Shown: positions 1 to 28,665 of the stretch, one piece after another | Position numbering within the stretch: position 1 is the first letter of the stretch | Layout: each line of letters opens with the position of its first letter | Virus record (IMG/VR): IMGVR_UViG_2740892282_000008 | Origin: a virus | Lineage: Duplodnaviria > Heunggongvirae > Uroviricota > Caudoviricetes | DNA length: 28,665 nt | Reading direction: 5' to 3' (one strand) | Position numbers and translations under genes: made by a program | The notes under the pieces: generated by a model | What the model saw: the letters and a program-made list of their open reading frames with translations, nothing else | Told to the model about the DNA's origin: nothing | The model's database searches: none

Positions 1-393
1 ATGTTAGATATTGACAGTTTCAAAAGCATCAATGACAAATGGGGGCATCATATGGGTGATCAAGTCATAGTAATGGTTACCAGAATAATAAAAAAATCCA
101 TCAGGAAAGAGGATATATTAGGGCGCTTAGGCGGTGAGGAGTTCGGTATTATCATTAAAGGTAATACTCAAAAGCTCTTGCTATCAATTGCAGAGCGAAT
201 CAGAAAAAACATTGAAGAGCAATGCTCGGAAAAATTATTATCGCATGGACCTGAGAAAATAACTGTCAGTATTGGTTGCTTTACTTCAAAAGAGAATAAC
301 CTCAGTCCATCTGAAATGTTAGTCAATGCCGATAAAGCGTTATATCAAGCCAAAAGAACCGGAAAAAACAAGGTGATAATTCACTCAAAATAA
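1..393 (+). CDS. GGDEF-domain diguanylate cyclase, C-terminal portion (5' end lies outside the window)
   Basis: Frame-1 ORF open from the window edge; GGEEF active-site motif (RLGGEEFGIII) with typical downstream cyclase sequence; stop at 391-393. Confidence 0.8.
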   Translation: MLDIDSFKSINDKWGHHMGDQVIVMVTRIIKKSIRKEDILGRLGGEEFGIIIKGNTQKLLLSIAERIRKNIEEQCSEKLLSHGPEKITVSIGCFTSKENNLSPSEMLVNADKALYQAKRTGKNKVIIHSK

Positions 394-420
394 ACACCTT
401 TTTAAAATACAGCCCCAATA

Positions 421-457
421 AACTGCAGAATATTATCCCATATAATATCCTGCAGTT
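421..457. other. 37-bp near-perfect inverted repeat (16-bp arms, 5-nt spacer) between convergent GGDEF and tfa genes; possible bidirectional terminator or prophage/deletion junction
   Basis: aactgcagaatattat-cccat-ataatatcctgcagtt; the arms are reverse complements with one mismatch. No clean T-run on either side. Confidence 0.4.
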
Positions 458-466
458 CGTAATGCA

Positions 467-1051
467 CTATTCGATAATGGGTACTGTTGGCCATTCAATA
501 TCCGGTGCAGTTGTTGTATTAACACGGTTCAGCAACACCCGATACTTCTTCCAGGCTTCCAGCAACGAGGTTTCTTCCTCCGTTGCAATTTCCAGATCTG
601 CAGCATCCTGAAGCGGCGCAATATGCTCACTGGCTACCTGCATCAGGCTGTTTTTTGTTTCTTCCGCCTCCCGGATCCGGAACAGTTTTTCTGCTTCTGC
701 ATCTTTCACCCAGGCTGTGCCGTTCCACTTCTGATATTCCCCTCCCGGCGACAACCAGGTAACATTTTCCGGTAACGGACCGAGTTCAGAAATAAATAAC
801 GCGTCGCCGGAAGCCACGTCATAAACCGTTTTACACCGATGGTCTTCAACGAGATGCCACGATGCCTCATCACTGTTGAAAACAGCCACAAAGCCAGCAG
901 GAATATCTGGTGGTGCAATATCGGTACTGTTTGCTGGCAGACCTGTATGAGGCGGAATATATGCGTCACCTTCACCAATAAATTCATTAGTTCCGACCAG
1001 CAGATTATAAATTTTTATGGTCCGTGGTTGTTCACTCATTCTGAATGCCAT
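467..1051 (-). CDS. tfa: Tail fibre assembly protein (Tfa family)
   Basis: 194-aa ORF with ATG start; N-terminus [18 protein letters not shown] and overall sequence match my recollection of E. coli prophage TfaR/TfaE proteins; stop overlaps the upstream ORF by 1 nt. Confidence 0.85.
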
Positions 1052-1362
1052 TATGCAAGCCTCACAATATAGTTAAATGCGATGTTTTTGACGGTGTTTT
1101 CCGCATTATCAGCAGCGTTAACGGTGATGGTGTGTCCATGTGAACCAATCGCAACGGAGTGCGTATGAGCACCAATAGCTGCTTTTAATTTTGCGAGCGC
1201 GTTCTTCTCATCTTCTGTTGCCTTAGTCACTTTCCCTGCGCTATTTGCAGCAGTTTCCCCAGCCTGCGTCATTTTGACTAATGAGGAGGTCAGATTGTCA
1301 GCATTATTTTTCGCTCCAGTGCTATCAATAATTATTGCGAGACGCGAGGTTTGCTCTGCCAT
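1051..1362 (-). CDS. Side tail fibre C-terminal domain protein (103 aa), probable remnant of a longer stf gene
   Basis: C-terminal His-rich motif [18 protein letters not shown]...[11 protein letters not shown] typical of lambdoid side tail fibre C-termini; has its own ATG and an AGGAG RBS, but no virion-attachment N-terminal domain; a terminator lies immediately upstream. Confidence 0.6.
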
Positions 1363-1385
1363 TTATTAAAACTCCTGACAACAAA

Positions 1386-1407
1386 AAACCCACCGCGAAG
1401 TGGGTTT
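1386..1407 (-). terminator. Rho-independent terminator (minus strand)
   Basis: 8-bp stem aaacccac/gtgggttt with 6-nt loop; on the minus strand it is followed by a T-run (ttttttgttg). Confidence 0.6.
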
Positions 1408-1527
1408 CAGGCGACATAATAGTAGATATAGCGATTACGAGGCCACGCAATGCTTTTCTCCAGGAGCATCATCGATTTAATTAAAGACACCATCACATCT
1501 CTGTAACAGAGTGTACGTAATTAACAA

Positions 1528-1761
1528 CTACACACACTGCTCCTGAAAATACTGGTCATTCAGTGCAAAGATCACTGCTTCAAATTCATCGCGCTCAATC
1601 AATACCGGATGAGTGGCTAAATATTCATTTATCTCTGTCAGAGATAAAGGCAAAGGCAGCCCAGCCATTCCAGCATAACGTCGGGCACGGGATATTACCG
1701 AATAGGCGTACAACAACTCCTTAAGCACCGGGTCTATTTCTGGTTCCGGTATCGGTGGCAA
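1528..1761 (-). CDS. Hypothetical protein (77 aa)
   Basis: ORF with TTG start only and weak RBS; no recognisable motif. Confidence 0.3.
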   Translation of the reverse strand: MPPIPEPEIDPVLKELLYAYSVISRARRYAGMAGLPLPLSLTEINEYLATHPVLIERDEFEAVIFALNDQYFQEQCV

Positions 1762-1835
1762 CCTGAGTTTTTCTCGCTTCCATCTTGCCTTTTCCCCCCT
1801 TTCTCCCCCGAACTCCGATAACCACCGCTGGGCAG

Positions 1836-2297
1836 CTATGGCTTTTTTATCGTATCCTGCTTCTGCTGCTCTTTACCCTGGGCGATGCTGGCTGCTTCTG
1901 CAAGGATCTGCCAGTACAACTCTGGATTCTGCTTAAGCAGCGCGATCCCTCGTTCTGCCGTATATTCCAGTGCAACCTCAACACCATTAACCAGTTCACC
2001 AACCCCTTTCCAGTCTTTCAGCAGATAACGAGCGGCATTATCAATGAGTAAATCATCAACAGAATCCACCTCGGAAACCTTTGAAATATCAAACTCCTTC
2101 GTTCCGACGTGCAAACTGGCATCCATTTTCTCAATGTGGCGACGGATTAATGCATTACGGGAGCGATACTGATCGTTATCGCTGCTTGCCACCAACAGTT
2201 TTAACCCGTCTACAGGTTTTAAGTCCTTCATTGGCGTAAACCAGCGTTCTCCACCAATGATAATTTTCTGATTAAGAATAAACATCCATAACCTCAT
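1836..2297 (-). CDS. Hypothetical phage protein (153 aa)
   Basis: ATG start with G-rich RBS; co-oriented with neighbouring phage ORFs; function not recognisable. Confidence 0.45.
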   Translation of the reverse strand: MRLWMFILNQKIIIGGERWFTPMKDLKPVDGLKLLVASSDNDQYRSRNALIRRHIEKMDASLHVGTKEFDISKVSEVDSVDDLLIDNAARYLLKDWKGVGELVNGVEVALEYTAERGIALLKQNPELYWQILAEAASIAQGKEQQKQDTIKKP

Positions 2298-2345
2298 TCA
2301 ATGCGTCCCCCTGTAGGGCAGTACCACAGGAGGAATAACGGAAAA

Positions 2346-2789
2346 TCAACTAATCGCCTCAGCACTGGCTTTTGCGATCACGGCAGCCGGGGAATTTTTT
2401 TTTCTGGTTAGTCGGTACGCCTCTGTCGGCTTTTTACCCTGAGCAACAAGCATCGCAAACTTAGCCTGCTGGTCAGAAATGCCGAATTCATCGGGACAGA
2501 ACGAAAATTCCTCCGCGTCGCCCTCATTCAGGCCCGCATCGAATACTGGCTTTTTTTCCTGAGATTTTTCGTTCCGCTTTTGTGCAGTCTGCGCAGATTT
2601 TTTCTGCGCACTTTTTTGTGCAGTTTTGCACATTTCTGTCTGCGCATTTTTCGGAGTTTTTTTGATGTAACGACGGGCTGTTGCGTAATTCAGTCCCCTT
2701 GCTTCACACCATGCCACCGGAGATATACCGGAGCGGGTGTATTCAGCAATATACTCCTGCTGCAACGCCCCCCAGTCCGGTCTGCTCAT
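2346..2789 (-). CDS. Hypothetical HTH-containing protein (147 aa), possibly terminase small subunit-like
   Basis: N-terminal helix-turn-helix-like segment (ISPVAWCEARGLNYATARRYI); central low-complexity AQK repeat encoded by repeated TGCGCA/TGTGCAG DNA motifs; sits where terS is expected downstream of the lysis genes. Confidence 0.45.
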   Translation of the reverse strand: MSRPDWGALQQEYIAEYTRSGISPVAWCEARGLNYATARRYIKKTPKNAQTEMCKTAQKSAQKKSAQTAQKRNEKSQEKKPVFDAGLNEGDAEEFSFCPDEFGISDQQAKFAMLVAQGKKPTEAYRLTRKKNSPAAVIAKASAEAIS

Positions 2790-2792
2790 CAG

Positions 2793-3044
2793 TTAGTCCT
2801 GATTTTTATCCACCCTGAGTAGTTCGCGCAGAGCAAAGGCATCCCCTTTTCTGGCAAGCTTAAACAATGCCGCTCGTAACTCGGCTTCACCTTTCGCTCT
2901 GCCCTTACGGATGGCCGCATAAAAATCTGTCATTGCTTCCCGATTTTCTTTCAGTCGGTTCAGATCAACATCCAGAACGTCAGCGATTTGTTGTGCAGTC
3001 ATCCGGCACGCTGCCAGAGACTCGACTTTCGAATACGGAATCAT
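2793..3044 (-). CDS. Hypothetical small HTH-like protein (83 aa)
   Basis: ATG with strong RBS (GGGGGTGA); overlaps the 3' end of the upstream gene in another frame. Confidence 0.5.
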   Translation of the reverse strand: MIPYSKVESLAACRMTAQQIADVLDVDLNRLKENREAMTDFYAAIRKGRAKGEAELRAALFKLARKGDAFALRELLRVDKNQD

Positions 3045-3933
3045 TTGTCACCCCCATTGATATGCAGGGTGTCTTCTTCCTGTATTTTTCGTGAAGGATT
3101 TTTACTGCAGCGTTGTTCCAGGTGACCTGATGGTGAATGCGTTTATGGCTGGCACCCATCAGTGAGATTTTTACGCACGACGGCGCATACATGACGGAGT
3201 AAAAACTTTTAACGTAGGTTCCGGAATCCAGATACAGCTCGGTCATTCCGCCGCTGTTTTTCTGCGTCTGTTTCTGCCCTAACTGGACAGCACCGATCGT
3301 CATAAACAATTCACCACAGCGACCGAGATTCGTGTACGTATTCACATCCTCGTTAATGCGCCCCATGAATGAGAACGGTCGATCAACCGAACAGATAAAG
3401 CTGTTCATTGCCTTGCGTTTCACCCACGAAGCATGGCCGCCATTGTCACCAAGAAAATCCCCGCCCTGCGACATAGCGATGGAAAGAGCAGGTATTGATT
3501 CGTAGTACGCCAGCATTTCAGAAAGGATCGCATCCAGTTTCCTTATCGGAAAATAGGCCTGGTCATAGTTGCGATCCACCCGAAACTGGAACTCGTGATA
3601 ATCATCATCGAGCTGAATGAAGTATTTACACCCGACCAGTTTTGCCAGGTCGAAACAGGCATTACGGGCGTAAAAAATTGAGCGGCGGTCACAGAAATTA
3701 TCGGCTTCGTCAAAACGACTGGCGATATCGGCTTTGGAAAACACCAGCACCTGTTCACCAAATTCAGCCATGTACTGATTCCGTGTCTTATCTTCATCAT
3801 CAACAACGATAAAAATTTTCCCGGTATAGCCAGCACGACGCAACGTCCGGTAAGTCAGAACTTTGTCCGGTCGCCCGTGAGTCAGAATAAAGGCGCAAAA
3901 ATCATCACGCATATTCCTCCTCCTCACCACCAT
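2980..3933 (-). CDS. Uncharacterised protein, partner of the ParB-like gene (310-317 aa)
   Basis: Long ORF translationally coupled to the upstream ParB-like gene. The likely true start is the ATG at 3912, preceded by AGGAGGAGG. Contains a possible PD...(D/E)xK-like motif (GRPD ... IFIVVDDEDK); no methyltransferase DPPY/NPPY motif and no PP-loop. Confidence 0.7.
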   Translation of the reverse strand: MVVRRRNMRDDFCAFILTHGRPDKVLTYRTLRRAGYTGKIFIVVDDEDKTRNQYMAEFGEQVLVFSKADIASRFDEADNFCDRRSIFYARNACFDLAKLVGCKYFIQLDDDYHEFQFRVDRNYDQAYFPIRKLDAILSEMLAYYESIPALSIAMSQGGDFLGDNGGHASWVKRKAMNSFICSVDRPFSFMGRINEDVNTYTNLGRCGELFMTIGAVQLGQKQTQKNSGGMTELYLDSGTYVKSFYSVMYAPSCVKISLMGASHKRIHHQVTWNNAAVKILHEKYRKKTPCISMGVTNDSVFESRVSGSVPDDCTTNR

Positions 3934-4696
3934 GCATGATCTCCACCATGCGCTGCGTCATCCGGACAAATCCATTTTCAATAGCCTGCTGATAATCAAT
4001 GATCACCAGCGCCGACTCCTCGAAAAAACACTGAATTTCAGAGGGGGCGTGAGCGTAATAGTCCGCAATTCTGCTGAAATTAAACACCGTGTGACGTTCT
4101 GCCGCACACAGGAGGAATTTCTCAATATCAGGCTCAAGGGACGCCGAACGTATCCGGCTGATCAGCTCCTGAGTTTTCGTATCGTCGTACAGTTCACTGA
4201 TATCCGGTTTACCGCCCGACGGCTCATAAACAGGCGTATCAATTTTCGTCGTATACGGCTCCTCCTCATTTCCTGTACCGGGCAAAACATCCGTCAACAG
4301 TTCATCAATTTCTGTCGGGATGAAGCCTGTCAGGGAGACATCAAAATCAGCATTGATTAGGTCCGACAGCTCCATCCGCAACAGATCTTCATCCCAGCCA
4401 GCATTCATCGGCAGGCGATTATCTGCCAGGCGGTACGCCTTTTTCTGCTCATCCGTCAGGCCAGACAGAACAATGACCGGAACAGAATCCATTTTGAGCA
4501 TTTCAGCCGCCATAACACGACCGTGACCCGCAATAATTTCGCCCTTTTCGTCAATCAGCACCGGATTAGTCCAGCCGAATTGCTTAATACTTTCTACCAG
4601 TTGTGCCACCTGCTCAGGGCTGTGCGTCCTGGCGTTGTGCGCATACGGTGACAATTCTTGTAATGGGCGATAGACTATCTTTAATTTCTCGCTCAT
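3905..4696 (-). CDS. ParB-like nuclease domain (ParB/Srx fold) protein, 263 aa
   Basis: N-terminal ParB-box-like motifs (VYRPLQELSPYAHNARTH ... IIAGHGRVMAA); 3' end overlaps the start of the next gene. Confidence 0.8.
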   Translation of the reverse strand: MSEKLKIVYRPLQELSPYAHNARTHSPEQVAQLVESIKQFGWTNPVLIDEKGEIIAGHGRVMAAEMLKMDSVPVIVLSGLTDEQKKAYRLADNRLPMNAGWDEDLLRMELSDLINADFDVSLTGFIPTEIDELLTDVLPGTGNEEEPYTTKIDTPVYEPSGGKPDISELYDDTKTQELISRIRSASLEPDIEKFLLCAAERHTVFNFSRIADYYAHAPSEIQCFFEESALVIIDYQQAIENGFVRMTQRMVEIMHGGEEEEYA

Positions 4697-4833
4697 ACAG
4701 CCTTGCTTTATGAATAAAACGCACCCCAGCAGCCAGTGCTACTGGGGACGGAGGGGTTGCTGGTAAAGTTAGGTATTGGATCAATGAGTGAGTCAACATA
4801 ATATTAAACTCACAATTATAAATCAGCCATATA

Positions 4834-6291
4834 TTAGGAGCGCCAAAAAAAACCTGAAAACAATATAATAACAGGATAAATTTCAAGGCGACCAAGAATC
4901 ATAGCTATGCACATTAAACATTTTGCAATGTCATTAAGCACTCCGAATGACGATGCAGTAGCCCCAAAACCTAATCCCATATTATTAATACATGCAGCCA
5001 CTGTTGCAAATGATGTAAGAAAATCATATCCCATACCATTTAACACCAGTATAAAAAACACCGTGAAGAGAGTATAAAGAAAAAAGAAACTCCATACAGA
5101 CCTCATTACACGATCTGTAACTATCTTCCCTCCTACATTTACACTCAACAACGCTCTGGGATGAGAAAGCTGATTTATCTCGTGTTTGCTTTGTTTGAAA
5201 AGTATAAGAAATCGAAGTGACTTAATTCCACCACAAGTTGAACCTATACATCCCCCAAAGAAACTTGACAACAGCAAAAACACTATCGTGTGCGTGGGCC
5301 AACTTGCATAATCCTGCGTAGCTAAACCATTATCAGTGAGCATGGAGCTGGCAAGAAAAAACGAATGAATAAAACTTCCATGCAAGTCATACATACCTAT
5401 ATGCCAGACCTGGAAAGAGGTAACAATGATCACCCCTAAGGCTATTAACAGAAAGAAACGAAGTTCAATATCTCTGATTAAAGGTTTTATCGTTTTCCTG
5501 CTAATAACAATATACCAAAGAGTGAAGTTGAAAGCCGATAGCAGGGAAAAAGAACCAGCCACCAGCTCAACCAAATAGTTATTAAAATATCCGATACTCT
5601 CGCTATGAGTTGAGAAACCACCAAGCGAAACTGTGGAAATCCCGTGACAAATAGCATCAAACAAAGGCATTCCTGCAAGTCTATAACAGACAATACAAGC
5701 AATACCTAATAAAGAATAAGTTATCCACAGTGTCCGTGACGTATCGGCCAGGCGGGGAGTGAGTTTGTCATCCTTAAATGGCCCCGGCATTTCTGACTGA
5801 TAAAGCTTTGCACCACCAATACCCAATAATGGCAATACAGCAACCGCCAGAACAATAACTCCTAAACCACCTATAAAATTTAACTGTGACCGATAGTACA
5901 AATATGCCCGAGGTAATGAACTAACATCATCAATTACAGTTGCTCCTGTTGTTGTTATTCCAGAAACCCCTTCAAACAGAGCATCAATGAACGTTAAATT
6001 AAGTTCTGAGTCAATCCATAAAGGGAATGCACTAATAACAGAAAACAAAATCCAAAACATTACAATTATAATAAACCCATCACGGGTACGTAATTGAATG
6101 CCAGATTTCTTAGTTGTATACCACGCTCCGCCACCAATGCAAAAAAATATAACGAAAGTTATAAAGAAAACGAACAGGCTTTTTTCTTTATAAAACAATG
6201 CTACAACCATTGGTGGCAACATTGAAAGACTATAGAGCCAAACCAGGAACCCACACATATGAGTAACAACTCTTACATGAGATGTATTCAT
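4834..6291 (-). CDS. trkG: Trk-system potassium uptake protein TrkG (485 aa)
   Basis: Polytopic membrane protein whose sequence from MNTSHVRVVTHMCGFLVWLYSLS matches my recollection of Rac TrkG; conspicuously AT-rich relative to its neighbours. Confidence 0.9.
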   Translation of the reverse strand: MNTSHVRVVTHMCGFLVWLYSLSMLPPMVVALFYKEKSLFVFFITFVIFFCIGGGAWYTTKKSGIQLRTRDGFIIIVMFWILFSVISAFPLWIDSELNLTFIDALFEGVSGITTTGATVIDDVSSLPRAYLYYRSQLNFIGGLGVIVLAVAVLPLLGIGGAKLYQSEMPGPFKDDKLTPRLADTSRTLWITYSLLGIACIVCYRLAGMPLFDAICHGISTVSLGGFSTHSESIGYFNNYLVELVAGSFSLLSAFNFTLWYIVISRKTIKPLIRDIELRFFLLIALGVIIVTSFQVWHIGMYDLHGSFIHSFFLASSMLTDNGLATQDYASWPTHTIVFLLLSSFFGGCIGSTCGGIKSLRFLILFKQSKHEINQLSHPRALLSVNVGGKIVTDRVMRSVWSFFFLYTLFTVFFILVLNGMGYDFLTSFATVAACINNMGLGFGATASSFGVLNDIAKCLMCIAMILGRLEIYPVIILFSGFFWRS

Positions 6292-6428
6292 ATCTAAATA
6301 TTCTTTCAATTATAACCACCTTGCTGCAATATTATGATTATACTGTATAAAATTTAACTCCTCTTAGATCTTACTTCACTGTTCCTTATGAAACAATCAT
6401 CAAAATGAATCATATTGTAGTTAAGATT

Positions 6429-6893
6429 TTACTTTAAACACTGCTCGGTTATGTATTGCTGAGCACCTTCAAGTTGGGCCTGCATCATTACCAGTCGTTC
6501 CCGGAGGGTGAAATAATCCCGTTCAGCGGTGTCTGCCAGTCGGGGGGAGGCTGCATTATCCACGCCGGAGGCGGTGGTGGCTTCACGCACTGACTGACAG
6601 ACTGCTTTGATGTGCAACCGACGACGACCAGCGGCAACATCATCACGCAGAACATCATTTTCAGCTTTCGCATCAGCTAACTCCTTCGTGTATTTTGCAT
6701 CGAGCGCAGCAACATCACGCTGACGCATCTGCATGTCAGTAATTGCCGCGTTCGCCAGCTTCAGTTCTCTGGCATTTTTGTCGCGCTGTTCTTTGTAGGC
6801 GATGGCGTTATCACGGTAATGATTAACACCCCATGACAGGCAGACGACGATGCAGATAACCAGAGCGGAGATAATCGCGGTTACTCTGTTCAT
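6429..6893 (-). CDS. Rz: Spanin inner-membrane subunit Rz (i-spanin)
   Basis: N-terminal transmembrane segment plus coiled-coil periplasmic domain; ATG overlaps the R stop (ATGA); contains the embedded Rz1 frame. Confidence 0.85.
6488..6673 (-). CDS. Rz1: Spanin outer-membrane lipoprotein Rz1 (o-spanin), embedded in the +1 frame of Rz
   Basis: 61-aa ORF with lipoprotein signal and lipobox (LPLVVVGC), proline-rich mature part ([15 protein letters not shown]), strong AAGGAG RBS, entirely inside Rz. Confidence 0.8.
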
Positions 6894-7387
6894 TGCTGAC
6901 CCCACAAACAGATTTCACGCTCAATCTCACGACGAGTCATGAGACCTTTCCATTGCTTACCGCCAGCATATGTCCAGCGACGTAGCTGATCACATGCGCC
7001 TTTGATATCGCCCTGGTTTATTTTGCGAAGAAGCGTCGATGTTCTGAAATTGCCAGCACCCACGTTGTAAACGAATGAGTAAAGAGCGCCGCGCGTTGTT
7101 TCCGGTATATCGACTTTGATGTACGGGTTAATTTGTCTGGCGACCGTGGCAAGGTCTTTATTCAGGAGGGCTTTGCATTCTGCTTTGGTATACGTTTTAC
7201 CGAGCATGATGTCTTTTCCTGTATGCCCGTGACATACAGTCCATACACCAACAATATCTTTGTATGGTATGTAGCTGACACCTTCCAGACCATCGTTACC
7301 ACTTGGGCCAGTGATTAACACTGATGCTATAGCAATTGCTCCGCCACCAATAGCAGCAGCAACGACTTTTCGTAATGATGGAGGCAT
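6890..7387 (-). CDS. R: SAR endolysin (phage-21-type lysozyme R)
   Basis: 165 aa; N-terminal signal-anchor-release segment ([20 protein letters not shown]) followed by a lysozyme domain; close match to my recollection of phage 21 R; strong RBS. Confidence 0.9.
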
Positions 7388-7602
7388 TATTCACCTCTCG
7401 CAGCCTTGCGCTTATCTTCTTTAATCTTGAAATAAAGGTTTGTCAGGTACGTCAGCAGGCCAAATACCAGACTACCCAGCACACCGATTGCAGCCCACTG
7501 TGACGGAGTTACTCTATCGAGCAACTGTAAAAACCAGTAGCCAGCACTGCCTGCGGAGGTGCCGTAGGCAATGCCTGTTGAAATTTTGTCCATGGATTTC
7601 AT
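7387..7602 (-). CDS. S: Class II holin / pinholin (S21-like) with dual-start motif
   Basis: 71 aa starting [26 protein letters not shown]; two transmembrane segments; dual start Met1/Met4 (holin/antiholin); strong GGAGGTGA RBS; stop overlaps the R start. Confidence 0.85.
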
Positions 7603-7710
7603 AGCCTCACCTCCGTACGGAACGGATGGCATAGTTATTATGTGTAGGCTTTCAGACACATCAATCAGAGCCTTAATTGATATATATGCTGGAGACGATG
7701 CAATATAAAA

Positions 7711-7728
7711 AGCTCGCCGTAGCGAGCT
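7711..7728 (-). terminator. Rho-independent terminator closing the lipoprotein moron (minus strand)
   Basis: Stem agctcgc/gcgagct with loop cgta; on the minus strand it is followed by ttttatatt. Confidence 0.55.
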
Positions 7729-7853
7729 AATAAAATGTATTTCTCTGATATTATGTTTATTTGTATTAGCTCAGACTTGACATCACAGGTTTCGTATATA
7801 GAACATCATCAAATCTGTCAGTTTGCTATGAATGAGATATAGTAATTGAAGAG

Positions 7854-8249
7854 CTAACCTCGCATGTCAAAGCCAGATTTCTGAAAATCTCTGTAGACTT
7901 CCGGATTGTTGAAGGCCGGAAATTTGGCTTTATGAGCTGCGGACTTTATCGCTTCGCAATAGGCTTTATCACCGTTACTGGTAGATATTTTTAACGCCGT
8001 GCCATCCTGAGAGAATTCCATATGCAACCTGCATTTTTTCCCTTTCCAGTTATGCGGCTCATCAAGTTTGGCATTAATTGCAGCTCTGATTCCCCGCGCT
8101 TGCGCCCCCCATTCATCCTGATCATCCCAGCGTCCTGAACTGCAACTACCTGTAGCAGTAGTTTTGTGGCAATCTGAAGGGTGTAAAGGTGTGCATCCCG
8201 CAACAAAACCGACCCAAAAAGTCAACATAACGATTTTCTTTAATCCCAC
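7854..8249 (-). CDS. Lipoprotein with TolA domain-III-like C-terminal domain (paralogue B, 131 aa)
   Basis: GTG start with GAGGAG RBS; signal peptide plus lipobox (FVAGC); C-terminal ~80 aa share the K-C-L-M...G-L...C-EA...PA...EVY-F pattern with the neighbouring paralogue and with the TolA C-terminus. Confidence 0.7.
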   Translation of the reverse strand: MGLKKIVMLTFWVGFVAGCTPLHPSDCHKTTATGSCSSGRWDDQDEWGAQARGIRAAINAKLDEPHNWKGKKCRLHMEFSQDGTALKISTSNGDKAYCEAIKSAAHKAKFPAFNNPEVYRDFQKSGFDMRG

Positions 8250-8399
8250 TTCTTGCTCCTCAATCCATTAAAATCTCAGCAATAGTAGTTGTTACGTCCG
8301 CCACTGGCTCAGAGCTGACTATCCGCTAAATTTAGCTCAGTGCCGTAGCTGTGTCAGAACAAACCTAAGCCGAAACCGTTTATTACAAAACAATAAATA

Positions 8400-8828
8400 T
8401 CAGGGTTTAAAATCCAGCACCCCATTTTGAAATACTTTATATACTTCCGGCGAAGGGGGGGCAGGTATATCAGCATTCTTTATCGCATTCATCGCTTCAC
8501 GACATAAATCGAGGTCTCCACTTTCTCTTTTAACCTCCAGTAGAAGGCCATTCGGGGCCATATGCATTCTCAGTGTACACTCTTTTCCTGAATACTTACT
8601 CGCATCCCCGAACTGTTTTTCGATGGCGCTCTTGATTTGATGGGCATACAGACGGATATCCTCACTAACATCAGAAGTACGTTCAGATGAACTCACATAC
8701 TGTGTCTCTATTGCTTTATTGGAGTAATATGATGTACGGTCATGATAATTTGTCGATACAGCATCAGTGCACCCGATAATAATCCCACTAATAATCAACG
8801 TAAGAATTGATGCGCTACGAAAACCCAT
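8400..8828 (-). CDS. Lipoprotein with TolA domain-III-like C-terminal domain (paralogue A, 142 aa)
   Basis: Signal peptide plus lipobox (IIIGC); C-terminus YAHQIKSAIEKQFGDASKYSGKECTLRMHMAPNGLLLEVKRESGDLDLCREAMNAIKNADIPAPPSPEVYKVFQNGVLDFKP is strongly similar, from memory, to the C-terminal domain of E. coli TolA. Confidence 0.8.
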   Translation of the reverse strand: MGFRSASILTLIISGIIIGCTDAVSTNYHDRTSYYSNKAIETQYVSSSERTSDVSEDIRLYAHQIKSAIEKQFGDASKYSGKECTLRMHMAPNGLLLEVKRESGDLDLCREAMNAIKNADIPAPPSPEVYKVFQNGVLDFKP

Positions 8829-9762
8829 TTTTCCTCACATATGTCATATAGTAAAGGATTATATATACCGTTGTTTTGGACGCTCAAACAGCGAATCAGA
8901 TCAAATAAAACGCACATTTGTTAACATTTACACAAAGTCTGCGTGGGATATTCTGAAAGAATATCCATAATGTGGAGAGAATCTATTGAAGTGCATGGTG
9001 CCGGGTGCCTCCCGGTGAACAAAATGTTCGTGATACCTGTCGGCGACAGAAAAGGTTAATGGTATCACCCCACCGCACAGGGGGATTCACCATGCAGGAG
9101 TTTTCTTAGCAAACTCACTGCGCGCCCGGCAACTCCCAACCACATAAAATGCGGAGTTTGTGGTATTTATGCATATAACTCGCAGGAATTATCTTAAAAA
9201 ACTGATGTCGATCCGGATTAAAAAGAAGCAGGTCATCATCAGATGACTGGAAAAAAGGAAAACAAAAAATACTCATCATACAGTTTTGATTGCAGGGATG
9301 AGCCTGCTATGCACAATATGCAGAATATAAGCAAGATAAAAATATGCAGGCATATTATTTCGGATTTTGTTATTAACACAACCTTTTTAATAATCATTTG
9401 GCATACAATAAACCAGCCCAAAAAGAACCGCCTAAACAGGCGGTTGGTCAATACAAAGGATGCTTCGTCTTTATTATAGTAATCTGAGGCGTCGGGTGTC
9501 TTGTATCAGACAACATATTGTCCCGCTAAACAGCGAATTACAAACCACCCTGCAATGATCTCTCATCTCATTTTATATGAGTTGACGACATCAGGATAAC
9601 GCATCATCAGCCCCTGCCAAGAAATATCAAAACTCCCGCCAGCAATGTGTTATCACAATATTGTAAAAAAAACACAGCACCGAAACTATAACTGGTCTCT
9701 GTTATAATTTGGAGCAGAAAGACCAGTTGCCCAACTAGCAGCATTCTCCCCTGCTTTCCTGA

Positions 9763-9795
9763 CGTAAAAAAACCGCATTAAGCGGTTTTTTTACG
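9763..9795. terminator. Strong bidirectional rho-independent terminator ~80 nt downstream of the Q-position gene (tR'-like or end of the early operon)
   Basis: Perfect 14-bp inverted repeat cgtaaaaaaaccgc / gcggtttttttacg with 5-nt loop; A/T runs on both sides. Confidence 0.75.
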
Positions 9796-9872
9796 ATGTC
9801 CATGTCTGCAATCCGCCTCGCGATACAGCTTTGCGAAGCATAGCAAAATTGAAGCAGTTTATACGTAAGAAA

Positions 9873-10415
9873 TCAAGCCATTTTCTCAGCAAATGATTCA
9901 CGCATGGGAATATATAGGGCATACTCAGCAACAGCTAACCAATTAGCAATCCGTTTTTCGCATGTGCTAAAACACCACTCTGGGTGTGCATCATTTAGCA
10001 ATTCAGCCATTTTGCGCTTAGTCATCCCCCGCCCTTCATAGCGTTGCCGGAGAATGCAAATCAATCCTGGATGCTCTGCCAGCACCTCACTTATGACTCG
10101 ATCAATACATAACGCCTCTGCATCAGTACAATGCGCCAGCCAGCTCTTTTGCTTGCCGTTGATCATCTCTCGCAAAAACGCTTCCAGCTCAGCTTTCTCT
10201 ATTCCCGCTTTTTTCATTCTGCGCAGGGCTTCATTAATGGCTGTTTTCGTCAGTTTTTTGGATGCCAACAACTGATTGAACATATTCCCTGACCTGCCAC
10301 CGCCAATATACGACCAGCGCCCCCACATACGTAGTTTTCCCTGAATCCAGACACTTTCCAGCGTGGTGAGGCGAAGGTGTTCTCCGCTTTTTCCTGTATT
10401 CGTTGGGTAAATCAT
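9873..10415 (-). CDS. Putative late-gene antiterminator (Q-like), assigned mainly by position
   Basis: 180-aa ORF, last gene of the early-right operon, translationally coupled (ATGA) to the upstream gene, immediately upstream of a strong terminator and the lysis cassette. Sequence identity to a named Q family not confirmed. Confidence 0.45.
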   Translation of the reverse strand: MIYPTNTGKSGEHLRLTTLESVWIQGKLRMWGRWSYIGGGRSGNMFNQLLASKKLTKTAINEALRRMKKAGIEKAELEAFLREMINGKQKSWLAHCTDAEALCIDRVISEVLAEHPGLICILRQRYEGRGMTKRKMAELLNDAHPEWCFSTCEKRIANWLAVAEYALYIPMRESFAEKMA

Positions 10416-10702
10416 AAATGACCTTTCTTTCTCCAGATTTCTTGTGTGCGAAAAACCCCTTCAGCATGCATCAGGCGCAATTCTTCTTTGGTGTAATCGC
10501 TGGTTTTTACCCGCCCGTCGATTAGATCGTGGCATGAGCTACAGGCTATCGCCGCCTGCATATCGTGTGGTTTTGTCGCTGTTCCGCACGTCCCCGCCAG
10601 CCTGTAATGCGCCAGCACAGAGGTTTCGGGATTGTGATTGCAGTAGCCAGGGATTCTGATCTGGCACATCTGGCCTTTAGCCGCTTTACGTAAATTCACC
10701 AT
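10412..10702 (-). CDS. Nin-region protein, Cys/His-rich (YbcO-like, 96 aa)
   Basis: 96-aa ORF with multiple Cys/His (CNHN ... CSSCHD), same size as YbcO-type nin proteins; start overlaps the upstream stop by 1 nt. Confidence 0.5.
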   Translation of the reverse strand: MVNLRKAAKGQMCQIRIPGYCNHNPETSVLAHYRLAGTCGTATKPHDMQAAIACSSCHDLIDGRVKTSDYTKEELRLMHAEGVFRTQEIWRKKGHL

Positions 10703-11301
10703 TACGCAAACTCCAGTAGTTGTGCGGCCACATTTTCAACTTCCTCCTGAGAGGAGAATTTACGGAACAGAATCCAGTTCCACAGCACATTCAGTACAGA
10801 TTTATAAACCTGCTGAAACTCGACTTCGTCCATATTCGCAAAAGCGATGGATTTTGCCCGACGCCCACGGCTACCGTCCGGATAAATATGCTCGGTGTAA
10901 AATCCGGCCTGAATGGTTACCCACTCGCGGAAAGCCTCAAACGACTTTAGCAACGCCGTATCCCGGGTTCTACGAGTCGCAACGGTGTTAAGGTATTGCT
11001 CTACGGCATCACTCAGGGCTGGCGTGTGTTCCCGACCAACTGATTCGCACAGGTAATCAACGAAACCAGACAGCAGTTCTCGTTCGCGAGGCGTGATCGC
11101 CCCACCGACCGGAGTCCAGTAATCGAATCCCAGTTGCAGGAGTTTGAAAAAACGCTTGTGGAATGCGTAGTTACGCACACGCTTAAAGTCTGCGTGTATC
11201 CACTCACCTATTTTGATTTGATGCAGAAAATCGCAACTCTCCGGCGTCGCCGGGAGAAGTAAACCAGAAGAAGTTTGTTTGACCAGTTGTATATGCGCCA
11301 T
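10702..11301 (-). CDS. Nin-region phage protein of unknown function (199 aa)
   Basis: ATG start; first gene of a three-gene translationally coupled unit ending in the Q-position gene. Confidence 0.65.
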   Translation of the reverse strand: MAHIQLVKQTSSGLLLPATPESCDFLHQIKIGEWIHADFKRVRNYAFHKRFFKLLQLGFDYWTPVGGAITPRERELLSGFVDYLCESVGREHTPALSDAVEQYLNTVATRRTRDTALLKSFEAFREWVTIQAGFYTEHIYPDGSRGRRAKSIAFANMDEVEFQQVYKSVLNVLWNWILFRKFSSQEEVENVAAQLLEFA

Positions 11302-11574
11302 TTCTCAATCTCTCGATGGCGCAGTGCAGCAGATGCCAGTTGTTCAGGCTGACGTATAAAGTATAAATAAACTGGTTCCAGTGTAAAGCCCCCACCTTAA
11401 TGGAATAAAAACCAAACAACAGATTGCTGGGATACAAACAACGCTTATTATTAAAAGCGGTTAAACAAATTAAATTTTAATGTTATGCAAATTTGTCAGA
11501 TCACCATAATATCTCATTTGAAAACCGCTGAAATAACAATCCTATCAGGATTAATCATATTAAGGTGAGTAAAT

Positions 11575-11661
11575 ATGGAAAACAACAAATCTGCACATTA
11601 CGCTCCTTTTTTATCTGTAATACTTTTTGTTTTTTGCTGTGTATGGGCATTATTTTTATAA
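11575..11661 (+). CDS. Candidate small hydrophobic peptide (28 aa, MENNKSAHYAPFLSVILFVFCCVWALFL)
   Basis: ATG preceded by AAGGTGAG at good spacing; polar N-terminus then a single transmembrane-like segment; convergent with hok. No homologue recognised. Confidence 0.3.
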   Translation: MENNKSAHYAPFLSVILFVFCCVWALFL

Positions 11662-11769
11662 AAATATTCACAGATAAAATAAACTCGCCGAATCAGGTTA
11701 AGTGTGGGTGCGTTGAGGATGCCTGACACATCAGAGGCGGCGAGGGATTTCTCCCTCGCCTAGTCACTC

Positions 11770-11925
11770 TTACTCCTCAGGTTCGTAAGCTGTGAAGACA
11801 GCGACCTCCGTCTGACCGGTTCGGATTCGCACCTCGCAGAGGTCTTTCCTCGTTACCAGTGCCGTCACTATGACGGTTAAACAGATGACAATCAGTGCGA
11901 CTAACATCGCCTTTTGCTGCTTCAT
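11770..11925 (-). CDS. hok: Hok-family type I toxin (51 aa); in-frame mok-like extension to 11982
   Basis: MKQQKAMLVALIVICLTVIVTALVTRKDLCEVRIRTGQTEVAVFTAYEPEE is near-identical to my recollection of HokD; AAGGAG RBS; upstream in-frame ATG at 11982 gives a 70-aa mok-like ORF; 9-bp hairpin ggcgaggga/tccctcgcc just 3' of the stop. Confidence 0.85.
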   Translation of the reverse strand: MKQQKAMLVALIVICLTVIVTALVTRKDLCEVRIRTGQTEVAVFTAYEPEE

Positions 11926-12136
11926 AGCCTGCTTCTCCTTGCCTTCCGGCGCGTAAGAGGCTAACCTACATGTGCAAAGCATGAAATTGGCCTCAGATTA
12001 ATGTTAAGCGTCTTGCCGGACGCGTAATGTTATCTGGGGCTTTTCTCTATCTGCCTTTGGTGTTCATGCCTGAGGCAGATAGCCTCAAGCACCCGCAGCA
12101 ATTCTACTTAACTCCCGTCACCTCGCCAATATAAAA

Positions 12137-12226
12137 TCAATCAGAAAGGCGATCCATAAGAACAACAGCAAGACAATAAATTGCCATTACAGCCGCAATA
12201 GCTAGCGCACATTTGAGAACCAGCAC
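12137..12226 (-). CDS. Candidate small membrane peptide (29 aa, GTG start)
   Basis: GTG preceded by AGGAGG at 5 nt; encodes VLVLKCALAIAAVMAIYCLAVVLMDRLSD, a single hydrophobic helix. It overlaps the 74-aa six-frame ORF at 12141-12365 in a different frame. Confidence 0.25.
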   Translation of the reverse strand: MLVLKCALAIAAVMAIYCLAVVLMDRLSD

Positions 12227-12405
12227 GACAACCTCCTGTATTGGACGTACACCAGTTCTGATAAATATGAGGCTGTCTCATCATTGATTCAATATAACTA
12301 TTGGGTATAGTTTCTGTGATTTTGTTCTGTAGAAATGGAACACAACAACCAGTCACCACCAGCACTTCTTTAAATACGCCAAGTCCGACGCAAGCTAACC
12401 TTCTA

Positions 12406-12429
12406 GTCCGCTTTGAGCGAGGAGCGGAC
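12406..12429. repeat. Dyad element copy C: GTCCGCT-N10-AGCGGAC
   Basis: Perfect 7-bp inverted arms with 10-bp spacer, ~220 bp upstream of the MFS operon. Confidence 0.6.
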
Positions 12430-12645
12430 CAAACCCGGCCAACTGACTCTTAAAGGGGCCGCAGGAATTTTTCGTCTGAACTTTCGAAGCTCCTCTCCCT
12501 GAAGACAGAAAACTTCTGTGTGCTGTGGGAATATTGAATCTTTGCCTTAGATATAAATAATTTTATCCCGCCTGAAGTTTACATTATTTTATTTATCTGT
12601 TTTTCTAAATCAGACTGCACTCCTTACTTAAATCAGGAGCCAGTC

Positions 12646-13845
12646 ATGCCATTTGTTATTTATGTGTTTACTATCAGTGCCTTTGCGCTCGGACTCGCGG
12701 AATTTGTCCCCATTGGGCTGACAGACGTTATGGCTCAGGGGTTGTGTGTGGGTGTGGAGCAGACCGGGGCAGCGGTTACAACCTATGCACTGGGGGCAAC
12801 GTTCGCGGCACCCGTACTGTCTGCGCTGACAGCAAGCTGGAGCCGGAAAAATGTAATGCTTACAACTGCCGTTGTGTTTACTGCCGGTAGTCTGGCGGCC
12901 GCGTTTGCAGCCACATTACCTCAGCTCCTGTTAGCGCGGTTCATTGCTGGTCTGGGACACGGCCTGTTTCTGGCTGCGGCATCCAGTACCGCAGCTCGTC
13001 TTGCTGGACCGGGTAAAGCAGGCAGAGCGGTGGCTGTGGTATTTGGTGGCTTTACTCTGGCGATGGCAATCGGCGTACCGCTGAGTACATGGTTGGGGGG
13101 GGGGGTCTCATGGCGTCCAGTTCTCGGCGCTATTGCCGCTTTTGGCGCGTTCGGATTCCTTGGACTGTTGTTCGGTATGAAAGATCCCGTACGCAGCGTG
13201 CCCGGTGAACATAGTGACTCAGCAATGCAGAATATCGGCATGCTGTTTAACCGTAAGTTGCTGGCCGGCGCGCTGGTTACGGTGCTGGCGTATGCAGGCT
13301 CGTTTACGGATTACACCTTTATCGCACCTATTCTGACGCAGGTGACAGGGGTTACCGGAGCAACGGTGAGTCTGTTTATGCTGGTTTACGGTATTACAGC
13401 TGCGGTAGGTAATATTCTTGGTGGGAAACTTACCGACAGCATGGGGGTTAATCGTGCCAATATACTCATCATTAGCGGCATTGTTGTTGTCGTGCTTGGT
13501 ATGTGGCTGCTGTCATCCTCACCGGTGAGCATGGGCATTCTGGTTGCGCTGCTGGGTATGGTGACATTTGCCGCAGTGCCGGCACTGCAGGCCCGTCTGA
13601 TTGGTGTCGCTGAGCAACATGCTCCTCATGCGCATGGTGTTGCTGCCGGCCTGAATATTGCGGGCTTCAACTCAGGTATAGCGCTGGGATCAGTACTGGG
13701 CAGCATTACTATAAGCCACGCCGGTATCGTGTATACCGGTATCAGCGGTGCGATTGTTTCTCTGCTCGGCCTGCTGTTGCTGCTTGCACAAATCCGTCGC
13801 AGCCACAGTCGTAAATTTCAACAGGTTAAAATCGTAGGCCAGTAA
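12646..13845 (+). CDS. MFS transporter (399 aa)
   Basis: About 12 predicted transmembrane helices, Gly/Ala-rich major-facilitator-like sequence; AGGAG RBS; GC-rich relative to phage DNA; contains an 11-G tract. Confidence 0.85.
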   Translation: MPFVIYVFTISAFALGLAEFVPIGLTDVMAQGLCVGVEQTGAAVTTYALGATFAAPVLSALTASWSRKNVMLTTAVVFTAGSLAAAFAATLPQLLLARFIAGLGHGLFLAAASSTAARLAGPGKAGRAVAVVFGGFTLAMAIGVPLSTWLGGGVSWRPVLGAIAAFGAFGFLGLLFGMKDPVRSVPGEHSDSAMQNIGMLFNRKLLAGALVTVLAYAGSFTDYTFIAPILTQVTGVTGATVSLFMLVYGITAAVGNILGGKLTDSMGVNRANILIISGIVVVVLGMWLLSSSPVSMGILVALLGMVTFAAVPALQARLIGVAEQHAPHAHGVAAGLNIAGFNSGIALGSVLGSITISHAGIVYTGISGAIVSLLGLLLLLAQIRRSHSRKFQQVKIVGQ

Positions 13846-13856
13846 AGGGAGGTTAT

Positions 13857-14549
13857 ATGCTTACCCGTGAAAATATGCTTAATGGCACATTTGTCAGGGT
13901 GCATGAAGCGCTGCTCCCGGCGAATATGCTCTGGGACGCTGAAAAAATACGCGCATCAATGAACTCTACTCTGGAGGAGCGCCCGACGGGTGCTCCTGTC
14001 TGGATATTTGCCTACGGGTCATTGATGTGGAATCCCGTGCTGGCGATTGAAGAAATGCAACGGGCCCGTCTGAAAGGATGGCAGCGCAGTTTCTGCATTC
14101 GTTTGATATCCGGACGAGCGACTCCTGATGTCCCCGGCAGGATGTTATCGCTCGACGAAGGTGGAATTACCGAAGGTATTGCGTTCAGACTGCCGGAATC
14201 GACTCTTATTAATGAGCTGGAAATTGTCTGGACGCGCGAGATGATAACCGGTCTTTACCGTCCGGTCTGGGCAGACGTTTCGCTAGGAAACGGTGAGGAA
14301 ATTCAGGCGCTGGCTTTCGTATCAGACAGACTGCATCCGCATTATGAACAGGACAATCTTACAGCGACCGTAGCGTTGAGCATCGCATCTGCCCGTGGAG
14401 ACATTGGCACGAATGCAGATTATGTATGGAAACTGCAGGCCACTCTGGGTGCGTTGGGAATACGGGATGATTACGTGAGTGAACTGGCCCTTGCTCTGCA
14501 TGAGGCTCCCTGTAACGATAAACTTCATCAGCGAGGCGCTTCACTATGA
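13857..14549 (+). CDS. ChaC-family gamma-glutamylcyclotransferase-like protein (230 aa)
   Basis: VWIFAYGSLMWNP and GRMLSLDEGG motifs resemble E. coli ChaC; GGGAGG RBS. Confidence 0.75.
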   Translation: MLTRENMLNGTFVRVHEALLPANMLWDAEKIRASMNSTLEERPTGAPVWIFAYGSLMWNPVLAIEEMQRARLKGWQRSFCIRLISGRATPDVPGRMLSLDEGGITEGIAFRLPESTLINELEIVWTREMITGLYRPVWADVSLGNGEEIQALAFVSDRLHPHYEQDNLTATVALSIASARGDIGTNADYVWKLQATLGALGIRDDYVSELALALHEAPCNDKLHQRGASL

Positions 14550-15427
14550 GCCATCTGAGCCATCTGCGAACGTTTCTTGAGGCCTATCGCTCTGGCTCCT
14601 TTTCAAAGGCGGCAGAACTACTGGGCATCACTCAGCCCGCGGCGTCACAGCATATCCAGTCTCTTGAGACTCTGGTTGGTAAGCGTCTGTTTATCAGGCA
14701 GGCCAGAGGCGTGACGGCAACCGAAGCTGCGGATGAGCTTGCCCGCTCAGTTTCACCCTTCATTGATGGTCTGGAAGAAAAGCTGTCCTCTTTCCGGTCA
14801 GGCTCTGTACGCGGGGGAACAATTAATCTGGCAGGACCGCCAGATTTTATTCATTCCCGGCTTGGGACAGTAATGGCTCCACTAATGAAGGAGGGGTATC
14901 GCCTACGCTTTCATACCGGCAATAAGCAACGTATTTATTCCCTTTTGCATGACGGGAGCGCCGATCTCGCTGTTACCGCATCTATGCCTGATGACCGTCT
15001 GTACGGCTATGCACATCTACTGACTGAACGCATGCTCCTTGTTCATGCTCCCGCCATGTCAGAGATCATCGGATCAGAACCTGGTGCTGAAACGCTTGCC
15101 TCATTACCGCTGATTGCTTATGACGAAGAGTTGCCACTGATTAGAGCGCTCTGGGCCTCCATGTTTCAGAGAGCCCCTGAGATGCAGGCTACATTCACCA
15201 TTCCGGATTTACGTATTATCCGCGACTTGGTCTGTGACGGCCACGGGTGGACAGTGCTGCCGGATTATCACTGTGACAATGACCTGAAAAGTGGTCGCCT
15301 GATTTCAGTGACACCTGCAGACCTCGCTCCGACTAATCATCTTTATCTGGTCTGGAACAAAAGGACGGCTAATAACAGCCGAACCGCCTATGTTCGGGAT
15401 TACATTCTTAAAACGTTTCCGCGTTGA
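14546..15427 (+). CDS. LysR-type transcriptional regulator (293 aa)
   Basis: N-terminal LysR HTH (LRTFLEAYRSGSFSKAAELLGITQPAASQHIQSLE) and C-terminal substrate-binding-like domain; ATGA overlap with the ChaC-like gene. Confidence 0.85.
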   Translation: MSHLSHLRTFLEAYRSGSFSKAAELLGITQPAASQHIQSLETLVGKRLFIRQARGVTATEAADELARSVSPFIDGLEEKLSSFRSGSVRGGTINLAGPPDFIHSRLGTVMAPLMKEGYRLRFHTGNKQRIYSLLHDGSADLAVTASMPDDRLYGYAHLLTERMLLVHAPAMSEIIGSEPGAETLASLPLIAYDEELPLIRALWASMFQRAPEMQATFTIPDLRIIRDLVCDGHGWTVLPDYHCDNDLKSGRLISVTPADLAPTNHLYLVWNKRTANNSRTAYVRDYILKTFPR

Positions 15428-15471
15428 TGTTTGAAACGGATGATTGGCGATGCGTATCATAAGTTACGTAT

Positions 15472-15495
15472 GTCCGCTTCTGGCACAAAGCAGAC
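15472..15495. repeat. Dyad element copy A: GTCCGCT-tctggcacaa-AGCAGAC
   Basis: 7-bp arms (one mismatch) with 10-bp spacer, between convergent LysR and membrane-protein genes; 20 of 24 positions identical to copy B. Confidence 0.6.
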
Positions 15496-15557
15496 GCCCA
15501 CTCTCACGCGAATGCTTTGCCCTTGACTTGCCAACAACCGTATCGCTTGCTCCGCAA

Positions 15558-16835
15558 CTATGGTTTTTTATTAGAATCTTCGCCACTAAATAAATTATAA
15601 TAAATTGATTTTATTAGATATCTGTCAGAATCTATATGGTCAGCACGAGTAGCATGCTCTAATGTTTCAAATGCTAGGGTTTGTGCGGCTTCAGCAAAAA
15701 TTCCAGGCCAACCCTTACTCAGCATCGACAGTCCTTTAAGTACCCTTATCTGAATTTCCCTCATACTGGCACCATCGCGCGCAACAGGTGAGAAAAAGTC
15801 TTCAAGTAGATCGTTATTCTGAAGTGGTGCAACATGTACAGAAGGATATTTCACTTCTATTTCATCAGATTTATTCTGCGCGTAAGCGGAAAGTATACGT
15901 ACACCTCTGCCAATGACATCAATGGCGGTTCCAGGATCGTTCACTGCGGGGGAAAGGGCTCGGCAGGCTATTTCGGCCATGACGCTAAGACAAAATCGGG
16001 GGTCCTGAGCAAATGAACGTACATCCGAGACAATAATCGTCTCAAGTAAATCGGTGCTGATTGATGACTCCTGGCCCTGACTCAGGTACAAAACTGGCGT
16101 GGACGGATGTATGAAACTGCCCGGCTGCGCCACGAGGTATACATGACGGGGATCATTGGTCAGCAGCTTGCTGAGTTTCACCATATCAACATATTCAACA
16201 TAGCCAATCTTTTTCGGATAAACTGCAACCGTTCCTTTCGGCTGTTCATTGTTCTCAAGCCATGGATATCCGCCGAGACAGGGATTTCTTGCTCTCGCAA
16301 TAAATGTTTCGATGGCCGCCTGTTCTACTTTTGCCGTTGTCTCACCAACCCTCCCCAGAGAGGTCAAATGCTGTATCCAGCGAAGCAATGTGATGAGGAT
16401 TAAGGCAATGACAACCAGTGTTACAATGAATAAAATGACTCTCCCCCTTTCTCCATAAGCTCCCATATTGAGGGCAATAATCCCTACCAGACTGAAGAGA
16501 AAAGAACCGATGAAGGTGGCCAGTACATTTTGTGTGGTGACGTCTTCAACAACTAAACGAGTAGCTCTGGGAGTCACATTAGTAGTGGCTGAACCGTAGG
16601 CTGTGACCATGATGCTCAGCGAAAATGTGGTCACTGCCAGCATACTCGATGCCAGTATGTTCAGAATGTTATCGACTGCTTCCGCACCAACCTTCACGGA
16701 AACCGACTCAGGTATCATTGATTTAAAAAGAATTGATAAAAGGGCCGTTATTATTGCGACAATTGCGAATAACGTTGCCCTGAACCATAGTTTTTTAAAT
16801 GTCTGCTTCAGCATCCATTTCCAGCGTGAAATCAT
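15558..16835 (-). CDS. Membrane protein of unknown function (about 425 aa; resembles DUF2254-type predicted membrane proteins)
   Basis: Several N-terminal transmembrane helices and a large soluble C-terminal domain; start chosen at the second ATG (16835), which has a GAGGGA RBS; the maximal ORF extends to 16850. Family assignment is from memory and tentative. Confidence 0.55.
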   Translation of the reverse strand: MISRWKWMLKQTFKKLWFRATLFAIVAIITALLSILFKSMIPESVSVKVGAEAVDNILNILASSMLAVTTFSLSIMVTAYGSATTNVTPRATRLVVEDVTTQNVLATFIGSFLFSLVGIIALNMGAYGERGRVILFIVTLVVIALILITLLRWIQHLTSLGRVGETTAKVEQAAIETFIARARNPCLGGYPWLENNEQPKGTVAVYPKKIGYVEYVDMVKLSKLLTNDPRHVYLVAQPGSFIHPSTPVLYLSQGQESSISTDLLETIIVSDVRSFAQDPRFCLSVMAEIACRALSPAVNDPGTAIDVIGRGVRILSAYAQNKSDEIEVKYPSVHVAPLQNNDLLEDFFSPVARDGASMREIQIRVLKGLSMLSKGWPGIFAEAAQTLAFETLEHATRADHIDSDRYLIKSIYYNLFSGEDSNKKP

Positions 16836-16870
16836 TCTGCATTCCCTCATATTGCAGCCGGGATAAATAA

Positions 16871-16891
16871 ATGCCGCCTCTGTGGCGGCAT
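16871..16891 (-). terminator. Hairpin between the BCCT transporter and the membrane-protein gene; possible intrinsic terminator or attenuator
   Basis: 8-bp stem atgccgcc/ggcggcat with loop tctgt; on the minus strand it is followed by ttatttatcc. Confidence 0.4.
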
Positions 16892-16898
16892 GTTGCTG

Positions 16899-18902
16899 TT
16901 AACGAACCAGATGCAGGAAGTGCAGGTGTTTTTCGTACTGGTCCAGTATGTCATTAATCAGCTGTTCCTGATTCCAGCCCATTACATCATAATTTTGGCC
17001 GCCCTCTTTGAGATAGACTTCAGCGCGATAATATCGATGTTGTTCACTCTGCTGCTCATCATTATCCAGCGCAGCGAGCGCGAAGGTCGGTGAGTTATAC
17101 CCGCGAAGCCTCACTTCATATATATAATTCAGCTCGTTGCCCAAATCGACTTCAAGGCGAATACGATCCTCGGCGGCGTCACTGATGTGGCTTATCGTTC
17201 CCTGCTTGTTAAGTTCCTCCTGAACCAGCGTCATGGCGGGTTGGATAATGTCGTCCATAAAACGTTTCACAAGAGAGCGCTTCGGCAAATACGCGATATT
17301 GCGTAACCTTCTCTGCCAGGGAATTGGGTTACGTGCAGCCGTAGGAGCAATAGTCGCCATGCTAAGGCTTTCACGCTTGGTCAAATCCCGACGCAGGGCT
17401 TTTAACAGTCCGTATATGGATATTAATAAGATAACTGAGAAGGGCAATGCACTCGCTATCGTTACGGTTTGCAACGCACTCAGCCCCCCTGCGATCAGCA
17501 GGGCAATAGCAACAACGCCCATGAGCGATGCCCAGAAAATTCGCTGCCAGACGGGCGTGTTTGCCACCCCACCTGATGCCAGAGTATCCACAACCATTGC
17601 CCCCGAATCAGCAGACGTTACAAAGAAGACGATGACCATCGCCATTGCAATGAATGACAGCACGGAAGAGAACGGGAAATGCTCCAGGAAATTAAACAGG
17701 GCAAGCGCAACATCCTGCTGAACGGTATTGGCGAGGTCAGTGGCGCCCTGGTTCATGATGAGATAGATGGCGCTGTTTCCAAACACCGTCATCCACATGA
17801 GCGTAAAGCCGGCGGGAACAAACAACACGCCAGTCACGAACTCACGAATTGTCCTGCCGCGGGAAACGCGTGCAATGAACATACCTACAAACGGCGACCA
17901 TGAAAGCCACCATCCCCAGTATAATAATGTCCAGCCCCCCAGCCAGTTGCTCGACTTGGGTTCATACGCGTAAAGGTTGAACGTTTTACTCACCAGTTCC
18001 GACAGATAACCACCCGTATTTTCCACAAATGACTTCAGCAGAAGCACAGTGGGACCCAGGCACAAGACCAGCGCCAGGAGCAACACCGCCAGGCCCAGAT
18101 TAAGCTCAGACAGGATGCGTATTCCCTTGTCCAGGCCGGACACCACCGAAATCGTCGCTAACCCCGTGATGACCACGATCAAAATGACCTGTACCGTTTC
18201 ATTGATGGGCACGCCGAAAAGATGGTTCAAACCGGCATTCACCTGCAATACACCGTAACCCAGCGATGTTGCAACGCCAAAGACAGTGCCTATCACGGCG
18301 AAGATATCAACCGCGTGGCCTATAGGCCCGTAAATGCGATCGCCGATAATGGGATAGAGCGCAGAACGCAGCGTTAAAGGCAGACCGTGACGGTAACTGA
18401 AAAAGGCCAGAATCAGCGCCACGATGGCATAAATTGCCCATGCGTGCAGACCCCAGTGGAAGAACGTCAGGCGCATGGCTTCCTTCGCTGCCGCAACGGT
18501 CTCTGGAGTGCCGACAGGTGGCGAAAGATAATGCATCACAGGTTCGGCAACGCCAAAGAACATCAGGCCGATCCCCATCCCTGCCGAAAAAAGCATCGCG
18601 AACCAGGAGTGGTAGCTGAAATCAGGCTGCGCATGGTCTGGGCCCAGCTTTATATCACCGTAACGTGAGAGTCCAAGGAACGTGACGCTCAGTAAAATCA
18701 GGGCCACAGCAAGTATGTAGAACCAGCTGGCATTCGTGAAGATTTGTTGCTGAAGTAGTTTAAAATTTTTGTCGGCGACATCCGGGAATACGGCGGCAAA
18801 GGCGACAAGAAGGAAAATTAGCAAAGCAGATGTAAAGAATACCGCTTTGTTAATCTGGCTTGTAGACTTCTTTGGGGTTGTATCATTTTCACTCATAATC
18901 AT
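16899..18902 (-). CDS. BCCT-family transporter, BetT-like (667 aa)
   Basis: Collinear similarity to my recollection of E. coli BetT, including LSELN, WTLLYWGWWLSWSPFVGMFIARVSRGRTIREF and the cytoplasmic C-terminal extension ending DILDQYEKHLHFLHL. Confidence 0.9.
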   Translation of the reverse strand: MIMSENDTTPKKSTSQINKAVFFTSALLIFLLVAFAAVFPDVADKNFKLLQQQIFTNASWFYILAVALILLSVTFLGLSRYGDIKLGPDHAQPDFSYHSWFAMLFSAGMGIGLMFFGVAEPVMHYLSPPVGTPETVAAAKEAMRLTFFHWGLHAWAIYAIVALILAFFSYRHGLPLTLRSALYPIIGDRIYGPIGHAVDIFAVIGTVFGVATSLGYGVLQVNAGLNHLFGVPINETVQVILIVVITGLATISVVSGLDKGIRILSELNLGLAVLLLALVLCLGPTVLLLKSFVENTGGYLSELVSKTFNLYAYEPKSSNWLGGWTLLYWGWWLSWSPFVGMFIARVSRGRTIREFVTGVLFVPAGFTLMWMTVFGNSAIYLIMNQGATDLANTVQQDVALALFNFLEHFPFSSVLSFIAMAMVIVFFVTSADSGAMVVDTLASGGVANTPVWQRIFWASLMGVVAIALLIAGGLSALQTVTIASALPFSVILLISIYGLLKALRRDLTKRESLSMATIAPTAARNPIPWQRRLRNIAYLPKRSLVKRFMDDIIQPAMTLVQEELNKQGTISHISDAAEDRIRLEVDLGNELNYIYEVRLRGYNSPTFALAALDNDEQQSEQHRYYRAEVYLKEGGQNYDVMGWNQEQLINDILDQYEKHLHFLHLVR

Positions 18903-19144
18903 TTATTCCATTAATTAAATCCGCACTGGATAGAAGGTACTACCTCTCACAGAGTAGCAAAGTTCAACTGGCTATGCGGGGTTAATCGGAATGCATGGTG
19001 GAATGAGTGCCGATACAAATCATCCTATATTCTAAGGAGTTTTAAGTTACTCAGCCTGCCAATTACTGGGGCATTTAATTTGTATGATCTGTATCAAAGC
19101 TGGGATATAAGTTAAGTGAAGTATATTAGGCACGAATTACCAGC

Positions 19145-19168
19145 GTCTGCTCTTGGCACAAAGCGGAC
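19145..19168. repeat. Dyad element copy B: GTCTGCT-cttggcacaa-AGCGGAC
   Basis: Same 7-10-7 architecture as copies A and C; ~250 bp upstream of the BCCT start, at the cargo/phage junction. Confidence 0.6.
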
Positions 19169-19236
19169 AACCACGCTAGCTCTACCCTGTGCCACAAAAT
19201 GTCAATTTGCATCTGAACTAATGCACTTTAATCTCG

Positions 19237-19659
19237 TCACTTCAATAAATACCGAACATCCCCCTGATAAAACGACAATATGCGCTGCATAACTTCGCTC
19301 TTCCGGCACTCGCGACAGATTATGTTTAGGCGACTGTCGTAGCGACGTATTTCTCCGTCAGGTAATGACCAGATAAGGTCCGGATCAACCACAACCGGTT
19401 TCTTCAGCTTTGCCCTCGATAATTTTTTGCGGGCATTTTGCCAGTCTTTACGAGCCTGTTCAGACGGGAATAACCCGTAGCCAGAATTGTATACATCGCC
19501 ACTGGCAACCAGCTCTCTGGCCAGAACGCTCATCAGATATCTTGTTGCCCCAGTTTTAGCTTCCAGTTGTCGTAACGTCTCGCGCCCACTCTGGCGTACG
19601 AGTTCAAGAACCTGCCCTTTAATTTTTTCCCGCTCTTCTTGTGTAAAAACTTTTGCCAC
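19237..19659 (-). CDS. Hypothetical phage early protein (140 aa)
   Basis: GTG start with AGGAGGG RBS; last gene of the early-right block before the cargo; no Walker A motif, so not a DnaC-type loader. Confidence 0.6.
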   Translation of the reverse strand: MAKVFTQEEREKIKGQVLELVRQSGRETLRQLEAKTGATRYLMSVLARELVASGDVYNSGYGLFPSEQARKDWQNARKKLSRAKLKKPVVVDPDLIWSLPDGEIRRYDSRLNIICRECRKSEVMQRILSFYQGDVRYLLK

Positions 19660-19699
19660 AAGCCCTCCTGAAAATTACCTCATGACCAGAAATTAACAC

Positions 19700-20776
19700 T
19701 TACCCCCTGAAGCCCGGCGGAATTTCGTTATCCGGTTCAGAAATATGATTCACACAACGCTGGTTGTTCGTGCCGCTTACCGGGAGCAACCAGGGGTTCT
19801 CAAAATTCCGGTCCGGTCCAAAAAACGTCGTCGCTCGCTGAACAAATTCCGTTCCCGTTTTCCCGGTAGCCGCCAAGTATCTTGCGTAACGCCTCACGCC
19901 ATCCAGCATGGCCTCTGGTGGCACCCCCTCGCGTAATCTGGCCTTCCAGGCACTGAAAGCGGATTTCTTCGGGTTTGCCCCAGCACGCAACGGGTACTCC
20001 CGCCAGACCTGTTCGAACACATCCGGATAATCCACTCGTCCCACAGACTGCCCGGTGTTTTCCGGGACTACCCGATCGGCTTCCCGCTGAATGGCGGAAT
20101 CGGCTTCAGGCTGCTGCAGTTGGTGTGATTGCTCCGCCCTTGCGGTCATCACCTGCTGCACAGCGCCCGAATCGGCTTTCAGCGCATACGCTGAATCGGC
20201 TTCCGGTGTCGTGCCTGCTGGCTGACCAAGATTGACGGTCTGAACATCCCCTGCCTGGTTCGTGGCGTTTTTTACGCCATGGACCATAGTGTTTTGATCT
20301 TCTTGATCTGTATCTTTATCTGTATCTTTATCTGTCGTGACTCGTCGTGACATGTGCGTGACATTTCGTGACGCGCCGTGACAATCGCCATTTTGTTCCC
20401 GCTTTCTTTCCCTCTCTCGCTGCGCCCTCTTGCGCTCTGCAGGAGATTTTGCGGTTTGCGAAATATTGCCGTTGTCCTCTTTAAGCACCTGGCGTTTTTC
20501 CCATCCAGTGATTAAATCACCATCAAGTACCCGCCCCTGCATCGTCTGCAAAATTGAATCAATTACCTCTTCTGTCACGTCGAGCGCACTTGCCAAATCT
20601 TCTGTCGTGACATCAATGTGACCTCGCGTGACATTTCGTGACGCGCTCACCAGGAGGTGGATATACACTGCCATCACTGTTGCAATTGGCTGTCCTGACA
20701 CCCTGGCAATTGTTCGCCACTTAGGGTCATTTGGCATGTCATGCCATAATCTGAGCCAGGCGTTAGCCATACTCAC
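19700..20776 (-). CDS. Putative replication initiation protein (YdaU/DUF1376-like C-terminal domain) with internal iteron-like repeats
   Basis: 358-aa ORF in the replication position; C-terminal domain resembles YdaU-family proteins from memory; central low-complexity segment (DKDTDKDTD) and a duplicated ASRNVT motif coincide with the DNA repeats. Confidence 0.6.
   Translation of the reverse strand: MSMANAWLRLWHDMPNDPKWRTIARVSGQPIATVMAVYIHLLVSASRNVTRGHIDVTTEDLASALDVTEEVIDSILQTMQGRVLDGDLITGWEKRQVLKEDNGNISQTAKSPAERKRAQRERERKREQNGDCHGASRNVTHMSRRVTTDKDTDKDTDQEDQNTMVHGVKNATNQAGDVQTVNLGQPAGTTPEADSAYALKADSGAVQQVMTARAEQSHQLQQPEADSAIQREADRVVPENTGQSVGRVDYPDVFEQVWREYPLRAGANPKKSAFSAWKARLREGVPPEAMLDGVRRYARYLAATGKTGTEFVQRATTFFGPDRNFENPWLLPVSGTNNQRCVNHISEPDNEIPPGFRG
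20306..20382. repeat. Iteron-like array 1: two tandem 12-mers (atctgtatcttt) followed by five CGTGAC hexamers phased at 10-11 bp
   Basis: CGTGAC at 20336, 20346, 20357, 20367 and 20377. Confidence 0.7.
20574..20642. repeat. Iteron-like array 2: one inverted GTCACG plus four (C/T)GTGAC hexamers phased at 10-11 bp
   Basis: GTCACG at 20574; CGTGAC at 20606, 20627 and 20637; TGTGAC at 20617; a 21-bp exact repeat gcgtgacatttcgtgacgcgc is shared with array 1 (20356-20376 and 20626-20646). Confidence 0.7.
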
Positions 20777-20841
20777 CTCTTTTGATACCGAATCTTTTTA
20801 CTCACAAATTGCCGGAAGTGATCCGGTATGAATATTGCGAG

Positions 20842-21267
20842 TCAATGCACAGCCACAATATTTCCTGCAGGGCCACCACGATTCATCTGGTTGAAACCAG
20901 CGATCGCCACTGCGACAAAATCATCAGCGTCTCTCACCAGTCGTTCCCGCGTCTCCACTAGTTCCCGAAAATAGGCTGAGCTATGGCTGCGCATTCGGGC
21001 CACCAGCAGAGGTGGCATTGCTTTTTCGATAGCTGGTAACAACGCCTGAATTTTTTCAACTGCATCAGGGGTGTCTTTCTCTACCCAGCGGAAAATTTTC
21101 TGGGTATTGCGAGCCAGGGCTTCCGGATGGCTGTCGTCATACAGTTCTGGGAACGTCATACCCAGTTCAAAATAAGCCCTGGTTATTTCAGCTGCCGGAA
21201 CTTTTTCACCGTCCGGATGCGCCCAGGCATTCATCGCCATGCGGATGTGTTCATGCTTGATTTTCAT
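20842..21267 (-). CDS. YdaT-like early protein (141 aa)
   Basis: ATG with AGGAG RBS; follows the cro-like gene with a 17-nt overlap, as ydaS-ydaT do in Rac; name assigned by size and position. Confidence 0.55.
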   Translation of the reverse strand: MKIKHEHIRMAMNAWAHPDGEKVPAAEITRAYFELGMTFPELYDDSHPEALARNTQKIFRWVEKDTPDAVEKIQALLPAIEKAMPPLLVARMRSHSSAYFRELVETRERLVRDADDFVAVAIAGFNQMNRGGPAGNIVAVH

Positions 21268-21532
21268 GAATCAAGCTCCTAGAAAGTGGTTGTGTTAACA
21301 TTTTGGTATCTTCCAGCTCGGGCCAAATATTCATCCAATCAAAAGGCCTTAGTTGCTGACGTGTAACTTCACCATTACTGGCTCGCTCAATAAGGACACA
21401 TAACGATGCCCCTAACACTTGACCTTTACTCAATGCCTTTCTTAGATAACCGATGCTGGTACCACACTCGCATGCAAACATACGCTGTTCATCTGACGAA
21501 AGAGAATTGAGAAATATTCTTAATTCTTCCAT
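21251..21532 (-). CDS. Cro-like HTH regulator (YdaS-like, 93 aa)
   Basis: Divergent from racR across the operator region; HTH-like segment (GTSIGYLRKALSKGQ) and IERASNGEVTRQQLRPFDW motif typical of Cro/YdaS-like proteins; strong AAGGAG RBS. Confidence 0.7.
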   Translation of the reverse strand: MEELRIFLNSLSSDEQRMFACECGTSIGYLRKALSKGQVLGASLCVLIERASNGEVTRQQLRPFDWMNIWPELEDTKMLTQPLSRSLIHENQA

Positions 21533-21561
21533 AGCTACTCCTTAGTAAACACAGCAAAGAA

Positions 21562-21637
21562 TACCCATAGGTAAACAAAAGTCAATACCCACAGGTTGTT
21601 TACCTTGCAGTAATCGCATCTATTATTTACCTATGGA
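21562..21637. promoter_or_regulatory. Immunity operator/promoter region (OR-like) with three related dyad sites
   Basis: tacccataggta (21562-21573), tacccacaggtt (21586-21597) and tacctatgga (21628-21637, overlapping the racR ATG), in the 100-bp gap between divergent racR and cro-like genes. Confidence 0.6.
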
Positions 21638-22052
21638 CAAATATGAATTTAGACGACAGCAACTCATCAAAATTCGTGATGAGAAATGCGATGGTAAAGC
21701 GGTTAACGTGGCCAGAAAGATCGGGCGCGAGCCTTCTTATGTATCAAGAATGTTGTACCCAGAGGGGAAAAAGGGAAAAAAACGGATCGCTGATGATATG
21801 GTGGAGATTATCGAAGAGTCCTTTGGGTTACCCCGGGGATGGATGGATGGTATCGTTTCATCATCAACGAACACAGCCTCCAGTTATGAAACAAGGGTTC
21901 TAACGCCACGACAACGTATTTTTTTAGATCTCTTAGACGAACTGCCAGAAAGTGAAGCGGATAACTTATTAAAAACTCTTGAAGAGAAAAAACAGTATTA
22001 CAATATGATCTACGAAGAAATCCGTAAAAAGAAAGCACAAAACGCATCATAG
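21633..22052 (+). CDS. racR: Prophage repressor (RacR-like)
   Basis: 139-aa ORF with N-terminal HTH (NVARKIGREPSYVSRML), divergent from the cro-like gene and flanked on both sides by operator-like palindromes. The symbol is assigned by position and my recollection of Rac. Confidence 0.65.
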   Translation: MDKYEFRRQQLIKIRDEKCDGKAVNVARKIGREPSYVSRMLYPEGKKGKKRIADDMVEIIEESFGLPRGWMDGIVSSSTNTASSYETRVLTPRQRIFLDLLDELPESEADNLLKTLEEKKQYYNMIYEEIRKKKAQNAS

Positions 22053-22094
22053 CTCACCAAACAACTAGTCACCAGTTAAGACACCGCAAAAAGT

Positions 22095-22132
22095 TACCCA
22101 TGGGTATTTACTTTTTAAATACCTATGGGTAT
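22095..22132. promoter_or_regulatory. Second operator cluster (OL-like) downstream of racR
   Basis: Perfect 12-bp palindrome tacccatgggta (22095-22106) and near-copy tacctatgggta (22121-22132), same family as the sites at 21562-21637. Confidence 0.55.
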
Positions 22133-22306
22133 CCTTCTTTTCATACCAACCCACCCCGCCCCACAGAATGCAGGGCAATACTTCGAGTTACCAGGCAGTG
22201 GTCAGGGGTTAAGTAGCCAGCCCGAGGCGTAAGAACATGACGGCGGGATTCAAATTTTGCAGTGCAGCAGTTAGTTCCGCCACCCGGCGTTAAGGGGAGA
22301 GATAAG

Positions 22307-22441
22307 ATGGTGCATTACGAAGTAGTTCAGTATTTGATGGATTGTTGCGGTATCACTTACAACCAGGCTGTGCAGGCTTTACGCAGCAACGACTGGGATC
22401 TCTGGCAGGCAGAAGTCGCTATACGTAGCAACAAGATGTGA
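22307..22441 (+). CDS. ydaG: Small Rac early-left protein YdaG (44 aa)
   Basis: ATG with AAGGGGAG RBS; MVHYEVVQYLMDCCGITYNQAVQALRSNDWDLWQAEVAIRSNKM; below the ORF-track size cutoff. Confidence 0.6.
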   Translation: MVHYEVVQYLMDCCGITYNQAVQALRSNDWDLWQAEVAIRSNKM

Positions 22442-22451
22442 GATTCGCAAA

Positions 22452-22607
22452 ATGCAAAAAATCGACCTCGGCAACAACGAATCCCTGGTGTGCGGCGTGT
22501 TCCCCAACCAGGATGGAACGTTCACTGCCATGACGTATACCAAAAGCAAAACATTTAAAACCGAAACTGGTGCGCGCCGATGGTTGGAGAAGCACACAGT
22601 AAGCTAA
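22452..22607 (+). CDS. ydaF: Small Rac early-left protein YdaF (51 aa)
   Basis: ATG ORF MQKIDLGNNESLVCGVFPNQDGTFTAMTYTKSKTFKTETGARRWLEKHTVS; its 3' end overlaps the sieB 3' end convergently. Confidence 0.55.
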   Translation: MQKIDLGNNESLVCGVFPNQDGTFTAMTYTKSKTFKTETGARRWLEKHTVS

Positions 22608-23092
22608 CGATTAAAACGTCTACTCCTGCTGTTCCAGAATAACTTCATAAAATGGGAGTATTTTTCGGTGACGAGATAATAAGAACAGTTTGCGCTATCA
22701 CTCTGATGTTGAATGATGCCCTTCCGTTCTAATTTTTTCATAACCGGGTTACGGCAAGGAGAAGTGATAATAAGATTTCCTGTTTTAAGGAAATCTTTAA
22801 ATACAGCGATTTCTTTCTCAGATAAACGAAGCAATACTCGTTGCTCTGGTAGTAATGAATAATGCTTTTGAATATGTGCTCGCAATCTTGAGAAGGAAAT
22901 GGCGACCACGAAAGAAAAGGCAAAAACGATAATCTGAAAGAGCCAAGGTATTTCAGTATAAGCATTGAATGCGACAGTAAACTCTTTCGGTATCAGCCAG
23001 AGAGTGAGACCAAAAATGATAATCGTATACATAAGTCTTTCGAGTGGCTCGTTAGCAAAAAGTTTCAACAATGGAGTAAATACATCCAACAT
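22604..23092 (-). CDS. sieB: Superinfection exclusion protein B (SieB, 162 aa)
   Basis: Internal ATG at 23092 gives the 162-aa membrane protein MLDVFTPLLKLFANEPLERLMYTIIIFGLTLWLIP...; the maximal ORF runs to 23404. Confidence 0.75.
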   Translation of the reverse strand: MLDVFTPLLKLFANEPLERLMYTIIIFGLTLWLIPKEFTVAFNAYTEIPWLFQIIVFAFSFVVAISFSRLRAHIQKHYSLLPEQRVLLRLSEKEIAVFKDFLKTGNLIITSPCRNPVMKKLERKGIIQHQSDSANCSYYLVTEKYSHFMKLFWNSRSRRFNR

Positions 23093-23532
23093 ATCAATAA
23101 CTCTCAACTGTAAGGGTATTGAAATGTTAACACAAGCTCTCGCTGTAGGGGTATAGCCGAGACCACCGAAGCCCGGAGGTGGTGAAATAAAACCGGGCAC
23201 AACACGAAGGCGCATTTCCGATATCCATAAAGAGTCGGTCTTGTCTGTTAAATTTAAATGGTGGAGTGCGCCTCCGGTTGTAAATAACGACATTGCTGTG
23301 TGTAGTCCTGGCGGCATCAGTTTTTTTCTTGAAGTTCGGCTGATGTCCGCCCTTTTTAAAGTGAATTTTGTGATGCGGTGAATGCGGCTAAGCGCACGTG
23401 GCACAGTTAAAAGTCATGTTAGTCCTTATTGGTTTGGGTGGGAAAGCCGACTGTAATTGTTAACTGGTTGCAGTCACCTGGAGGCACCAGGCACCGCATC
23501 AACAAAGTTCATTTGTAAAAATGGAGATAATT

Positions 23533-23754
23533 ATGATTGCACATCACTTCGGAACTGATGAAATACCACGTCAGTGTGTGACTCCTGGCGATTATGTTCT
23601 TCATGAAGGCCGGACATATATTGCCTCGGCAAACAATATTAAAAAGCGAAAACTATATATTCGTAACCTGACCACAAAAACATGCATTACTGACCGCATG
23701 ATTAAAGTCTTCCTCGGTCGTGATGGTTTACCTGTAAAGGCGGAGTCATGGTGA
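23533..23754 (+). CDS. kilR: FtsZ inhibitor Kil (KilR, 73 aa)
   Basis: [46 protein letters not shown]... matches my recollection of Rac KilR; GGAG RBS. Confidence 0.8.
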
Positions 23755-23924
23755 TGACTAAGAAAATAAAATGTGCTTACCACCTTTGCAAAAAAGACGT
23801 TGAAGAAAGCAAAGCTATTGAAAGAATGCTTCACTTCATGCACGGGATTTTATCAAAAGACGAACCGAGAAAATATTGCAGTGAAGCTTGTGCCGAAAAA
23901 GACCAGATGGCACATGAACTTTAA
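23754..23924 (+). CDS. ydaE: Small Cys-rich protein YdaE (56 aa)
   Basis: ATG overlapping the kilR stop (ATGA); [56 protein letters not shown]; below the ORF-track cutoff. Confidence 0.7.
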   Translation: MTKKIKCAYHLCKKDVEESKAIERMLHFMHGILSKDEPRKYCSEACAEKDQMAHEL

Positions 23925-23998
23925 TTAATTGACTATTCGAAACTGAATTTATGCCAGAAATGGCAGGTATTCGCTCAACCTTAATTAAGGAGAAAAAC

Positions 23999-24274
23999 AT
24001 GATTACCAATTATGAAGCCACTGTTGTAACTACCGATGACATTGTTCACGAGGTGAATCTGGAAGGAAAGCGCATTGGCTACGTAATTAAAACAGAAAAT
24101 AAAGAAACCCCATTCACTGTGGTTGATATCGATGGTCCATCAGGCAACGTAAAAACACTTGATGAAGGTGTCAAAAAAATGTGCCTGGTGCATATCGGAA
24201 AGAATCTGCCCGCAGAAAAAAAAGCCGAATTTCTGGCAACTCTAATTGCAATGAAATTAAAAGGTGAAATCTGA
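23999..24274 (+). CDS. racC: RacC (91 aa)
   Basis: ATG with AGGAG RBS; MITNYEATVVTTDDIVHEVNLEGKRIGYVIKTENKETPF... matches my recollection of Rac RacC. Confidence 0.8.
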   Translation: MITNYEATVVTTDDIVHEVNLEGKRIGYVIKTENKETPFTVVDIDGPSGNVKTLDEGVKKMCLVHIGKNLPAEKKAEFLATLIAMKLKGEI

Positions 24275-24375
24275 AAGAAATAGCCTGCGTATGGCGCAGG
24301 CTATGAACAGTGTGTATCCGGCAAGATCATTCACTGAACAAAACGAATTTTAATCTGAGTTGAGGTTAAAAAACA

Positions 24376-26346
24376 ATGAGCACAAAACCACTCTTCCTGT
24401 TACGGAAAGCGAAAAAATCATCCGGTGAACCTGACGTCGTCCTGTGGGCAAGCAACGATTTTGAATCGACCTGTGCCACTCTGGACTACCTGATCGTTAA
24501 GTCAGGTAAAAAACTGAGCAGCTATTTTAAAGCTGTTGCCACGAATTTTCCTGTCGTTAATGACCTGCCCGCTGAAGGTGAGATCGATTTTACCTGGAGT
24601 GAACGCTATCAACTCAGCAAAGACTCCATGACATGGGAACTAAAACCGGGAGCAGCACCAGACAACGCTCACTATCAAGGCAATACCAACGTCAACGGCG
24701 AAGACATGACTGAGATTGAGGAGAATATGCTACTCCCAATTTCTGGCCAGGAACTGCCCATTCGTTGGCTTGCTCAACACGGCAGCGAAAAACCGGTAAC
24801 GCACGTTTCACGCGACGGACTCCAGGCATTACACATTGCTCGGGCTGAAGAACTACCGGCTGTTACTGCCCTGGCTGTTTCCCACAAAACCAGCCTGCTC
24901 GACCCGCTGGAAATTCGCGAACTCCACAAACTGGTTCGTGACACTGACAAAGTTTTCCCTAATCCTGGTAATTCAAACCTGGGACTGATAACTGCTTTTT
25001 TCGAAGCATACCTGAACGCTGACTACACCGATCGAGGACTGCTGACAAAAGAGTGGATGAAGGGTAATCGTGTTTCACACATCACTCGCACGGCTTCCGG
25101 TGCTAATGCTGGCGGCGGAAACCTCACCGATCGCGGCGAAGGTTTCGTACACGATCTGACGTCACTGGCGCGCGACGTAGCCACTGGCGTACTGGCCCGT
25201 TCAATGGATCTGGACATCTATAACCTTCATCCGGCACACGCTAAACGCATTGAGGAAATTATCGCTGAAAATAAACCGCCCTTTTCTGTTTTCCGCGACA
25301 AATTCATCACCATGCCTGGCGGGCTGGATTATTCCCGCGCCATCGTGGTTGCGTCCGTAAAAGAAGCACCAATTGGGATCGAGGTCATCCCCGCGCACGT
25401 CACTGAATATCTGAACAAAGTACTGACTGAAACCGATCATGCCAACCCTGATCCGGAAATCGTGGATATTGCCTGCGGTCGCTCCTCTGCCCCGATGCCG
25501 CAGCGAGTAACAGAAGAAGGAAAACAGGATGATGAAGAAAAACCGCAACCATCTGGAACAACGGCAGTTGAACAGGGAGAGGCTGAAACAATGGAACCGG
25601 ACGCAACTGAACATCATCAGGACACGCAGCCGCTGGATGCTCAGTCACAGGTAAATTCTGTTGATGCGAAATATCAGGAACTGCGGGCAGAACTCCATGA
25701 AGCCCGGAAAAACATTCCATCAAAAAATCCTGTCGATGCCGATAAATTGCTTGCTGCATCACGTGGTGAATTTGTTGACGGAATTAGCGACCCGAACGAT
25801 CCGAAATGGGTAAAGGGGATCCAGACTCGCGATTGTGTGTACCAGAACCAGCCAGAAACGGAAAAAACCAGCCCAGATATGAATCAACCTGAGCCAGTAG
25901 TGCAACAGGAACCGGAAATAGCCTGCAATGCCTGCGGCCAGACTGGCGGGGATAACTGCCCTGACTGTGGTGCGGTGATGGGCGACGCAACATACCAGGA
26001 AACATTCGCTGAAGAGAGTCAGGTTGAAGCTAAGGAAAATGATCCGGAGGAAATGGAAGGCGCTGAACATCCGCACAATGAGAATGCTGGCAGCGATCCG
26101 CATCGCGATTGCAGTGATGAAACTGGCGAAGTCGCAGATCCCGTAATCGTAGAAGACATAGAGCCAGGTATTTATTACGGAATTTCGAATGAGAATTACC
26201 ACGCGGGTCCCGGTATCAGTAAGTCTCAGCTCGATGACATTGCTGATACTCCGGCACTATATTTGTGGCGTAAAAATGCCCCCGTGGACACCACAAAGAC
26301 AAAAACGCTCGATTTAGCTTCGAATTTGGCCTTGATGAAAAGTTAA
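24376..26346 (+). pseudogene. recE: recE, C-terminally truncated (N-terminal ~640 codons retained; exonuclease domain deleted)
   Basis: Sequence from [29 protein letters not shown] to ...[17 protein letters not shown] matches my recollection of Rac RecE; after LDL the frame runs out-of-frame into recT sequence and stops after 11 codons. Confidence 0.85.
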
Positions 26347-26681
26347 TACACCGCCCGGGAGAAAACGAAGATGCCCCGGTTACCCACGTCTATGCTGTCG
26401 CAAGACTGAAAGACGGAGGTACTCAGTTTGAAGTTATGACGCGCAAACAGATTGAGCTGGTGCGCAGCCTGAGTAAAGCTGGTAATAACGGGCCGTGGGT
26501 AACTCACTGGGAAGAAATGGCAAAGAAAACGGCTATTCGTCGCCTGTTCAAATATTTGCCCGTATCAATTGAGATCCAGCGTGCAGTATCAATGGATGAA
26601 AAGGAACCACTGACAATCGATCCTGCAGATTCCTCTGTATTAACCGGGGAATACAGTGTAATCGATAATTCAGAGGAATAA
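26313..26681 (+). pseudogene. recT: recT 3' remnant (about the last 120 codons, no native start)
   Basis: Reading frame encodes [72 protein letters not shown]...VIDNSEE, matching my recollection of the RecT C-terminus; joined directly to the truncated recE. Confidence 0.8.
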
Positions 26682-26737
26682 TTCAGCCTGGCGGTGTAAT
26701 GCACCGCCAACTTGAAATATTTTTTATGAGAAAAATT

Positions 26738-26932
26738 ATGAGATATGACAATGTTAAACCATGTCCATTTTGTGGTTGTCCATCAGTAACGGTGAAAGCC
26801 ATTTCAGGATATTACCGAGCGAAGTGTAACGGATGTGAATCCCGAACCGGTTATGGTGGAAGTGAAAAAGAAGCACTCGAAAGATGGAATAAACGAACCA
26901 CTGGAAATAATAATGGAGGTGTTCATGTATAA
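26738..26932 (+). CDS. ralR: Restriction alleviation protein / type I toxin RalR (Lar, 64 aa)
   Basis: MRYDNVKPCPFCGCPSVTVKAISGYYRAKCNGCESRTGYGGSEKEALERWNKRTTGNNNGGVHV matches my recollection of Rac RalR. Confidence 0.8.
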   Translation: MRYDNVKPCPFCGCPSVTVKAISGYYRAKCNGCESRTGYGGSEKEALERWNKRTTGNNNGGVHV

Positions 26933-27134
26933 AATTACCGCCACTATTGAAAAGGAAGGTGGCACTCCTACTAACTGGACAAGATATTCAAAATCTAAAC
27001 TAACGAAATCAGAATGCGAAAAAATGCTCTCAGGTAAAAAAGAAGCAGGCGTTTCCAGAGAGCAGAAAGTAAAACTGATAAATTTTAATTGCGAGAAACT
27101 TCAGTCCTCGAGAATTGCATTGTATTCAAATTAA
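26925..27134 (+). CDS. ydaC: YdaC (69 aa)
   Basis: ATG with GGAGGTG RBS, overlapping the ralR stop by 8 nt; MYKITATIEKEGGTPTNWTRYSKSKLTKSECEKMLSGKK... Confidence 0.75.
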   Translation: MYKITATIEKEGGTPTNWTRYSKSKLTKSECEKMLSGKKEAGVSREQKVKLINFNCEKLQSSRIALYSN

Positions 27135-27212
27135 AACTTCATAGCTGATTATTAATAATCAACATCGGGCGTCAATTTCAGTCTAACATTGGCGCCTGCC
27201 AGAGGTGATGCG

Positions 27213-27428
27213 ATGGCACAAGTAATCTTTAATGAAGAGTGGATGGTTGAATACGGCCTGATGCTTCGCACTGGTCTGGGGGCCAGACAAATTGAAGCAT
27301 ACCGCCAGAACTGTTGGGTGGAGGGCTTCCACTTCAAACGAGTATCTCCTTTAGGTAAGCCAGACAGCAAACGAGGGATTATCTGGTACAACTATCCAAA
27401 GATAAATCAGTTTATCAAAGACTCATGA
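27213..27428 (+). CDS. xisR: Excisionase-like protein (YdaQ/XisR-like, 71 aa)
   Basis: ATG with GAGGTGA RBS, immediately upstream of the integrase (2-nt gap); small basic protein in the canonical xis position. Confidence 0.65.
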
Positions 27429-27429
27429 T

Positions 27430-28665
27430 ATGTCTAAATTACCAACAGGTGTCGAGATTAGAGGTAGATACATTCGCATCTGGTTCATGTTTCGAGGAAA
27501 ACGATGTCGGGAAACATTAAAAGGCTGGGAGATTACAAACAGTAATATTAAAAAGGCCGGAAATTTAAGAGCGCTGATAGTTCATGAAATAAACTCCGGT
27601 GAATTTGAGTATTTAAGACGTTTTCCCCAGTCCAGCACTGGGGCAAAAATGGTGACAACGAGAGTCATAAAAACGTTCGGAGAGCTTTGTGATATCTGGA
27701 CAAAAATTAAAGAGACAGAGTTAACAACAAACACAATGAAGAAAACGAAATCACAATTAAAAACACTCAGAATAATAATTTGTGAAAGTACCCCGATATC
27801 ACATATTCGTTATAGCGATATCTTAAACTACCGGAATGAACTGCTGCATGGAGAAACGCTTTACCTGGATAATCCAAGATCCAACAAAAAAGGAAGAACC
27901 GTGCGCACAGTTGATAACTATATCGCCCTGCTCTGTTCGCTGTTGCGTTTTGCGTATCAGTCGGGATTTATATCAACCAAACCATTTGAAGGAGTAAAAA
28001 AATTACAGCGAAACAGAATAAAGCCTGATCCGTTATCTAAAACAGAATTCAATGCATTAATGGAAAGTGAAAAAGGACAGAGCCAGAACTTGTGGAAATT
28101 TGCCGTTTACTCAGGACTTCGTCACGGGGAACTGGCAGCTCTGGCGTGGGAGGATGTGGATCTCGAAAAGGGAATAGTGAATGTCAGAAGAAACCTGACG
28201 ATACTTGATATGTTCGGTCCCCCAAAAACAAATGCCGGGATCCGAACAGTAACACTACTGCAGCCTGCTCTTGAAGCACTGAAGGAGCAATACAAACTGA
28301 CCGGACATCATCGCAAAAGCGAAATCACCTTTTATCATCGGGAGTACGGCAGAACCGAAAAGCAAAAACTGCATTTTGTTTTCATGCCCAGGGTGTGTAA
28401 CGGAAAACAAAAACCTTATTACTCGGTAAGCAGTTTGGGGGCAAGGTGGAATGCAGCAGTAAAACGTGCTGGTATTCGCCGCCGTAATCCGTACCATACG
28501 CGGCATACTTTTGCCTGCTGGCTGTTGACGGCAGGAGCGAACCCGGCATTTATAGCCAGCCAAATGGGGCATGAAACTGCGCAGATGGTGTATGAAATTT
28601 ACGGTATGTGGATTGATGACATGAACGACGAACAGATAGCCATGTTGAATGCGCGGTTATCGTAG
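27430..28665 (+). CDS. intR: Tyrosine site-specific integrase (411 aa)
   Basis: C-terminal catalytic region with the conserved R...HxxR...Y pattern (YHTRHTFACWLLTAGANPAFIASQMGHE...MVYEIYG); length and position match Rac IntR; stop is the last codon of the window. Confidence 0.9.
   Translation: MSKLPTGVEIRGRYIRIWFMFRGKRCRETLKGWEITNSNIKKAGNLRALIVHEINSGEFEYLRRFPQSSTGAKMVTTRVIKTFGELCDIWTKIKETELTTNTMKKTKSQLKTLRIIICESTPISHIRYSDILNYRNELLHGETLYLDNPRSNKKGRTVRTVDNYIALLCSLLRFAYQSGFISTKPFEGVKKLQRNRIKPDPLSKTEFNALMESEKGQSQNLWKFAVYSGLRHGELAALAWEDVDLEKGIVNVRRNLTILDMFGPPKTNAGIRTVTLLQPALEALKEQYKLTGHHRKSEITFYHREYGRTEKQKLHFVFMPRVCNGKQKPYYSVSSLGARWNAAVKRAGIRRRNPYHTRHTFACWLLTAGANPAFIASQMGHETAQMVYEIYGMWIDDMNDEQIAMLNARLS

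Follow-up and report, generated by a model that had tools for sequence, protein, structure and literature searches.

A segment of the replication initiator gene of a Rac-like prophage is probably the prophage's vegetative replication origin, placed in lambda style inside the gene of its own initiator; we put the probability of this reading at about 0.8. In the best reading of the data, the core of the origin would consist of a set of phased iterons in the linker-coding part of the gene (array 1) together with an adjoining AT-rich tract, with a second iteron set (array 2) acting as an auxiliary element. These two arrays are unlikely to be equivalent. The window, which is the whole stretch of DNA analyzed, measures 28,665 nucleotides and contains the following features, ordered in the direction of the initiator gene:

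20842–21532, minus strand: cII-like (YdaT family) and cro-like (YdaS family) genes, upstream of the initiator
19700–20770, minus strand: replication initiator gene, 356 amino acids from the ATG at 20770, in an open reading frame that opens at the GTG at 20776
20626–20646, no strand assigned: copy 2 of a 21-bp exact repeat, matching copy 1 at 20356–20376
20606–20642, minus strand: array 2, hexamers at 20606, 20616 (degenerate), 20627, and 20637; proposed auxiliary iterons
20574–20579, plus strand: one inverted hexamer, reading CGTGAC on the sense strand and lying 32 bp past array 2 in the gene direction
20336–20382, minus strand: array 1, five GTCACG hexamers (sense strand), 10/11 bp apart; proposed core iterons
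20356–20376, no strand assigned: copy 1 of the 21-bp exact repeat, two iterons and a spacer
20287–20335, minus strand: AT-rich tract (29% GC) that follows array 1 immediately in the gene direction; proposed DNA unwinding element
20256–20286, no strand assigned: inverted repeat with a 13-bp stem, just past the AT-rich tract, at the start of the segment common to phage 75/02 Stx

Array 1 consists of five exact CGTGAC hexamers starting at 20336, 20346, 20357, 20367, and 20377, with a spacing of 10, 11, 10, and 10 bp. Array 2 has the same orientation, with exact copies starting at 20606, 20627, and 20637 and a TGTGAC with one mismatch at 20616 that fills the series to a 10/11/10 spacing. The original prediction had described two clusters of four to five CGTGAC hexamers spaced by 10–11 bp. 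The start positions bear out the spacing in both arrays and the count in array 1, but array 2 has only three exact direct copies, beside one that is degenerate and one that is inverted. The predicted 21-bp repeat shared by the arrays was also located: the 21-mer GCGTGACATTTCGTGACGCGC is present in two exact copies offset by 270 bp, suggesting that sequence has recently passed between the arrays by gene conversion or duplication. The 28.7-kb window contains 19 copies of CGTGAC in total, a number reached in no dinucleotide shuffle of the window, and 9 of the 19 fall inside 310 bp (Poisson probability of at least nine copies, ~1e-13). An unbiased scan of the window for hexamer chains with helical spacing identified chains only at these arrays. 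The same scan of the whole 46-kb genome of phage Tritos returned the homologous gene and one unrelated chain, formed by three copies of CAATGC near pinR.

The initiator had been introduced as a 358-residue replication protein; the frame is indeed open from GTG 20776, but the likely start codon is ATG 20770. The predicted structure consists of an N-terminal winged helix (res. 1–100), a basic helix (res. 112–132), a disordered linker (res. 134–246), and a helical C-terminal domain (res. 251–319). The N-terminal fold is predicted to be a DnaD-like or 'replisome organizer'-like winged helix. Searches of Pfam and NCBIfam with the 358-residue protein gave no match above threshold, with PF09681 (phage replisome organizer N-terminal domain; SPP1 G38P) reaching 15.9 bits against a gathering score of 23.3. 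Phage_rep_O, the lambda O family, did not match even at E ≤ 10, and a Foldseek search of the PDB with the initiator model returned no match below E = 0.5. 'DNA replication protein O', as this protein is called in some phage records, is a mere label. The initiator tail (...EIPPGFRG) resembles the end of DnaT over the last ~24 residues only (NF002770, E = 7e-4, 19 bits versus a cut-off of 201; PDB 6aep, E = 0.003), and we infer its role solely from this 24-residue match. Many relatives having other C-domains contain Pfam PF17948.

Both arrays are translated. Array 1 codes for residues 132–147, at the start of the predicted disordered linker, and its hexamer is read in all three frames, as C-H-G, S-R, and V-T. 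Array 2 codes for residues 45–57, which comprise the end of helix 31–47 and, according to the model, the loop before the helix-turn-helix; the inverted hexamer codes for D66-V67-T68 in the turn of that motif. An internal duplication of the protein had been proposed and is borne out, with ASRNVT at residues 45–50 and 135–140 and its continuation as VTTED (res. 56–60) and VTTDK (res. 146–150). This duplication is quite likely a by-product of iterons placed in stretches of coding sequence that tolerate them, one a loop and the other a disordered linker.

Around the AT-rich tract, the GC content falls to 0.37, reaching 0.29 over the 49 bp at 20287–20335. Purines dominate the sense strand, which displays GATAAAGATACA repeats, and TRF detects 2.9 copies of the 12-mer TCTTTATCTGTA at 20301–20335, in agreement with the tandem 12-mers expected beside array 1. 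Relatives have a matching AGATAAAGATAAAGA tract with a GC content of 0.23–0.38 (0.50 in one locus), including those from hosts of 66–69% GC. Codon choice within the tract is strongly skewed, with a GAT:GAC ratio of 72:3 versus 203:239 elsewhere (p = 2e-18) and an AAA:AAG ratio of 64:9 versus 145:162 elsewhere (p = 8e-11), and this AT-rich bias is independent of host GC. We propose that the tract is an unwinding element, where DNA opening is predicted only.

Other neighboring elements were surveyed. No DnaA box (TTATNCACA, up to one mismatch) is present in 19755–20797, and the window-wide count is at chance level. The palindrome with a 13-bp stem at 20256–20286 is found also in locus L002. A conserved hairpin past the AT-rich tract, as at lambda ori, was dropped as a general feature: in 32 loci, the best hairpin in that zone is no better than the chance best of ~45 windows out of 400. 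A promoter-like site at 21585–21558, defined by consensus matches only, would send transcription through the origin; the promoter/terminator scan gave counts equal to the shuffle level, and a 'promoter' at 20358–20385 was rejected, as it consists of the iterons themselves (GTGACA). Rfam returned no RNA family in 18.9–22.7 kb, only one chance lncRNA match.

We compared 39 loci from other species; the hexamers occupy fixed offsets in genomes of 34 to 69% GC. As judged from aligned sequences, the GTCACG hexamers and the adjoining AT-rich tract are shown to be under purifying selection as DNA. In 20 divergent sequences with a mean nucleotide identity of 69% and a locus GC of 34–69%, six of nine synonymous third positions inside hexamers are invariant versus none of 25 outside (Fisher p = 6e-5). 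The 100% invariant synonymous third positions in array 2 are those of V49, T50, G52, H53, V56, and T57. The array 2 sites occupy fixed offsets of 116/126/136/147 nt from the Trp7 codon in ~27 species, and the array overlaps the conserved residues R51, G52, and H53, so that protein and DNA constraint are entangled there. Roughly half of the relatives have the inverted hexamer at an identical offset (179), and it is therefore less constrained. An equivalent of array 1 exists in 23 species, with 1–5 exact copies immediately before the AT tract. The hexamer density is 19.2 per kb in the array 1 region versus 0.35 per kb elsewhere in the loci, a 55-fold difference. Successive hexamers in the 23 loci are separated by 10 bp (82 times), 11 bp (23 times), or 21 bp (three times), and no hexamer clusters were found in these loci outside the arrays, including near promoters. 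The repeat unit of 10–11 bp has an invariant 6-bp core and weakly conserved flanks and is not palindromic; hexamer copy number among relatives changes in 21-bp steps.

The two arrays are shown by this comparison to evolve in concert. GTAACG replaces the hexamer in both arrays of four loci (L025, L027, L035, and L037) and CGAACG in both arrays of three (L032, L034, and L036); no locus has discordant hexamer classes between arrays, and L037 carries an identical insertion in both. Since ...ACG is common to the hexamer classes, the apparent 'specificity switch' may overstate the real difference; concerted change could be due in part to gene conversion. Array 2 is missing in L031, L033, and L038, which retain one or two linker sites and the tract; the linker array and tract are the part kept in every lineage.

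A second family of loci carries a comparable layout. Phage 75/02 Stx has the same C-terminal module and an unrelated N-terminal domain, the latter also encoded in at least 60 viral loci. A profile comparison of the two N-domain families detected no homology (hhalign probability 1%), and the shared layout is therefore not explained by common descent. The 75/02-type loci have different 11-bp repeats, of the AAGGGGCTTC type, at the two analogous places, and the array separation is 240–280 bp in most loci of both families, with the relative orientation of the arrays flipping within the 75/02-type family. The 75/02-type tandem tract (CAGGAA repeats, encoding QEQE) is neither AT-rich nor strongly codon-biased, so the unwinding-tract argument is not transferable to that family, and 'AT-rich unwinding element' may not be a full account of the tandem tract. 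Together, the frozen synonymous sites, the use of three frames, the concerted switches, the AT-rich codons, and the mosaic partner support the earlier proposal that the repeats are DNA-level binding sites for the initiator, forming an origin inside its gene.

The following mechanism is proposed. Copies of the N-terminal DnaD-like winged helix would line up head to tail on one side of the DNA, each occupying a hexamer at successive helical turns. From the five array 1 sites, an oligomer akin to the lambda O-some would assemble and distort the DNA, and the neighboring 29%-GC GATAAA/GATACA tract would then melt. The C-terminal domain and the DnaT-like ...IPPGFRG tail could contact the single-stranded DNA, the host DnaB-DnaC or primosome, or both, which would account for the absence of a phage helicase loader. 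Array 2, 260–270 bp upstream in the part coding for the DNA-binding domain, would be an auxiliary site for the same protein, where it could stabilize or loop the initiation complex, or hold back the initiator gene by negative feedback or as a roadblock. Phage Tritos, a viable phage with a complete 46-kb genome, has no replication gene besides this initiator; its only phased arrays lie in that sole replication gene, which we count in favor of the origin reading.

Both arrays could instead be equally essential parts of a bipartite origin, with the initiator looping or wrapping the intervening ~210 bp. The recurrence of two arrays in two unrelated N-domain families, mostly 240–280 bp apart, is consistent with this arrangement, and concerted evolution and the 21-bp exact repeat tie the arrays together. 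The distance between them is fixed by protein domain length, which makes its constancy, and helical phasing, uninformative. The loci L031, L033, and L038, which do without array 2, and the flips of array orientation within the 75/02-type family argue against equal roles, and we regard a bipartite origin as possible but rather unlikely.

An arrangement in which the arrays bind the initiator, or another phage or host regulator, solely for regulation (autorepression, roadblock, or copy control), with the origin elsewhere, is improbable. Control iteron arrays are known, such as P1 incA. A protein bound to array 2, close to the 5′ end of the initiator gene, could obstruct transcription coming from an upstream promoter, and SPP1 gp38 at oriR has been proposed to stall forks (PMC6316719). 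Yet an AT-rich tract selected as DNA, the hallmark of an unwinding element, accompanies array 1 in every case, the complete Tritos genome contains no other phased repeat array, and promoters lack nearby hexamer clusters. The repeats also change with the N-terminal domain of the initiator, which argues against a host factor or a repressor.

The idea that the repeats are an internal duplication or motif of the protein (ASRNVT...VTT), without function as DNA, would fit the duplicated peptide and the (near-)invariance of S46, V49, T50, G52, H53, V56, and T57 in protein alignments, but is hardly credible: the period of 10–11 bp is not a multiple of three and uses all three frames, synonymous sites frozen in hexamers and free outside contradict it, the linker copies lie in a predicted disordered and otherwise unconserved segment, and copy number moves in steps of 21 bp. 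A packaging or recombination site is equally implausible: a pac-like hexamer cluster would recall the two hexamer clusters of the P1 pac site and a mosaic-generating hotspot would suit the linker, a mosaic junction of N- and C-terminal modules, but the site is in a replication gene, far from the terminase genes (which in Tritos occupy the opposite end of the genome from the initiator), its co-variation with the initiator N-domain and its adjacent AT tract suit an origin, and exchange at the junction is better read as a consequence of the shared simple-repeat tract.

Returning to the origin reading, a close parallel in layout, along with the O/ori of Stx phages, is lambda, where iterons and an AT-rich region lie in the middle of gene O and two iterons plus the AT tract suffice for unwinding (PMC7466680). 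Like lambda ori, the segment described here has repeats inside the initiator gene, in the linker segment between the DNA-binding N-domain and the C-domain, and a direct-repeat array followed in the gene direction by an AT-rich tract of ~40–50 bp (PMC7466680). As in lambda O, extra iterons are extra in-frame residues in the protein, and the module lies downstream of cro-/cII-like genes and would be transcribed from a putative pR-like promoter. The original prediction that the segment mirrors lambda stands for this origin-in-initiator layout; it does not extend to the protein or the binding sites. Unlike lambda O, the initiator is not an O homologue and its C-terminus ends in a DnaT-like tail; unlike lambda, a second array lies inside the part coding for the DNA-binding domain, and no P-like or DnaC-like loader gene follows. 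Lambda iterons are ~19-bp sites with dyad symmetry, whereas those described here are 6-bp cores every 10–11 bp without dyad symmetry.

In Bacillus phage SPP1, too, the replisome organizer gp38 binds direct repeats that lie in the gene encoding it, gene 38 (PMC6316719). There, oriL is inside gene 38 and the second site, oriR, is ~13 kb off, whereas the second array here is 260 bp off within one gene. A loader (gp39) and a helicase (gp40) are supplied by SPP1 itself; both are absent from this module. K-12 Rac YdaU shares the ...IPPGFRG tail and has a linker with degenerate ~11-bp repeats (TGTTCAAAC-like) followed by a AAAGATACAGATAAAGAT tract, but differs in its N-domain (DUF1376) and its repeats; no second array was seen in ydaU, and K-12 Rac has a DnaC-like gene, ydaV, that is lacking here. 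With a different initiator in K-12 Rac, annotated Rac origins are not directly comparable, and the papers found on Rac oriJ give no coordinates. The SaPI ori, where two sets of short iterons flank an AT-rich region, and the two-cluster systems P4 ori/crr and P1 incC/incA likewise have short repeats for one initiator in two clusters, one of them possibly auxiliary or regulatory. Those clusters lie outside or flank the initiator gene, and the helicase, primase, or RepA proteins that serve as initiators there are unrelated, whereas both clusters here are initiator coding sequence. Winged-helix response regulators of the OmpR/PhoB type occupy direct repeats of 10–11-bp period as head-to-tail monomers; this is a structural analogy only, as those proteins are transcription factors without a link to replication.

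An origin inside an initiator gene is a textbook principle. Within the library searched, the literature on GTCACG/CGTGAC iterons, replisome-organizer iterons, and Stx 'Eru' replication regions yielded no description of this one. The finding locates the likely origin of a widespread, uncharacterized replication-module family. It also provides a case of dual coding, in which the same nucleotides are candidate binding sites and codons in three frames and the constraint is directly measurable. From sequence alone, prophage origins could be annotated by a recipe that combines phased hexamers with a hexanucleotide tandem tract and frozen synonymous sites, and the DnaT-like tail suggests a route to replication with a single phage replication protein. 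If the tail does mimic DnaT, it would let one phage protein take over host helicase loading without a phage loader.

More tentatively, many proteobacterial temperate phages may have a common origin architecture of swappable parts, with two co-evolving one-per-turn arrays that are both needed for a looped or wrapped complex; we consider this generalization doubtful. As proposed, one array would lie in the codons of the DNA-binding domain and the other in the linker beside a hexanucleotide tandem tract. If true, any change of iteron sequence would inevitably alter a loop in the very protein that recognizes the iterons, and the layout, present in two dissimilar N-domain families and apparently also in K-12 Rac ydaU, would be a general module rather than a one-off.

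In the plasmid collection, no small plasmid has the initiator gene as its sole replicon; the gene is found only on large plasmids or on records resembling phage genomes or chromosomes. It is present in viable phages, such as Tritos and Evi, and more than 1,100 relatives of its N-domain occur in Enterobacteria, Pseudomonas, Bordetella, Chromobacterium, and others. The prophage is located at the ttcA locus and, as in K-12 Rac, has recET, kilR, sieB, and ydaS/ydaT-like genes as neighbors. At least 80% of the 7-kb stretch around the initiator gene is carried by ~300 complete E. coli genomes.

The window is a piece of an E. coli chromosome whose ttcA locus harbours a Rac-like prophage; strain CP53 and many other strains have this sequence with 100% identity. 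The 358-aa ORF aligns over its full length with PHROG 3729 ('replication initiation protein'; E = 2e-257), and isolated phages carry a gene 98–99% identical to it in DNA (Tritos, Evi, and several vB_Eco phages); Tritos has no gene for a helicase, loader, primase, or polymerase. The ORF opens with GTG at 20776, and the initiator is probably translated from ATG 20770 as a 356-aa protein. This ATG, preceded by AAGAGG, is the likelier start because all homologues (MAN.WLRLWHDMP; MANAWL... in the window) and the PGAP call begin there.

Features of the initiator region (window coordinates).
21633–22052, divergent from the minus-strand genes: repressor gene
21251–21532, minus strand: cro-like gene
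20842–21267, minus strand: cII/YdaT-like gene
19700–20776, minus strand: 358-aa ORF (initiator)
19237–19659, minus strand: DUF977 gene, with cargo genes next
20606, 20627, 20637: CGTGAC starts of array 2, with a degenerate TGTGAC at 20616
20574: single inverted hexamer copy
20336, 20346, 20357, 20367, 20377: CGTGAC starts of array 1

Between the DUF977 gene and the prophage late region lies a non-phage cargo block (12646–18902) with genes for an MFS transporter, a gamma-glutamylcyclotransferase, a LysR regulator, DUF2254, and a BCCT transporter; K-12 Rac has trkG at a comparable position. The late region is interrupted further on by IS3 and IS5 copies.

The original prediction of two phased CGTGAC clusters within the 358-aa ORF is borne out by the coordinates and by three further results. 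Nine of the 19 CGTGAC copies in the window are packed into 310 bp (Poisson probability ~1e-13), no shuffle of the window reached 19 copies, and an unbiased scan for chains of hexamers 9–12 bp apart picked out only the initiator-gene arrays in the window. The same scan of the full 46-kb Tritos genome found such chains only in the homologous gene, bar one unrelated chain of three CAATGC copies spaced by 10 bp (L124, the Tritos locus, 23188–23213); it lies between a regulator gene and pinR, the invertase gene, and is a possible invertase or enhancer site. The predicted four to five hexamers per cluster hold for array 1, with five, but array 2 has three exact copies plus TGTGAC and the inverted copy. 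As proposed, a 21-mer, GCGTGACATTTCGTGACGCGC, is present exactly in both arrays, and tandem 12-mers (TCTTTATCTGTA, 2.9 copies) adjoin array 1, forming with their flank a 49-bp tract of 29% GC (20287–20335).

The N-terminal 160 residues of the initiator have more than 1,100 relatives, and we compared 39 loci from different species. In about 27 of the 39, GTCACG (the sense-strand hexamer) stands at fixed offsets of 116, 126, 136, and 147 from the Trp7 codon, inverted at 179, and recurs ~250 bp downstream in one to five copies. Successive hexamers are separated by 10 bp (82 times), 11 bp (23 times), or 21 bp (3 times); their density is 19.2 per kb in the array zone and 0.35 per kb in the remainder of the loci. 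GTCACG is read in three frames, as Cys-His-(Gly/Asp/Glu), x-Ser-Arg, and Val-Thr, which explains the apparently conserved CH.xSRNVT peptide in an otherwise unconserved linker. In 20 sequences of 69% mean nucleotide identity, from loci of 34–69% GC, the codons of V49, T50, G52, H53, V56, and T57, all within hexamers, show zero variation at their synonymous third positions, whereas the third position varies in every one of the 25 codons for invariant residues that lie outside the hexamers (Fisher p = 6e-5). In the R51 codon, which separates two hexamers, all four bases occur at the third position. This test is decisive: the synonymous sites are frozen beyond what a protein motif can produce, and the hexamer repeats are selected as DNA.

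The two arrays also change together. GTCACG becomes GTAACG in four relative loci (L025, L027, L035, and L037) and CGAACG in three (L032, L034, and L036), in both arrays each time; no locus has a discordant hexamer change. Both arrays of L029 carry a denser, overlapping version of the hexamers, and the two arrays of L037 share an 11-residue insertion. Iteron number changes in steps of 21 bp, equal to seven codons or two iterons, which keeps both reading frame and helical phase. Array 2 of L005 (E. albertii) has an additional TCHGVSL, and array 1 of the window an additional NVTHMSR (20346–20366) relative to most relatives. Loci L031, L033, and L038 are without array 2 and retain one or two sites beside the tract; the linker array and tract thus form the universal core, with array 2 an accessory in some lineages at least.

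In nearly every relative, (c/a)tAGATAAAGATAAAGA... directly follows the last linker hexamer. The tract has a GC content of 0.23–0.38, also in hosts of 66–69% GC, with one exception at 0.50 (L030). Its codons are strongly biased, with GAT:GAC at 72:3 versus 203:239 for the remainder of the genes (p = 2e-18) and AAA:AAG at 64:9 versus 145:162 (p = 8e-11). The tract is thus rich in AT, with purines prevailing on the sense strand, and is maintained as DNA; its natural reading would be an unwinding element; no DnaA boxes were found near it. Just past the tract, a palindrome with a 13-bp stem (TGGTTCGTGGCGT...ACGCCATGGACCA; window 20256–20286, L002 ~3543–3571) lies at a mosaic junction, exactly where sequence shared with Shigella phage 75/02 Stx (L002) begins. 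It recalls the palindrome neighbouring lambda ori; hairpins at this position are not enriched across the family.

An AlphaFold2 model from 54 sequences confidently predicts an N-domain (residues 1–100) with helices at 3–16, 18–27, and 31–47, a loop at 48–57, a helix-turn-helix at 58–65 and 69–79, and then a wing. A basic helix (112–132), a disordered region (134–246), a helical C-domain (251–319), and a disordered tail follow. On this model, array 2 codes for a helix end and the loop, and array 1 with the tract for the start of the disordered linker. Insertions in the array-2 loop occur in L025, L027, L029, L030, and L037, and both positions, loop and linker, are tolerant ones. The final 24 residues (...VNHISEPDNEIPPGFRG) match the C-terminal end of E. 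coli DnaT, a protein that assembles into filaments on single-stranded DNA and is believed to recruit DnaB/DnaC (PMC13377028). This tail is common to initiators with otherwise differing C-terminal domains and may be a host-machinery docking motif. The form ...SEPDxxIPPGFRG, encoded by window 19700–19771 (last 24 codons), also ends YdaU and the proteins P0039, P0044, P0045, and P0053.

At the sequence level, the segment shows all the hallmarks of an iteron origin lying within the gene of its initiator. The layout indeed mirrors lambda, as first suggested, with iterons in the linker-coding part of the gene and an adjoining AT tract; in lambda, iterons and an AT-rich tract lie mid-O, and two iterons with the tract are enough for unwinding (PMC7466680). 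SPP1 is similar, gp38 binding repeats within gene 38 and, as a second site, oriR (PMC6316719). The comparison shows that the repeats are constrained as DNA, that the arrays change jointly, that they are unique in the genome, and where they fall in the protein. We infer from there that each hexamer would be bound by one winged-helix domain, the domains lining up head to tail with one on every helical turn. Initiator oligomerisation on array 1 would open the AT tract, and the C-terminal domain and tail would pass the opened DNA on to the helicase-loading machinery of the host; the initiator would also bind array 2, in an auxiliary or regulatory role. The origin-inside-initiator principle is textbook. 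In the literature searched, the family, its iteron type with 6-bp cores a helical turn apart, the location of a second array within the domain-coding region, and a loader-less DnaT-tailed initiator appear undescribed, and none of the phage records examined annotates an origin feature at the initiator gene.

Comparable layouts accompany other N-domains. The 75/02 Stx protein shares the C-terminal half (63% identity from residue 160), joined to an unrelated N-domain (hhalign probability 1%). Its gene carries different 11-bp repeats of the GAAGGGGCTTC type, twice in the HTH-coding part and two to three times in the linker beside a (CAGGAA)n tract (L002, 3580–3910). This two-site layout is repeated, with AAGGGGCTTC-type 11-bp repeats, in at least 60 distinct viral loci of this 75/02-type family (viral contigs L044–L123), an independent replicate of the two-site design. 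Members differ in the orientation of the linker copies, direct (peptide EGASKGL) or inverted (EAPSKPL); the family's hexanucleotide tandem tract, encoding QEQE, GAGA, or GTGT repeats, is neither AT-rich nor strongly codon-biased.

K-12 Rac has a different module, ydaU (DUF1376) with the DnaC-like ydaV, and the label 'Rac-like' therefore suits the prophage rather than the initiator gene. The linker of K-12 ydaU (gene at L043, 4120–4977) contains about five degenerate ~11-bp repeats, (A/G)TGTT(C/G/T)AA(A/G)C, then a AAAGATACAGATAAAGAT tract (also given as AATAAAGATACAGATAAAGATCT) and a C7...G5 palindrome, and the protein ends in ...AIPPGFRG, as do the window protein and E. coli DnaT. Rac oriJ is probably located here. 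Two further loci, L039 (Serratia, ~3300–3420) and L041 (Pantoea, ~3300–3450), keep the window-type N-domain and have a linker in which a GIY-YIG-like segment (YVYYVATTDGDVVRVGISRNPWARCKDLK) and ACTACG/CGTAGT repeats replace the iteron and AT-tract arrangement.

Follow-up and report, generated by a model that had tools for sequence, protein, structure and literature searches.

Background

The operators of phage lambda are 17 bp long and occur as OR1-3 and OL1-3, with 24 bp between OR1 and OR2 and 23 bp between OR2 and OR3. The RacR/YdaS/YdaT system of K-12 has three operators, O1-O3, of the form TAGGC-n3-GCCTA (PMC9638921, PMC11879457), and in CP-933P the repressor PaaR2 is followed by a toxin-antitoxin pair (PMC8630535). 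The DNA analysed here, referred to as the window, is a stretch of 28,665 bp for which an earlier, sequence-only reading had proposed a family of related operators in two clusters around a repressor gene, laid out like lambda OR and OL. That layout is supported by a footprint in about 40 loci, by the overlap of the sites with predicted sigma-70-like promoters, in a geometry like that of lambda, and by a parallel in the Rac prophage of K-12. It is considered highly likely that these TACC-YRYR-GGTA palindromes are the operators of the lambdoid immunity region of a Rac-type prophage beside ttcA, and they are very probably the sites at which a lambda-style prophage repressor shuts the two early promoters flanking its own gene. 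The system is an ordinary lambdoid OR/OL system in a textbook arrangement, and its regulatory genes are the following.

21633..22052, + strand: CI-like repressor gene, 139 aa (called racR in the sequence-only reading)
21251..21532, - strand: Cro-like gene, 93 aa, YdaS-related, divergent from the repressor gene
20842..21267, - strand: YdaT-like (CII-analogue) gene, downstream of cro in the PR operon; Pfam YdaT_toxin, phrog_163 CII-like

Palindromes flanking the repressor gene

The five palindromes reported earlier were all recovered from the window sequence at the positions given for them, together with one site that had been missed (21601-21612).

21562..21573: OR1-like operator S1, TACCCATAGGTA; exact match, in the spacer of predicted PR and overlapping the PR -10
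21586..21597: OR2-like operator S2, TACCCACAGGTT; between the -35 elements of PR and PRM
21601..21612: OR3-like operator, TACCTTGCAGTA; one mismatch, overlapping the PRM -35 (TTTACC) and spacer
21628..21639: start-codon site S3, TACCTATGGACA; over the ATG at 21633, two mismatches, doubtful
22095..22106: OL2-like operator S4, TACCCATGGGTA; perfect palindrome, ending directly upstream of the PL -35
22120..22131: OL1-like operator S5, TACCTATGGGTA; in the PL spacer, with its final two bases starting the PL -10

Relative to the repressor ATG, the operators lie at -71, -47, and -32, with the downstream pair at +462 and +487. OR1 and OR2 are 24 bp apart from centre to centre and OR2 and OR3 are 15 bp apart; the centre of OR2 is at approximately -41.5 relative to the repressor ATG/TSS, and the single mismatch in OR3 is a G-to-A change. 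The description of five related sites stood for S1, S2, S4, and S5, which match the set conserved among relatives, S4 being the perfect 12-bp palindrome downstream of the repressor gene that had been described; it did not stand for S3, which has two mismatches and no diverged counterpart. Three OR sites of the conserved type are located within the 100-bp gap between the repressor and cro-like genes, and the third of them is the site at 21601-21612 and not the one over the start codon.

Exact matches to TACCYAYRGGTA gave 6 strand-hits at 3 places within 570 bp, compared to 0.03 +/- 0.22 expected from shuffles, and none were present outside the immunity region in the rest of the 28,665-bp window. 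The relaxed core TACCNNNNGGTA gave 3 exact hits in the window against 0.19 expected. The clustering of the operators is non-random and the sites are not a product of chance.

Repressor protein and its partners

The 139-aa protein is a chimeric CI-like repressor in which a DicA-type helical C-terminus replaces the usual S24 self-cleavage domain. It consists of a helix-turn-helix of the mEp043 cI type (residues 1 to ~75), a linker, and a DicA-type two-helix C-terminus (residues ~88-139). The N-terminus was 65% identical to the cI proteins of mEp043 and CharmingMan by tblastn, with 66-69% identity over the first 80 residues by alignment, and the protein matched phrog_5736 with an E value of 4e-70. 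It carries the signature MDKYE...REPSYVSRML...LPRGWMD, which places its N-terminal domain in the mEp043-type cI DNA-binding domain family. Most of the 317 database relatives of this DNA-binding domain carry PF00717; a Pfam search of the 139-aa repressor itself returned no domain, S24 included. Its C-terminus aligned to Tritos CI (72% identity) and to residues 84-129 of DicA (33% identity), and not to the S24 part of mEp043 cI. The LexA/CI-type SOS-cleavable class was rejected for this protein, as the C-terminal S24 self-cleavage domain is absent. Full membership in the DicA family was rejected as well, since the NCBIfam model NF007257 scored 23.9 bits against a curated cutoff of 101 and the match was confined to residues 86-136.

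A PDB sequence search with the repressor produced only noise (best E = 0.076, ADAR Z-alpha). The AlphaFold model (mean pLDDT 84) has a helix-turn-helix followed by a helical C-terminus, and its top PDB match was the N-terminal domain of the phage SPC32H repressor (5d50 Rep; rmsd 1.6 A over 72 columns). The modelled N-terminal domain resembles XRE-type domains, namely those of 5d50 Rep, C-proteins, and HigA, and a helix-turn-helix DNA-binding domain is predicted on this basis. The helix at residues 34-40 (SYVSRML) is a candidate reader of the TACC half-site.

The name racR given to the gene by the sequence-only reading had to be abandoned, as BLASTP against RacR gave an E value of 2.3 and no meaningful alignment; judged by its sequence, the protein is a positional analogue of RacR and not a homologue. 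The Cro-like protein was 70% identical to mEp043 Cro, 46% to CharmingMan Cro, and 26% to K-12 YdaS by alignment.

Phylogenetic footprint

The related set comprised 45 loci ranging from enterobacteria to Burkholderiales and Xanthomonadales. Motif density was scanned in 38 loci (35 genomes of many species, phages mEp043 and CharmingMan, and the window), and motif positions were scanned in 46 loci (those 38, seven short-form relatives, and the window). A scan of viral contigs found only copies that were 100% identical, which are uninformative for footprinting.

In the related loci, the DNA-binding domain is accompanied by TACC-N4-GGTA at approximately -73, -48, and -33 from the repressor ATG, and by a downstream pair of such sites, 25-26 bp apart, at a PL-like promoter. 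The window has this operator set (a criterion defined in this analysis), both at ~ -73/-48/-33 and in the OL pair. Across the 38 loci, exact TACCNNNNGGTA occurred at 19.2 per kb between -100 and -20 from the repressor ATG and at 0.31 per kb elsewhere, and 40 of the 48 matches outside this zone were in downstream pairs 23-27 bp apart. Paired downstream sites with this spacing were found in 25 of the 38 loci, with 31 pairs listed over the 46 loci. The first upstream site, O1 (~ -73), reads TACC-YRYR-GGTA in all 42 of 42 loci, with variable flanks and a variable central 4 bp. O2 (~ -48) reads TACC-YRYR-GGTT in 31 loci and has a conserved flanking TCAA, which is the -35 of PR on the opposite strand. 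A counterpart of O3 (~ -33) with a non-YRYR centre was present in 39 related loci, and a close relative (L123) has OR3 in the exact form TACCTTGCGGTA. The family alignment of OL is GGTA-TTGACa ... TACCnnnnGG-TAnnnT. Across dozens of species, the core and its position are conserved and the central CATG varies.

Predicted promoters, and a predicted hairpin at the leftward cluster

The following promoters and RNA feature were predicted in the immunity region.

21558..21585, - strand: predicted PR; -35 TTGACT (21585-21580), 16-nt spacer, -10 TATTCT (21563-21558); consensus scan
21599..21626, + strand: predicted PRM; -35 TTTACC, 16-nt spacer, -10 TATTAT; consensus scan
22107..22135, + strand: predicted PL; -35 TTTACT, 17-nt spacer, -10 TATCCT; read from the sequence
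22095..22141, + strand: OL2/OL1 RNA hairpin (16 bp) followed by UCCUUCUUUU; terminator scan, possible intrinsic terminator of the repressor transcript

The PR and PRM calls are consensus matches and not mapped start sites; both predicted promoters overlap operator sites, and the -35 of PR is conserved among the related loci. The repressor ATG is located 6 nt past the PRM -10, which implies a leaderless repressor mRNA. A TAnnnT hexamer ended 5-7 nt before the repressor ATG in 29 of 43 loci, and a Shine-Dalgarno motif was found before this ATG in none of the 43. The predicted PL would drive ydaG/ydaF, kilR, and recE. This promoter was not reported by the promoter scan, its score of 8/12 (counted by eye) being under the scanner threshold of 9, and its -10 (TATCCT) is weak; it is conserved across the related loci, occupies the same place as the annotated putative PL of mEp043, and is bracketed by S4 and S5 (TTTACT-17-TATCCT).

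The OL cluster begins only 43 bp past the repressor stop codon (22052), and the pair might have a second role in RNA, in which the 16-bp hairpin and the U-rich run after it would end the repressor mRNA before the kil/recE operon. The hairpin folds at -24.1 kcal/mol (centroid -22.9, z = -4.3) and is the sole terminator-like feature found by the terminator scan between the stop codon and PL. A separate canonical terminator stands ahead of OL in mEp043 and in CharmingMan, and the window has none. In short-form relatives the centres of both OL sites also remain complementary, such as CACA/TGTG in L121. Against this, any palindrome present in two copies pairs automatically, the U-run is broken by a C, and two loci (L125 and L127) have their OL pair at a great distance from the repressor gene. 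Complementarity of the OL centres over the family amounted to 2.55 paired positions compared to 2.43 in permuted pairs (p = 0.16), and family-wide selection on the hairpin was rejected accordingly; a terminator function is retained with low confidence, as a secondary role in the window lineage. A scan of the whole window against Rfam returned no match in 21500-22320, and the conserved leader after PL (22142-22310) folded no better than shuffles (z = 0.11).

A model of the switch

The palindromes are interpreted here as DNA operators. Because a single operator family is present in two clusters around the repressor gene, a single repressor can regulate its own synthesis along with both early promoters, a proposal of the sequence-only reading that is supported, with binding by the repressor deduced from sequence patterns. 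In the most likely arrangement, a repressor dimer binds each 12-14-bp palindrome through the XRE-type helix-turn-helix. Occupancy of OR1 and OR2 would block PR and turn off the cro-like, YdaT-like, and replication genes, while OR2, near -41.5 of the leaderless PRM, would be placed for stimulating repressor synthesis. OR3 would be filled at high repressor levels, shutting PRM. At PL, OL1 and OL2 repeat the geometry of OR1, OR2, and PR, and once they are occupied, ydaG/ydaF, kilR, and recE would be silenced. The operators of the repressor are probably also used by the Cro-like protein. We infer repressor and Cro binding, the order of occupancy, and PRM activation, and the co-occurrence of the motif with the DNA-binding domain argues for such binding; no binding or expression experiment on the 139-aa protein or any close relative was found in the literature. 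Since the distance from OR2 to OR3 is only 15 bp, in contrast to lambda, the lambda occupancy rules may not transfer, and since the C-terminus is not the lambda-type S24 (cooperativity) domain, pairwise cooperativity and OR-OL looping are conjectural.

Autoregulation is likely to act through the site at 21601-21612, which overlaps the -35 and spacer of PRM, rather than through S3. It is improbable that S3 is a genuine fourth OR operator acting in negative autoregulation by covering the PRM start, even though it extends from -5 to +7 relative to the predicted leaderless start, its left half TTTACC is the same as that of OR3, its centre TATG is of the YRYR type, and O3 of K-12 RacR overlaps the racR ATG (PMC9638921). 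Only the left half-site of S3 is non-coding; the right half, GACA, has two mismatches and is fixed by the conserved codons for Met-Asp-Lys (ATGGAyAAA). The site is kept only in near-identical E. coli copies, is degraded in Salmonella (L122, which reads TACTTATGGATA), and has no counterpart in any of ~40 diverged relatives, none of which has TACC at this position. Comparison with these relatives rules it out as a conserved operator, and the conserved site at -33 offers an alternative for autoregulation.

There is very little to recommend the Cro-like (YdaS-type) protein as the main binder, with the 139-aa protein acting at other sequences. A Cro-like homologue adjoins the repressor gene in 38 of the 45 loci with the motif, and YdaS of CP-933P footprints intergenic operators (PMC8630535). 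However, the OL sites adjoin the repressor gene. In addition, a Klebsiella group in which tblastn detected no homologue of the window Cro has retained O1, O3, and the OL pairs, which indicates that the motif follows the repressor rather than Cro. In Tritos, a shared C-terminus is combined with another N-terminal domain and other operators, so that the motif follows the DNA-binding domain. To our knowledge, every lambdoid system studied so far has operators common to CI and Cro, and binding by Cro is for this reason more a complement than a rival to the repressor model.

The idea that the palindromes arose by chance, or are sequences resembling restriction sites (CCATGG), and have no part in regulation is practically refuted, for although the count with two mismatches allowed (14 in the window) is not far above the shuffled expectation of 6.5 +/- 3.1, the excess of exact matches lies entirely around one gene, and the footprint density and positional conservation across species with a variable centre would be extremely hard to reconcile with chance.

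Distribution and significance

The module was present in 822 of 5426 complete E. coli genomes, in which the repressor is labelled "hypothetical protein", and the K-12 racR type was present in 1086 genomes. Literature searches with the mEp043 operators, eight 12-mer operator sequences, and four consensus notations returned no relevant paper, and there appears to be no earlier description of the TACC-N4-GGTA operator motif. The "hypothetical" 139-aa protein can now be annotated as the repressor of a prophage with a second type of Rac immunity, one heteroimmune to the K-12 racR type, and the operators and the three predicted promoters can be placed to the base. TACC-N4-GGTA also serves as a predictive signature for a CI-like repressor family across Gamma- and Betaproteobacteria whose DNA-binding domain has no Pfam model. 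The practical value is mostly in annotation, and the understanding of such switches is unchanged.

The locus is a clean natural example of module swapping within a repressor gene, in which cro and the operators stay with the DNA-binding domain, and the C-terminal domain and CII-type gene are exchanged. The S24, SOS-cleavable version is found in active lambdoid phages such as mEp043, and the DicA-type helical version in a widespread Rac variant. A tentative extension is that one DNA-binding domain and operator set serves two C-termini (S24 and DicA-type), that a cryptic prophage confers immunity to mEp043-type phages, and that the OL pair is perhaps a terminator. If both repressors bind the same operators, the host would gain a standing immunity to phages of the mEp043 type that is not SOS-inducible, which would amount to a domesticated defence function; if the terminator reading is true, the OL pair may additionally terminate the leaderless repressor mRNA.

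Comparison with described immunity regions

As in lambda, divergent repressor and cro genes are separated by three operators, a second operator cluster is present past the repressor gene at the early-left promoter, OR1 and OR2 are 24 bp apart, and the middle operator is at about -42 from a leaderless PRM. The window differs from lambda in having a 12-14-bp TACC-N4-GGTA palindrome instead of a 17-bp site, an OR2-OR3 distance of 15 bp instead of 23 bp, only two OL sites, an OL 43 bp past the repressor stop, and a repressor without an S24/RecA-cleavable domain.

Phages mEp043 and CharmingMan have TACC-N4-GGTA in the 3 + 2 arrangement of the window, with three sites separating cI from cro and two at the annotated PL; no annotation or publication of these operators was found in the records or literature. 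Their cI proteins are ~225 aa with a C-terminal S24 peptidase domain, in contrast to 139 aa in the window, and they have a terminator before OL and lambda-type cII and N instead of YdaT. Qin DicA and Tritos CI resemble the window repressor in being short (135-139 aa) with a helical C-terminal domain, and Tritos also has the downstream early-left leader and a YdaT-like gene in common with it; the N-terminal helix-turn-helix differs in both, as do the operators, which in Tritos are built around GTAC. The PaaR2/YdaS/YdaT region of CP-933P shares a CI-analogue without S24, a YdaS-type Cro, a YdaT-type CII, OR and OL operator sets, and a leaderless repressor gene, but PaaR2 and its GTTTAGTAA-based repeats differ from those of the window, and OR of CP-933P has four inverted repeats (PMC8630535).

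The Rac prophage of K-12 has its backbone and insertion region in common with the window, with intR, recE, kilR, sieB, and ydaF on one side and replication genes on the other. In K-12 Rac, too, three operators separate the repressor gene from ydaS, the repressor transcript is leaderless, and the repressor is without S24. The RacR operators are at positions exactly equivalent to the window sites (PMC9638921), and just downstream of racR, where the window has its predicted PL, an operator-like pair brackets a TTGACA-17-TATAGT promoter. In contrast, the repressors show no detectable similarity in sequence (E = 2.3), the operator sequences are different, and Cro is only 26% identical. RacR-type operators, (T/A)TAGGC-n3-GCCTA(T/A), were not found in or near the immunity region; the one match with a single mismatch in the window, at 7565, is at chance level. 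Homology between the window and K-12 Rac resumes immediately past the -10 of PL, and the relationship between the two is a heteroimmune replacement of the immunity cassette, in which one junction is at the boundary of cro and ydaT and the other directly follows the PL -10.

Probable operator sites in the window

The sequence-only reading had placed five related palindromic sites (S1 to S5) in two clusters, three on the cro side of the repressor gene and two downstream of it.

Operator-like sites around the repressor gene (21633-22052, + strand), with position relative to its ATG
21562-21573: S1, TACCCATAGGTA, -71
21586-21597: S2, TACCCACAGGTT, -47
21601-21612: unlisted site, O3 equivalent, TACCTTGCAGTA, -32
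21628-21639: S3, TACCTATGGACA
22095-22106: S4, TACCCATGGGTA, +462
22120-22131: S5, TACCTATGGGTA, +487

The proposed consensus, TACCYAYRGGTA, matched exactly at three places (six strand-hits), against 0.03 +/- 0.22 expected from dinucleotide-preserving shuffles of the 28,665-bp window, and nowhere else in that window. A relaxed core, TACCNNNNGGTA, gave three exact hits against 0.19 expected; when one mismatch was allowed, S2 and 21601-21612 were gained. With two mismatches, 14 matches were obtained against a background of 6.5 +/- 3.1, only a modest excess, and S3, which has two mismatches to the consensus, is therefore not sustained by sequence alone.

Conservation of the probable operators

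Relatives of the N-terminal 80 residues of the repressor (40-82% identity) were collected from one-genome-per-species assemblies, giving 35 loci that range from Edwardsiella, Klebsiella, Pantoea, Yersinia and Aeromonas to Paraburkholderia, Herbaspirillum, Nitrosomonas and Stenotrophomonas. Almost all carried TACCnnnnGGTA near -73, TACCnnnnGGTT near -48 and TACCnnnnGGTA near -33 from the repressor ATG, the positions O1, O2 and O3 (OR1 to OR3) held in the window by S1, S2 and 21601-21612. In lambdoid phage mEp043, TTACCTGTAGGTAA, ATACCCATAGGTTA and TTACCGGCAGGTAA lie in the cI-cro gap and TTACCTATAGGTAT and TTACCTGTAGGTAT at the annotated putative PL, and phage CharmingMan has the same layout of three plus two sites. 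Over 38 loci (the 35 genome loci, mEp043, CharmingMan and the window), the density of exact sites was 19.2 per kb in the zone from -100 to -20 versus 0.31 per kb elsewhere, and 40 of the 48 exact sites outside that zone lay downstream of the repressor gene as pairs spaced 23-27 bp.

Position matrices were derived from 46 loci (the 38 of the density scan, seven short-form relatives and the window). TACC and GGTA were invariant in 42/42 O1 sites, with variable flanks and central four bases. A YRYR centre was present in 42/42 O1 and 27/31 O2 sites and in only 6/39 O3 sites; O3 is a systematically different site, presumably weaker, and the consensus of the earlier reading thus describes the presumably strong sites well. 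The short-form relatives, which have a DicA-type C-terminus (53-91% identity), carry the same sites with different central bases, and in one related locus (L123) O3 takes its exact form, TACCTTGCGGTA. All five sequences listed in the earlier reading are present and four are considered real. S3 is doubtful: it has no counterpart in diverged relatives, the conserved ATGGAyAAA of the coding sequence makes up its right half, and a Salmonella locus (L122) has an altered left half too. The set of three sites on the cro side had also missed 21601-21612.

A Cro-like homologue adjoins the repressor in 38/45 loci, and the DNA-binding domain, operators and cro are therefore inherited together as a unit; a YdaT-type gene was found in only five of the 45 and a DicA-type C-terminus in nine, so that both appear exchangeable. 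In a Klebsiella group, tblastn detected no homologue of the window Cro, and O1, O3 and the OL sites are kept. Phage Tritos has neither the DNA-binding domain nor the motif; it has the C-terminal domain alone in common with the window repressor, and its operators differ, being built around GTAC. Together, these sequence comparisons argue that the motif follows the repressor's DNA-binding domain.

In the most diverged enterobacterial relatives, those of Rahnella (L114) and Ewingella (L120) at 40-47% identity, the operator positions are occupied by sites of the TACT-N4-AGTA type, which suggests that half-site specificity drifts together with the DNA-binding domain. No sites were found upstream of the repressor homologue of Advenella (L116, 42% identity).

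The repressor protein

The 139-aa repressor was assigned to phrog_5736 ("transcriptional regulator", E = 4e-70) in PHROGs, and it contains no Pfam domain. Identity to mEp043 cI is 65% over residues 1-86, and that to the CharmingMan counterpart is 65% over residues 1-82 (69% and 66%, respectively, when the first 80 residues are aligned). Both of those proteins run on into an S24 (LexA-type) domain, which is present in most of 317 database relatives of the DNA-binding domain, whereas the window repressor does not. Its C-terminus (about 88-139) is 72% identical to that of Tritos CI (139 aa) and shares 33% identity with DicA, the Qin repressor, at DicA residues 84-129 (E = 1e-7), and the NCBIfam DicA model matches the C-terminal part only (23.9 bits versus a cutoff of 101). 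In the AlphaFold model (mean pLDDT 84), residues 3-72 form an N-terminal domain with four helices and one short helical turn, residues 77-87 a disordered linker, and residues 92-103 and 106-138 two C-terminal helices. Among PDB structures, the model was closest to 5d50, the repressor of Salmonella phage SPC32H (N-terminal domain; 26% identity and an rmsd of 1.6 A over 72 columns), followed by restriction-modification C-proteins and HigA antitoxins, all with XRE-type helix-turn-helix folds. Based on the mEp043-like N-terminus, the DicA/Tritos-type C-terminus and the predicted fold, the protein is a chimeric CI-like repressor lacking a self-cleavage domain.

In some E. coli genomes (L123, CP041550; L124, CP164693), annotation starts the repressor gene 10 nt further on, at the second ATG. 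The N-terminus of the resulting 136-aa product is not in frame with the conserved MDKYE start, which implies an indel of 1 nt near the beginning of the gene, and the repressor may be decaying in these genomes.

Promoters and the proposed switch

Predicted promoters
21585-21558, - strand: PR, toward the cro-like gene; -35 TTGACT (21585-21580), 16-nt spacer, -10 TATTCT (21563-21558)
21599-21626, + strand: PRM, toward the repressor gene; -35 TTTACC (21599-21604), 16-nt spacer, -10 TATTAT (21621-21626)
22107-22135: PL, toward the early-left operon; GGTA-TTTACT with -35 at 22107-22112, 17-nt spacer, -10 TATCCT (22130-22135)

A promoter consensus scan of 21400-22400 (threshold, 9 of 12 positions) returned exactly two promoter-like sites, PR and PRM. 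PL was read from the sequence; its hexamers are weak (8/12 by hand count), under the threshold, and were unreported by the scan. The PR -35 corresponds to the family-conserved TCAA beside O2, and the PRM -35 to the conserved TTTACC of O3. S5 (OL1) lies within the PL spacer and -10 and S4 (OL2) abuts the -35, and the family alignment at PL (GGTA-TTGACa ... TACCnnnnGG-TAnnnT) is as in the window; thus PL with OL1/OL2 duplicates PR with OR1/OR2. One site centre falls near -16.5 for both promoters and the second near -41.5 (PL) or -40.5 (PR). The lambda-like OR/OL layout proposed earlier from the sequence is well supported by this comparative and positional evidence.

Only 6 nt separate the PRM -10 from the repressor ATG. 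In 29/43 loci a TAnnnT hexamer has its end 5-7 nt upstream of the ATG, and a Shine-Dalgarno motif precedes it in 0/43. Judged from this spacing and the missing Shine-Dalgarno motif, the repressor mRNA is very probably leaderless, as in lambda cI.

Repressor dimers on OR1/OR2 and OL1/OL2 would silence PR and PL, OR2 may stimulate PRM, and O3 would provide negative autoregulation; the Cro-like protein (93 aa, 21251-21532, - strand) probably acts on the same sites. With the ATG as +1, S1, S2 and O3 are centred at -65.5, -41.5 and -26.5. In lambda, PRM is activated from OR2, which has its centre near -42 of that promoter, and the distance from OR1 to OR2 is 24 bp, equal to that between S1 and S2.

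As RNA, S4 and S5 form a 16-bp hairpin followed by UCCUUCUUUU (-24.1 kcal/mol, centroid -22.9, z = -4.3). A terminator scan found nothing else resembling a terminator from the repressor stop codon to PL, an interval that contains a separate, canonical terminator in both mEp043 and CharmingMan; the window hairpin may therefore also serve to terminate the repressor transcript. This second role is considered rather unlikely, as any two copies of a palindrome pair automatically and the centre complementarity of OL pairs is not significant family-wide (p = 0.16).

At 21257-21274, TTGATTTTCATGAATCAA exactly matches the published YdaT box TTGATT-N6-AATCAA (PMC9986795, PMC11879457), for which 0.2 matches with at most one mismatch were expected. 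The box overlaps both the cro-like gene end and the YdaT-like start codon; a PRE-like promoter for the repressor, activated by YdaT, may be marked by it, cf. K-12 and CP-933P.

Prophage context and other features

The window is a Rac-type prophage adjoining ttcA. An identical 1.1-kb stretch occurs in E. coli CP53, flanked on one side by ydaF, sieB, kilR, ydaE, racC, recE, recT, ralR, xisR and intR and on the other by a YdaT-family gene, a replication gene and a DUF977 gene; the repressor gene is labelled "hypothetical protein" there. The earlier name racR was right as to position and wrong as to family: homology to K-12 RacR was ruled out by BLASTP (E = 2.3), and "racR" is therefore a positional name. 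The divergent 93-aa gene encodes a distant YdaS relative (26% identity, sub-threshold Pfam YdaS match), and the gene after it is YdaT-like. The repressor/OR/OL module is present in 822/5426 complete E. coli genomes and the K-12 racR module in 1086.

The long leader from PL to the first early-left ORF (about 22140-22310) is near-identical in K-12 Rac and Tritos, although the immunity cassettes differ. Rfam gave no match for it, and its predicted fold is no more stable than those of shuffled sequences (z = 0.11); the leader may act in antitermination or processing.

In the region 24376-27430, the recE-like ORF ends at 26346 (656 aa, versus 866 aa in CP53 and K-12) and the intR start, at 27430, is nearer by about 1.1 kb than in CP53, which implies deletion of the recE 3' end and most of recT in this copy. 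Large ORFs mid-prophage (about 12646-18902), with counterparts in the closely related CP53 copy annotated as an MFS transporter, gamma-glutamylcyclotransferase, LysR regulator, DUF2254 protein and BCCT transporter, look like non-phage cargo that was inserted between the replication region and the late region.

Rfam matches above gathering score
510-708: IS009
8939-9125: sRNA STnc100
11920-12094: sok antitoxin RNA, adjoining hokD
26931-27109: RalA antitoxin RNA, adjoining ralR

Comparison with known systems

The K-12 RacR operators, CP-933P PaaR2/YdaS operators and YdaT boxes have been published (PMC9638921, PMC8630535, PMC11879457, PMC9986795), and the K-12 racR and paaR2 transcripts are leaderless (PMC9638921, PMC8630535). 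For mEp043-type repressors and for this Rac variant, no description of the operators was found in the literature or database annotation; the value of the present sites lies in annotation and as an example of modular exchange inside repressor genes.

K-12 RacR operators, TAGGC-n3-GCCTA, occupy places equivalent to the window sites (PMC9638921), and by sequence comparison a further pair of this type flanks a TTGACA-17-TATAGT promoter directly downstream of K-12 racR. No RacR-type operator was found in the window, and identity between K-12 and the window starts again directly past the -10 of that promoter (window about 22140); thus, the immunity cassette was swapped as a block with its operators.

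Unlike lambda, the window has O2 and O3 15 bp apart, only two OL sites, an OL that begins 43 bp past the repressor stop codon, and a repressor without an S24 domain, so that induction, if any, would not proceed via RecA-stimulated self-cleavage. It may need an antirepressor, as with the structurally similar SPC32H Rep.

Follow-up and report, generated by a model that had tools for sequence, protein, structure and literature searches.

A probable microhomology-mediated deletion spanning recE and recT in a cryptic Rac-type prophage of a natural Escherichia coli isolate

The window analysed here, namely the whole 28,665-nt stretch of DNA, represents the first 28,665 nt of contig CXYJ01000012.1 (126,917 nt) from the assembly of a natural Escherichia coli isolate (GCA_001268685.1), to which window positions 20376-28665 are 100% identical at matching coordinates. 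The recE-recT locus and the features which lie directly downstream of it are as follows:

24376-26346, plus strand: truncated recE fusion open reading frame (ORF) of 656 aa, comprising RecE codons 1-647 (24376-26316), nine out-of-frame codons and a TAA stop codon (26344-26346)
26313-26317, no strand: deletion junction, where TTTAG occurs at both breakpoints in the intact references and as a single copy in the window
26318-26681, plus strand: recT 3' remnant, comprising the last base of codon 149, codons 150-269 (26319-26678) and a TAA stop codon (26679-26681)
26436-26681, plus strand: 81-aa ORF starting at RecT Met189, annotated as a RecT fragment by gene callers
26738-26932, plus strand: ralR toxin gene, intact and directly 3' of the recT remnant; its product is 100% identical to K-12 RalR and matches Pfam Lar_restr_allev
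26931-27109, minus strand: RalA antitoxin sRNA, intact and of full length (Rfam RF02694, 225 bits against a gathering score of 170, model positions 1-179 of 179)

The genes surrounding this locus are intact. On the basis of tblastn comparison, ydaF, sieB, ydaE, racC, ralR, rcbA (ydaC), xisR and intR are 100% identical to their K-12 counterparts over their full length, while kilR differs by one substitution and is likewise intact. The site of integration is the canonical Rac site, with ttcA and dbpA following intR on the source contig, and the location of the intR/xisR module beside ttcA, both genes being 100% identical to K-12, places the element among the Rac-type prophages. The same genes occur in the same order (racC-recE-recT-ralR-rcbA-xisR-intR-ttcA) as in the RecE/RecT module of K-12 Rac, and nucleotide identity exceeds 99.7% to either side of the junction. 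In contrast to K-12 Rac, the window lacks 1,097 bp (recE codon 648 to recT codon 149), encodes neither protein in complete form and has no racR homologue. No tblastn match to RacR was observed in the window, and the RacR/YdaS immunity region of K-12 Rac is absent. Homology to K-12 begins at position 22142, while the immunity region upstream matches the Rac-type prophage of strain NCTC9080 (NZ_LR134295.1) instead. The latter prophage, which was the closest intact reference found, shares 99.9-99.97% identity with most of the window, including the same immunity region and cargo genes, but incorporates intact recE and recT genes, a full head and tail gene set and a 3.3-kb relBE-flxA-ISEsa1 segment, all of which are absent in the window. 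The prophage can be classed as a mosaic relative of Rac, rather than as K-12 Rac itself. Within the immunity region (20376-22141), a 139-aa ORF (21633-22052) without a Pfam match occupies the place of RacR.

The junction between recE and recT was delineated by comparison with the prophages of K-12 MG1655 (L001; recE 2971-5571, recT 5564-6373) and NCTC9080 (L004). Two collinear BLASTN blocks were obtained, with window positions 22142-26317 corresponding to L001 737-4912 (99.76% identity) and 26310-28665 corresponding to L001 6001-8357 (99.87% identity); the apparent overlap of 8 nt between these blocks includes a 1-nt gap. Base-by-base reading against both references revealed that exactly 1,097 bp, equivalent to L001 4913-6009 and L004 45267-46363, are missing from the window. 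The sequence breaks after position 26317 and resumes at 26318, as read directly from the bases, with the latter position corresponding to L001 6010 and L004 46364. At the left breakpoint the intact references read ACGCTCGATTTAG followed by GAACTG and at the right breakpoint GGTGACGAGTTTAG followed by CTTCGA, while in the window ACGCTCGATTTAG is followed immediately by CTTCGA. The pentanucleotide TTTAG is thus found twice in K-12 (L001 4908-4912 and 6005-6009) and once in the window, and forms part of a longer imperfect match (CGA-TTTAG versus CGAGTTTAG; 8/9 with an indel). Under a simple random-junction model, the chance of encountering at least 5 bp of homology at a junction is approximately 0.005 (~0.5%). 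Inspection of the junction bases for inserts revealed no foreign bases, insertion sequence (IS) remnant or target-site duplication. The short direct repeat in the reference, the single copy retained and the lack of an insert are the features of a microhomology-mediated deletion. As 1,097 leaves a remainder of two when divided by three, the recE frame enters the recT DNA out of frame and is terminated after nine codons.

The 656-aa product retains a substantial part of RecE. Its first 647 residues are identical to those of NCTC9080 RecE and differ from K-12 RecE at two positions, after which the out-of-frame codons derived from recT DNA add the residues ASNLALMKS. The only Pfam domain in this product is Exonuc_VIII (PF06630; residues 2-178, E = 3e-98), with no match to the C-terminal PDDEXK domain (PF12684) in a protein which departs from RecE after residue 647. 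In intact K-12 RecE, PF12684 is located at residues 615-850, and the match to PDB 3H4R extends over residues 605-866. The nuclease domain has been assigned to residues 564-866, with a PD-DXK active site (PMC11611040). The deleted part of RecE (residues 648-866) includes most of the domain solved as 3H4R, of which approximately 40-85 residues at the N-terminal edge survive. The three catalytic PD-DXK residues of K-12 RecE, D748 (in the motif RPD), D759 and K761 (DVK), are all encoded within the deleted segment.

In the case of recT, the ATG start codon and residues 1-149 (the N-terminal 55%) are deleted. The remnant encodes 120 aa, RecT 150-269, which are 100% identical to K-12 RecT and lie in a different frame from recE. 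While the RecT domain (PF03837) is found at residues 53-244 of the intact protein, the match in the window is limited to profile positions 107-187 of 198, with more than half of the domain gone. An identical product to that of the 81-aa ORF is called on 146 contigs, on which other types of disruption affect the upstream part of recT. Since the GGAGG motif is situated 17 nt upstream of this ORF, which represents poor spacing, the ORF probably does not constitute a functional gene.

These data allow for refinement of a preliminary description of the locus, in which recE was reported to run into DNA coding for the RecT C-terminus in another frame. Both the BLASTN blocks and the base reading confirm this fusion, although the break, which had been placed after approximately 640 codons, follows codon 647. 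The figure of about 120 C-terminal RecT residues was exact, while the evidence fits a clean deletion, as had been proposed, with its size of 1,097 bp having been slightly overestimated at 1.2-1.4 kb. The alignment against an intact Rac recET region which had been suggested to map the junction and any microhomology placed the junction at 26317/26318, with TTTAG as the shared sequence. Loss of the RecE exonuclease domain and of the N-terminal half of RecT had also been put forward, and this holds for the active site, most of the nuclease domain and RecT residues 1-149, but not for the domain as a whole. With the PD-DXK residues and half of the RecT domain missing, the predicted inactivation of the RecET module is likewise upheld.

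The exact 1,097-bp allele is rare. A survey for the same deletion, which had been recommended, revealed no carriers among complete genomes; megablast comparison of window positions 25900-26900 against 5,426 complete E. coli genomes yielded thousands of partial matches, none of which spanned the junction. The exact junction 32-mer (CAAAAACGCTCGATTTAGCTTCGAATTTGGCC) had no matches in genome, viral and metagenome contig collections, while an exact-protein look-up among approximately 15 billion proteins placed the 656-aa product on two draft contigs only (126,917 and 144,955 nt), the former being the source contig of the window. Among the complete genomes, matches to the recT-3'/ralR segment were obtained in 1,913 and matches to the deleted 1,097 bp in 1,742, while a 2.1-kb stretch spanning the deleted segment is present over at least 80% of its length in 1,729. 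At most approximately 9% of the complete-genome carriers of the recT-3'/ralR segment are thus without a match to the deleted segment, a rough upper estimate given that these sets need not be nested.

Deletions of the same class, with other breakpoints, are present in other natural E. coli strains. At least six independent deletions which span recE and recT could be distinguished, ranging in size from 1.4 to 3.0 kb and with junction overlaps of 2-13 bp. Five alleles were identified by aligning ten fetched contexts of the 81-aa fragment to K-12, while that of strain LR-03 (L002, NZ_AP027474.1) was found separately. In three of the ten contexts (L005, L006 and L009), recT is merely split by small changes (point or frameshift). 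The breakpoints, given on L001, and the junctions of the other alleles, given on the respective loci, are as follows:

Window allele (CXYJ01000012.1): 4912 / 6010, overlap of 5 nt, 1,097 bp deleted
LR-03 allele (complete genome, L002): 4550 / 5913, overlap of 3 nt, ~1,365 bp deleted, junction at L002 5054-5056
L007 and L012 allele (81-aa look-up): 3386 / 6101, overlap of 3 nt, ~2.7 kb deleted, junction at 3474-3476
L008 allele (81-aa look-up): 3119 / 6073, overlap of 2 nt, ~3.0 kb deleted, junction at 3446-3447
L010 and L013 allele (81-aa look-up): 3113 / 6103, overlap of 2 nt, ~3.0 kb deleted, junction at 3476-3477
L011 allele (81-aa look-up): 3401 / 6068, gapped overlap of 13 nt, ~2.7 kb deleted, junction at 3442-3454
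L014 allele (81-aa look-up): 4572 / 6064, overlap of 2 nt, ~1.5 kb deleted, junction at 3437-3438

As in the window, these deletions begin in recE, end in recT, involve short homology and leave rcbA, xisR and intR, and apparently ralR, intact. However, none shares the junction of the window, and those other than the LR-03 allele involve the loss of 1.5-3.0 kb. The LR-03 deletion, which extends from recE codon 527 to recT codon 118, represents the same class of event with different breakpoints, and both genes are called as partial (partial RecE and partial RecT) by PGAP. Across the other strains recE is cut at codons ~48, 50, 139, 144, 527 and 534, and no particular RecE fragment is thus conserved. 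The right breakpoints of the other alleles appear to cluster at recT codons ~167-181, and a deletion hotspot or constraint in recT was considered as an explanation. This was rejected as an artefact of ascertainment, because it was the 81-aa ORF starting at Met189 by which these loci had been found. The nearest in-frame start codon upstream is Met124, and a deletion would therefore have to end between codons 124 and 189 to yield the 81-aa ORF call; the LR-03 deletion, found by another route, breaks at codon 118. As a separate observation, no ralR gene is called between the recT remnant and rcbA in L008, L009, L011, L013 and L014 (at ~3746-3990), yet the DNA there aligns with K-12.

Decay of this prophage is not restricted to recE and recT. 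In comparison with NCTC9080, window positions 2406-2414 join L004 8741 to 18038, leaving a gap of 9.3 kb with few shared bases at the join, in which tail-tube, head, portal (DUF4055) and terminase genes are missing. The prophage is morphogenesis-defective. A second gap of 3.3 kb occurs at window positions 11924-11939, where L004 27571 is joined to 30872 at a 16-bp shared sequence (ATAGCCTGCTTCTCCT). The segment concerned includes the hokD-side relBE, ydfV, flxA, ydfW and a partial ISEsa1 in NCTC9080, and the difference reflects either a deletion in the window or an insertion or recombination in NCTC9080. The racC, kilR, ralR, ydaC, xis and int genes had been described at the outset as intact, and the loss as specific to the recombination genes. 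The former is substantiated by the tblastn comparison, while the latter applies locally but not to the prophage as a whole, as the 9.3-kb head and tail segment and the 3.3-kb segment are also missing relative to NCTC9080. Deletional decay of 'grounded' prophages, Rac included, has been described in general reviews (PMC6379469), and the recET deletion can be viewed as one of several decay steps in a defective prophage, not uniquely aimed at the recombination genes.

Several further features were observed in the left part of the window. Relative to K-12 Rac, DNA from the tfaR/stfR end (96% identity) abuts a tape-measure remnant and ydaY at positions 485-2187 (L015 6315 to 11957). The join of the stfR-end and tape-measure DNA lies near 1173-1177, with most of stfR, lom and the tape-measure gene missing. 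The contig starts inside a GGDEF diguanylate-cyclase gene (1-393, plus strand; PF00990 profile positions 37-161, E = 3.7e-36), which is cut by the contig end. A cargo block at ~12000-19000 (L004 31594-37844) encodes an MFS transporter, a gamma-glutamylcyclotransferase, a LysR regulator, a DUF2254 protein and a BCCT (BetT-like) transporter, as named in the NCTC9080 annotation of the corresponding region, while trkG is located further to the left.

Taken together, a recent, microhomology-mediated deletion of 1,097 bp which inactivated both RecE and RecT in a cryptic Rac-type prophage is very probably the explanation for this locus. A spontaneous illegitimate deletion, of the RecA-independent type, would have occurred at the shared TTTAG in the prophage beside ttcA, joining recE codon 647/648 to recT codon 149/150. 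This would have left a 656-aa N-terminal RecE fragment devoid of the PD-DXK nuclease active site, and a recT gene stripped of its start codon and of the sequence coding for its N-terminal 149 residues. The structure of the junction points to slippage or short-homology joining, independent of RecA, as the putative mechanism, and the deletion was probably a single event. The identity of residues 1-647 to NCTC9080 RecE and of residues 150-269 to K-12 RecT suggests that the event is recent, without further decay. Since the recET genes are normally silent in the lysogen, as established for K-12 only, their loss would be selectively neutral. The deletion would constitute ordinary pseudogenisation of well-known genes and is mechanistically nothing new.

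An origin in several steps, whereby an IS element such as IS1 was inserted and later lost together with adjacent DNA, or whereby two smaller deletions took place, has some precedent in that IS1 occurs inside or beside recT in several complete genomes, with an IS4-like element there in ET12567. Such an origin is nevertheless improbable, as the junction bears none of the traces described above that an IS might have left, and one joining at TTTAG accounts for it exactly. The recurrence of independent recE-recT-spanning deletions, with at least seven alleles when that of the window is included, could be read as selection in natural E. coli rather than neutral decay, acting against functional RecET or in favour of the RecE N-terminal fragment and/or the recT-3'/ralR-ralA segment, with the 656-aa fragment potentially acting alone. 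The recurrence of the deletions is the one observation which speaks for selection, and this reading is considered to be improbable.

The possibility was also weighed that recE and recT in this prophage represent a naturally short, functional variant, or that the N-terminal 647 residues of RecE have a role of their own. The frame of 656 codons remains open, with a sequence identical to that of the parent, and the N-terminal region improves linear-linear recombination in full-length RecE (PMC11611040). However, an open frame is to be expected in any event for a very recent deletion, and the ORF finishes in nine out-of-frame codons. Short variants with intact domains, which had been named beforehand as the outcome that would overturn the deletion, were not observed; the alignment and Pfam results show both domains to be incomplete, with RecE lacking its nuclease active site and RecT half of its domain. 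Given furthermore the restriction of the allele to two contigs among ~15 billion proteins and the very different codons at which recE is cut in other strains, a functional short variant is very improbable.

The junction could alternatively have been created during assembly, with recE and recT collapsed or mis-joined and the recET genes of the strain truly intact. The source is a short-read draft assembly, the window begins at contig position 1, and the junction is found in none of the complete genomes. Against this, the breakpoints share 5 bp only (8/9 with an indel), which is far below any assembler k-mer and provides no repeat to collapse, and the junction is situated at a depth of 26 kb in a contig of 127 kb. 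A second contig, which differs in length, encodes the same fusion protein, although the two contigs might stem from one isolate or read set assembled twice, and equivalent deletions occur in finished genomes, for example that of LR-03, where they are annotated as pseudogenes. An assembly artefact is thus extremely improbable. An engineered deletion was rejected, as the junction shows the TTTAG microhomology only, without a scar, a cassette or a designed boundary.

The microhomology-mediated deletion proposed here would differ in its consequences from the rearrangements known from classical K-12 genetics. In sbcA mutants, for example sbcA8, a deletion removes upstream DNA and leads to expression of a functional C-terminal RecE together with RecT. 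The sbcA-type changes likewise delete or rearrange DNA of the Rac recE region, but their effect is the opposite, as it is the functional nuclease domain at the C-terminus of RecE, together with half of RecT, that is lost in the window. Judging from the missing catalytic residues and domain content, both RecE and RecT would be non-functional, and the strain would be unable to activate the RecET (sbcA-type) recombination pathway. The lack of a usable endogenous RecET pathway would be of relevance only for sbcA-type activation or in vivo cloning. The locus nevertheless provides a cleanly mapped case of putative microhomology-mediated gene loss in a cryptic prophage, and the repeated occurrence of recE-recT deletions with differing breakpoints means that the E. 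coli population could be mined for those Rac genes which are kept by selection.
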